A DNA stretch of 64,000 nt from Flaccisagitta enflata (lineage: Eukaryota), in contig OZ231126.1 of NCBI GenBank assembly GCA_965153355.1, positions 33,976,001 through 34,040,000 on the forward strand, in the 5' to 3' direction. The position numbers and the translations under genes are program-made. Every line of letters starts with the position of its first letter. Position 1 is the stretch's first letter. Below are positions 1 through 64,000 of the stretch, one piece after another. The notes under the pieces were generated by a model. It was not told the origin of the DNA and made no database searches. It was given only the letters and a program-made list of their open reading frames with translations.

Positions 1-54
<54 letters not shown>

Positions 55-70
55 TATCATCACCATCACC
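1..70. repeat. (CAT)n microsatellite
   Basis: Direct reading of the sequence. Confidence 0.95.
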
Positions 71-384
71 ACTGTTAGTCTCTGCTCTTTTCTTGTTAGA
101 CGCGCGAAGACGGCTCAGCACAGTGGTTCCAAAAAATAAAAAGTGCACTAAAATCCTAATTTTCTCCTTAGGACCTATTTCAGACACAGGAAACCCAATG
201 GTGATGTTGAAATTTTTCTGTCACTTAAGGAAATTGCCTTAAGGGCATCTTGAAAAAAGGTAAAAAAATTTTTTTTGAAAAAAAAATATTTGTTAAGCCT
301 AACTGTAGCCTAAGGGTTGCAATAAGTGAAAGCAGGTGTCATTTTACCTCAGTTGAGGATTTCAAGGACTCAAAGGCGTGTTAA

Positions 385-1315
385 AGCCATTTTTCAGCAG
401 TTTTTAGGGTCAAATGCCCATATTTTCAACGACAACACCCTATTGTGAGGCCAGAATTGAGTGCATCTATTCAGAATGCACCTTCCTGTAAATTTTCAGA
501 TTGGCCCTACTCCTTTTCAAGCCTCAATGGTGTTTTAAAGCTATTTTTCAGCAGTTTTTAGGGTCAAATGCCCATTTTTTCAATGGCAACACCCTAGTGT
601 GAGGCCAGAATCAAGTATATCTATTCAGAATACACCTTCCTGTAAATTTTCAGATTGGCCCTACTCTTTTTCAAGCCTCAATCGTGTTTAAAAGCCGTTT
701 TAAAGCCATTTGTAAGCAATTTTTAGGGTCAAATGCCCATATTTTCAACGACAACGCCCTATTGTGAGGCCAGAATCAAGTGTATCTATTCAAAATTCAC
801 CTTCCTGTAAATTTTCAAATTGGCCCTACTCTTTTTCAAGCCTCAATGGTGTTTTAAAGCCATTTTTCAGCAGTTTTTAGGGTCAAATGCTCATATTTTC
901 AACAACAACGCCCTTTGGTGAGGCCAGAATTGAGTGTATCTGTTCAAATTGCACCTTCCAGTAAATTTTCAGATTGGCCCTACTCTTTTTCAAGCCTCAA
1001 TAGGGTTTTAAGGCCTTTTTGAGCAGTTTTTAGGGTCAAACGCTTGATTTTACAACGATATCATCCTACTGGGTAGCCTGAAATTAGTAAATCAATTGAG
1101 ATGTACCTCCCTGTAAAATTTCTGAATGGCCCTTCTCTTCTTCAAGCCGCATCGGCGCTTAAAAGCCTATTTTTGGCAGTTTTTAGGGACTAATGCAATG
1201 CCCATTTTTACCACGGCAACACCTTTTTATGTGGTCAGAAACTTCAGAAGTGTATCAATTCAAAACGTACCTCCCTGTAAATTTTCAGATCAAACCTCTT
1301 CAATTTCAAGAGTCA
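385..1315 (+). repeat. ~154-bp tandem repeat, ~6 units, inside the Transib-type element (mirrored at ~12720-13650)
   Basis: Anchor TTTTTAGGG recurs at 401, 555, 720, 874, 1027 and 1180. Confidence 0.9.
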
Positions 1316-1362
1316 ATGGTCACACACACGCACAGACAAGGGCACACTTACACACACTCACA

Positions 1363-1429
<67 letters not shown>

Positions 1430-1977
1430 GTAGATATATGCGCGAATGTGTCGATGATTAAGAATATCTTTAGTTGCGGACAGGCAACTCTATAAGAGGC
1501 TTTGTCCGTCCATTGGTCCATTGGTCCATTGGTCCATCCAAGGTGATCAAGGCAAAAGTGGAAAAACGAGCATTTTAAATACTTTTTGTGTATGTTTGTG
1601 CTTGGGTGGGTGTTCAGGTGTGGATGGAGGTTGGATGCCCCTGTCCACAAAGATATTGTGACGCCGCATCACTTCTTCCACTTATGTCAAAAAACATGAA
1701 ACAAAGCGATATAAATACTTATTATCTTTTTTTAACCGAGAGTGTGTCGCTGCTATTTAGTCGCTTGCTTTGCGACTCTACACCCCGCTATGTTGGTCCG
1801 TCGGTTGGTCGGTTGGTCCCCTTTTAACTTTTTCGGCGTTTTTTAGCTTTATGAGCCTACTGCTCCTGCCCATTGCCCAAATGCTCTAGTTACCTTCTCT
1901 AGCACTGCTCCTGCCCACCCGCACGCAACTGGGGTGGTCGTGATACAACGAGAGGATCTGAAGATTCCAAATGCGCA

Positions 1978-2509
1978 TGAACCGTTTGCGTGCTTCGCAT
2001 AGCAAAAAAAGGGAGTATCCCTTCACCCTACTTGGTTAATGTGGAGATGCAAAAATCATGAAGATGACCATTTTCTTTTTTTCAAAATTCCGTCATCTTC
2101 CGTTTTTGTTTTGGCTTCAAAGTTTCCACAGATTTCCCCGAATTCAGCAAAATCCTGTGTAGTTTTGTTACAAAAAGGACAATTATTTGTCTTAGAAAAT
2201 CATGATGCTTATAAAAATAAACTAAAATCTTAGAACATAAGCTATGAAAATGCTTGTGAAAAGGCAGAATTGCAATTCTTTAGAAAAAACAATTTGTAAA
2301 AGGTAATTCAAACAATATCAGCATATTGTTTTATCCCACTGCATTATGCAAATTAGGCCCTCAAAAACAATTTTCTAAAAAACGGAAGATAAACGATTTT
2401 TTGTTAAAAGAAAAAAGGTAAGGGTCCTAAAATTTGTCACTCCGCATTAGGTAAAAAGGGCGAAAAGAAAAAAATAACTTTTGCTATGTGAAGCACCCAA
2501 ATGAACCAT
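1978..2509. mobile_element. Nested MITE inside the Transib-type element
   Basis: Inverted ends GTGCTTCGCATAGCAAAA / TTTTGCTATGTGAAGCAC. Exact termini and TSD not resolved. Confidence 0.55.
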
Positions 2510-3019
2510 GTCCGTCAGGTTTTTTTCCCGTGAAAATTTTCGGGCCTAGTACTCAGCAAATAAATAAGGCCAAGTTGAGGCCAGTAAGTGCGCCTCGCTT
2601 GATTAAGAATTTGTGAATGATTTTTTTGAGGAATGAATGAATGAATGAATGAACAAATAAATGAATGAAAATGAATGTCGTAAGGCAGAAAAGGTGATAG
2701 GAATGAAGAAATACGTCAGAATCAGCCGTTTTCCACATTTCAAACGTTTGCGTGACCGACCGACCAACCGACCAACCGACAGACTTGACCTTTTAAAGAA
2801 GTGCGAGGACGCACTTAAAAAGTAGAAAACAAGAGTTTTTTATACTGTTCCTGTATGTTTGTGTGTGAGAGGGGGGTTAGGTTGTGGTTGGGGGCTGAAC
2901 GCCCCTGTCCAGTGTCCACCCCTCTGCAACAATATCATGACTTATTTCTTAAATTTTTTTCTTTTTTGCGTTTGGTTTCTATATTACGACAAAGTAAAAA
3001 TATGAAAATCCTGAAGTGA

Positions 3020-3147
3020 ATTGTCGTTGTTTTTGTTGTTGTTGCTTTCGTTATTGTAGCTGTTGTTGTAGTTGTCATTGCCGTTGTTGTTGCTTTTGTT
3101 GTTGCTGCCTTGTTTTGTTGTTACTGTTGTTTTCACTGTAATCTACG

Positions 3148-3181
<34 letters not shown>

Positions 3182-3223
3182 AGTCTTTGTTTTTGTCATT
3201 ATTGTCGTTGTCGTTGTTGTTAA

Positions 3224-3256
<33 letters not shown>

Positions 3257-3290
3257 CTTCATTGATGATGTTCTTTGATGTTGTCATTGT

Positions 3291-3360
<70 letters not shown>

Positions 3361-3385
3361 GATGTTGATGTGGTTGTTGTTGTTT
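3020..3385. repeat. (GTT)n-rich low-complexity tract (mirrored at ~10680-11020)
   Basis: Direct reading; source of the poly-V/L/N/Q ORFs. Confidence 0.9.
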
Positions 3386-4876
3386 TTTCTTCCCTGCATC
3401 AAAAGCGATCAAAATCTCTTCGGCAAGCACAGTTGAAACGTTGCATAATGAACACTGCCATAGTTCCACTACACATAAAGCACGAATCAGGACTAAAACG
3501 ATTTTCTGAATGGCGTAACCATGGTAACGCGACAACAAACATAAGCATTGAATGACTTGAGTCAAGAAAAGATGTTTAGGTCCCCAGTCATTTTCCCGCC
3601 AAAAATCGGATACGATTTTTTTTGTTTCTATTTTTTTCGAAACGCGTGTAATCGCGAGTGGAAATGACTGTACCAGGCCACTCCCACCAGTATCCTGAAT
3701 CGTAATAACCCTCGAAATTTTTTAGCAAATTTTAGCATTTCCGCTGGGAGCGCCAAAAACATACAGGAGCAACATTTGTTGCTTTTTGTGGGATTGCTTA
3801 GCTACGCAAGCTTGAGCCCTTCTTAGATGATGAACCATGTCATTACCTTTCGTTTGGTACCCTGCATGAAACTTTTCTCCTAACAGTGCCGTGATTGGCA
3901 TGGAAACAAAATTCTTCACCGGATGAGTCAAGCGAACTGTAAATTTCATTTTCTGGTTGAACGCAGGCGGGATTAAGAATGAGCTTGGTACCAAATGAAA
4001 TAGAATGGCATGTTTAGTCATAATATACAAAAAAATAAATTCCGAAAATTTTCACCACTGAATGCGGAATTATTCAAAAGGAACGAATGTGCAGTGGCCC
4101 CGAAGGGGTCGATGACCTATGCTTTCACACAGGGGGATTTTCTCCCCCTTCTCCTTCATCCCGCCCACCTCTTTGGGGCCGCTGCTCGCTCCCCCTTCAA
4201 CTTCAAGTACGACCTACTTAGGCAGGGCACGGGTACTGCTGATCATCTAACGCTTTTGCGACTATTTAAGCTTCAGCTTTCAAATCAGCCCTCCAAAAAC
4301 TTAAATCAGCCCTCCCAAACTATAAATCAACTTTCTCAGGTTCAAGATCAGCCCTAACATGCCTTCATCAACACAGTGTCTCATCTCTTTTTGGCTGGAC
4401 AATCAAAAAATCCTCCTCTTCTACAGGACTTTGTCCTCTTTGAGATTGCTGCCCTCCCGCCTCCTTTCCCTCACACCAATTTACAATTGCATATACAAGC
4501 AACAGGTGTTGCTGACAAATTGCTCTTGAGTGACTTTTTTTCTTTGGAGCTTTTTGGGCAGCGATCCCAAAGGTACATACAGTTAAACCCCGCTCAAACG
4601 GATTTCAGGGGACCAACAAATTTAATCTGTTATAGGCGGAATTCTGTTATAGCAAACATATGAAATAAAAGAAAATTAGTTGAAGGGACAAAGAATTAAT
4701 ATCTGTTATAGGTGGAATCCCGTTAAAAGTGGGTCCGTTAGAGTGGGGTTCAACTGTAGTCATTTAAAACACAGATGGAAATTGTTCATTAAACCTTTTA
4801 TCTTTTTGTCTTCCCCTTATCATCATCAGGCCTTGAAAGTCTCAAATCAGCCCTCTCAAGGCACAGATCAGCCCTC

Positions 4877-6365
4877 AACAGGTCGCCCAAGGGCAATATG
4901 TGGTCAGCGATACCCGTTGCCCTGCTTTGCATGATTGTGAATCGTAGTGAGAGGAAGCAGGGCAGCAGCCCGAAAGGGGACGATGTCCTGTAGAACACAG
5001 GGGACTTTTGTTTGTTTGTTTGTCGTTTGTCCATCTCCCCTCCAAGGCCCTCACAGTGCTGAAATCTGCCCTCTCAGGCCTGAAATCTGCCTATTCAGAT
5101 TCAAACTCTGAGAGGGCAGATTTCAGGCCTGAGAGGGCAGATTTCAGGCCTAAGAGGTCAGATTTCAGGCCTGAGAGGTCAGATTTCAAGCCTGAGAGGA
5201 CAGATTTCAGGCCTGAGAGGACTGATTTCAGGCCCGAGAGGGTAGATTTTAGGCCTGAGAGGGTAGATTTCAGGCCTGAGGGGATAGATTTCAGACCTGA
5301 GAAGGCAGATTTAAGGCCTGAGAGGGCAGATTTCAGGCCTGAAAGGTCAGATTTCACGCCTGAAAGGTCAGATTTCACACCTGAGAGGGCAGATTTCAGG
5401 CCTTAGAGGGCAGATTTCAGGCCTGAGAGGGTAGATTTTAGGCCTAAGAGAGTAGATTTCAGACCTGAGAAGGCAGATTCAAGGCCTGAAAGGGCAGATT
5501 CCAGGCCTAATAGTCGCAAAAGCGTTAGATGGTCAGCGGTACCCGTTGCCCCTGTGTGAGCACATGTTGATGTGTGATGGTGAGAGGGGCAGCGGCCCCG
5601 AAGGGGCCGATGACCTATGCTATTAGGTTTTGAGGCTCTAGGCTTTAAGTCTCAAGGCTGTGATTTGAGCTAAGATACTGGGATTTGAGCCATGAGGGAG
5701 GGAGTTGTACCGCAAAGCTGGGATCTGAGCCTTGAGGCTGTGATTTGAGCCAAGATGATGGGATTTGAGCCTTGAGGCTGTGATTTGAGCCTCAACGCTG
5801 GGATTTGAACCTTGGGACTGGGATTTGAGCCTCGAGGCTGGGGTTTGAGCCTCGAGGCTGGGAGTTGAGCCTCCAGGCATGGGTTTGAGACTCATTGCTG
5901 GGATTTGACACTTGACGTTGTAATTTAAGCCTCATTGCTGGGGTTTGAGCCTCGGGACTAGGACTTGAGTCTCCAGGATGGGGTTTGAGCTTTGAGGCTG
6001 GGAGTTGAGCCTCCAGGCTTGGGTATGAGCCTAATGGCTGGGATTTGAGCCTTGAGGCTGGAATTTGAGCGTTGAGGCTGGAATTTGAGCCTCACGGGGG
6101 GGGGGACGACGGAGGAGAAGAAGGAGAAGGAGAAGGAGAAGGAGGAGAAATTTCCCCTATGTGTGAAAGCATAGGTCATCGGCCCCTTCGGGGCCGCTGC
6201 CCAAAAGGGCAGATTTCAGGCCTGAAAGGTCAGATTTCAGGCCTGAGAGGGCAGATTTCAGGCCAGGCCGAGGGGGGGGGACGGATAAACAAAGAAACAA
6301 ACGAACGAACGAAAGTCCCCTGTGTTCTACAGGACATCGTCCCCTGCGGGGCCGCTGCCCAAAAA
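4877..6365 (-). mobile_element. HINE-like element family 2 with central 21-bp tandem array (GAGAGGGCAGATTTCAGGCCT)
   Basis: Subterminal inverted repeats GGGCAGCAGCCCGAAAGGGGACGATGTCCTGTAGAACACAGGGG, asymmetric tail, A/T-run flanks, array at ~5055-5505. Confidence 0.6.
5509..6206 (-). mobile_element. Nested HINE-like family 2 copy with a different 21-bp array (GGCTGGGATTTGAGCCT...)
   Basis: 35-bp inverted pair GGGCAGCGGCCCCGAAGGGGCCGATGACCTATGCT at 5587 and 6168-6202. Inserted at an AA in the host array without a TSD. Relatives at ~4092-4265, ~21670-22095, ~46350-46835 and ~52130-52400. Confidence 0.6.
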
Positions 6366-7487
6366 CCTAAAATCAGCTCTCTCCGACCTCAAATCAGCCC
6401 TCAGACCTCTGAATAGGTGTCTCTGACCTATAGCCAGCCTTCACAGGCCTTTAATTAGCCGTAATGGGCATCAAATAAGCCGTTACAAGCCTCACATTGG
6501 CCCTGTATATCCTGAAATAAGCCCTCTCAGGCCACAATTCAGCTTTCTTAGGCATCAAATAAACTCTTTAAGGCTTCAAATCAGCCTGGCCAGCACCAAG
6601 CATTTAATCATTCCAAATTAGAGGAGGGATTTAACAAAAACCACCTTAGAAAAATTGTAATACTGGGTTTTTTGGTGGTTTTGCACTGTACATAGGCTGT
6701 ACCAAGCTAAGAAAAGAAGTTGACTGAAAAATTATTTCTGCAAAGCGGCTGGTTGGGATGTTTGTAAGTACATGAAAAATAGGCGAAAATTCGCCAAAAT
6801 TGACCTTCCAAAAACCAGGAAATAAATACAATAGTAGAAAATACTTTGCATATAAAGCATAAAATTCATATCAATAATTAGCTAAGACATCTTTTCAAGT
6901 TATAATGTCATCTTATGATATTGAGGTGTCCTGGAGTAGCTCGTCAACTGCTTTCTATACACAATAAATGTTGACTCATCTATCTCATTTTTTACATCTT
7001 TCATATCTCAGACAAAAAAATCAAATGTTAGACTGGTAAAAAACTAATCTATTGGAATAATGACAAAAAGCAAAAAAAAAAAGTGGATACACATCTACCC
7101 CAGTTGTATGCGGTTGGGCAAAGGCAGTGAAAGAAAAGGTAACTAAGGCACAAAAAAGTAAAAGTTGCAAAATTGTTAGATGGTCTGCCATACCATTGCC
7201 CTGCTTAATTAGGTTGTGCTTGAAGTTGAGGGGGGAGCATGGCAGTGGCTGTATGTCAATTTGTCCATTTGTCCCCCACTGACTAAAATCCTAGATTCAA
7301 CGCCCAAATTCCAGTCTCAAGGCCCAAATCCTAGTTTCAAGGCCCAAATCCCAGCCTTGAGGCTAAAATCCTATCCTCAAGGCTCAAATCCCACCCTAGA
7401 GACTGGGATTTAGGTCTCATGGGTGGGATTTGGGTGTCAAAGGTAGGATTTGAGTCTTGAGGATAGACCAACAGACAGTCCTGATTT

Positions 7488-7575
7488 TAGAGCGGGCCCG
7501 CGGGCCCAAGGCCCGCATTTTGGCAGTCGGGCCCGCAAGTTTTTCCTGCTGCGGGCCCGACAGGCCCGCTCTCAT
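7488..7575 (+). mobile_element. Solitary hAT-like terminus with GGGCCCG subterminal repeats
   Basis: TAGAGCGGGCCCG start and repeated GGCCCG motifs; no partner end seen. Confidence 0.4.
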
Positions 7576-7638
7576 TTTGCTTGAAATTTATTGCTATTGC
7601 TGAAGTGGGAATATTGATTTTTGAATTGGACTTATGCT

Positions 7639-7702
<64 letters not shown>

Positions 7703-8159
7703 ATCAACTTTCATTCCTTTTCTATTTCTCTCTTTTTTCTTTTTCTCTCTCTTTTTTCTTTCTTTCCTCCTCCTCCATCCTTTCCCCCCTCCCCAGGCTC
7801 GAGGCTTGAATCCCAGTCCTGAGACCCAAATCCCAGCCTCGTGGCCCAAATCTTAGCCTGTCTTGGCTGGGATTTGGGCCTCAAGGCTGAAATTTGGGCC
7901 TTCAGTCTAGGATTTGGGCCTCAACGCTAGGATTTGGGCCTCCAGGCTAGGATCTGGGCTACAAGGCTGAGATTTGGGTTTCAGGACTGGAATGCGAGCC
8001 TCGAGCCTGGGGGGGGGGGGAGGAGGAGACGGTTATTACGAAAATGTCTTAATTTTTATACCTCATCCGATTTGTCTTTTTTCTCTTTTGTTACAAGCTA
8101 AATTCTCACTTACAAAATTGTCTTAATTTTCTTCGAATGTCTTAATGCTATCGTTTATT

Positions 8160-8470
8160 GGCATTCGGGATTGGCATGTTGGGCATTTGATGGAGAGTTC
8201 AAGTTTCGTGATTCAAGATTCGTGATTCGTGATTCGCGATTCGCGATTACAAAAAGAGGACGGCTTCACTGATTTCTTTCTCTTCGGAATTCGAGATTCG
8301 AGATTCGGGATTCGGGATTCGGGATTCGGGATTCGGGATTCGGGATTCGGGATTGGAATTAAACTTTTCAAACTTTCTTTTTTTTATATTCGGGATTCGG
8401 GATTCGGGATTGGAATAAAACTTTTCAAACTTTCTTTTTTCATTTTCGTGATTCGGGATTCAAGATTGGA
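8160..8470. repeat. 7-bp minisatellite (GGATTCG)n, degenerate
   Basis: Direct reading. Confidence 0.85.
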
Positions 8471-8689
8471 AATAGGCCTCTCAATATTTTTAGGTGCGAC
8501 AAAGCACCTCTATAACTGACTGTGTCCGTTGGTTGGTCGGTTGGTCGGTTGGTTGGTCGGTCGGTCGGGTAACGCATTCGTTCGACGATCCACACGTCGC
8601 ACCTTATTGGCCTACTTGGCCTTGTTTTCTTATTTTGGGGATTCGAGATTCATGATTGCGTCTTAGAGTTTCAAACTTGATCTTTGTTA

Positions 8690-9028
8690 CTACCTAGGGA
8701 AATAGTTTTCGTTCACTTGATGAAGATATTCATTTACTGAATAAGTATCAAGTGGGTAGGTGTTTTATCTTTTTCAGTACCTCATCTGATGTCCTGCCTA
8801 AGTTATGACTGCTTCCATTTGGCTAGGTGACTGTATACTCAAAAAATGGTAGTCATATTCAAATTGCTCCAATTTCTAAACGCTTTGAGCCACTGGAATA
8901 GGATTGGTCCCATATGGTAGAACCTCTGAAGAGGTTTCTAAATTTCTCAGATTTTTCCTATTTATCATCACTAGAAGTAAATTCATTATTTCTTATAGGT
9001 GAACGAAGACTTATTTCCCAGGAAGTAG
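8690..9028. mobile_element. MITE
   Basis: Inverted ends CTACCTAGGGAAATAGTTTTCGTTCAC / GTGAACGAAGACTTATTTCCCAGGAAGTAG. Confidence 0.6.
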
Positions 9029-9278
9029 TCAAGATTCGGGATTGCCTGACTTGTTTGTCATATTGATCCTTTTTTTTTTGCGACTGGATCTATTTGAGTT
9101 GGTTAAGATGCTTTTTTTCCCGTCCGTTATTTTCCCTTTTTATCGTATATTTCACGCAAGTGAATATGAAATTTGGTCTGTCCATCTATTTCATTTTTAC
9201 TAAAACTAAGTAGTGATTTTATCCATGATTCTTTCCTAGATCGAGCAAATTGAAAGAAACGGCCACCGAGCCATAATT

Positions 9279-9505
<227 letters not shown>

Positions 9506-9970
9506 AAAAAATAATGGCCTTAACATCTTTCATAATGTTGCAGTGCTTTTCTCAGTTATTCCAAATGTTGGTGATGTAATAACTCTCTGGTGCGATTCAT
9601 GCTGTTCATGTATGTTTACAACGTTGCTCATTTCAATTGCATGAACGCAATTTATGAGTCTGAAGCAATTCGAACTTTGATTCTACATTTATTTCAAGTC
9701 TCCATCAGTATGTTTCATGTCTTTTTAAATGACATGAATAGCTTCTGCACTGCCCCTATCCAGCCGCTCGCGATTTCATCCCTTATCCTGCGACACACTT
9801 TTATAAATCATGACAATCAATCTCAAACGAATAAATGTAATTTCTACCAAGATATGGTCAATTCAACAATAGAGTGGTTTCAAGACTTTTATTGCCGTAT
9901 CAGTCCAATTATTTCGGGCCAATGAGAATTTGCAGAAAGGTTTTCACCGTGAACGTCGACTTCCACTGAG

Positions 9971-10696
9971 CACATTCGTTCCTTTTGAATAATTCCGCAT
10001 TCAGTGGTGAAAATTTTCGGAATTTATTTTTTTGTATATTATGACTAAACATGCCATTCTATTTCATTTGGTACCAAGCTCATTCTTAATCCCGCCTGCG
10101 TTCAACCAGAAAATGAAATTTACAGTTCGCTTGACTCATCCGGTGAAGAATTTTGTTTCCATGCCAATCACGGCACTGTTAGGAGAAAAGTTTCATGCAG
10201 GGTACCAAACGAAAGGTAATGACATGGTTCATCATCTAAGAAGGGCTCAAGCTTGCGTAGCTAAGCAATCCCACAAAAAGCAACAAATGTTGCTCCTGTA
10301 TGTTTTTGGCGCTCCCAGCGGAAATGCTAAAATTTGCTAAAAAATTTCGAGGGTTATTACGATTCAGGATACTGGTGGGAGTGGCCTGGTACAGTCATTT
10401 CCACTCGCGATTACACGCGTTTCGAAAAAAATAGAAACAAAAAAAATCGTATCCGATTTTTGGCGGGAAAATGACTGGGGACCTAAACATCTTTTCTTGA
10501 CTCAAGTCATTCAATGCTTATGTTTGTTGTCGCGTTACCATGGTTACGCCATTCAGAAAATCGTTTTAGTCCTGATTCGTGATTTATGTGTAGTGGAACT
10601 ATGGCAGTGTTCATTATGCAACCTTTCAACTGTGCTTGCCGAAGAGATTTTGATCGCTTTTGATGCAGGGAAGAAAAAACAACAACAACCCACATC

Positions 10697-10769
<73 letters not shown>

Positions 10770-10803
10770 ACAATGACAACATCAAAGAACATCATCAATG
10801 AAG

Positions 10804-10852
<49 letters not shown>

Positions 10853-10863
10853 AAACAAAGACT

Positions 10864-10897
<34 letters not shown>

Positions 10898-12615
10898 CGT
10901 AGATTACAGTGAAAACAACAGTAACAACAAAACAAGGCAGCAACAACAAAAGCAACAACAACGGCAATGACAACTACAACAACAGCTACAATAACGAAAG
11001 CAACAACAACAAAAACAACGACAATTCACTTCAGGATTTTCATATTTTTACTTTGTCGTAATATAGAAACCAAACGCAAAAAAGAAAAAAATTTAAGAAA
11101 TAAGTCATGATATTGTTGCAGAGGGGTGGACACTGGACAGGGGCGTTCAGCCCCCAACCACAACCTAACCCCCCTCTCACACACAAACATACAGGAACAG
11201 TATAAAAAACTCTTGTTTTCTACTTTTTAAGTGCGTCCTCGCACTTCTTTAAAAGGTCAAGTCTGTCGGTTGGTCGGTTGGTCGGTCGGTCACGCAAACG
11301 TTTGAAATGTGGAAAACGGCTGATTCTGACGTATTTCTTCATTCCTATCACCTTTTCTGCCTTACGACATTCATTTTCATTCATTTATTTGTTCATTCAT
11401 TCATTCATTCATTCCTCAAAAAAATCATTCACAAATTCTTAATCAAGCGAGGCGCACTTACTGGCCTCAACTTGGCCTTATTTATTTGCTGAGTACTAGG
11501 CCCGAAAATTTTCACGGGAAAAAAACCTGACGGACATGGTTCATTTGGGTGCTTCACATAGCAAAAGTTATTTTTTTCTTTTCGCCCTTTTTACCTAATG
11601 CGGAGTGACAAATTTTAGGACCCTTACCTTTTTTCTTTTAACAAAAAATCGTTTATCTTCCGTTTTTTAGAAAATTGTTTTTGAGGGCCTAATTTGCATA
11701 ATGCAGTGGGATAAAACAATATGCTGATATTGTTTGAATTACCTTTTACAAATTGTTTTTTCTAAAGAATTGCAATTCTGCCTTTTCACAAGCATTTTCA
11801 TAGCTTATGTTCTAAGATTTTAGTTTATTTTTATAAGCATCATGATTTTCTAAGACAAATAATTGTCCTTTTTGTAACAAAACTACACAGGATTTTGCTG
11901 AATTCGGGGAAATCTGTGGAAACTTTGAAGCCAAAACAAAAACGGAAGATGACGGAATTTTGAAAAAAAGAAAATGGTCATCTTCATGATTTTTGCATCT
12001 CCACATTAACCAAGTAGGGTGAAGGGATACTCCCTTTTTTTGCTATGCGAAGCACGCAAACGGTTCATGCGCATTTGGAATCTTCAGATCCTCTCGTTGT
12101 ATCACGACCACCCCAGTTGCGTGCGGGTGGGCAGGAGCAGTGCTAGAGAAGGTAACTAGAGCATTTGGGCAATGGGCAGGAGCAGTAGGCTCATAAAGCT
12201 AAAAAACGCCGAAAAAGTTAAAAGGGGACCAACCGACCAACCGACGGACCAACATAGCGGGGTGTAGAGTCGCAAAGCAAGCGACTAAATAGCAGCGACA
12301 CACTCTCGGTTAAAAAAAGATAATAAGTATTTATATCGCTTTGTTTCATGTTTTTTGACATAAGTGGAAGAAGTGATGCGGCGTCACAATATCTTTGTGG
12401 ACAGGGGCATCCAACCTCCATCCACACCTGAACACCCACCCAAGCACAAACATACACAAAAAGTATTTAAAATGCTCGTTTTTCCACTTTTGCCTTGATC
12501 ACCTTGGATGGACCAATGGACCAATGGACCAATGGACGGACAAAGCCTCTTATAGAGTTGCCTGTCCGCAACTAAAGATATTCTTAATCATCGACACATT
12601 CGCGCATATATCTAC

Positions 12616-12685
<70 letters not shown>

Positions 12686-13914
12686 GTGTGCCCGTGTCTG
12701 TGCGTGTGTGTGACCATTGACTCTTGAAATTGAAGAGGTTTGATCTGAAAATTTACAGGGAGGTACGTTTTGAATTGATACACTTCTGAAGTTTCTGACC
12801 ACATAAAAAGGTGTTGCCGTGGTAAAAATGGGCATTGCATTAGTCCCTAAAAACTGCCAAAAATAGGCTTTTAAGCGCCGATGCGGCTTGAAGAAGAGAA
12901 GGGCCATTCAGAAATTTTACAGGGAGGTACATTTCAATTGATTTACTAATTTCAGGCTACCCAGTAGGATGATATCGTTGTAAAATCAAGCGTTTGACCC
13001 TAAAAACTGCTCAAAAAGGCCTTAAAACCCTATTGAGGCTTGAAAAAGAGTAGGGCCAATCTGAAAATTTACTGGAAGGTGCAATTTGAACAGATACACT
13101 CAATTCTGGCCTCACCAAAGGGCGTTGTTGTTGAAAATATGAGCATTTGACCCTAAAAACTGCTGAAAAATGGTTTTAAAACACCATTGAGGCTTGAAAA
13201 AGAGTAGGGCCAATTTGAAAATTTACAGGAAGGTGAATTCTGAATAGATACACTTGATTCTGAACTCACAATAGGGCGTTGTCGTTGAAAATATGGGCAT
13301 TTGACCCTAAAAATTGCTTACAAATGGCTTTAAAACGGCTTTTAAACACGATTGAGGCTTGAAAAAGAGTAGGGCCAATCTGAAAATTTACAGGAAGGTG
13401 TATTCTGAATAGATACACTTGATTCTGGCCTCACACTAGGGTGTTGCCATTGAAAAAATGGGCATTTGACCCTAAAAACTGCTGAAAAATGGCTTTAAAA
13501 CACCATTGAGGCTTGAAAAAGAGTAGGGCCAATCTGAAAATTTACAGGAAGGTGCATTCTGAATAGATGCACTCAATTCTGGCCTCACAATAGGGTGTTG
13601 TCGTTGAAAATATGGGCATTTGACCCTAAAAACTGCTGAAAAATGGCTTTAACACGCCTTTGAGTCCTTGAAATCCTCAACTGAGGTAAAATGACACCTG
13701 CTTTCACTCATTGCAACCCTTAGGCTACAGTTAGGCTTAACAAATATTTTTTTTTCAAAAAAAATTTTTTTACCTTTTTTCAAGATGCCCTTAAGGCAAT
13801 TTCCTTAAGTGACAGAAAAATTTCAACATCACCATTGGGTTTCCTGTGTCTGAAATAGGTCCTAAGGAGAAAATTAGGATTTTAGTGCACTTTTTATTTT
13901 TTGGAACCACTGTG
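9971..13914 (-). mobile_element. Non-autonomous Transib-type DNA transposon, copy B
   Basis: Reverse complement of 119-4091, differing only by a few substitutions and microsatellite lengths. Ends GGAACCACTGTG. Confidence 0.75.
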
Positions 13915-16109
13915 CGCTGCCAAAAAAGCTGATTTCAGGCCTGAAACAGCTATATTGGGGAAGTCTGGTTCAAGGGCTGATTAGAGGGTTGGCTGATATA
14001 AGGTCCATCCAATCCAACAAACTTCATACAGCTGTCTACCTCAATAATTTGTTCAGTTGCTAGTCTCACTCAGTGGTCAGCTACAAAGTGGAGATGGTCC
14101 TCATTCAAAAAGTTGAGGAGCTAGCCAGACAAACAGTTTGTATGAAGACTCAAGACTGATTTAGGGCTGATTTAGGTCCCTGAGAGGCTTGAGGGGGGGG
14201 GGAGTTGCAAACAAAACAAGCAGACAGACAAATAGACACAAGAAGGAAAGCCCCATGGTCTGCAGGATTTTGTAAAACAAGAGACTTTAGTTATTCATCC
14301 ATTTGTCGCTCCCAGAGGTACTGATTCCATGTAGCAAGATAGCAATGCTATGCAGCAGGATGAAAAAAAAATACAGCAGGGATGGCAGGCAGGGAGAAAA
14401 TATGGTGGAAGTTTGTAAAAAAAAACGCTTAATTGCAAGAAAAAAGTTATGAAGACTTCAATCAAATTAATGTAAGGGCTAAAATGTTTTGCTCATCATT
14501 ATTTATTATCCAATTTCTACTGGGATTTAGCTTCCGTAATCTGCGCCTCTGGTTCATTCCTCTTACCCCCCCTCTCAAAAGGCTTCTAAAGTCTCAAATC
14601 AGCTCTCTCAGACCTCAAATTAGCCCTCTCATGCCTCAAATTAACTCTCTGAGGCCTGAACTCAGCTCTAGAAAATCTAAGATCAGTTTTACAGGATTGT
14701 AGTCAACCCTACAGGGCTTCAAATAGGACCTTCCTAGCCTCAAATCCGTTCTCTCAGCCCTAAAATCAGTCGTAACAGAACTCAAATCAGCCCTAAAGGT
14801 CTCAAATTTCCATACAACCCCCTATATAGATTCCAAATTAGATCTCTCAGGCACCAAATTGGGTCCCTCAGGCTGAAAATCAGTTAAGGCTTCAAATCAG
14901 CCCAGCCAGCTTCCTTAAGCTTCAAATCAACATTGAGGAAGCATTCAGGTCATCAATGGCCTCAGTCAGCCCTCATTTGTTATAAGTGATTTTTGCTAGG
15001 CTGGATAAATGGAAGTTTTTTACAGGCTGCTGCCCAAAAATCCCCTACATTTCACAAGAATGCTTATAACTCCCTTTAAGGGTTGCTGCCCGGCTGTGTC
15101 TTACTTAAGATTTTCATAATACAATTTGGGATATATTAACAGATACATAGACAAACTATAAGACAAACCAACAACTAGCTCAACAGACATTGACTCTTTT
15201 AGCAAGGCAAGAATGCATCAACAAACATGATCTTATCACAAGAAAAAGATGGTGAAATCTTCCAATAATCTTCTGATATTGCCAATCTTTGACCTCTTTT
15301 AATTGAGTTGTTACTTAAGGGATTCACAAAAAATCGGTGATGGTTGAAAAGAGCTTCAAAAAATCTTTAAGATGAGTCCAATCTGGCATTTCTAGCTTTG
15401 TCCATTCAAAAGTTATGTGCAAAACAAGTAAAATTGTGAAAAAAAAGGAAAACTTCAATGACATGGAAAATTAACAAAAATCCTCATTTTCTTCCTCATG
15501 TTTGACAGACTATAACTTGATTGTTTTTCAACGGATTTACAAAAAATTGGTGACGGTTTGAAAGATCTTGAAAAGATCTTTAAAATGAGACCAATCTGGC
15601 ATTTCCTGCTTTATGCGTTTAAAAGTTATGAGCAAAACAAGGTTGATTGTCCAAAAAATAGGAAAATTTGATGACCTGTACCTCTGAGAGGTAAAACAGT
15701 AAAGTATTTCAAAAGGCGCCACAAGAATTATTTTGGAGTAAGTTGGGATAGATTAGATACATGTCTGACGATCAGAAACCATGGAAAAAGTGGCAGTATT
15801 CCTACTTTAAAGCACATGGTGGAAAAATTGAACAGTGAAAAGAATTCTATAGCCGAATCTTTTCTTATTATGAATCTCTCAGCTTTAGGAGATAAAATGA
15901 TGTAGATGATGGTTCACTATGGCAGTTGGGCTATTGCTTATAATGACTCATTTGGTGTGTCTCTATTGACAACAATCGCCGTTAATCCCAGGCGTCGCGT
16001 CGCCTTAAAATCGTGAACACATTTTCAATTATTCATTAATATTAATCATCTTATGAGAGATTGAGGGGGTGAGCAAAGTGAGCCAGGGTATGTAAGAATG
16101 AAAAGAATC

Positions 16110-17362
16110 AATAGACAGAATTGAGATTGAACAGATAGAATCGCGATACGCAATTGAACAGACAGAAATGGGATTAAAGCATCAAAATCGGGATTGAACG
16201 GACAAAATTGTTATTAAGCAAACAGAAACAGCAGACAGAATCGGGGGTCAACAGACGGAATCATAAGTTAACAGAAAGAATCAGGAGTAAACAGAAGGAT
16301 TCAGGAGTTAACAGACAGTCAGGAGTCAACAGACGAAATCGCGAGTCAGACGGAATTGTGAATCATCAGACGGAATCACGAGTCTACGGACGGAATCGCG
16401 AGTCTATGGACGGAATCGCGAGTCTACAGACAGAATCGCAAGTCTACAGACAGAATCGCGAGTCTACAGACGGAATAGCGAGTCTACAGACAGAATGGCG
16501 GGTCTACTGACGGAATTGTGAGTCTACAGACGGAATCGTGAGTCTACAGACGGAATCGCGAGTCTACAGATGGAATCGCGAGTCTACAGACGGAATCTCA
16601 AGTATACAGACGGAATCGCAAGTCTACAGATGGAATTGCAAGTCTACAGACGGAATTGTGAGTCTACAGACGGAATCCCGAGTCTACAGTCGCAATCCCG
16701 AGTCTACAGACGGAATCGTGAGTCTACAGACGGAATTGCGAGTCTACAGACGGAATTGCGAGTCTACAGATGGAATGGCGAGTCTACAGACAGAATCGCG
16801 AGTCTACAGACGGAATCACGAGTCTACAGACGGAATCGCGAGTCTACAGACGGAATTGCGAGTCTAAAGACGGAATTGCGAGTCTACAGACGGAATTGCG
16901 AGTCTACAGACGGAATCGCAAGTCTACAGACGGAATCGCAAGTCTACAGACGGAATCGCGAGTCTACAGATGGAATTGCGAGTCTAAAGATGGAATTGCA
17001 AGTCTACAGATGGAATCGCAAGTCTACAGATTGAATCGCGAGTCTACAGATGGAATCGCGAGTCTACAGATGGAATCGCGAGTCAACAGAAGGAATCGCG
17101 AGTCTACAGACAAAATCGCAAGTCTACAGACGGAATGGCGAGTCTACAGACGGAATCGCGAGTCTACAAATGGAATGGCAAGTCTACAGACGGAATCATG
17201 AGTCTACAGACAGAATTGCAAGTCTACAGACGGAATCGCTAGTCTACAGACGGAATCGCGACTCTACAGACGGAATCGCAACTCTACAGACGGAATCGCG
17301 ACTCTACAGATGGAATCGCGAGTCACAGATGGAATCGCGAGTGTAGAGATGGAGTCTACAGA
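16110..17362 (+). repeat. 20-bp minisatellite (AGTCTACAGACGGAATCGCG)n, ~48 regular units plus a degenerate 5' part
   Basis: Strict 20-bp period from 16381 to ~17340. Confidence 0.95.
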
Positions 17363-17811
17363 CGACCCGACAGCCATAACAAATCATTGATGAGTAGCGT
17401 GCAAATATTAAGCGTCCTTTACGTAATTGTAGAATATCACCTGCGCTATTGTTGCATCCTATAAACACAATCCTTTCACTTCCGCAACATAATCCTGTGA
17501 GCTCCCCCTTCCAACTGAGTCAAGTCAAGCAATGGCCTAACAGCGATAACGAATCATTGTCTACGTCATTTTATCTCCTACAGCTGAGAGATTCACGATG
17601 TGAAGAGATTTGGCCATAGAAATCTTTCCTTGATAGAAAAGTTTTGTTAATGGAAGTGATTTCGCTATGGAAAAGATTTCTACCATTAGCATGCCACCCA
17701 CTGTAAGACATGCATGATATTTGAAAGCAAAATTTGCATCCATTTAGAAAGAGACTCAGATTTAGCTTATATCACTGAAGAAGATTTACTGAAAATTTCT
17801 ACAAATTTCTT

Positions 17812-18351
17812 TTTAGTCGCGTGCTACGCAACTCTATAAGCCACTTTTTGGTCAGTCCGTCCGTTGGTCCGTCGGTCGGTCCGTCGGTCAGTCAGTCCGT
17901 CGGTAGGTTGGTCCGTCGGTTGGTCCGTAACAAAACTGTTTAAAAGGCTTTTTACACAAAATAAAGATTTTTTAGATGTTTTTGAATGTTTCGAAGGCAT
18001 TTCTAAGCCTCTATAAGCCACTTTTTGGTTGGTCAGTTGGTCTGTCCATCTGTTTGTCTATCCGTCACAAAGTTGTTTTGTGGGTGTTACAGCCAATTTA
18101 AATACATTTTAAATGTTTTTGAATGTTTTTATGTCATTCGTACACCTCTATAAGCCACTTTTTTGTCTGTCTGTCCATCCATCTGTCTGTCTGTCTGTCT
18201 GTCTGTCTATTTGTTTCTCATTAAGTTGTTTTTAAAACTTTTTGTTGCTTGATTCAAAGGTTCTTTTAAATGTTTTAGTCTATTCATCTGTCTGTCTGCC
18301 TGACTTTTCTGAAAGTGCCGACGCACGCGACTTAGGTCTAATGACCTTGTT
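17812..18351 (+). mobile_element. HINE/DINE-1-like family 1 copy
   Basis: TTTTAGTCGCGTGCTACGCAACT 5' palindrome, (GTCY)n tract, 3' CACGCGACT and terminal hairpin ending CCTTGTT. Confidence 0.7.
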
Positions 18352-18993
18352 TGTCACTGACAAGGGGTTGGTTGAAATTATAAGTTTGCATAGAAAATCA
18401 AAGAATGAAAAATCAACGAACATAGTTCTCCTCCCAAATCGTTTTTAGAGAGAACTATGTTTTTGAAAATGCAAATTTTTTTCTGGGTGTGGCTTGCTTA
18501 TAATTTCGACATCAGAAAAAAGAAAAAAATGTCAACAAGATTTCCCAAAAAATCTTCATTTTCTTGCTATTTTCCATAAGAATTGCTTATCAAAAGGCAA
18601 CTTAAAGCGTAGGATATGAAACAGTCATACATATCAGGTTTATCCAGTGATAACTTGAGCAATGATAACATTTGTGGAAGGATAATCAGTCCATTATTGA
18701 TGCAAAAGTGGGGTGAAGCACTTCATTTTTCCCTGGCAGATTTGACGTCATAAGTGAGCATGAGTCTGAATGAAGAACACTTTTCACCAAAAACTTCCTT
18801 GAACACAACAACGAGACTTTCCCAATTCTCTTAAGTTAAGTGATGAATGACTGTATACGCTTTGCCCTCATCTTACTTGATGGATATATTGATTTGTTAG
18901 ATTATTGCCATTTATCAAAGACCTCGGTACCGGGGTAAATATTTGTCTCTGTTTTTCTCGATCTGCTTCTCCCTGTCTTACACTTTCTGTCTC

Positions 18994-19095
<102 letters not shown>

Positions 19096-19234
19096 GGAGA
19101 GTTTCCATTCCGAACTCCTTTATTCGCACATTACAACTACAAGCGGCACCTGCTCCTCCGATTCTCACTATATGGCCACTTCATCATCAATATCCTCCCG
19201 CTCGCCTTATCCCGGCTCAGAACACCTCCCCCTC

Positions 19235-20115
19235 CAGGGTACACTCTTTATTTTGAGTAAGGACAAAGTTTATAAGGACATTGAGGCTGAAATTTTGCCA
19301 AAAATTGAGGATATTTTAAGGACAAAGCCCAGCCTCAGATTTACAAAAAAAATAATTTTTCATTCAAAATTTAGATTGTCTTTACGCAACTTCTTAAAGA
19401 AAATAACCACATTTAAAAGAAATGATAGTCTTATCTTTGTTAAATTATATAATATTCTATAAAAAACAACTACAAAGCAATTATTGTCATATCTAACTAA
19501 TGTTTCATGATACTGAACCTCAATTATTTTAATGCATAAAACGTAGTCTTAAGAAAATCATAAGAAAATATTAAGGACACGCTAAGAACATTTCAGCCTA
19601 AAATTTGTTAAAATTTAAGGACATCCCAGCCTCAGAAAAAATTTACTGGTCCTTATATAAAATAAAGAGTGTACGACAAAGTGCGGGAGCACGGGAGCAT
19701 TGCTCCAAGACAGCTAGCCACTTTGTAGGCAGGAGAGGGAAGAGATAAGAGAGGAAAAAAGGAAAGCAAGGGTAAAATAGCAAAAAGCAAAAAGAAAAAA
19801 AAACAAAAAGGAAACAAAAAAAGGCATGTAATAGGATAATTTAGTTGACTAAAAAGTCATTGAGAGTAATTTTTTTCTGAAGATCTTAAGATGTTGAGAT
19901 TCTTATGCAGTTTTAATTTCATAAGTAAAATGTTGCTTATTCAATTCTGATTTAAATATGGCAAGATTGCTTTTGATTATCTCTATCAGTCTACGCTTAT
20001 CAAAATAAAAGGCTTTCATAATATCATACAATGACAGAATCATGCACAAATTTTGTAGGCAGGAACCAGCAGAAAAATTTTGCTCATAGGCAGCAAAACA
20101 TTTTGTCGGACCCTG
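19235..20115. mobile_element. hAT-type MITE
   Basis: CAGGGT...ACCCTG termini with perfect 8-bp TSD TCCCCCTC (19227-19234 / 20116-20123). Confidence 0.9.
19242..19671. mobile_element. Tc1/mariner-type MITE nested in the hAT MITE terminus
   Basis: CACTCTTT...AAAGAGTG TIR with TA TSD; uninterrupted host end visible at 38883. Confidence 0.85.
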
Positions 20116-20169
20116 TCCCCCTCATCCCTCTTTCTCACGTCAGTCCACAAAGCACAGGATCTGATGGTA

Positions 20170-20916
20170 CCCTGCTTTCAAAAGCGAGTGATACCAACAA
20201 AACCTTTATCGTGCTTAAAGTATCCATTTTGAAAAATCCGGATTGGTTCTGTCCTAAAGCACACAACCTACCATTTATTCATGCAAAGTTTGAAAGTACT
20301 GAGTAAAGCGGTTAGGTTTCCACATCATTTTGAAATTTGAGAAAACATAAAGAAATTTTGCTCAAAAATGGCATTTTCAAGGATGTTTCCATCAATTAAC
20401 CCTTGTATATCTGTAAGAACTCAGCTTACCTCTTCAGATTTATTGTACTTGGCTGGTACTTGACGCTTGTTTTGCACTATTTTTGGTTTCTCACCATTTC
20501 ATAAAAAGAATTGTGCCAAAAATCACAAATGAAGTGACAAAAACCCTGTTCAAACCTAAAAAGAAAAACTCGGATTTCCCAAAAAAATCAAACTCATTTG
20601 GTCATTTTTTATCTAGATACACAAACTAAGACTAACATTTATCTTTTAAAACCAATCTGGCCATTTTTGCTTGATTTATATAGAAACGACATCGATTTAA
20701 CGTCATAGGGTAAATCTATCAATTGCTTGAGAATCCCCTCATGAGGTTTACCATATTTTCACCTAAAAGTATGTTAAGACTAAACTACTGGACCCAGTCC
20801 TTTAAAATTTTGCATGAAAAAATATGTTTTCAGATGCAACCAACCAGGATTTTTCAAAATGAGTTGTTATGGCACAATAAAGGTTTTGCTGGTATCACTT
20901 GCTTTTGAAAACAGAG
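20170..20916. mobile_element. Tc1/mariner-type MITE
   Basis: ~45-bp TIR CCCTGCTTTCAAAAGCGAGTGATACC / GGTATCACTTGCTTTTGAAAACAGAG, flanked by TA. Confidence 0.8.
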
Positions 20917-22782
20917 TAGTTGTTTACTGGCAAATTCATTCTCCTAAATGTTTCAGCCGACTACTGCACTGGAAGTGCAACCAGCTCAGAATTCTTGAAT
21001 TTTCCTTTTTGGATGCCGCTGCCTGCGTCTACCGACATAGTCTTACTTCGAGTGGACAATCTCTTTTTACTAGATTTTTTGTCTTTGTGACAGTCTTCAT
21101 GCTTCGCTGTCATCATTGACATTTCGCCGTCTTTATCAATATTCAGATAGCCTTGTTACATTTCCTTGCATTTGCTTCTTTCGTAACTTTTGTAGAACCG
21201 TCAAAAACCTCTGAAGCCGCTTTTCTCGTTCTGCCAAAAGAGGAGAAAGGGAGGAAAGAGATAATGAAGAAGAAGAAAAGAATCTCCTACAAGTCTCGAG
21301 GCACTTCAAGCAACGAAAAAGAAATGGCCAACTACTCTTTCTTTCTTTTCTCTGTCTCTTCTTCTTCATCTTCATCTTCATCTTCATCTTCATCTTCATC
21401 TTCATCTTCATCTTCATCTTCATCTTCATCTTCATCTTCATCTTCTTCTTCTCGATTTCGCGTCATGGGCTGAGAAAGAGAGTGAATGAGATTTTACAAC
21501 TGGCGAGGGAGACGAGAGAAAAGAGAAATAATGCGATAAGTGGGAATAGTCGTCATTAGTTTCGGGTCCAAGAGATATTGTGCCATCGGTGCGGCACATT
21601 GCTTTGTAATCAGTCTCATCATTATTTTCTTTTTCGCTGCCAGAGTTCTGTACTCGAAGAGTACTTCTCGAGCAGCGGCACCAAAGAGATTGATGACCTG
21701 AGCTTTCACATATGGAAACATTTTTTCTTCTTTTTTTCTTTTTTCACATTCCTAGCCTGGAGGCCCAAGTTTCAGCCTTGAAGCCCAAATCCCAGCCAAG
21801 AGACCCAGATCCCAGCCTCCAGGCTAGGATTTGGGCCTCCAGGCTAGGATTTGGGCCTCCAGGCTGGGATTTGGGCCACGAGGCTGGGATTTGGGTCTTG
21901 GGTCTGGGATTCGAGCCTCGAGCCGGGGGGGGGGGGGCGGATGGATGAACGGAGGAGAAAATTCCCCATATGTGTGAAAGCATATGTCACCGACCCCTTC
22001 GAGGCCGCTGCCCTGCTTCCCCTTCAACTTCAAACACTACCTACCCAGGCAGGGCACGGGTACCGCTGACCATCAAACGCTTTTGCGACTATTTACTTTA
22101 GTCTGCTGCTCCATCACTATCTTATTCTCACACACATAAACTTAGAGGCATCGGGTACCTCCTAACCATCTAACACTTTAGCGTCTATTTCTGTTTCTTT
22201 TTCTGTCTCTGATGTGATTGAATGTAAGAAGCCATTTCATCCATTTTTAGATGCGTCCTCGCACTTGTATACGAGGGTTTGTACGTCCGTTTGTACATAA
22301 AACGATTCAACCGCCGCGAGGGTTTGTCCATCCGTACATATGACCTCAGATATGTCTTTACAGAAAACGCTGTTTCCGGTAGTTATTGGCCACAATAATG
22401 CTGGCGTCCTAGTCAACCCTATTTCTTATCCGTACATAAATTCAGCTATCACTCTGCACGGAGAAGCAATCAGTTCGCATCGTTGCCCGGACGAGACACA
22501 AAAGCAGAAAGTTTTGGTATTGACATTTTGGTGAAGGTCTGTTAATATCTCGTTCATTCCGGAGAATCTTATTGACAATATCAGTTTTCCTTACACGCCG
22601 AAATGAATATGGAAAAAAAAATATAAAGAAATATAAAGCTATTTATGAAAAAGCTGTCAAGACTGAAGCAGCGTCGTATGACTGAAAATTTTTTAGATAG
22701 AGTGGCAAAAAGGAAAAATAATGGATTGTTCATTTATTTTGATATTCTTTCAAATCTAGATCAAGGAACCAGTGGCAAAAAA

Positions 22783-22829
<47 letters not shown>

Positions 22830-23299
22830 TGTTCCTGATCAATTGAGGGTCGACAGAAAAGGAAACGAATATATCCAATATGACTTTGAATATTTTATTT
22901 CAAGAGGACGCGAAAACGCCCTCGGAACAGCAGCACCAATACCATATCCTAGAAACGTTCATCCATTCAGATTCAACCCCATCCATCACTATAAGTCTCG
23001 ACTAGGAGACGCTATCCTCGGAGCCATAAATCCTATTCACTATTTCATAGGATTTCCATTATAATATCATGATCTCTTCTTCCTTCTTCCATTGTTTTCT
23101 TTTCGATTGGAGATTTTTTTCTTTTCCTTTTTTTTTTATCACTGTCTTCTTTTGATTTCCATCTCATAATTTTTTTTCGTCTCTAATTCCCTTGTCATTT
23201 CTGTTTTTCCATTTATTCCATTGTTTTTTCTTCTGGTTTCTTTTCTTTCTGTTTCCTCTTATCCTTGTTTTCCTTCATTTTGCTGTCCTTCCATTTCTT

Positions 23300-23414
23300 T
23301 CTTTTCTTTCTTCCCTCCTTCCTTCCTTTCTTCCTTCCTTCCTGTCTTTCTTTCTTTCTTTCTTTCTTTCTTTTTCCTTAAAATTGTTTTCCTTCATTTT
23401 GCTGTTCTTCCATT

Positions 23415-23450
<36 letters not shown>

Positions 23451-23517
23451 TTTTCTCCTTAAAATTTCAAATTTCTCCTTCTCTCGCTTTCTTTCTCTCT
23501 TTCTCTCTTTCTCTCTC

Positions 23518-23608
<91 letters not shown>

Positions 23609-24350
23609 TAATCTATCTTCACATTCAAATGCTGTCCTCCACTGCACCTCCCACCACCACAACCTCCAACCCCACCAAAATTATAATTCCTCTCTCATCA
23701 ATAAGAATCTTTTTTCTATCTTTCTCTCTCCATGTCTTCCACGTCTTCTATTTTCTTTCCTTTTTTTCGCCAAAGCCTCAGTCGCGAGGCCCTAATGCCT
23801 CTTTCATCATCTCTTCATATTCTCTTTTTATCCCATCATTTTTTCTTCTATTGTCGTGCCAAACTGTTCTTCTTCTTTTTATCTTCTTCTTTTTCTTTTC
23901 TTCTTCTTTTTCTTTTCTTCTTCTTTTTCTCTTCTTCTTCTTTTTCTTTTCTTCTTCTTTTTCTCTTCTTCTTCTTTTTCTCTTCTTCTTCTTTTTCTCT
24001 TCTTCTTCTTTTTCTCTTCTTCTTCTTTTTCTCTTCTTCTTCTTTTTCTCTTCTTCTTCTTTTTCTCTTCTTCTTTTTCTCTTCTTCTTCTTTTTCTTCT
24101 TTTTTTTCTTTTTTTTCTTTTTTTTTTCTTTTTCTTCTTTTTCTTCTTTTTCTTCTTTTTCTTCTTTTTCTCTTCTTCTTCTTCTTTTTCTTTTTCTTTT
24201 TCTTTTTCTTTTTCTTTTTCTTTTTCTTTTTCTTTTTTTTCCTTTTTCTTATTCTTTTTTTTCTTCTTCTTCTTCTTCTTCTTCTTCTTCTTCTTCTTCT
24301 TCTTCTTCTTCTTCTTCTTCTTCTTCTTCTTCTTCTTCTTCTTCTTCTTC
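23300..24350. repeat. Pyrimidine-rich compound microsatellite (TTTC/CT/CTT)
   Basis: Direct reading; source of the 387-aa F/S/L ORF. Confidence 0.9.
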
Positions 24351-25249
24351 AACCAATTCCCTCGTCTCAGCGTTTAAAAGCTGACGAAAGCCTCTTTCTT
24401 ATATCAATAAAAACTACGACTGTGACGTTGTTTGTTTTGGGCGCGCAACGTCGGCAACGAGTAAGATAAAAGGACGCTTTTATGTACGTTTCAAAAGCGG
24501 ATGGATGAAAGGGGTGGCTACATGAAAAGAAAACAAAGACTGTATGTGAGCATGAATCAACGATTTTTGAAACAAAAAAAATCTACAGTGAAGATACGCA
24601 CAATCAAAGCGTTTTATAATTTCATAAGTTTTGATTATCTAAGAAATGCCATCTTTTCCTCATTATCAGTTTTTAACCGCGCATTGAAAATCAAAGACGA
24701 TAAAGTTAAGTCAAGAGTAAAAAGAATACCGACTTTCATCCGAGATTACGTAAGCCCATGATTGGGGATTTAACTTGACGCTGTGTGTATAAGTCATACT
24801 TTGCCCATTGATTCCAAATTTTCATTCTCGAAAGTCAAAGTTGAGATGAATAGTTGTCCAGCTGAGTACCTGCAGCTCGCATTACCGAGAACTCTCAATT
24901 CAGTATGGCTTCAATTGAATGTTAGAACCAAATTCGTTGAATAACACGTTTTCAAAGATTAAGTGTGGACGACAAAATACATAGTGGGTAAAAGGCGCGA
25001 TAGCGATCATGATCGTGAAGGACATATATAATGTAATGGAGAAGAGCATGCATCTTGCAGATTGAATGAGCTTTGACTAAAGTCGACCAACTCAAATCAT
25101 TAAAAGTCATAACATCATTACTCATAACCTCGCAATCTGGCTGTCAGCAGCATTTCGGTAACTCTAATATGAAAATGATCCTAATTTCACGCTGTCACTC
25201 AACGCTGAAACCAATCTCGGCATTGCATCTCAATATTTCTTTGTGTGTG

Positions 25250-25432
<183 letters not shown>

Positions 25433-25847
25433 ACCCCGCCACTGGCTATAGTCCCTTTCATTCATGCCTTTTTGACAGAACAAAACGCTTATTGATTTTT
25501 TGCCTTCCCGTCGTGTAAAAAAGAAATAAACAAGGCCAAGTAGGCCAACGATGCGTCCTCTTTGAATGAATGTTTTTGATGAATGAATGTTTTTTATGCA
25601 TGAATGTTTTTATGAATGAATGTTTTTTTATGAATGAATGTTTTTTTTATGAATGAATGTCATTTATGAATGGGTTAGAACTATTTTTCTGTTGAAAAAT
25701 GCATGATTTTGATGTTTTTAATGAATGCGTTACCAACCGACCAACAGACCAACCAATGGACACAGCCTATTATAGAGATGCGAGGACGCATCTAAAAAGA
25801 GCGGAAAAGTTTGCGTAATTCTCTCGACCGATCAATGGTTTTGAGTA

Positions 25848-26280
25848 CACGCCGTATTTTTTATAAGAACACAGTTTTTTGAAGTGAGGCCCAGCGTTCT
25901 TATTTTTTGCCAATTTTCAGCCTCAAATGTTCTTAACCGTTCTTATTTTTGTAGCATGGAAATTCTTTATCATAGTTGCTAACTAGTCATATTCAATGAA
26001 ATGAATAAATTTTATTCTCAATGTTTACAATTTTTGCTTATGTTAGGTCATGAAATTTATAAACATGTAAATGATAAAAGTAATTGGTTGAATTGCTTAG
26101 GTTAGAGGATTCTGTACAATGTTTTTTCATAGTTTCCTCAAAAAATTATGCAAAAGCGTACTTTAAAATGTATTTGTGCGGAAATCTGAGCCTGGGCATG
26201 TTCTTAAGATGTTCTTATTTTTTCACCATATCTGAGGCTGATGTTCTTATAAACAGTGTTCTTAGACAAAATACAGCGTG
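25848..26280. mobile_element. Tc1/mariner-type MITE
   Basis: CACGCCGTATTTT...AAAATACAGCGTG with TA TSD; empty site in the paralogous arm at ~58920. Confidence 0.85.
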
Positions 26281-26643
26281 TATACTACAATTTACAAAGA
26301 CTTGGATTGTCAGATGATGTAGGAAAACAAATGACGCGGGGGTCACAATGTCGTTGCGGACGGGAGGGCAGGGGCATACAACCCCCATACACACCCTCGC
26401 CCACCCCAAACACACTCACAAACGCGTTTTTGCACTTTTCAACTCGCGTACTCGACCATCACGGACCAACGGACCAACGGACGGACAAAGTCTCTTATAG
26501 AGTTGCGTGTCAACTAAAAAGAAAGAGGGGAGTGAAAAAGAACTAACTTCGATGCATGTTATGCAAAAATCCTATGCATCGACCGCCTGGAGAATGAAAA
26601 TGAACGAAAATTCTCCGGTTATAAAACCATTATTTTCCTTTCG

Positions 26644-27509
26644 TAGACTTCGACTCGAAAGTTTTCCTAGGTCAGTCAGTAGCTCAATCTTTTGCATGGA
26701 CCTGCTCAGCGCTTTCAATAATGCACGTTTCAAATTTCAAGGTTCTGGCTCAAATACTTTAGAAGTTATGAGCATTTGTTTGAACCATATCAAACTGAAA
26801 AAGTTCCAGGAGAATTTTTAAACTTTCTTTGAAAATATGGCCGGCAGTGAATTTCAACAGAGTCCAAGTTTCTTAAAAAAAAAGTAAAGTTACAGGATTT
26901 TGGATCTAGGCAAATCAAACAATTTCCTATTGATTGCACCCTACTTTTAAAAACTATTTTTCAAAAAAATATTTTGTGATTTTTTTTTCTAAGTCCCCAA
27001 CGTGCGGAACAAAAATTTTCTAAGTTTTTTGAAAAAAAAAATGAAAATACAAGATTTTGGATCTAGGCAAATCAGAAAATTTCCTATCGATTGCACCCCA
27101 CTTTTAAAAACCATTTTTCAAAAAAATATTTTGTGATTTTTTTTTCTAAGTCCTCAACGCGTGACACAAAAATTTTCAAAGTTTTTTTGAAAAAAGAGAA
27201 AATGCAAGATTTTGGATCTAGGCGAAACAAACAATTTCCTATCAATTGCACCCCATTTTTTTTTTTCAGAAAAAAATCCTCATTAAGGGCTTTTTTTGGG
27301 GGCCCTTAGGGGCCCATAAGACGTTCAAAATTTTGGTTAATGAGATCAACAGAGTTATGTGCATACACCAAGGTATCTTTCAGGACCAAATTAAGGCTGA
27401 TTAATTAGACCTCAAGCTCATGCCGTTAATCCCTCTGGCCCGGCCACATTTAAAAGAGAAATCGGAAAATTCACCAGGACTCAGATTCCGGATGTAAGGT
27501 CAATCTCTA
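26644..27509. mobile_element. Non-autonomous DNA transposon with 7-bp TSD and three internal ~157-bp repeats
   Basis: TAGA...TCTA ends, CCTTTCG duplicated on both sides, single CCTTTCG at the empty paralogous site (~58559-58565). Confidence 0.85.
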
Positions 27510-27993
27510 CCTTTCGAGATGAGTCAACAAAGTAAACACTTTGACATGCACAATGATGTGAAAAAAATCTGGATAATGTCAAAACAAAATCACTTTCATC
27601 CCCTTTGTTCTTTTCTTTTTTCTCTACAAGTTCAACTGATGAAGTCCCGTAGACAAAGTTTTGTTATGAAATCGATTCGGTAACTCGCTCAGTTGCAATA
27701 CATTGGTATATGCCCTGTCCTCTCATGTCTTACTGATAAAAGAGGGAGTCAGCCGATACGAAGGCTTGTGCTTGCCTTTCAACCGTGAGAGACTCTTTTG
27801 GAGTAAACGCATCAGAGAGGCAAATTTTGACCTTTTCACTTCTACTTTTGTGAACGAGAACCGATTCAATCAATGAATGCACTTTGGCTCCGAGTAGCCT
27901 TTTCTCTACGAGCGCTCAATGCGATAAGAAACTGTTAGTCAATGAGGTGCGTTCTTGCGCATATCTCCTCTTAATACCGTGTCTTACCCACAG

Positions 27994-28099
<106 letters not shown>

Positions 28100-28693
28100 C
28101 GTCGTCGTTGGTTTTTTAATGCACTTCATGGTAGCATCATCGCAACAGTGAGTCTGCCGACTCAAATACATAAACAAAACTCTGCCTTGCCTTTTAAAAA
28201 GGATCGTTCAAGCGACTAAAATCTTTACGCCTCATTTTCTTTGCAGTGCGATGGCTTACACTCGTAGGAATTAGTCAGTCCCAAAGACATTCCCATTTAT
28301 TTCTTCTTTCTCGCTCATTGGTTGCGCTATTAGCCTTTCCATCAATGTCGGAAATCGTGATTGCTTCAGGCTTCAGCTACTCTCTGATTCCCCCCCCCCC
28401 TCTCAATCCAGTCTCGCTTGATGACATCTCCACGCGCACAACTGACGATGGCATTCAGGTTAATTGGGCCCTACTTTTTATGGTCTTCCAATGCTATCTT
28501 ATCTCAACCAGTGCAATTTGCTACATATGTATATCTTGCAAGATATCAACCGAGTGCGCGGGAAAGAGAAGACATGGAGGGCAAACCAATCATCGAATGC
28601 CAACGAATCTCCATTTTGAAAGCCTGAAAGACGTCGTAACACTTGTCTCTTTCAGTCTTTGTCTTTGGGTCTTGAGTTGCTCTAGTTTTCTGA

Positions 28694-28788
<95 letters not shown>

Positions 28789-28821
28789 TTTGTTTTTGTT
28801 AGCGGTGAATCATGCTTAGAG

Positions 28822-31800
28822 TAGGGCATCCCAGAAAGGCTGGTTCTGAAGGCTACTTCAAAAAATTATCAAAACCTCTCTTTCATTGGGACCATCGACA
28901 TCCTCTAGGACCAAAACAATTGTTGTTCTATGATTTTTTAAAGAAATGTGCAGCGGGTGCCCTTTAGTAGATTGCTTGTTACAGAGCCGAAAAACGCAAA
29001 AAATTGCAAAAAACGCCAATAATGTTTTTTTTTCACCTTATCTTGATACTAATTACCCAAGTCCTACAGTAGTAAAACTATGTAATTCAGCTTCTACAAT
29101 ATATAAACTTGCAAGGACAACAAGAAATCTAGTTCTGTGTGTCAGAAACCCTTGATTACATCATTATTGGCGCAGCTAAGAAGTGCAAAAAACGCAAAAA
29201 AAACAAAAAATTTGAGATTGTTCATCTTGTTTTCTTTGCTATTCCTTGACAAATTGGTAAAAATCCTTGGGGCTGGTCTTGTTTGAAAGATATTAGGTAG
29301 TAGAACATAAGATATGGAGAAGTAGCTGAAAGGGGTCCAAGTGGGCCCTTTGGGGGTCCTCAAAGGACCCTGGATGACCAAAATAGCTGAAAATTGCTAA
29401 AAAATGAGGAGTTTTAGAGTTGTTTCTTCTCAAATGTTATGTTAAGATACTGTCACCTGGTTTGGAGCAACAAAAGAAAAGGTCAGGGGCCCCTCAGGGA
29501 CCTGTTCAAGGGGCCCCTAGATGGTCCCAAAGGCTTGAAACGGGCAAAAATGACCAAAATTTAAGCATTTTTATCAATTTTTGGCCATCTTTGACAATGA
29601 AGGGCCTAGTTATCTGTTTAGCTCTCTCATCAGTGCAGCAGAACTAGATAAGAAGGCTGAAGACCCCTGATGGGCCCATCCAGAGGATCTAAAGGACCCA
29701 TGATAGCCAAAAATGAGCAAATCTTGATATTTTTACACTATTCTTCTTTGATACATTGTTGGACTGCACCTGTTTACAGTTTATTGGATGGATGATTGAT
29801 TGATTGATTGATTGATTGTTAGATTGATTCATATGTCATATATCATACCTCAATTATCATACTATACATAATAATATACCTAGTAAAAGGATATATTTTT
29901 AAGCTGCTGCTCATGCTTTAATGATCATCATTGTTTTTGGCTTTGTTTCTTGTTTTTGTTTATATTTTTTTGTTTTTTTTTTCTTTTTCTTTTTTTTTCT
30001 CTAATGAATCAAGGGAGGGGGGAATAACATTAAAGGTTTTGGAGCAATTTCAATACTCTCAAACTGACTCAATGTTTAGTCCTCAGGGATTTTTCCATCC
30101 CAGGCATCATTGCTCCATATTCCAGCGCCAAAAACAAGGCCCATGAACTTTTTTTTTAAGAAATAAAGCCTGACTCTCTTTGATCTCTTCCCAGGATGCA
30201 GTCTCATGAACAACATCAGTGTATGATGAGACTTAATTTTTTCAAAATCTACCAGTTCCCCATGGTAGGAAAGAGAGGGTAACCATGCCTCCTAAGAGCA
30301 AAGATCTTCTTCATTAATTGCCAAGCTGGAAGAGAAATAACTTTGGATTGTCATTTCCATTTGAAATGGTGATCTCAATGTAAGACTCATTCTGTCAAAG
30401 ATGTGTTGCCAGATCAGATACTGAGGCAATGCCATCATATGGGGCGTATGGGATGCCTGAAGCGGTAAAGCTTCACCAAGCTCTGACTCAGCATGATCAG
30501 ATTATCTATCAGCTCTTGGCCAGGTACTTATGCAGATGCAACACTAAATTTGCAACAAAAGTGATGCCATGGGGTCAGCCATGCCATTGCCATTGATTGA
30601 TATCTTAACCAGCTGCTACACAAACAAAATACTAATACTAAAACAAAGCAGTAGTGATATGTGTCCAGCAATACCCACTGCCCTTCTTTGTATGATTGTA
30701 TTTGGGAATGTGTGGGAGCAGGGCACAGCTCCGAAGGGGTTAGTACACAGGGGGTGATTAAAGGCTTCAAAAAGCTTGGGAGGGCTGATTGGGGCTGAAA
30801 AGACAAAATTTGAGGTCCAAGACAGTTGATTTCATCAATAAGAAGGCTGATTTGAGGCCTGAAAGAGCCCTGGTAAAACTGATTTAATGCTTGAGAGGAT
30901 TTGATTGAGGTCAGACAAGGCTATTTTGACGCCCAAAACAGTTGATTTCATGGCTCAAAACGCTAATTTGGTGCCTGAAAGAGTTGATCAGCAGAGGCTG
31001 AAGGCTGAAAAGAGGGAAGGATGCACAAAGCCAAAGGGATAGACGGACAGACAGATGAATGAACATAAGTCTTTCTGTGTACTTCTATTGTACATCAAAT
31101 TGTACAATGTCAAGTTGCAAGTCTTTATCTTTACAGCAAGAGCAGCAGCAGCTTATAAATCAATTAATTTTCATATCAATCATATTGTGTATGACAAGTG
31201 GGAAAATATTCCTCTTTATACCCAAACGGAGGAAAATTTAGATACAGTTTGTTATAAGATATAGGAGATAATCAATCAATTATCCAACAAACAGTAAGCA
31301 AACAATCTATGAAAGATATATAACATTAAAAATGTAAAGATTTGGTCACTTTTGGCTATCACGGGTCCCACAAGGCGTTTGTATGGGTTCAACAGGGGTC
31401 TTCATCTTTCACTTTTATTCTTATCTAGTTCTGCTGTACTGATGAGGGAAGCTAAACAGATTACTAGGTCCTTCATCGTCAAAACTGCTTAAATTTTGGC
31501 CATTTTTCCCCGTTTAAGCCTTTTGGAGCATCTAGGGGCCCCTTGAATGGGTCCCACAGACATATGAATCAATCTAACAATCAATCATTCAATAAATCAA
31601 TCAATCATCCATCCAATAAGCAGTAAATAGGTGCAGTCCAACAATGTATCAAAGAAAAATAGTGAAAAAATGTCAAGATTTGGTTATTTTTTGCTTTTAT
31701 GAGTCCTTTGGGTCCTCTGGATGGGCCCATCAGGGGTCTTCAGCCTTCTTATCTAGTTCTGCTGCACTGATGAGGAAAGCTAAACAGATAACTAGACCCT

Positions 31801-32605
31801 TCATTGTCAAAGATGGCAAAAAATTGATAAAAATGCTTAAATTTTGGTCAATTTTGCCCGTTTTTTTAAGCCTTTAGGATCATCTAGAGGCCCCTTGAAT
31901 GGGCCCTTGAGGGGCCCCTGACCTTTTTTATTGTTGCTCCAAACCAGGTGACAGTATCTTAACATAAAATTGTCGTCTCCAATAACATTTGAGAAGAAAC
32001 AACTCCAAAATCCCTCATTTTTAGCCATTTTCAGCTATTTTGGTCATTTGGGGGCCCTTTGAGGACCCCCGGTTCTGGAGGGTTTCACAGGGACTCTATC
32101 GCTACTTCTCCTTATTTCATGTTCTACTACCTAATATCTTTCAAACAAGACCAGCCCCAAGGACTTTTAACAATTTGTCGATGAATAGCAAAGAAAACAA
32201 GATGAACAATCTCAAATTTTGCATTGTTTTTGGTAGTGCCTTGCACCCCTAAAAAGGGGGGGGGGGAACTAAAAGTGCGGTAGAGGGAGAGGTAGAGGGA
32301 AATGGGAAATATGGCCCAAACTTTTTTTTCTCAAAGTAGACATAAAAAGTAAACTTTTCACAAATGCAAATCTTTCTATGACCAAAAAGAATTTTTTCAC
32401 CCCCATCTATTTTTGACGTTTATTGCGATTTTCACATTTTCGGTTCCTTAGCCAGCAATCTATATGAGGGCTGCCATTGCACATTTTTCAAAAAAAATCA
32501 TAAAACAACAGCCATTTCCTTGGCCAAAGAGGGACGTTTCACGGTAGCTGCATTAAAAAGAGATTTTAGACTTTTATGATACTGCATCCCATCTGGGATG
32601 TCCTA
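28822..32605. mobile_element. hAT-like foldback element (~3.8 kb)
   Basis: TIR TAGGGCATCCCAGA / TCTGGGATGTCCTA; long internal inverted arms ~29210-29840 vs ~31560-32220; no matching 8-bp TSD. Confidence 0.7.
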
Positions 32606-32914
32606 TCTCAACTCGTCTTTTTTTCGTTTTTTTTTTTCTCTCATTTTTTTTAAAGGTCATTTTTTTTTCGTTCGGCTCCTCCTGTTTATGACTGCCTGCA
32701 GGTTCATCTACTGGGTTGAAGAGTCGCGTCCACGCGTGTGAAATTAATACGCCGCTCTGAGCCTCTGACCGTTGTTCTGTACAACTGGATCGCCCTTGTT
32801 CCCCGGAATCAGTGCGCTTGTAACTGTCATGGACCAATTATGTATGGTCTTGAATGTCTCACTTTGTCTAGCAAGTCTGCCCTATTTGTCCCTTGTTTGC
32901 CTTCTTTGTCCCTT

Positions 32915-32983
<69 letters not shown>

Positions 32984-33186
32984 GTTGTTTGAGTTCGCGC
33001 CCACCTTCATTGAAGAGGAGAATCTGCACTCCTCAAATCCACTGTAAGTATCAAACATCGTTTCCAGGTCACGCGTGTTGATGAGAGACCCGCTAATAGG
33101 GGGGCGGGGGGTGGTCGTCGGCAAATAAACGCCACCTTCATGGGGATATATTACGTGCTCGATATTACACTGCCCCTGCTTTAATT

Positions 33187-33739
33187 CATGGTGTTTCATG
33201 CCAAAATAGATGTAAGAAAACAATGCCATTCTGCTTCTAAAAATGCAAAAATGGTTCTGGAAAAAGATCCAAAGAGCTTTTAAGCTCCGATTTTTTGTGT
33301 AAAAATTTCAAGGGTTTGGGTCAAATATCTTGGCCACAGCATCAAATTGAAGTAAAATGAGCATTTTTAGGAGAAGCTCTTTTAACATAATTTTGATTTT
33401 AAAAGTTTTTCTTTAAAGGGCTCTCATTTCTAAACGGCTTGAGTTATAGATGTCAGATTGGTCTCAAATTAAAGCTTATCAAATTTTCTTTAATTTGAGA
33501 CCAATCTGGCATCTGTGATAGCAAAAAATCAAAATTATGTTAAAAGAGCCTCTCCTTTAAATGCTCATTTTACTTCAAATTGATGTTGTGGCCAAGATAA
33601 TTGACCTAAACCCATGAAATTTATTCACAAAAAAATCGGAGCTAAAGCGCTCTTTGAAACTTTTTTCAGAACTATTTTTGCATTCTTAGAAGCAAAATGG
33701 CATCGTTTTCTTATATCTAATTTGGCATGAAACACCCTG
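33187..33739. mobile_element. Palindromic Tc1/mariner-type MITE
   Basis: CATGGTGTTTCATGCCAAA / TTTGGCATGAAACACCCTG-TA; arms pair almost to the centre. Confidence 0.8.
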
Positions 33740-35218
33740 TATTTGGTATGCCTTTTATATCACTGCCCCTGCCAACCCACACGCGACTTAGGTAGACGTG
33801 TATCCGGCCGTATTTTTTCCAACGTGCGCCACATGGCCACAGGACGTCTGCAAAAGGCTATGCCCGTTGGTTGGTAGGTTGGTTGGCTCGTCGGCAACGT
33901 ATTCGTTAGACACTCCACCTGGCGCAGGTGTAGGCCTAATCAACCACGCTTATCGGATTTTAATCGTACATACTACTTTGGTTGACTTTAAAAACTCGAG
34001 ATATTATTCCCAGATATTCCGGCTAGCATGTTAACATGATCAAAACCAGCCCGGATACACGACCATTAAGTAGTCGTGGGAGAGTGGGCAGTAATGCGGG
34101 GGGGGGGGGCAAGGGCAGTATGGGAAAGGACTAAGGCTGTTCTGTGATTGGGTGGATGCAGTAATACCCAAACTTGACTTTTTCAGTCGATGCCGCGTCA
34201 TTTCACAAGAAAACATACATCACAAAACACGATTCCTTGAATCACACCTTCTTTCAAAAACGGGCGACGAACATTCACGCTTTGGAATCAACGACCTTTC
34301 AATTTCCCAAAGCCAACAAATCACCGAAAACTCAACAGAGACTAAAAACTCAAAATCATGAATTCCTTTGTTTGCGCGTGGAAACGATTTTCCTATTTCA
34401 TCGCAAAAAATCTTCGAAAATCAAAATCTAAATCTAAGTCTACAAAAGTCGCAACCAACCATCTTGCGAAATATCGGTTATCTAAAGAGCAAGAATATCT
34501 TAGTGATTTCCATTGTTTAGCTTGTCACAAAGAAAAGCTATGGATCATCGCAGTTAGGGGTTTGTTTCCGTAATTTGAGTCTGAACATATAGACTTGTCG
34601 TTTTGAAATCAGATTCCACCTACGCACGAAAAAATGAGAGAGAACCAATAAGTTGTTTAACAAGGCCAAGTAGGCCAATAAGGTGCGACATATACAGACT
34701 TTTCGTTCGTGATAGATGGATTTCGACTCTACTTATATGAAAAAAAGACAAAAGCTAAAAAAGGAAAAAGATCAAGATCAAACAGATTCCACCTACGCAC
34801 AAAAAAAATGAGAGAGAACCAATACGTTGTTTAAAAATCATTGAAGCTGAACGCAATCTGAGAGTTTGAATCGTCTCACTTTTGATGGAATTCTCATGAA
34901 AAGGATAAAAACTCGTGACGAGTCAAAAACCGACGCGCGAAAGAATTTGTCTCAATTTGAAGGTTTGCTCCTTCCATTCTAAATCCTTCATTTGACTGAA
35001 AAGTCCTTATCTCCTTCTCTGTCACTGACTCTGTTTCTCCGTCTCTCTCTAACTGTCTCAAGCTTTGACTGTCTTCGATAGTATCATATACCAGCTCGTC
35101 TTTCCTATTTTGTCTATTTCTGAATATTTCCGGCTCGATGTCTCTCCTTTTCTGTTACTGTCCCTCCCTATCTCTCTGAACTTTTCTTTCCTTCTTTCTT
35201 TCTTTCTCTCTTTGTCTC

Positions 35219-35429
<211 letters not shown>

Positions 35430-36229
35430 CTCCTGTCACAAATTCTCCCATCAAGTTGTGTGACGGGAGGCCATTGGGGATCTCCCCTTCTTCTCCTCAT
35501 CATTCTTTGCTCATGAAAACTGATGACGCGCGGGAGAATCGGAACCAGGAATCGAAACCTCACTCACATTCATTTGTCTCTCCCTGCGCCTTAAGTAACA
35601 ACTTGCCAACTGCTCCCGATGACAATGTGACCAATATCTGAAATCAATCATATCAACCAATTAAAAAAAAAAAAAAAAACTAATTCACGAGCCATCTTGA
35701 AACAGTGGTCGGTCGTCAAGTAATAATTTGTCGTCCTGTGGGGAAGGACGGGTCGATCGTGCACTTTTTTCGTCCGGCGGTTGGGTCCAGTCGGTCGGTC
35801 AGTCTGACGATCGATGCTGAGTGGAATCAATGATATTTTGCGATGGGATTGATCGTGTCGGGCGTCCAAGGCCTTCGCCTCAACCTCGGCAACCCAGTCA
35901 ACAAAAAACAAGTTGTCGGTAAGTTGTTGATTCAGCTAATCTCTTTTTTTCATCATTATTTTAATCCTGTCTAGCTTTACTTGGTTAATGAAGTGGCTTT
36001 GTTTGTTTCTTTGATTCAGCCAAACTGTAGCTTGACTAGGTTAATGAACTGGCTTTGTTTGTTTCTTTAATTTGACTTCAGATAGACTCACTAATTGATA
36101 TGCCGCGTAAGGAAACTCTTTCATTAATTGCTTACGCATGTTTTTCATTAAGAATCGATTTAAAACATGAACCATGACACAGCACAAAACGAGAGAGCTA
36201 AAACAAAAACAATCTTGAGAAAAAGAGAG

Positions 36230-36329
<100 letters not shown>

Positions 36330-36778
36330 AGAGGGAATGAGAAAAAGAATGAGAAAAAGAATGAGAAAGGTATAAACACGCTTGCCATCCAGGATAAAAG
36401 AGACATTAATTATTCAACATCAGCTCCATGGCCTGTTTTTATGTTTAACGGATGCAGTGAAACTTTTTCCTCAAGGTCCATTAACCCACAGGTGATATCG
36501 TTCGCTTCTCGATGGTCGATAGCGGTTTAAAACACAGAGGCATACATTGAGAACTTTTGCTGGTAATGAAAGTTTTTGTTTCAACATGTCGTTTAAACGA
36601 GCGCGGTTTTCTTTAGAATCAATTCGAATTTCAAATAACTGCTTGTGAGGTTAGGGTCTACTTTTTTCTCCATGTTTATCAACACAACCTCAATGAACAT
36701 ATTGTGAATATTCATTGACTATTTGTTGAACATTCATTGAACATTGATTGCACATTCATTGAACATTCAATGGAATCC

Positions 36779-37077
36779 TTAAACGCCGAGACGGAAAATG
36801 GCGCCGAAGATCACCGAGGAAATCATAGTGGCCACTTGATGTTGACGGTGAAAAGTGACATCGGCTCCGTTGTATCTGACCCGCCATGAATCCCCGTCAT
36901 TGTCGTAATAGTCGCCGTATGATGGTGAGTAATCGTAGTAATTACCAAAGGAAGGAGTAGTTGCCTCGCCGGCGGCGCGGGGCTGACAGTAACTCCGACA
37001 GCCGTCGTAACAGCATCTCGGATTACATCGCATGACGGGGCATTGGTTCTCGGAACAACCAAACCCGGGTCGAGGCT
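36779..37077 (-). CDS. Probable terminal exon: compact WAP-like repeat 3 plus Tyr/Asp-rich tail
   Basis: Acceptor TTTCCAG, phase 1; EPRPGFGCSENQCPVMRCNPRCCYDGCRSYC...YYDYSPSYGDYYDND...stop. An alternative donor after 36946 is possible. Confidence 0.7.
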
Positions 37078-37329
37078 CTGGAAATACGGAATAATGAGAA
37101 ACAAGGTTCCATCTGAAATTATTAATGCCGTAAATCATTCCTCGTACACGGTCGAGTTGCATAAATGGAATCACGATTAGGCGAGACAATGGTGCTTTGA
37201 AACCAACCCCATGCAACCACAACAAAGAAAGCAACATTTTGTTTTTGTTTTTGTTTTTGTTTTTGTTTTTGTTTTTGTTTTTGTTTTTGTTTTTGTTTTT
37301 GTTTTTGTTTCTGTACGTTTTCTTCTTAC

Positions 37330-37485
37330 CTGTCACCATTGGGCATGAGGCATCTCGCGGTGTGGTTGTCTCCACCGCCATTCCTTCATCCTGGCAAAAG
37401 CTTCTGCATCCATCGTAACAGCATTTTGTGCGACAGCGCATGACTGGGCACATATTCTCCAAGCAACCGTAACTACCCAGTGGTT
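37330..37485 (-). CDS. Exon (156 nt, phase 1-1): compact WAP-like repeat 2
   Basis: TGCAG acceptor, GTAAGA donor; PLGSYGCLENMCPVMRCRTKCCYDGCRSFC...DASCPMVT. Confidence 0.85.
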
Positions 37486-37631
37486 CTGCATTGAATGGAG
37501 GTTTAATGAAGTTAGCTTTGAAATGGATTTCATGCAACCTGTTTCGCGACACCGAGTTTCAGACGCAATGAATCTATGCTCGTTTTCCTCGTGAGGCGTG
37601 AACGAAGTACCATGGTTCAAAAGCACAAACG

Positions 37632-37675
<44 letters not shown>

Positions 37676-37707
37676 AACAGCAACAACAACACCACAACCA
37701 CAACCAT

Positions 37708-37766
<59 letters not shown>

Positions 37767-37828
37767 AAACAAAAATAACTAACAACAAACAACGAGGATA
37801 AACATATCGAAGAGACTATAAGACATAC

Positions 37829-37978
37829 TTTTCATGGGACAAGAATCGTCCTGAGGCGCCTTCGTGGACTCGACTTCTTTGTCGCAACAAAAGCTTTTGC
37901 ATCCGTCGTAACAACATTGATTTCGACAGAACATGACCGGACACCGATCATTTGTACATCCGTTGCCTCTTGTTGGAT
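37829..37978 (-). CDS. Exon (150 nt, phase 1-1): compact WAP-like repeat 1
   Basis: TGCAG acceptor, GTATGT donor; DPTRGNGCTNDRCPVMFCRNQCCYDGCKSFCC...DDSCPMK. Confidence 0.85.
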
Positions 37979-38044
37979 CTGCATTTGAAACATGGATGCG
38001 TTCATCATTAAAATGCAACGATAACGATAGATGTTTCTGGGCTG

Positions 38045-38167
38045 CACATCCATTGTGGCAGCATCTTTGTCCCTTTGGACAAGAGGAATCAATCTCGGTG
38101 TTGCAAAGAATGGCACAAATGCCAAAATGATTAGGATCCACTGGAGGGCAAGAATCGCCAACAGCCT
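38045..38167 (-). CDS. WAP-domain exon, 3'-truncated copy lacking Cys8 and the donor
   Basis: Matches 45663-45803 up to CCHNGC, then diverges and stays in frame into the next exon. Confidence 0.7.
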
Positions 38168-38518
38168 CTGGAAAACCAAGAGATAATTGACGAGTTTAGA
38201 TAGAGAGGAAAACTGGAAAAGAGGGAGTAGATGGGAAAAGAGAGGGTAGAGGGGAGAGGGTTGTGACTAAGAATTGATTGCGTTTCATTTTGTCGTTTCA
38301 TTTTGTTGCTGAAAGCAGTGCTTTGGCTTGGTACTCCTCATGTACACATATCTTACTACAGTAGCAATTAGAAAACATTTATTCATGCTACTTAACTGAC
38401 CAGTTTTTTCTACAAGTAACATGTAAACATGTTCGGTGACAGTGCATCACCGTCAGTACGTGTAAATCGAATGGATTTAGACATAAAGATTGTAGTCATA
38501 GACAAAGAGAAGCATGAC

Positions 38519-38623
38519 CTAGCATGATTTGATTCTCGCATTTGGCGCCCGTGAATCCAGGCAGACAATCGCAGGCGGTTTTCCCGGTCAACGTAGTGTA
38601 AGGCTTTCCTCCGTTCTCGCAGT
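38519..38623 (-). CDS. Exon (105 nt, phase 1-1): four-Cys EGF-like module
   Basis: CCCAG acceptor, GTCATG donor; CENGGKPYTTLTGKTACDCLPGFTGAKCE matches the EGF CxCxxGFxGxxC signature. Confidence 0.75.
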
Positions 38624-38670
38624 CTGGGCAGATGGCAGGAAAGACAAGACAACAAGGGTGTAAACTGTAA

Positions 38671-38770
<100 letters not shown>

Positions 38771-38774
38771 CACA

Positions 38775-39251
<477 letters not shown>

Positions 39252-39307
39252 CAGGCAGACGGACAGACATTGAAATGAATAGGGAGAGACAAGTAGGGAT
39301 TTGTTAC

Positions 39308-39412
39308 TTGGGAAATTGGTGTCGTGAGGATTGGAGACTAACGGTGCTGTTGATGGTTCGCCGTTTGCCAATGGATCCTCAGTTTCAACAACATCTGTAT
39401 CGACCTTCACAG
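39308..39412 (-). CDS. Exon (105 nt, phase 1-1): acidic linker
   Basis: CTCTTTACTCTAG acceptor, GTAACA donor; open VKVDTDVVETEDPLANGEPSTAPLVSNPHDTNFP, in frame with the EGF exon. Confidence 0.6.
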
Positions 39413-39863
39413 CTAGAGTAAAGAGAACAAGGCCGGATACACAGTAGTCCTTTGCGGGTGGGCAGGGCCGCGGGGACAGTATGAGAGTCAGGGTGGGCCG
39501 TAGAACTCTTATGGAGGCAGATCGGCTACCAACAGTAGGGACTGGCTTCATTCATCATAACAACAAGGTTTGCCTAGTTTCATGACCACATGATCAATTT
39601 TACTCATGGCCACCCTAAAATCCCAGCGTGAGCATTGTTGCGGTAAAAATTCCAACTTTTGGTCACTTTGGCCTCAAAATTAAGCCCCTTCGAATTTAAA
39701 TTTAGACTTAAAATCCATGAGATAATAAAATTGGAACTCAAGAGCTAACCAGTGGTGCAATCCGCATGTTTTTATCTTTAATTTGTTGAGATTTGAGAGC
39801 ATTTCAAGATGCAGGGGTATGAAGGTCAAATCGCAGCTTATTTTCAATGGCAATTTTGACATT

Positions 39864-40041
39864 TTTAGTCGCGGACTAGCGACTCTATAAGAGGCTTTGT
39901 CCGTCCGTCCGTCCGTCCGTCCGTCCGTCGGTTGGTCGGTCGGTTGGTCCGTGGTGATCGAGTTGAGAGAGTGCGAAAACGCGCATTTCCGCCCCTGCCC
40001 ACCCGTCCGCGACTGGTATTGGCCGTGTATCCGGCCTTGTT
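39864..40041 (+). mobile_element. HINE/DINE-1-like family 1 copy
   Basis: 5' palindrome AGTCGC..GCGACT, (GTCC)n, 3' hairpin GGCCGTGTATCCGGCC then TTGTT. Confidence 0.75.
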
Positions 40042-41112
40042 CACAAATTTAAACATATTTTGGATTTGGATGGGCCATTCTGCATGAAATTGGTGATCAA
40101 ATTGAAAAGTGTTTGCTGCTCTAGTTGATGGTGAAAAAATTTTTGATCGATTTTACCCATAATTATTTCTACTAAAGGTGTGTCTGCATTAATCAGCGTA
40201 ATCGGATATTTTATTTGAATATTAATACCCGGATATTTCATTTAGTAAATTTTGTAAATTCACTATGCAGAATATCCGGATATTGATATCCAGATAAAAT
40301 ATCCAAATAATATGGTGAATGCAGACGCACCCTGAGTGTAGAAGCAGGTGTAAAAAATTCGATTTTCTTGAAAATTTGGCAATTTTGGACCAAAAATTAG
40401 ACTGCTTCCATTTTTCAAAAAGACTTGAAATCCATGAGCAAAATAAATGACTGATCAAGAGCTAAGTAGTCGCGCAATCGGCATGTCAATATGTTTTTGT
40501 ATTTAGATTTTACTTAACTTCAAAGATCAAAGGGTATGTCAATATGACCATTTATGGTCACTTTGGGGTTACTTCGCCGTAGAAATTGATAGAAAAATCC
40601 AAGAGATTATAAAAATAGAGCTCGAGAGCTAACCAGTGGTGCAATCCGCACAATTTTATCTTAATTTGTTGAGATTTTAGAGCATTTTGAAGATGAAAAG
40701 GTCAAACAAAAAGCAAAAAGCAAAAACAGCAGATTGGTCCTCTTACCCTCCATCTTTAAAACTCTGTGAAATCTAAATGGAAGAAGATAAATAGATGCAA
40801 ATTGCACGACTGGTTAGCTCTTGAGCTCTAGTTTTATAATCTCATGGATTTTGTGTCAGATTACTAACTCAAAGTGGCCTAATTTTGAGCCCAAAATGAT
40901 AAAAAATACCTAAAAATGTCATTTTATCATACCCACTGATCCTCAAAGCTCTGCGTGAAAGCTTCAACATATTGACATGCCGATTGCACCATTGGTTAGC
41001 TCTGGAGCTATAGTTTAATTTGCCTATGGATTTTTTGTCTTTTTCTAGCTCGGAAGCACCAGCATTTTGTGACCAAAGTAGGCAAATGGGTGAAAAAAGC
41101 ACTTACTTCAAG

Positions 41113-44100
41113 CTAAAATTCTTTTATTTGCTTAATTAAAATCACGAGCTCGGTTTTCCTCTCTCTCGGGATGAATTTTTTTCCCCTCAACTTCTCACCG
41201 CGCCGTTTCCTGACTTCGGCCGTTCTTCTTTTACTGCTGCTCTCGATTGAAAATCACGATGCGACGACTAACTCACATTTGCCCCGGGGAGAAATATCCA
41301 ACTGTCGTTTCCCCGCTTATCCTAAAAACGACAGTTTCTACAGTCTCGACAAACGGAGCTCGTCAAATACGACCGTTATCCTACGCATGAGACTACGTCT
41401 TAGCAACGATATTTCCACACATCCCGGACCAAAGGATGGGAAGTCGTCCGTCAATTCAACGGCGCCCAAAAGACCTCGCCGAATCAAGAATCCTTGCGCT
41501 GCATGTGATCGTGGCGTCACAGCAGCAAGCAAGGCAGTCAGCTGCGACTCGTGTAACCGGTGGACGCATCTACGTTGCGCAAACGACAGACTCTCGGCCG
41601 ATCTCTACAACCATTACGTTGATTCTGCCGCCGAGTTTTCGTTTATTTGCGACTCGTGCTTCCTCGCGGCACTTCCGTTTCCCGGCGGGGATATCGACGA
41701 CGCCGCCTCCCCTGCCACATCATCAGGGCCGGGGGGCGCGGCGAACGAAGAAGATGACGAATGCCCGAACCCACCAGACATCGACGAAAGTCAAGCCGCT
41801 GCTGTCAATGGAGACAGCATTGCGGCGACCTCACTTTCGTTGTCAAAAGGTCTCACTTTTCTTCATGTCAACGTCCGCTCCCTCTTACCAAAGCTCACGG
41901 ACATTCGGATTCTACTTCGTGACACAAACGCCGCATTTCTCGCTGTGACGGAAACCTGGTTGGACACGACTGTCGGCGCGGGAGAAGTAAACATAACTGG
42001 GTATAATTTTGTTCGGAGAGATAGGAATCGTCATGGTGGAGGTGTTGGCATTTTTATTCGCGAAGGTATAAGTTTCAACCTAAGATCTGATCTTACTGAC
42101 CCAGATGTTGAATGTCTCTTCATAGATGTTTTATTTCCTAAGTCTAAGCCTTTCTTAACTGGTGTTTGGTACAGACCACCTGACGATGGTAATTTTCTAG
42201 ACAAATTCAAAGAAGTCATTGGCCGTATCTCATCTGGGACTGAAATATACATACTCGGTGATTTTAATCTGTGCTTTTCACGTGATAACGGTATCTGCAA
42301 ATCATACAAACGCTTACTTAATTTATTTTCTTTTAATCAAATAATTAAGAATGCCACACGTGTCACGGCGACGACGAGCTCAATCATTGATCATATTTTG
42401 GTTAATTTTAAAGATAAAGTTTCCAAATGCGGCACTCTTAATTGTTCTTTCAGTGACCATCAAGTTATTTACTGTGTGAGAGGTTCTATCAAGTCTTTTT
42501 CCCCTCCCATTACTAAACGTATACGATCTTTTAAAAATTATTCAAAATCACTCTTTTGTCTTGAACTTAGAAATGTTTCTTGGTTGCCGGTTTTAACTGC
42601 CCCGAATGTTGACGCTGCCTTAGACACTTTTAATAGTATTCTTCTTTCTATTGTTGACAAACTTGCCCCCCTCCGTACCGTACGTTTTAAAAAAGATAGT
42701 GAGCCTTGGATGACGACTGAGATTTTGGATGCAATTAGAAAGAGGGATGCATTTTTTTCCAAGGTAAAAAAGAATAAAGGAGATACGGATGTTTATCGTC
42801 AATACTGTGCTCAGCGAAATTATACACAACGATTAATAAAATCAGCAAAATCGTGTTATTTTAAGAATTGTATTGAAAGCTGTAGTGGGGATACCAGTAA
42901 ACTTTGGCGTCATGTTTCTAGCCTTGGTCACAAAACTCCCAAGAAAAAAGATAGCATTGTTTTGGAATCTGATGGTACCCGACATTTTGACCCCTCCTCT
43001 GTTTCAAGTCTATTCAATGAATTTTATACTTCTATCGCGTTGAAACTGGTTAATAGTCTTCCTTCCCCTTCGAATTTGTTTGGCTATGATTTTTGTCTTA
43101 ACTTTTACCGCCGAAAAGGAATTCACGGTCCTTCTTTTTGTCTTTCCACTGTAAGTAGAAAATTTATCCGGGAACAACTGTCTGGTCTGAAGATTGATAA
43201 AAGTACGGGATTGGATGTAATTTCCCCTCGCTTTTTGAAAGACGGTGCTGATTTCCTTATCGAACCTGTGTCTCATATAATTAACATGTCCATATTGTCG
43301 GAAACAGTCCCCACTGCTTTTAAGAAGGCAAGAGTACTGCCTTTATACAAAAAGGGTACCCGCCTTGACCCGGGCAATTACCGTCCAGTATCAATTCTAT
43401 GTGTACTTTCTAAAATTCTTGAGCGGGCTGTAAACAACCAGCTAAATGAATATCTTACAAAAAAGAATTTACTGTACGACTTTCAAAGTGGTTTCCGTAA
43501 AGGTTTTTCAACAAATACATGTCTAATGAACCTAACTGATTATATAAGAACGGAAAATGCTAAGGGAAATTACACGGGCATGATTATGATCGATCTCCAG
43601 AAAGCATTTGATTGTGTAGATCACGATTTACTATTAAAAAAGCTTTCATCTATGGGCATAACATCTATTGATTGGTTTAGATCATATTTAAACGACAGAA
43701 CGCAATGTACCCAAGTTGGCGGAGTTGATTCCCCTTTTCTCCCCATTAACTGTGGTGTCCCACAAGGTAGTATCTTGGGGCCAACTCTTTTCTTATGCTA
43801 TATAAATGACATGTCATCTGCTCTACATTGTAAGTTATCCCTCTATGCAGATGACAGTGCTCTTGTCTACAGTGGCCCAGATCCTAATGAAGTGGCAAAT
43901 TTTCTGAGTCGTGAATTAGACATATGCCGAAAGTGGTTAGTGGACAATCGGCTTTCTTTGCATCTGGGTAAGACAGAATGCATTTTGTTTGGTTCTAAAC
44001 GTCGTTTGGCAAAGGTTTCTGATTTTGACATTCACTTGGGAGATGTATCTGTTAACCGCGTAACATCTGTCAAGTACCTTGGTGTAACCCTGGATCAGTT

Positions 44101-44891
44101 TTTGGACTTTTCGGTACACGTAGATGAGATCATTAAAAAGGCGAGTAGCAAATTGAGTTTCCTTTACCGCAATCGTCCCTATTTGGATTACTTTTCTCGC
44201 AGGCTTTTATGTCAATCTCTCATTTTCTCTAGCCTTGAGTACTGCGCCTCATCATGGTACTCCAGTTTACTTGTTGGGCTACGCGATACGCTTAATGTTT
44301 TCCAGCGCAAATGTGTACGTTTCACTTTAGATTATGGACCCCGTGAACACGTCGGAGACGAGCAGTTTCAGTCATTGTCTTGGTTGTCTTTTCCCAAAAG
44401 GGTCAAGTATTTTGATCTTGTCCATGCCTTTAAGATTCGATCTGGCTTAGCCCCCGGTTATCTGTCTGTACACTTTACTTTCATCTCCAATGTCCATACT
44501 CACAATCTTAGACAAAGCCAAAACAACTTTTCCCTCGCTTATTGCAATAGTCCCACAGGCACTTTTCAAAGAAACGCGATATCTGAATGGAACGCCCTTC
44601 CAGGGGAGCTGAAATCAATCCAGACTCTCCCAGCCTTTAAACACAAACTGAAGCACTACCTTCAGCTCGCTTAAAGTTTCTATCAGTTTTCTTACTTTTA
44701 CTCTTTTAGCTTACAAATTGCTTTTATTTTTTACTCGATCTGTTACGGTTTTATACTTACGATATCGGGACCTCAATGGAAATAAGTCTTCGGACTTTTT
44801 TGAGCCATCCTTGGCATTCGCATACTTAAATACTGTAATGTGATACACTATTTCGTCTTGCCTAAATACAATACATACATACATACATACA
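41113..44891 (+). mobile_element. CR1/L2-group non-LTR retrotransposon
   Basis: Intact APE-RT ORF, ~200-nt 3' UTR, (ATAC)n tail, candidate TSD TTCAAG (41107-41112 / 44892-44897). Confidence 0.9.
41171..44674 (+). CDS. 1167-aa LINE polyprotein: 2A-like motif, PHD finger, AP endonuclease, reverse transcriptase
   Basis: C4HC3 PHD (CAAC..CDSC..H..C..CDSC); APE motifs NVRSL, ETWL, YRPP, GDFN, IDHI, SDH; RT motifs PQGSILGP, YADD, KYLGV; C-terminal WNALP..FK. Confidence 0.97.
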   Translation: MNFFPLNFSPRRFLTSAVLLLLLLSIENHDATTNSHLPRGEISNCRFPAYPKNDSFYSLDKRSSSNTTVILRMRLRLSNDISTHPGPKDGKSSVNSTAPKRPRRIKNPCAACDRGVTAASKAVSCDSCNRWTHLRCANDRLSADLYNHYVDSAAEFSFICDSCFLAALPFPGGDIDDAASPATSSGPGGAANEEDDECPNPPDIDESQAAAVNGDSIAATSLSLSKGLTFLHVNVRSLLPKLTDIRILLRDTNAAFLAVTETWLDTTVGAGEVNITGYNFVRRDRNRHGGGVGIFIREGISFNLRSDLTDPDVECLFIDVLFPKSKPFLTGVWYRPPDDGNFLDKFKEVIGRISSGTEIYILGDFNLCFSRDNGICKSYKRLLNLFSFNQIIKNATRVTATTSSIIDHILVNFKDKVSKCGTLNCSFSDHQVIYCVRGSIKSFSPPITKRIRSFKNYSKSLFCLELRNVSWLPVLTAPNVDAALDTFNSILLSIVDKLAPLRTVRFKKDSEPWMTTEILDAIRKRDAFFSKVKKNKGDTDVYRQYCAQRNYTQRLIKSAKSCYFKNCIESCSGDTSKLWRHVSSLGHKTPKKKDSIVLESDGTRHFDPSSVSSLFNEFYTSIALKLVNSLPSPSNLFGYDFCLNFYRRKGIHGPSFCLSTVSRKFIREQLSGLKIDKSTGLDVISPRFLKDGADFLIEPVSHIINMSILSETVPTAFKKARVLPLYKKGTRLDPGNYRPVSILCVLSKILERAVNNQLNEYLTKKNLLYDFQSGFRKGFSTNTCLMNLTDYIRTENAKGNYTGMIMIDLQKAFDCVDHDLLLKKLSSMGITSIDWFRSYLNDRTQCTQVGGVDSPFLPINCGVPQGSILGPTLFLCYINDMSSALHCKLSLYADDSALVYSGPDPNEVANFLSRELDICRKWLVDNRLSLHLGKTECILFGSKRRLAKVSDFDIHLGDVSVNRVTSVKYLGVTLDQFLDFSVHVDEIIKKASSKLSFLYRNRPYLDYFSRRLLCQSLIFSSLEYCASSWYSSLLVGLRDTLNVFQRKCVRFTLDYGPREHVGDEQFQSLSWLSFPKRVKYFDLVHAFKIRSGLAPGYLSVHFTFISNVHTHNLRQSQNNFSLAYCNSPTGTFQRNAISEWNALPGELKSIQTLPAFKHKLKHYLQLA

Positions 44892-45399
44892 TTCAAGTCT
44901 CCAAAAAATTTTGAGGGTCATATCGTTCAAAAATTTTACCAGAATCAGTTAAAGCATTAAAAAATCTTCAACTTGGTCACCGATTTCATCCATATTTGTC
45001 CATCCAAAGCTGAGATATATCAAAAAATGTAAAAATTGTCAAATTTGACCCCCAGATTTATCCAGTGAAATAACCCTCATACCCTTCCATATTTGAAATG
45101 CTCTCCAATTTTAACGAAAAATGATGGCAACATGCAGATTGCACCACTGGTTAGCTCTTGAGTTCTAGTTTTATAATCTCATGGATTTTGGGTCAAAATT
45201 TAAACACAAAGAGGACCAATTTTAAAGCCAAAATACTTTAAAATTGACATTTAACCACTTCCATCCTTTAGCCTGCAAAATAGGAGGGGGTCGCAGCCAT
45301 GAGTAAAATTGATCGTATGGTCATGAAACTTGGTAAATCTTGTTATTATGATGAATGAAGCCAGTCCCTACTGTTGGTAGCTGATCTGAAGAGGGTGGC

Positions 45400-45610
45400 C
45401 CGATGAGCAGGGCTTGTGATACACTGAAATTTGCAGCACATTTTGACTAAAGCATTTTGGATGGAGGTGGAGTCACATAAGAACCACCAGTGCGACAAAT
45501 GAAGAGAGCCTCTTAAAGGTAAAGAGTCGCGTTCACACTTTCGTAACATGTAAAGTCTTTAAAGAACAAGGGACAGTGATAGTTTTCGTTTGCTTTTCTT
45601 GCATCTACCC
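45400..45610 (-). pseudogene. Degenerate WAP-like exon
   Basis: HCPLFFKDFTC / RKCERDS needs frameshifts and has a stop; lies against the hAT-like terminus. Confidence 0.35.
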
Positions 45611-45662
45611 TAGCCCCAAACAGCTTTCGTGAAGGTAATCCCTGTTGAAATGAAGCACTTAC

Positions 45663-45803
45663 CATTTTGACAGGTAAACCCACATCCATTGTGGCAGCAT
45701 CTTTGTCCCTTTGGACAAGAGGAATCAATCTCGGTGTTGCAAAGAATGGCACAAATGCCAAAATGATTAGGATCCACTGGAGGGCAAGAATCGCCAACAG
45801 CCT
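45663..45803 (-). CDS. Exon (141 nt, phase 1-1): complete canonical WAP four-disulfide-core domain
   Basis: TTTTCCAG acceptor, GTAAGT donor; SCPPVDPNHFGICAILCNTEIDSSCPKGQRCCHNGCGFTCQN (8 Cys). Confidence 0.9.
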
Positions 45804-46141
45804 CTGGAAAACCAAAAGAAAATTGATGAGTTTAGATAGAGAGGAAAACTGGAAAAGAGGGAGTAGATGGGAAAAGAGAGGGTAGAGAGGAGAGGGTTGT
45901 GACTAAGAATTCATTTCATTTCATTTTGTCGCTGTAAGCAGTGCTTTGGCTTGTTACTCCTCATGTACACATATCTTACTACAGTAGCAATTAGAAAACA
46001 TTTATTCATGCTACTTAACTGACCAGTTTTTTCTACAAGTAACATGTAAACATGTTCGGTGACAGTGCATCACCGTCAGTACGTGTAAATCGAACGGATT
46101 TAGACATAAAATTTGTAGTTGTAGACGAAGAGAAGCATGAC

Positions 46142-46246
46142 CTAGCATGATTCGATTCTCGCATTTGGCGCCCGTAAATCCAGGCAGACAATCGCAGGCG
46201 GTTTTCCGGGTCAACGTAGTATAAGGCTTTCCTCCGTTCTCGCAGT
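46142..46246 (-). pseudogene. Duplicate EGF-like exon without the AG acceptor of the other copy
   Basis: Near-identical to 38519-38623, but preceded by ...GCGCCG instead of ...CCCAG. Confidence 0.6.
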
Positions 46247-47015
46247 CGGCGCATGAACAAGCGTTTGTCACGACAATTAAAGAAAAACAGATATTGCGTG
46301 CACGCGAAAAAGAAGGTGGGCATGATCCAGTGAAGAAGTGGAATGAGAGTAGGGCAGCGGCCCCAAAGGGCCGATGTCCTAAAGAACACAAGGGGGAATT
46401 TCCAGACGTCTTGAGGGGGCATATTTCGGGCCTTAGATGACTGATTTAGGCCACAGAAGGCATATCTGAAGGCTGGTGGGCAGAACAGAGGCTTGGAGAA
46501 CAAATTTGAGGTTTGGAGGGCAAATTTGAGCCACTGAGGGCTGATTTGATGCTTGGAGGGCTGATTTGATGCTTGGAGGGCTGATTTGATACTTGAAGGG
46601 CGAATTGAAGGTCTGGAGGGCAAAATTTTTGGTCTGGAGGTCAGATTTGAGGCTGGGGGGCTGATTTGAAGCCTGGAAGGCCGATTTGAGGCCTGGAGGA
46701 CTAAATTGAGGGCTTGGAGGGCAAATTTGAGGCCTTGATGGCCAATAATAGGGGGGGGGGCAGACGAAAGGATGGATGTCTGGAAATTCCCCCCTGTGTT
46801 CTACAGAACATCGGCGCTTTGGGGCCGCTGCCCAAAAAGGGGACACCTGTTGTAGGCTATCTATGAGAATCTAGGCTCAAAATCATTCGTACTGAATTAC
46901 ATTAACATATATGTTTTGTTCAATCATTTTGAAATATAAATATTCGTGTGAAAGTATCACGTCATTTTTAGATTAAGGGGGAAAATCGATGTTTTGTCGG
47001 GCTTCAAACGATCTT

Positions 47016-47655
47016 TCAACAACTGCCATCACTGCCATCGCGCCTGCCATCAATAGCACCAAAGCAATTGTCATTTCCACCACTACGAGCAGAGCCACCA
47101 CCTCCACTGCTAGAAGAGCCGCCATCTCCGCCACTAGCAGAGCCGCAGCCACTGCTACTAGCAGAGCCGCCTCCACCACTACTGGTAGAGCCACCACCAC
47201 TACTACAGCAGAGCTGCAGCCACCACTACCAGCAGAGCCGCAGCCTCCACAACTAGCAGAGCCGCAGCCACCACTGCTAGCAGAGCCGCAGTCACCACTA
47301 GTAGCAGAGCCGCAGTCAGCACTACTAGCAGAGCCGCAGCCACCACTCCTAGCAGAGCAGCAGTCACCACTACTAGCAGAATCGTAGTCACCACTAGTAG
47401 CAGAGCCGCAGTCACCACTACTAGCAGAGCCGCAGTCACCACTAGTAGCAGAGCCGCAGCCACCACAACTAGCAGAGCCGCAGTCACCACTACTAGCAGA
47501 GCCGCAGCCACCACTACTAGCAGAGCCGCAGTAACCACTACTAGCAGAGCCGCAGTCACCACTAGTAGCAGAGCCGCAGTCACCACTACTAGCAGAGCCG
47601 CAGCCGCACTTCCATTACGTCGTCTGTTGCCGCGGAAGTTGCAACAATTGTTTTC
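47016..47655 (-). pseudogene. Gly/Ser/Cys octapeptide-repeat exon relic (24-bp tandem repeat)
   Basis: The minus frame reads (G[G/D]CGSASS)n, then after a frameshift near 47205 SSGGGGSARSGGNDNCFGAIDGRRDGSDGSC-stop. Confidence 0.5.
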
Positions 47656-47775
47656 ATTGCGAAAAGAAAAGAGAGTATTTTAAAGGAAGCAGACAGAAAA
47701 AGAAAAGACGAGAGAGAACCTCTTTATCCATCTGATCTTTTAAAAAAAGAAGAGGAAGCAGAAACAAGGCCGGAT

Positions 47776-47894
47776 ACCTGGAGGATATTCACAATAGCAA
47801 CTTGAGTAAGTCTTAAGTAAGTCTCAAGTAAGAAATTTTTACTTGAGACTTACTTAAGACTTACTCAAGTACCCATCGTGAATATCCTCCAGGT
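47776..47894. mobile_element. 119-bp hairpin MITE inside a HINE copy
   Basis: ACCTGGAGGATATTCAC / GTGAATATCCTCCAGGT; arms pair nearly to the centre. Confidence 0.8.
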
Positions 47895-49069
47895 CGCATG
47901 CGGGTAGGCAAAGGCAGTGGTGATACATGTTAATGGAGAACTTCGGCATGGGCACTGAGGCAAAAACTACTCAAAAGCGTTAAAAAGGAAATCGTTACCG
48001 ACGGACAAAACAACCAACTGCCAGACCGAGTAAATTTGCGTTTGAAAAATCCTTTTATGGTATAACTCCCTTTCTTGCCCACTCTTCATAGACACCAGCC
48101 TCAGGAAAGTCTTCGTCGTTCAACTGGATTCATTCATTTCATTCACTAACATTCATTAGAGTGTTCATTGTTTGCTTTCGTATCCTCATACTTTTCAAAG
48201 TCTCACTGGCAGTCAAAAGCTCAAGCTCATGGATGAAATCACATCAAGCGGCCCAGTTGTCACGAAGGAGGTAGTTGTTCCAGCCTAAACGTCCATCGAG
48301 ATTAACTTCATGATGAAAGGATATGGTTGTTGCCAACTATCGCATGGCTCCCTGCCGGCCCGCTACGACACACGTGCACGCGACTCTAACACATCTGCAA
48401 AAATTAGGCGGAAAATGTAAAGATGTAGTTTCCATGATAAAAATAGCTCCAGTAACATGAAATTTGGACTGAAGATAGTTTTTTGGTGGTATTTTTGGGT
48501 AGTAAGAAGATTTGATTTCAATTCAATTCATATGATGCTTAATTCAACCCTTATGTCATAATTGCGATATCAAAGTGTTGCCGATTTTTCCCATGTTTAT
48601 GCGTCCAAAAGTTGCTCATTATTACAAGGCATTGAGCGGGTCCGATCATCACCTTGTTAAGTTGGTTGATATGATAGAGAAGGCAAGTTAGTTAACTAAA
48701 ATTATCTTGGTAAAATTTTGATACATTTAGTGGAAGGACACCTTCTGGTGGGTCCCGCCTGTAACTGAGTATTGGTGTTAAAGGGACGAAACTCTAATAG
48801 GGTACAGGTCACCAACTGATGACTGGAAGCTAAATGTTTCATAATTCTTGATAAAGGTTTTATATTTTTCTAAATATATATTCTTAACTTCTATATTCTG
48901 AATATGAATGATTTTTTTACCCATCATGGAGACCTATCATCCCATGATATATCTTCTTAGAAGATGAAGGCCTTTTTCCCTTTAATCATTTAGAAAAATT
49001 GTAACCTTACCCCCTTTTTCTCCATGTCCCAGCCCCCCTAAATTGAAGGAAAGGACCAAAACTGGGGAC

Positions 49070-50665
49070 TAGGACAGGGGTTCCGACAAAAAAATCGCCC
49101 AATCCTTCTTGTTAATTGCACTTTGGCTCAAAATCGATGTAGTATTTATGTTCTACCTTCAAAAGTGACCTATCGCATCAGGAAATTGTGACCGCCACCC
49201 CCCCCCACCCCAGAGAAGATGGTAGCCTCTGAATTTTGAGCAATTTCCCTTCTTTTTTTTATCAGTTCTAGAAGGATTGTTAGAAATAGCTGGAAGTGGT
49301 CTCATTTGAAAGATATTTAGTTGAAGAGCACAAAACTTTTTCAATGGGGACGGTGGGGCCCCTAGAGGGCCCCCCAGGGACCCCAAAGAGGTTTAAGAGA
49401 GCTCCAAAGTATTAAAAATCATGGAAATTTATGATGGATTGTCACAAAAACTTAGTAATGGTCTAATTTGAACGGTATTTACTCAGAGACCATTAGACTT
49501 CACTGATCTGGGAAATAGGGTCCTTAAGGGGTCCCGAAGGGGCCCTTAATAGGGTTTTAGAGGATCTTAATTACAAAAATGAAAAACGGATTGTTCAAAA
49601 AACCTAGAAGTCTCATTGCAAAGGTACTTATTTTGAAAACATGAACATTACTGATAAGGAAATAAGGTCCTTAAAAGGGGCCCCGAAGGGGTTACTTAGG
49701 GGCCCCTAAGGGTCTCCAAAGGAATAAAAGAGCACAAAAGGACCTAAAACCATAAAGATTTGGAATGGATAGTTTCGGGAACCTAGTAATTGTCCTTGTG
49801 AGGATTTAAGCTTTAATACATGAATGTCTCTTCAATTCCTTTGGGACCCTTAGAGGCTCCTTTGGATTCCTGGGGACCCCATCTCCCTCATCAGTAACAT
49901 TTCATGTTCTCCGAGTAAATACCATTCAAATGAGACCACTAATATACCAGGTTCTCTGAGTTATCCATTTTAAATTTTTATGATTTTGGGTCAATTGGGG
50001 CCCTCTTTCACCCCTGTAGGGTTCCTTAGGGGCCTCCCTACGGGCCCCTATATGGGCCCTTTATTTTTTCAGCAATGTTCCATGTTTCCAGAGTAAAAAA
50101 AAATTCAAATGAGACCACTATTAAGCTTTTAGGACAATCTGTTCTCAATTTTCATGATTTTGGATCCTTTGGGGCTCCCTCTAACCCCATTAAGGGCCCT
50201 TTAAGGACTCCTTAGAAACCCCATCTTTGTTGCAGTCATGTTTCATGTTCCCGGAGTAAAACCCTTTCAAATATAACCACTACTAAGTTTTTTGAGCAAT
50301 CCCATCTCAAGATTCATGATTTTGGATCATATGGGGCCCTCTTAAACCCCTTTGGATGCCCCTGAGAGGCCCCCTAGGGACCACATTGTCCAAATCAGGA
50401 AAGCCTCATGCTCTTTGAGTAACTATCTTTCAAAAGAGACCACCACCAGGTTTTTTTGTACAATTCATCCAGAATTGATTAAGGAAAGAAGGGGATTTGC
50501 TCAAAATTCAGAGGCCACCACCTTCTAAGGGGGGGGGTGGCGGTCACAATTTCCTGATGCCATTGGTTACTTTTGAAGGCGGAACATCAATACTACATCG
50601 ATTTTGAGCCAAAGTACAATTAACAAGAAGGATTGGACGAAATTCGTGTCAGAACCCCTGTCCTA
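49070..50665. mobile_element. hAT-type non-autonomous element
   Basis: TIR TAGGACAGGGGTTC with long subterminal inverted arms; perfect 8-bp TSD CTGGGGAC. Confidence 0.9.
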
Positions 50666-51167
50666 CTGGGGACTTGGACTACCTCTAGTTCCAATTTTTC
50701 AATCAGGTTTATATCTTTATAATTAGCTGAGTTGGAAAACCCATCCAATGCCAGAAGTCAGCACTAGTCAAAGGTTACTTCATCATAGCCCCCTAAAAAA
50801 ATTTTGATATTATTTTCTAATTCAAATATCGTTTCTTAAGACAAAAGGCTTATGACTGTTCAAAAAACACATTTCCAAGGGTTTTTGGATACTAGTTTCA
50901 ACAACCACATTAAATGGGTCAAGAGCTCAAATTTGGTTTTGTGTGCATATGTAATGGAAGCTTACGTTTTACAGAAATAGGTGACTTTTGATTTTGGTTA
51001 GTTTTTTTCTTCATTTTTACACTAGAATATTTATGGTTAGTTTAATTTATTACAAAATGTTGCACAACTCATAGCACCCTTCGAGGAAAAAAAAATTTGT
51101 CAGATATTTGTAGGGTAGAGTATCAAAAAGTAAACTGACTCTGGAAGTGCGCAGTTTTTGCCCCATA

Positions 51168-51782
51168 CAGTGCGGCGCAAAAATAAGTTTCAGGTTTTGT
51201 CACAAGTCTTTTGTATGTTCCATAGCAGATAAAAACCTTTTATCAGTGAGATTATTAAAGGATTTTTAGTTTTCTTTAATTTGGGACCAATCCCAGATTT
51301 CTAGCTCTTTTTGTTTAGGCGTGACATTGATTTGAAGTAGTATATATCAAAATTACCTTGGGAAAAACAGCAAAAAATGATGACATTTTCATCGCTTGAA
51401 AACATGACTGATTCACTACAAACTAATGTCATTCTGAAAAGGAATCAAGTTATGTAAAGTTCTGCTTGGTCTAGATTTGTAGATTTTTTGAAGATCTTTA
51501 AAAAGCTCATGGATATTATGCATGAATCATGATTCTTTTTTAGTCTATTAAAGAAAAACAAGGTCTAAGATGTGTTTCATCAATAATTAGTACTGGTTAA
51601 TTATATCACTTCTTTGGAACTTGTATAACTTTTTTACAAATTACGTTACAATAATGGGATTGGACTCAGGATTTGTAGAATTTTTGAAGATGTTTAAATA
51701 TACTGGATTTTAATTATCTAAACTACTACTTTTGAAATATTTGCTTACTAAACTGATTGAAACTTATTTTTGCGCCGCACTG
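51168..51782. mobile_element. Tc1/mariner-type MITE
   Basis: TIR CAGTGCGGCGCAAAAATAAGTTTCA with TA TSD. Confidence 0.9.
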
Positions 51783-53418
51783 TAGGATGGCCAATCCTGA
51801 ACTACATGCAGTTGAATAAAATTAAGAAAAAATTCGTTTCTGAAATTGTTGCCCTTGAGGATCACCATAAAACGAGGTTTGCGGGACGTTAAAGCCGTCA
51901 TTAAAGCCGTGCCTAATGTTCCAAATTCATGAAATAAGGCACATTAGTTCATTTGAGGGAGTTCTATGGGTTTTGACAGCAGTTGTTACACTTAGTCTGT
52001 ACCCGAACAATCCTTTTCCGCCTAATTTTTGCACATGTGTTACAACCCACTTCGTCCGTCGGTCGGTCGGTTAGTCCGTCGGTCACACTTTACTTTTTTT
52101 TTATGTTTTTATTACTTTGACCTCCCTGCAGGCCTCTCAGACCCTAGCACTGGCCATTCAGACCCCAAATCAGGCCTTTCAGAGCCCAAATCAAGCATGC
52201 CAGACCCCAAACCACGCCTCTCAAACCCAAAATCAGGCCTCTCAGGCCCCCAAAGCAGCTTCTCAAACCAGAGAAAATTGCCCTCTGTGGAATCATAGGT
52301 CATCGGCCCCTTCGGGGCCGCTGCCCCTTTCATCATCTCATTCCCACATACACTAAGGGGCCTCGGGTAGCGCTGCTTATGAAACGCTTTTGCGACTATT
52401 ACATGCTGTTAGCACGCTTTTCTATCATACAGATAAAAGTCTACAATACATTGATTTAATGTGTGATAGTGCACCCTACATCAACAAAGCCATTATTAGG
52501 CATACAACTGCCAAACTGATACACTGATATAGCAATTACTTTGAATAAAGTTGCATCTATATTGTGAATTGTTGGCTTTTCGTAATGATGGAGATACATA
52601 AGCTAAAAAGTCCAAAAAGCTCATTTGCATATTGCAGTAAATTATGACTTTGAACGATGGCACATAGCAGTTTTATAAAACTGTAATAAACATATTGCAA
52701 CTGTCTAAGAATAGATTTATCTAGTGATCAATCATATCTTTTTGATATTTCAATGATTTTCATTGGTTTTATTGACCTTCATAAATCTATTTTTTATTCT
52801 CTTTTCACCCCTTAGTTGAAAACGGCTTATGTTTATAGTATACAATTTTGATGTCATCCAGCCGCCTGTATACCTTGACTTCATTTGACCCATGCTACCT
52901 GTAGTTAAGTAAAACTGTACCTTTTTTTGATTGGAACAGCTAGCCAAAAGGCTTAAGTCGTTATGTTACCTCTGAAATGAAAGCTAGGACCCCATTTTGA
53001 CCTAGAGGGGTGGTAACTATCCATACATACACAGAAACCATCTAAAGCGCTCATTTATGCACTTTTCGACCTGTGTCCACAGACCCAAAGACGAACCAAT
53101 GGACCAACGGCCGGACAGACGGACGGACAAAGCCTCTTATAGACTTGCGTGTCCGCCACTAAAAAGTGGAATAGAGTATTAACTAACACAAGTGTAAAAG
53201 ACTGTACATTTTTGTTTTTCCCCCACCGAGTTTTGGATTTACTTTCCACGAGTGATGGTGCCCTCGTTCACAATCAAGGTAATAAATGGATCACTTGTCG
53301 GCCGTTTCGCAGAGTTACGAGAAGTCGAGAACCGCAAGAACCTCGACCCACCCACGAATTTGACAAATGCTCGTTTCACTTCTTAAAACTCTTTTTTTTT
53401 TCGCCGTCAGTCTGGCAT

Positions 53419-53952
53419 TTTTAGTCGCGTGCACGCGACTCTACACCCCGCTTTGTCCGTTCGTCCGTCGGTCGGTCGGTTGGTCGGTCGGTCTGTCGGT
53501 CCGTCACACTTTTAGTTTTTTTATCATTTTTTTTAAAAGTCATTTAAAGTCATTTAAGAGTATACTGAGTCATTCTAAGTCATTCTAAGTCATTTTAAGT
53601 CAATCTGTAAATCTCTCACGCGACTTATAGGTGTTGGCCTTGTTGATTGTTCTGTTTACTTTTTAGTCGCGTGCACGCGACTCTACACCTTGGTCTGTCG
53701 GTCAGTCGGTCAGTCGGTCCGTCCCGTAACATTTTTAAATTTTTAAATTTTTAAGTATTATAACGTTGTTTAGCATTCATTAACAACCTTTAACATTTTT
53801 TAACATTTTCTGACTTTTTTGGCATTTTAACATTTTTTAACATTTTTTAACATTATCTAACATTTTTTAACATTTTTTAACATTTCCTGACATTTTAACA
53901 TTTTGTTTGTCATTTCCAGACGCACGCGACTGTTGCCCTCTTGGGCTTGTTC
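53419..53952 (+). mobile_element. Two adjacent HINE family 1 copies (~53419-53644, ~53660-53952)
   Basis: Each begins TTTTAGTCGCGTGCACGCGACT, has (GGTC)n and ends CACGCGACT...CTTGTT. Confidence 0.7.
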
Positions 53953-55119
53953 CTTGTTACTATACTGGTTCCTGGATTCTTTCGCTTTTTGAAAGCTTGT
54001 TTGTTTTCTCTTACATTTGTTACCGTTGGCGTTTTTGGCTCAACTATACAAAGGAAGAATTGTCCGACTGTTAGTCCGACTGTTGCATGTTGGTCCTGTT
54101 TTAGTAAGAGAGCGATTCAGCTGGGCTAAGTTGTGTGTAATTGATTGACATCTTTCAGATTACCATTTCTATCTACACTGCCATCAATGTGTTAACAACA
54201 ACTTTTGTCTAAAGAATTTTACGTCGGTCAAGTTTCGGACGCACAAAATGCGGACAGACAAACTGGTTCTCAAAAAAAACCATAAGCGCATCCAAAAACC
54301 CTTGGTGGCCTATTTTGAATGTCATGAAACCGGCGCAAACGAGAATGTTTACCATCCCCCTTTTTTTTTCTCTCTCTCTTTGCCCGGAGCAAGACAGGGC
54401 TGAACGAAGGCACCGGGCTGAAATTTGAGCATTATTTTCTCTTTATGAGATAGCAATTTTTTCTGATGGCGTGTTTTATTCCCGCGCGAAAAATGCTTTC
54501 AATGCATATCATCAAAATGGCGGAAATCAGATTTAGGGCGTCACAGGGCTTTTTGGCATGATGAGCGAAACTATTGCCATTTGGAAGTTATGCATTCGGA
54601 ATTATTAGGGAAAGGGAATAGATATGGAATCACTAGCCCGACACTACCAGGGTCAATTGGAAGTGATGATGATGCATCAATGGCGATATGAAGTGGGCAA
54701 AAATTTACTTACCACATCGATTTTTTCTTCCTTTCTGCCAACCATAACCTAACATTACGCAAGAATAATTGATCTTCACTAAGTGCTATGTTATGAATTA
54801 TGTAGAGGTTTTCCATTTTCCCAGAAGTATAGAGATTCAGTTTTTGCGTGGTTGTCGGTGTTGTTGTTGTTATCTCCCCCTAAAGCAATCGCCACCAAGG
54901 GAGAAATTTTCTGTTCTCCCTTCGACTTTTGTTTATCCCTCTTTTCGACCCTTATCGAATATTTATGGCCAGGTAGTAAATATCACGAGTGGGAACGCAT
55001 GCGCGCGCGACCCGCCGCGGCGACCTGCTTCACCAAAAATCGCCGAAACGTGGAGTGGGAATAAAAACCCAAAACAAAACAACAAGCCTGACTATACTTT
55101 CAGCATACGTATTGGACTT

Positions 55120-56555
55120 AGACTTCAAGGTGGCAAGGGTGGTGCCGGTCTTTAAGGGAGAGGACCCGACCCAGTTCTCAAACTACCGGCCTGTGTCGGT
55201 ATTGCCCACCCTCTCCCAGGTTTTTGAGAGGGTGCTTAGGGCGAGACTGGAGCGCTTCCTGGGCAAAAATCGGGTTTTGGCTCCTGGCCAGTATGGCTTC
55301 AGACCTGGCCACTCCACGGCCATGGCTGTACTGGACATGGTGGAAAGGGTGAGGGGGGCGTGGGCTAGGGGTAATGTCTCTCTTGGGGTCTTTGTTGACC
55401 TCAAGAAGGCATTTGACACCGTGGACCATGGTGTCCTCCTGGCTAAGCTTGAGCATTACGGGGTGAGAGGGGGGGCTCTGGGGCTCTTCCGGAGTTATCT
55501 GGGTGATAGGTCGCAGTATGTGGTTTATGGGGGGCAGGAGTCAGAGAGGGGGCAGGTCAGGTGTGGAGTCCCTCAGGGCTCAGTGCTCGGCCCCCTTTTT
55601 TTCCTCATCTATGTCAATGACATGATGAGAGCATGTGGGGACCTAGAGCCGGTCCTGTTTGCGGATGACACAAACATCTTTGCGGAGGGGAGGGACCCCG
55701 CTGAGCTTTTGGGGAGGGTGAACAGGGGTCTGGGCATGCTCAGTGAGTGGTTTAGGTGTAATAGGCTTACTCTGAACCTCAAGAAGACAGAGTATGTCTA
55801 CTTTGGCAGACCAGGGGGGAGGGCTGACCCACCGGGGGGGATAGAAATGGGGGGGGGAGCAGATTAGACGGGTGCAGGAGGCCAGGTTCCTGGGAGTCTG
55901 GGTGGATGAGGGGTTAAGATGGGCTGGCCAGATGGATAGGGTTAGTAGGAAGGTGGGGCAGCTCTTAGGGGTGATAGGGAGGGCGGGGTCTTCTTTGAGT
56001 GGTGGGGCGCTCCTTTCGCTCTACAATGCGCTAGTCCTCCCTCACCTTCAGTACTGCCTGATGGTTTGGGGTGACTTTAAGGAGGGGCGGAACCTGACAG
56101 CTGGGGGGGCGCTGCTCAGGTATCAGAAGCGGTTCGCTGGGCTGGCTGCTGGCATGAGAGGATCGTACCATGCGGACCCGCTTTTGGCGGGTCATGGTAT
56201 GCTGAAAGTTGGGGATTTGTATCGGCAGCAGCTGCGGGTCCATGCGTGGCGGTTTTGGAATGGCAGGCTGCCTGAGAACCAGGCGGCAATGCTAAGGAGG
56301 GTTGGGGGGGTTCATGGGCATGGCACCAGGGCGGCAGGGTCGGGGTTGTTTTTGTCCACCAGGGACCACCGGTCTGTGGGGTACAGGGTACCAAAGGAGT
56401 GGGGCACAGTGCCGGAGGGGCTGAGGGGGGCTCCCTCACTGGGGGCTTTTAAGAGGGGGTCGAAGGGGGGGTTTCTGTCCCAGTATGCGGGGTTTGTCTG
56501 CCGTGAGTCTGGCTGTCGGGTCTGTGCGTGGCAGGCTAACCAGCAACGTGGGTAG
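55120..56555 (+). pseudogene. 5'-truncated GC-rich CR1/L2-group reverse transcriptase
   Basis: NYRPVS, QYGFR, DLKKAFD, PQGSVLGP, FADD, FLGV motifs; C-terminal CxxxxCxxC; one +1 frameshift in the G-run 55849-55857. Confidence 0.9.
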
Positions 56556-57331
56556 GTGAAGCGGAAGGAGGTCGGATTTTTGCGTATCTTGGCTCATCTG
56601 AAAACTTGTAGTGAACTATTATCTTGGCTTCGTTTTAGCCCTATCGTGTTGGCTGTGATTTTTCGCAACGCATTCTTTAATTATCGCTATCATTTTTATC
56701 TATTACCAAGGGGGAAACAAAGAAGAGAAAATTAAAAAAAACAAATAAAAAAAAAAAAACAAAAAAAACAAAAAACAAAAAAAAAACAAAAAAAACAAAC
56801 ACAAAAACACAAAACAAAAAATGAAACGAGTAGAAAAATAGTTTTCCCCTGTTACTGTACTTAATGCGATCATACGCGTTGTCGTCATTCTCTTTATCAC
56901 TGTTGCGTTCTGTGAATTTAACCTTGCTGTTATCTACTGTTATGATAAAAAAAATTGAATTGCAACTGCTCGAGATCAGTCTTTGGTCTATTCGCTTCAC
57001 ATGTTGCCTTTACCTTTCTCTCTACAGATTATTTTTTCTCCCTCAGGCTTGAACCCTTGAGATCTCGTACAAAGGGTGGGGATATTTTGAGAGGATGAAA
57101 GCTGTTATGCTACTCAGTAGCATTTTTTTCAGAAGAGAAATGTTGTTATGAGTGAGCGAGATTGTGAAACAATTTTTTGGGGAGGGAGGTGATTAGTTTT
57201 TGGAGAGGATGTGTATTGCATAATGGAAGCGTCACGCTTGTCGGCACGTTGTCAAACCATACTTTGCGCTTGTTCCAGCTTGGGCCCTCATAGGCACACT
57301 CTAAGCATGATTCACCGCTAACAAAAACAAA

Positions 57332-57370
<39 letters not shown>

Positions 57371-57978
57371 TCAGAAAACTAGAGCAACTCAAGACCCGAA
57401 GACAAAGACTGAAAGAGACAAGTGTTACGACGTCTTTCAGGCTTTCAAAATGGAGATTCGTTGGCATTCGATGATTGGTTTGCCCTCCATGTCTTCTCTT
57501 TCCCGCGCACTCGGTTGATATCTTGCAAGATATATGTAGCAAATTGCACTGGTTGAGATAAGATAGCATTGGAAGACCATAAAAAGTAGGGCCCAATTAA
57601 CCTGAATGCCATCGCCAGTTGTGCGCGTTGAGATGTCATCAAGCGAGACTGGATTGAGAGGGGGGGGAAATCAGAGAGTAGCTGAAGCCTGAAGCAATCA
57701 CGATTTCCGACATTGATGGAAAGGCTAATAGCGCAACCAATGAGCGAGAAAGAAGAAATAAATGGGAATGTCTTTGGGACTGACTAATTCCTACGAGTGT
57801 AAGCCATCGCACTGCAAAGAAAATGAGGCGTAAAGATTTTAGTCGCTTTTAGTCGATTTTAGTCGATTTTAGAACGATCCTTTTTAAAAGGCAAGGCAGA
57901 GATTTGTTTATGTATTTGAGTCGGCAGACTCACTGTTGCGATGTTGCTATCATGAAGTGCATTAAAAAACCAACGACG

Positions 57979-58080
<102 letters not shown>

Positions 58081-60589
58081 TCTGTGGGTAAGACACGGTA
58101 TTAAGAGGAGATATGCGCAAGAACGCACCTCATTGACTAACAGTTTCTTATCGCATTGAGCGCTCGTAAAGAAAAGGCTACTCGGAGCCAAAGTGCATTC
58201 ATTGATTGAATCGGTTCTCGTTCACAAAAGTAGAAGTGAAAAGGTCAAAATTTGCCTCTCTGATGCGTTTACTCCAAAAGAATCTCTCACGGTTGAAAGG
58301 CAAGCACAAGCCTTCGTATCGGCTGACTTCCTCTTTTATCAGTAAGACATGAGAGGACAGGGCATATACCAATGTATTGCAACTGAGCGAGTTACCGAAT
58401 CGATTTCATAACAAAACTTTGTCTACGGAACTTCATCAGTTGAACTTGTAGAGAAAAAAGAAAAGAACAAAGGGGATGAAAGTGATTTTGTTTTGACATT
58501 ATCCAGATTTTTTTCACATCATTGTGCATGTCAAAGTGTTTACTATGTTGACTCATCTCGAAAGGAAAATAATGGTTTTATAACCGGAGAATTTCCGTTC
58601 ATTTTCATCCTCCAGGCGGTCGATGCATAGGATTTTTGCATAACATGCATCGAAGTTAGTTCTCATTCACTCCCCTCTTTCTTTTTAGTTGACACGCAAC
58701 TCTATAAGAGACTTTGTCCGTCCGTTGGTCCGTTGGTCCGTGATGGTCGAGTACGCGAGTTGAAAAGTGCAAAAACTCGTTTGTGAGTGTGTTTGGGGTG
58801 GGCGAGGGTGTGTATGGGGGTTGTATGCCCCTGCCCTCCCGTCCGCAACGACATTGTGACCCCCGCGTCATTTGTTTTCCTACATCATCTGACAATCCAA
58901 GTCTTTGTAAATTGTAGTACACTCAAAACCATTGATCGGTCGAGAGTATTACGCAAACTTTTCCGCTCTTTTTAGATGCGTCCTCGCATCTCTATAATAG
59001 GCTGTGCCCGTTGGTTGGTCTGTTGGTCGGTTGGTAAAAACATCAAAATCATGCATTTTTCAACAGAAAAATAGTTCTAACCCATTCATAAATGACATTC
59101 ATTCATAAAAAAAACATTCATTCATAAAAAAAACATTCATTCATAAAAACATTCATGCATAAAAAACATTCATTCATCAAAAACATTCATTCAAAGAGGA
59201 CGCATCGTTGGCCTACTTGGCCTTGTTTATTTCTTTTTTACACAACAGGAAGGCAAAAAATCAATAGGCGTTTTGTTCTGTCAAAAAGGCATGAATGAAA
59301 GGGACTATAGCCAGTGGCGGGGTTGATAAGAGAGACACACACACACACACACACACAAAGAAATATTGAGATGCAATGCCGAGATTGGTTTCAGCGTTGA
59401 GTGACAGCGTGAAATTAGGATCATTTTCATATTAGAGTTACCGAAATGCTGCTGACAGCCAGATTGCGAGGTTATGAGTAATGATGTTATGACTTTTAAT
59501 GATTGGAGTTGGTCGACTTTAGTCAAAGCTCATTCAATCTGCAAGATGCATGCTTTTCTCCATTACATTATATATGTCCTTCACGATCATGATCGCTATC
59601 GCGCCTTTTACCCACTATGTATTTTGTCGTCCACACTTAATCTTTGAAAACGTGTTATTCAACGAATTTGGTTCTAACATTCAATTGAAGCCATACTGAA
59701 TTGAGAGTTCTCGGTAATGCGAGCTGCAGGTACTCAGCTGGACAACTATTCATGTCAACTTTGACTTTCGAGAATGAAAATTTGGAATCAATGGGCAAAG
59801 TATGACTTATACACACAGCGTCAAGTTAAATCCCCAATCATGGGCTTACGTGATCTCGGATGAAAGTCGGTATTGTTTTTACTCTTGACTTAACTTTATC
59901 GTCTTTGATTTTCAATGCGCGGTTAAAAACTGATAATGAGGAAAAGATGGCATTTCTTAGATAATCAAAACTTATGAAATTATAAAACGCTTTGATTGTG
60001 CGTATCTTCCCTGTAGATTTTTTTTGTTTCAAAAATCGTTGATTCATGCTCACATACAGTCTTGGTTTTCTTTTCATGTAGCCACCCCTTTCATCCATCC
60101 GCTTTTGAAACATACAAAAAAGCGTCCTTTTATCTTACTCGTTGCCGACGTTGCGCGCCCAAAACAAACAACGTCACAGTCGTAGTTTTTATTGATATAA
60201 GAAAGAGGCTTTCGTCAGCTTTTAAACGCTGAGACGAGGGAATTGGTTGAAGAAGAAGAAGAAGAAGAAGAAGAAAAAGAAAAAAGAAGAGAAAAGAAAA
60301 AGAAGAAGAAAAAGAAGAAGAAAGAAGAAAAGAAGAAGAAAAAGAAGAAGAAGAGCAGTTGCAGAAGAAAAGAAGAAAGAAGAGGAAAAGAAAGATGAAG
60401 AGAAAAAAAGCTTAAGCCTAAGACTAAGGCTTTGCGAAAAAAAGGAAAAGAAATAGAAGACGTGAGAGAGAAAGATAGAAAAAAGATTCTTATTGATGAA
60501 GAGAATTATAAGAGAAGTGAAGTTGGAGGTTGTGGTGGTGGGAGGTGCAGTGGAGGACAGCATTTGAATGTGAGAGATAGATTATGTGA

Positions 60590-60633
<44 letters not shown>

Positions 60634-61265
60634 GAAAGAAAGAAGAAGGAGAAATTTAAAGTTTAAGGAGAGAAGAAAGAAAAGAAAGAAAAAGAAAGAA
60701 ATGGAAGGTCAGCAAAATGAAGGAAAACAATTGAAGGAAGAAGAAGAAGACAGGAGGAAGGAAGAAAGGAAGGAAGGAGGGAAGAAAGAAGAAAGAAATG
60801 GAAGGACAGCAAAATGAAGGAAAACAAGGATAAGAGGAAACAGAAAGAAAAGAAACCAGAAGAAAAAACAATGGAATAAATGGAGAAAACAGAAATGACA
60901 AGGGAATTAGAGACGAAAAAAAATTATGAGATGGAAATCAAAAGAAGACAGTGATAAAAAAAAAGGAAAAGAAAAAATCTCCAATTGAAAAGAAAACAAT
61001 GGAAGAAGGAAGAAGAGATCATGATATTATAATGGAAATCCTATGAAATAGTGAATAGGATTTATGGCTCCGAGGATAGCGTCTCCTAGTCGAGACTTAA
61101 ATAGTGATGGATGGGGTTGAATCTGAATGGATGAACGTTTCTAGGATATATGGTATTGGTGCTGCTGTTCCGAGGGCGTTTTCGCGTCCTCTTGAAATAA
61201 AATATTCAAAGTCATATTGGATATATTCGTTTCCTTTTCTGTCGACCCTCAATTGATCAGAAACA

Positions 61266-61348
<83 letters not shown>

Positions 61349-61420
61349 TTTTTTTGCCACTGGTTCCTTGATCTAGATTTGAAACTGAAAGAATATCAAA
61401 ATGAATGAACAATCCTTTGT

Positions 61421-61695
61421 TTTTAGTCGCGTGCTACACGACTCTACAACCCGCTTTGTCGGTCCGTCCGTCCGTCCGTCCGTCCGTCCGTCCGTCCGTC
61501 CGTCCGTCCGTCCGTCCGTCCGTCCGTCCGTCCGTCCGTCCATCCGTCCGTCTGTCCTTTGGTCCGTAACACTTTACTTTTTTGGGGTTTTTGCGGTCTT
61601 TGGCCTCACTGCTCCTGCCCAAATGATGGAGAGGCCTTAAATATGGCCCCTGCCCACCCGCACGCGACTTGGGTAGCCGTGTATCCGGCCTTGTT
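61421..61695 (+). mobile_element. HINE family 1 copy with an empty paralogous site
   Basis: Full structure; absent from the left arm (~22715), where a plain T-run is found; no TSD. Confidence 0.85.
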
Positions 61696-61776
61696 CCTTT
61701 TTGCCACTCCATCTAAAAAATTTTCAGTCATATGACGCTGCTTCATTCTTGACAGCTACTTTATCTTTCTTTATAT

Positions 61777-62433
61777 TTTTAGTCACGTGCACGCGACTCT
61801 ACACCTTGCGGTGTCGGTCGGTAGGTTGGTCCGTTGGTCCATCTGTCCGTCGGTCCGTCACATTTCTAAAATTATGACTTTTTAAGATTTTTAGTCGCAG
61901 ACACGCGACTCTACACCTTGCCGTGTCGGTCGGTATGTCGGTAGGTCCATTGGTCCGTCGGTCCGTCACATTTCTGAATTCCGAGTGGTTTTCGCATTAC
62001 TGCTCCTGCCCAACCGTCCGCGACTGGATTGCCGTGTATCCGGCCTTGTTTAAGGTAATTTAAGGTACTCTAGGGTATTCAAGTACTAGGGTACAAGGTG
62101 CTAAGTCAGGGTACTTTAAGGTACTCTAGGGTTTTTCAGGATACTTTAGGGTACTTCAGGGTACTTTAGGGTACTTTGGGTATTTTAGGTATTTTTGGTA
62201 TTTTTGGTACTTTTACTTTCGGTATTTTTGGTATTTTTTGGTATTTTTGGGTATTTTTGGGTATTTTTGGGTATTTTTGGGTATTTTTGGGTATTTTTGG
62301 GTGTTTTGGGTGTTTTAGGTGTTTTGGGTATTGTATCGTATCGAGATTGTATCGACATTGTATCAATACATATCGCGCGGCCTTTTGTTTGTCGTTTCCT
62401 GACGCACGCGACTGTTGCACTCTTGGGCTTGTT
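61777..62433 (+). mobile_element. HINE family 1 copy with a nested copy (~61890-62051) and a 10-bp GGGTATTTTT array
   Basis: Two 5' palindromes and two 3' ends; empty A-run site in the left arm (~22620). Confidence 0.75.
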
Positions 62434-64000
62434 TTTTTCCATAATCATTTCGGCGTGTAAGGAAAACTGATATTGTCAATAAGATTGTCGGAATGAACGA
62501 GATATTAACAGAACTTCACCATAATGTCAATACCAATACTTTCTGCTTTTGCGTCTCGTCCCGGCAACGATGCGAGCTGATTGCTTCTCCGTGCAGAGTG
62601 ACAGCTGAATTTATGGACGGATAAGAAAAAGGGTTTACTAGGACGCCCACATTATTGTGGCCAATAATTACCAAAACGGCGTTTTCTGTAAAGACATATC
62701 TGATGTCTTACGTATGTACGGATGGACAAATTGGCGCGGCGGTGGAATCGTTTTATGTACAGACGGACTTGCAAACCGTCTCATACATGTGCGAGGACGC
62801 ATCTAAAAATGGATGAAATGGCTTCTTCTATTCAATCATATTAGAGTCAGAAAAAGAAACAGAAATAGTCGCTAAATTGTCATATGGTCAGGAGTTACCC
62901 GATGCCTCTAAGTTAATGTATGTGAGAATGAGATAGTGATGGGGCAGCAGACTAAAAAGGACCAATGGCAATAAGCTAGGTTTTGGCTTGGGTAATTTGG
63001 AGAATCTTCTGGTCTTAGGAGTCGAGTTGAAAGCATTTTGGCTACAATTTGGGCCTTAAAACTAGGATTCAAGCGTTGAAGTTTTTGTTTTAGAGCTTCA
63101 GACTGAGATTTGGGCCTATAGGATGTGATTCAGGCCATGCAGTTAGGATTTAGTCCTTGAATTGGAATACGGATCTTGAGGCTAGGGTTTGGGTCTTGAA
63201 ACCGGAATTCAAGTCGGAGAGAGTGAAATAAGCAAAAAAGAAGAAGAAATTTTTCCATATGTTAAAGCTCAGGTCATCGATCTCTTTGGTGCCGCTGCTC
63301 ATGAAGGAATCTTCATGTACAGAACCCTGGCAGCGAAAAAGAAAATAATGATGAGACTGATTACAAAGCAATGTGCCGCACCGATGGCACAATATCTCTT
63401 GGACCCGAAACTAATGACGACTATTCCCACTTATCGCATTATTTCTCTTTTCTCTCGTCTCCCTCGCCAGTTGTAAAATCTCATTCACTCTCTTTCTCAG
63501 CCCATGACGCGAAATCGAGAAGAAGAAGAAGATGAAGATGAAGATGAAGATGAAGATGAAGATGAAGATGAAGATTAAGAAGATGAAGAAGAAGAGACAG
63601 AGAAAAGAAAGAAAGAGTAGTTGGCCATTTCTTTTTCGTTGCTTGAAGTGCCTCGAGATTCTTTTCTTCTTCTTCATTATCTTTTTCCTCCCTTTCTCCT
63701 CTTTTGGCAGAACGAGAAAAGCGGCTTCAGAGGTTTTTGACGGTTCTACAAAAGTTACGAAAGAAGCAAATGCAAGGAAATGTAACAAGGCTATCTGAAT
63801 ATTGATAAAGACGGCGAAATGTCAATGATGACAGCGAAGCATGAAGACTGTCACAAAGACAAAAAATCTAGTAAAAAGAGATTGGGGGAATTTCCATGTC
63901 CACTCGAAGTAAGACTATGTCGGTAGATGCAGGCAGCGGCATCCAAAAAGGAAAATTCAAGAATTCTGAGCTGGTTGCACTTCCAGTGCAGTAGTCGGCA

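Follow-up and report, generated by a model that had tools for sequence, protein, structure and literature searches.

The window analysed here, a 64,000-nucleotide stretch of Flaccisagitta enflata contig OZ231126.1, had a G+C content of 40.7% and was rich in microsatellites and minisatellites. The forward strand contained an uninterrupted open reading frame (ORF) of 1,185 aa (41117-44671) for a non-LTR retrotransposon with PHD finger, AP-endonuclease and reverse-transcriptase domains; its closest database relative was just 65% identical, and it is possibly an active LINE. A duplicated gene segment flanks this LINE, with one copy on each side (38045-38624 and 45681-46247, 94.7% identical). A second, decayed non-LTR retrotransposon was represented by a G+C-rich reverse-transcriptase remnant in two overlapping forward frames (54980-56552; RVT_1, E = 1e-31). 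Cysteine-rich exons were found on the reverse strand at 36782-38195 and 45613-45831, with the Pfam WAP four-disulfide-core domain in the ORFs at 37782-38195 and 45613-45831 and none in 36782-37558, and EGF-like exons were recognized by eye in ORF translations at approximately 38.5-39.0 kb and 46.0-46.4 kb. Together these exons appear to belong to a tandemly duplicated host gene, and the only close database relative was 92% identical. Also in the window were a 20-bp minisatellite of about 56 units with approximately 85% identity (16232-17353), which yielded spurious long ORFs and Pfam matches, and an inverted duplication of at least 7.8 kb (20956-28743 and 57321-63999) that was 82-98% identical in blocks. 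The second arm of this duplication is cut off by the right edge of the window; at the first arm, similarity extends just beyond a (TG)n tract at 28743. It may be a long transposon or a segmental duplication.

Near the left end of the window, one sequence of approximately 4 kb was present twice, in opposite orientations (copies A and B, Table 1). The two copies were 98.9% identical over 3,974 aligned columns in the BLAST comparison, and a MAFFT alignment of 3,974 columns contained 16 mismatches and four gap blocks, corresponding to a divergence of 0.4%. Homology between the copies broke off exactly at CAC on one end and GTG on the other. The boundary of the element is ambiguous by 1 bp, with a G on each side, and the 5-bp target-site duplications described below are unaffected by this choice.

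Table 1. Positions of the two element copies, their ends and target sites, and related features in the window.
Feature	Positions	Strand	Basis
Copy A of the element, 3,973 bp	119-4091	+	Homology to copy B starts and stops here
Copy B of the element, 3,944 bp	9971-13914	-	Alignment to copy A
Left terminal inverted repeat, CACAGTGGTTCC; heptamer CACAGTG at 119-125	119-130	+	Exact start of homology
Right terminal inverted repeat, read inward CACATTCGTTCC	4080-4091	-	10/12 match to left end
Left duplicate of the first target site, CTCAG, next to the left end of copy A	114-118	+	5/5 match to the word at the right end of copy B
Second duplicate of the first target site, CTCAG, next to the right end of copy B	9966-9970	-	5/5 match
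Mutated duplicate of the second target site, CAGTG, next to the right end of copy A	4092-4096	+	Paralogues read CAGCG, 4/4
Original duplicate of the second target site, CAGCG, next to the left end of copy B	13915-13919	-	Paralogues
Uninterrupted paralogous target	6195-6199	-	Flank alignments overlap by exactly 5 bp
Spacer between the copies, 5,879 bp, read as inverted relative to the insertion state	4092-9970		In silico flip
154-bp tandem array, 5.9 units	360-1290	+	Repeat detection; counterpart in copy B at 12837-13673
Subterminal block AAAGTGCACTAAAA (140-153) overlapping the nonamer-like word ACTAAAATC (147-155)	140-155	+	12/14 match to the Transib-N1_SP block

Analysis of the ends showed that both copies opened with CACAGTGGTTCC and that the far end, read inward, was CACATTCGTTCC, an inverted match at 10 of the first 12 positions. 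The binomial probability of such a match at both boundaries is approximately 4e-5 (a hand calculation with a match probability of 0.25). A longer terminal inverted repeat was looked for and none was found: past 12 bp the two ends were unrelated. Without gaps, 19 of the first 40 positions matched, and 95 of 500 shuffles did at least as well as the best local alignment between the 120-nt ends. The left end began with the heptamer CACAGTG. This word occurred five times in the window (5.12 expected), a chance frequency, so its weight comes from its placement exactly at the homology boundary. The right heptamer was CACATTC, in which CAC is kept and position 7 is C. The original prediction had described an element of about 4 kb, in near-identical copies and with asymmetric ends, one of them the exact V(D)J heptamer and the other matching 10 of the first 12 bp before diverging, and each of these features was present.

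Searches of the 64-kb window for further copies of the element ends found none. There were also no other elements with CAC...GTG ends matching at 10 or more of 12 positions and flanked by 5-bp duplications matching 5/5 (0 in the window, as against 0-1 in each of 20 shuffles). One candidate with a 4/5 duplication, at 29454-31950, was rejected because its ends fall inside longer inverted arms (29199-29837 and 31559-32231). These arms, approximately 650 bp each and 86% identical, surround 1.7 kb and do not have clean ends; they may represent a long-TIR or foldback-type element in their own right.

The interior of the element had no long ORF. None of the 43 ORFs of at least 40 aa inside copy A (low-complexity ORFs dropped) had a credible Pfam match, and no RAG1 or other transposase was detected among them. 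This indicates that the element is non-autonomous and must be moved in trans. Outside both copies, a Pfam search of the 137 ORFs of at least 70 aa that passed a low-complexity filter likewise found no RAG1 and no other transposase, just two reverse-transcriptase ORFs, two WAP domains and low-complexity noise, and an Rfam search of the whole window found nothing at the gathering threshold. Much of the interior was repetitive. The units of the 154-bp tandem array were about 80% identical to each other, with a higher-order period of 319 bp; after the array came a (CA)n tract (1321-1428) and a (TTG)n tract (3021-3384). The same arrays were present in copy B, and the remaining interior consisted only of short pieces of other dispersed repeats.

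As assembled, neither copy was bounded by matching flanks of its own. Read in the orientation of the element, the pentamers were CTCAG at the left and CAGTG at the right of copy A, and CAGCG at the left and CTCAG at the right of copy B. In other words, the flanks matched crosswise: the left flank of copy A and the right flank of copy B were identical (5/5), and the left flank of copy B differed from the right flank of copy A at one position (4/5). The crosswise matching failed at every other length from 3 to 6 bp. Crosswise flanks are what would be expected if two insertions in opposite orientations had later swapped flanks when the intervening DNA was inverted, and flipping the spacer in silico gave copy A CTCAG on both sides and copy B the pair CAGCG/CAGTG.

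The exchange of flanks could be tested independently, because the second target site lies in a host repeat that has other copies in the window (4092-4170, 5590-5621, 6132-6227, 21932-22010 and 52271-52323). The core of this repeat, GGGCAGCGGCCCCGAAGGGG..., is a G+C-rich double palindrome that folds as two adjacent DNA hairpins, and the second insertion went into one of the repeat copies. Repeat copies often adjoin 20-21-bp minisatellites (5108-5508, 5651-6093, 7285-7397 and 7865-7978). Two flanks aligned within a single continuous paralogue: the left flank of copy B through its last 32 nt, at 6227..6195, and the right flank of copy A through its first 66 nt, at 6199..6132. The continuity of this paralogue and the 5-bp overlap of the two alignments indicate that these flanks were formerly contiguous, that the duplication is 5 bp long, and that the spacer has since been turned. 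All four paralogues (ending at 6199 and 22010 and 52323 on the reverse strand and at 5590 on the forward strand) carried CAGCG once and uninterrupted, so CAGTG at the right of copy A is read as a CG-to-TG change. No uninterrupted paralogue of the first site, CTCAG, was found in the window. In the uninterrupted paralogue of the second site, the pentamer lies between two hairpin-capable palindromes with a predicted fold of -15.8 kcal/mol (z-score -5.5).

The duplications are therefore 5 bp at two independent target sites. The length was read from these two sites because there were only two copies and both sets of flanks were rearranged. Over 30 bp, the G+C content of the two targets was 60% and 67%, compared with 40.7% for the window (n = 2). 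Thus, the 5-bp, G+C-rich duplications of the original prediction held, with a correction that it had not stated, namely that the flanks pair only crosswise. Duplications of 2-4 bp, of the kind made by CACTA or Chapaev elements, were absent from copy B, in which no 2-, 3- or 4-bp match was present (GCG at one end and CTC at the other).

The heptamer at the left end was followed, after a spacer of 21 nt, by the A-rich word ACTAAAATC. As had been predicted, this word matches the nonamer of recombination signal sequences (RSS), ACAAAAACC, at seven of nine positions; it also matches the Transib nonamer consensus, AAAAAAATC, at seven of nine. At 21 nt, the spacer falls 1 nt below the 23 ± 1 range, and an alternative word at a 22-nt spacer matched the RSS nonamer at six of nine positions. 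However, matches of this quality were common in the background. With spacers of 11-13 or 21-24 nt, 51 of the 1,528 CAC sites in the window (3.3%) had a match of at least 7/9 to the RSS nonamer, and 61 (4.0%) had one of at least 7/9 to the Transib nonamer. No nonamer-like word was found at the tested spacers in the right end, where the best match was 5/9. The nonamer-like word of the left end is thus weak, being no better than what 3-4% of background CAC sites provide. Compared with a 23-type RSS, the element has the heptamer exactly and a 7/9 A-rich word, but the spacer is 21 nt, the nonamer is on one end and at background level (3.3%), and CACAGTG is the end of a transposon with a target duplication, whereas an RSS adjoins a gene segment.

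CAC...GTG ends together with 5-bp duplications in G+C-rich targets are the signature of the Transib superfamily. Transib was the sole eukaryotic DNA transposon superfamily with 5-bp duplications as of Kapitonov and Jurka 2005 (PMC1131882), who described a preference for G+C-rich targets and a 38-bp terminal inverted repeat consensus composed of CACAATG, a 23-bp spacer and AAAAAAATC, and who noted unequal 5' and 3' ends in some families. We consider it probable that the locus contains two inverted copies of a non-autonomous Transib-superfamily DNA transposon of approximately 3.95 kb, the flanks of which were later exchanged. Because there is no transposase in the window, the superfamily assignment is a structural one. 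A RAG1-like DDE transposase encoded elsewhere would bind the CAC-heptamer ends and would nick them, forming hairpins on the flanking DNA; the 3'-OH ends of the element would then join the target with a 5-bp stagger, generating the 5-bp duplication. The resemblance to an RSS is a well-known trait of Transib ends and not a sign of a special link to RAG.

Comparison with published families was consistent with this assignment. All seven family consensus termini in Fig. S4 of PMC1131882 start with CAC[A/T][A/G/T]TGG, and CACAGTG is the terminal heptamer in three of the seven, so an exact RSS heptamer is nothing unusual in this group. The left end of the element starts with CACAGTGG, as Transib-N1_SP does, and fits the Fig. 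S4 pattern; over 8 nt it is the same as the termini of both Transib-N1_SP and TransibN3_AG, and the same as the 3' terminus of TransibN1_AG (PMC1131882). The right heptamer departs from this pattern at position 7, which is C here and G in all seven published consensus termini. Under the Repbase rule for non-autonomous elements, which calls for the same duplication length and at most one mismatch over terminal positions 1-11 (PMC4455052), the element could be placed with none of the seven Fig. S4 families; the best was Transib-N1_SP, with two mismatches in 11 (hand comparison).

Transib-N1_SP, from the purple sea urchin (Fig. S4g), is also non-autonomous, with 5-bp duplications in G+C-rich targets. 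Past its first 8 nt, the left end of the element scored higher against the Transib-N1_SP terminus than 4,999 of 5,000 shuffles, and six of the 1,528 CAC-anchored sites in this sequence attained the same score; the element's own left ends should account for two of the six. About 22 nt in from its terminus, Transib-N1_SP carries the block AAAGTGCGCCAAAA; the corresponding block here, AAAGTGCACTAAAA, matches at 12 of 14 positions and is located 1 nt closer to the end, while positions 9-21 differ between the two. This likeness is supportive and not decisive, and its significance should be discounted several-fold, because Transib-N1_SP was picked after comparing seven families. There were also clear differences. 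Transib-N1_SP is approximately 0.9 kb long with long near-perfect terminal inverted repeats, whereas the element is 4 kb with a 12-bp inverted match and an unrelated right subterminus, and the Transib-N1_SP copies in Fig. S4 mostly target CGNCG, whereas the targets here were CTCAG and CAGCG. The mosquito family TransibN1_AG (Fig. S4a) combines the heptamers CACATTG and CACAGTG on one element, similar to the combination of CACATTC and CACAGTG seen here, and many duplications in TransibN1_AG and TransibN3_AG (Fig. S4a, S4c) are of the CAGTG or CACTG-like type, close to CAGCG/CAGTG at the second site. The two ends of these mosquito families are alike over about 18 nt apart from one heptamer difference, and past 8 nt they have no likeness to the element.

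Other classifications were weighed against the same evidence. One is that the element derives from a RAG-like (RAG1L/RAG2L, ProtoRAG-type) transposon and not from Transib proper. CAC ends, 5-bp duplications and terminal inverted repeats that are alike only near the heptamer would all be shared with that group, in which the similarity of the two ends is confined to approximately 12-15 bp in ProtoRAG/RAGL-B and P. flava RAGL-A elements, compared with 12 bp here; the exact RSS heptamer, the A-rich subterminal stretch on the left end alone, and the report of a few non-autonomous RAG-like elements in PMC7204232 point in the same direction. However, the protostome consensus given there, CACTWMCAAACKTYKBB, has an A-rich TR2 block after the heptamer with AAA at positions 8-10, and this block is missing from the element, both ends of which read GTT there. 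The P. flava RAGL-A 5' terminal inverted repeats shown in the supplement of PMC10629977 start with CACAGCGTAACATG or CACACCGTAACATG and are unlike the element beyond CACA, and the left end resembles a Transib terminus instead. The window also has no RAG1L or RAG2L reading frame, and the element has no coding capacity. A RAG-like origin is thus improbable, and of the Transib/RAG-type element originally predicted, the Transib part is kept, on its CAC...GTG ends, 5-bp duplications, G+C-rich targets and left terminus, while the link to ProtoRAG and RAG-like transposons is not, given GTT in place of AAA at positions 8-10.

CAC-ended elements are also found in the CACTA/EnSpm-Mirage-Chapaev group, and the 5-bp matches could in principle be accidental. 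The CACTA/EnSpm, Chapaev and Mirage lineages make 2-4 bp duplications, and copy A as assembled has CAG on both sides, which can be read as a 3-bp duplication; CAG is present on both sides because the two target sites are alike. Termini of the form 5'-CA..TG-3' are described as common to these lineages in PMC12730594. A shorter duplication, however, cannot explain the crosswise matches of 5/5 and 4/5 together with the 5-bp overlap in the paralogue, and copy B is without such a match. The wider CACTA-Transib clade makes duplications of 2-5 bp (PMC12730594), of which 5 bp is the Transib length (PMC1131882), and membership in one of the other lineages is very unlikely. Still more doubtful is a hAT5-type or Ginger2/TDD element. 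Families of hAT5 with 5-bp duplications exist (PMC12730594, citing Repbase Reports), and TDD-4 and TDD-5 produce duplications of that length (PMC2836005), but the third terminal base of hAT elements is always G according to the legend of Fig. S7 of PMC1131882 and is C here, and hAT elements prefer AT-rich targets (PMC1131882) whereas those here were G+C-rich. Ginger termini are TGTNR, metazoan Ginger2 elements make 4-bp duplications, and Ginger2 prefers AT-rich targets (PMC2836005). It is equally hard to credit that the copies are no transposon at all but an inverted segmental duplication with edges that resemble terminal inverted repeats by chance. The window does contain another large inverted duplication (20956-28743 and 57321-63999); against this, the edges of the copies are exact and carry a 10/12 inverted repeat starting with CAC, they split a host repeat that is continuous in four of four paralogues, with a 5-bp duplication, and the two copies are located in two unrelated target sequences.

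The present arrangement is best explained as follows. Two insertions of the element took place in opposite orientations, at sites separated by 5.9 kb, one into unique DNA (CTCAG) and the other into the G+C-rich, hairpin-prone host repeat (CAGCG). The spacer would have been inverted after both insertions, leaving each copy with one flank of the other. The likeliest cause of the inversion would be homologous recombination, with the 4-kb copies acting as inverted repeats. Differences between copy A and copy B were clustered, with all 20 outside a central run of 1,844 bp that contained no difference. A difference-free run of at least this length was obtained in one of 20,000 simulations with 20 events, and in 72 of 20,000 when neighbouring differences were merged into 13 clustered events. 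This tract fits recombination or gene conversion between nearby inverted copies. Eight of the 16 substitutions fell within the 154-bp array (513-1100), and one of the ten duplicated target-site bases has already mutated. Recent mobility of the element is plausible, though near-identity is partly suspect as a clock because gene conversion would erase differences.

The inversion step, as distinct from the identity of the element, has two other possible explanations. The assembler may have placed the spacer in the wrong orientation, in which case the true genome would have ordinary matching duplications at both copies. A unique segment between long near-identical inverted repeats can be assembled either way unless reads span a whole repeat, the repeats flanking this spacer are 98.9% identical, and flipping the spacer restores both duplications. 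The 1,844-bp tract bears on this in two ways: it could reflect collapsed reads, and it also points to sequence exchange between the copies, which makes real recombination plausible. A mis-oriented spacer and a real inversion look alike within the sequence of the window, and mis-orientation is a serious possibility, if on balance an unlikely one. It is far less likely that the transposase itself inverted the spacer, by paired cleavage at the facing right ends and precise rejoining to the opposite spacer ends. The two right ends do face each other across the 5.9-kb spacer, the inversion lies exactly at the element boundaries, and a hybrid-joint reaction is known for RAG1/2. If this were the case, a Transib-type enzyme would have carried out, naturally and within a genome, the equivalent of inversional V(D)J joining on its own transposon ends, and it would mean that two ends without a nonamer can be paired.

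The element is unremarkable within a transposon group that is well known; RSS-like ends on non-autonomous Transib elements have been on record since 2005. Unless it is already in Repbase, it adds a Transib family with very short (12-bp) and unequal ends, in which 12 bp, a heptamer plus five, may be sufficient to mobilize a cargo of 4 kb. The locus is also a clean case of a target-site duplication that was masked by a later inversion and could be recovered from paralogous empty sites, and it shows nearby inverted transposon copies driving structural rearrangement, or misleading an assembler.
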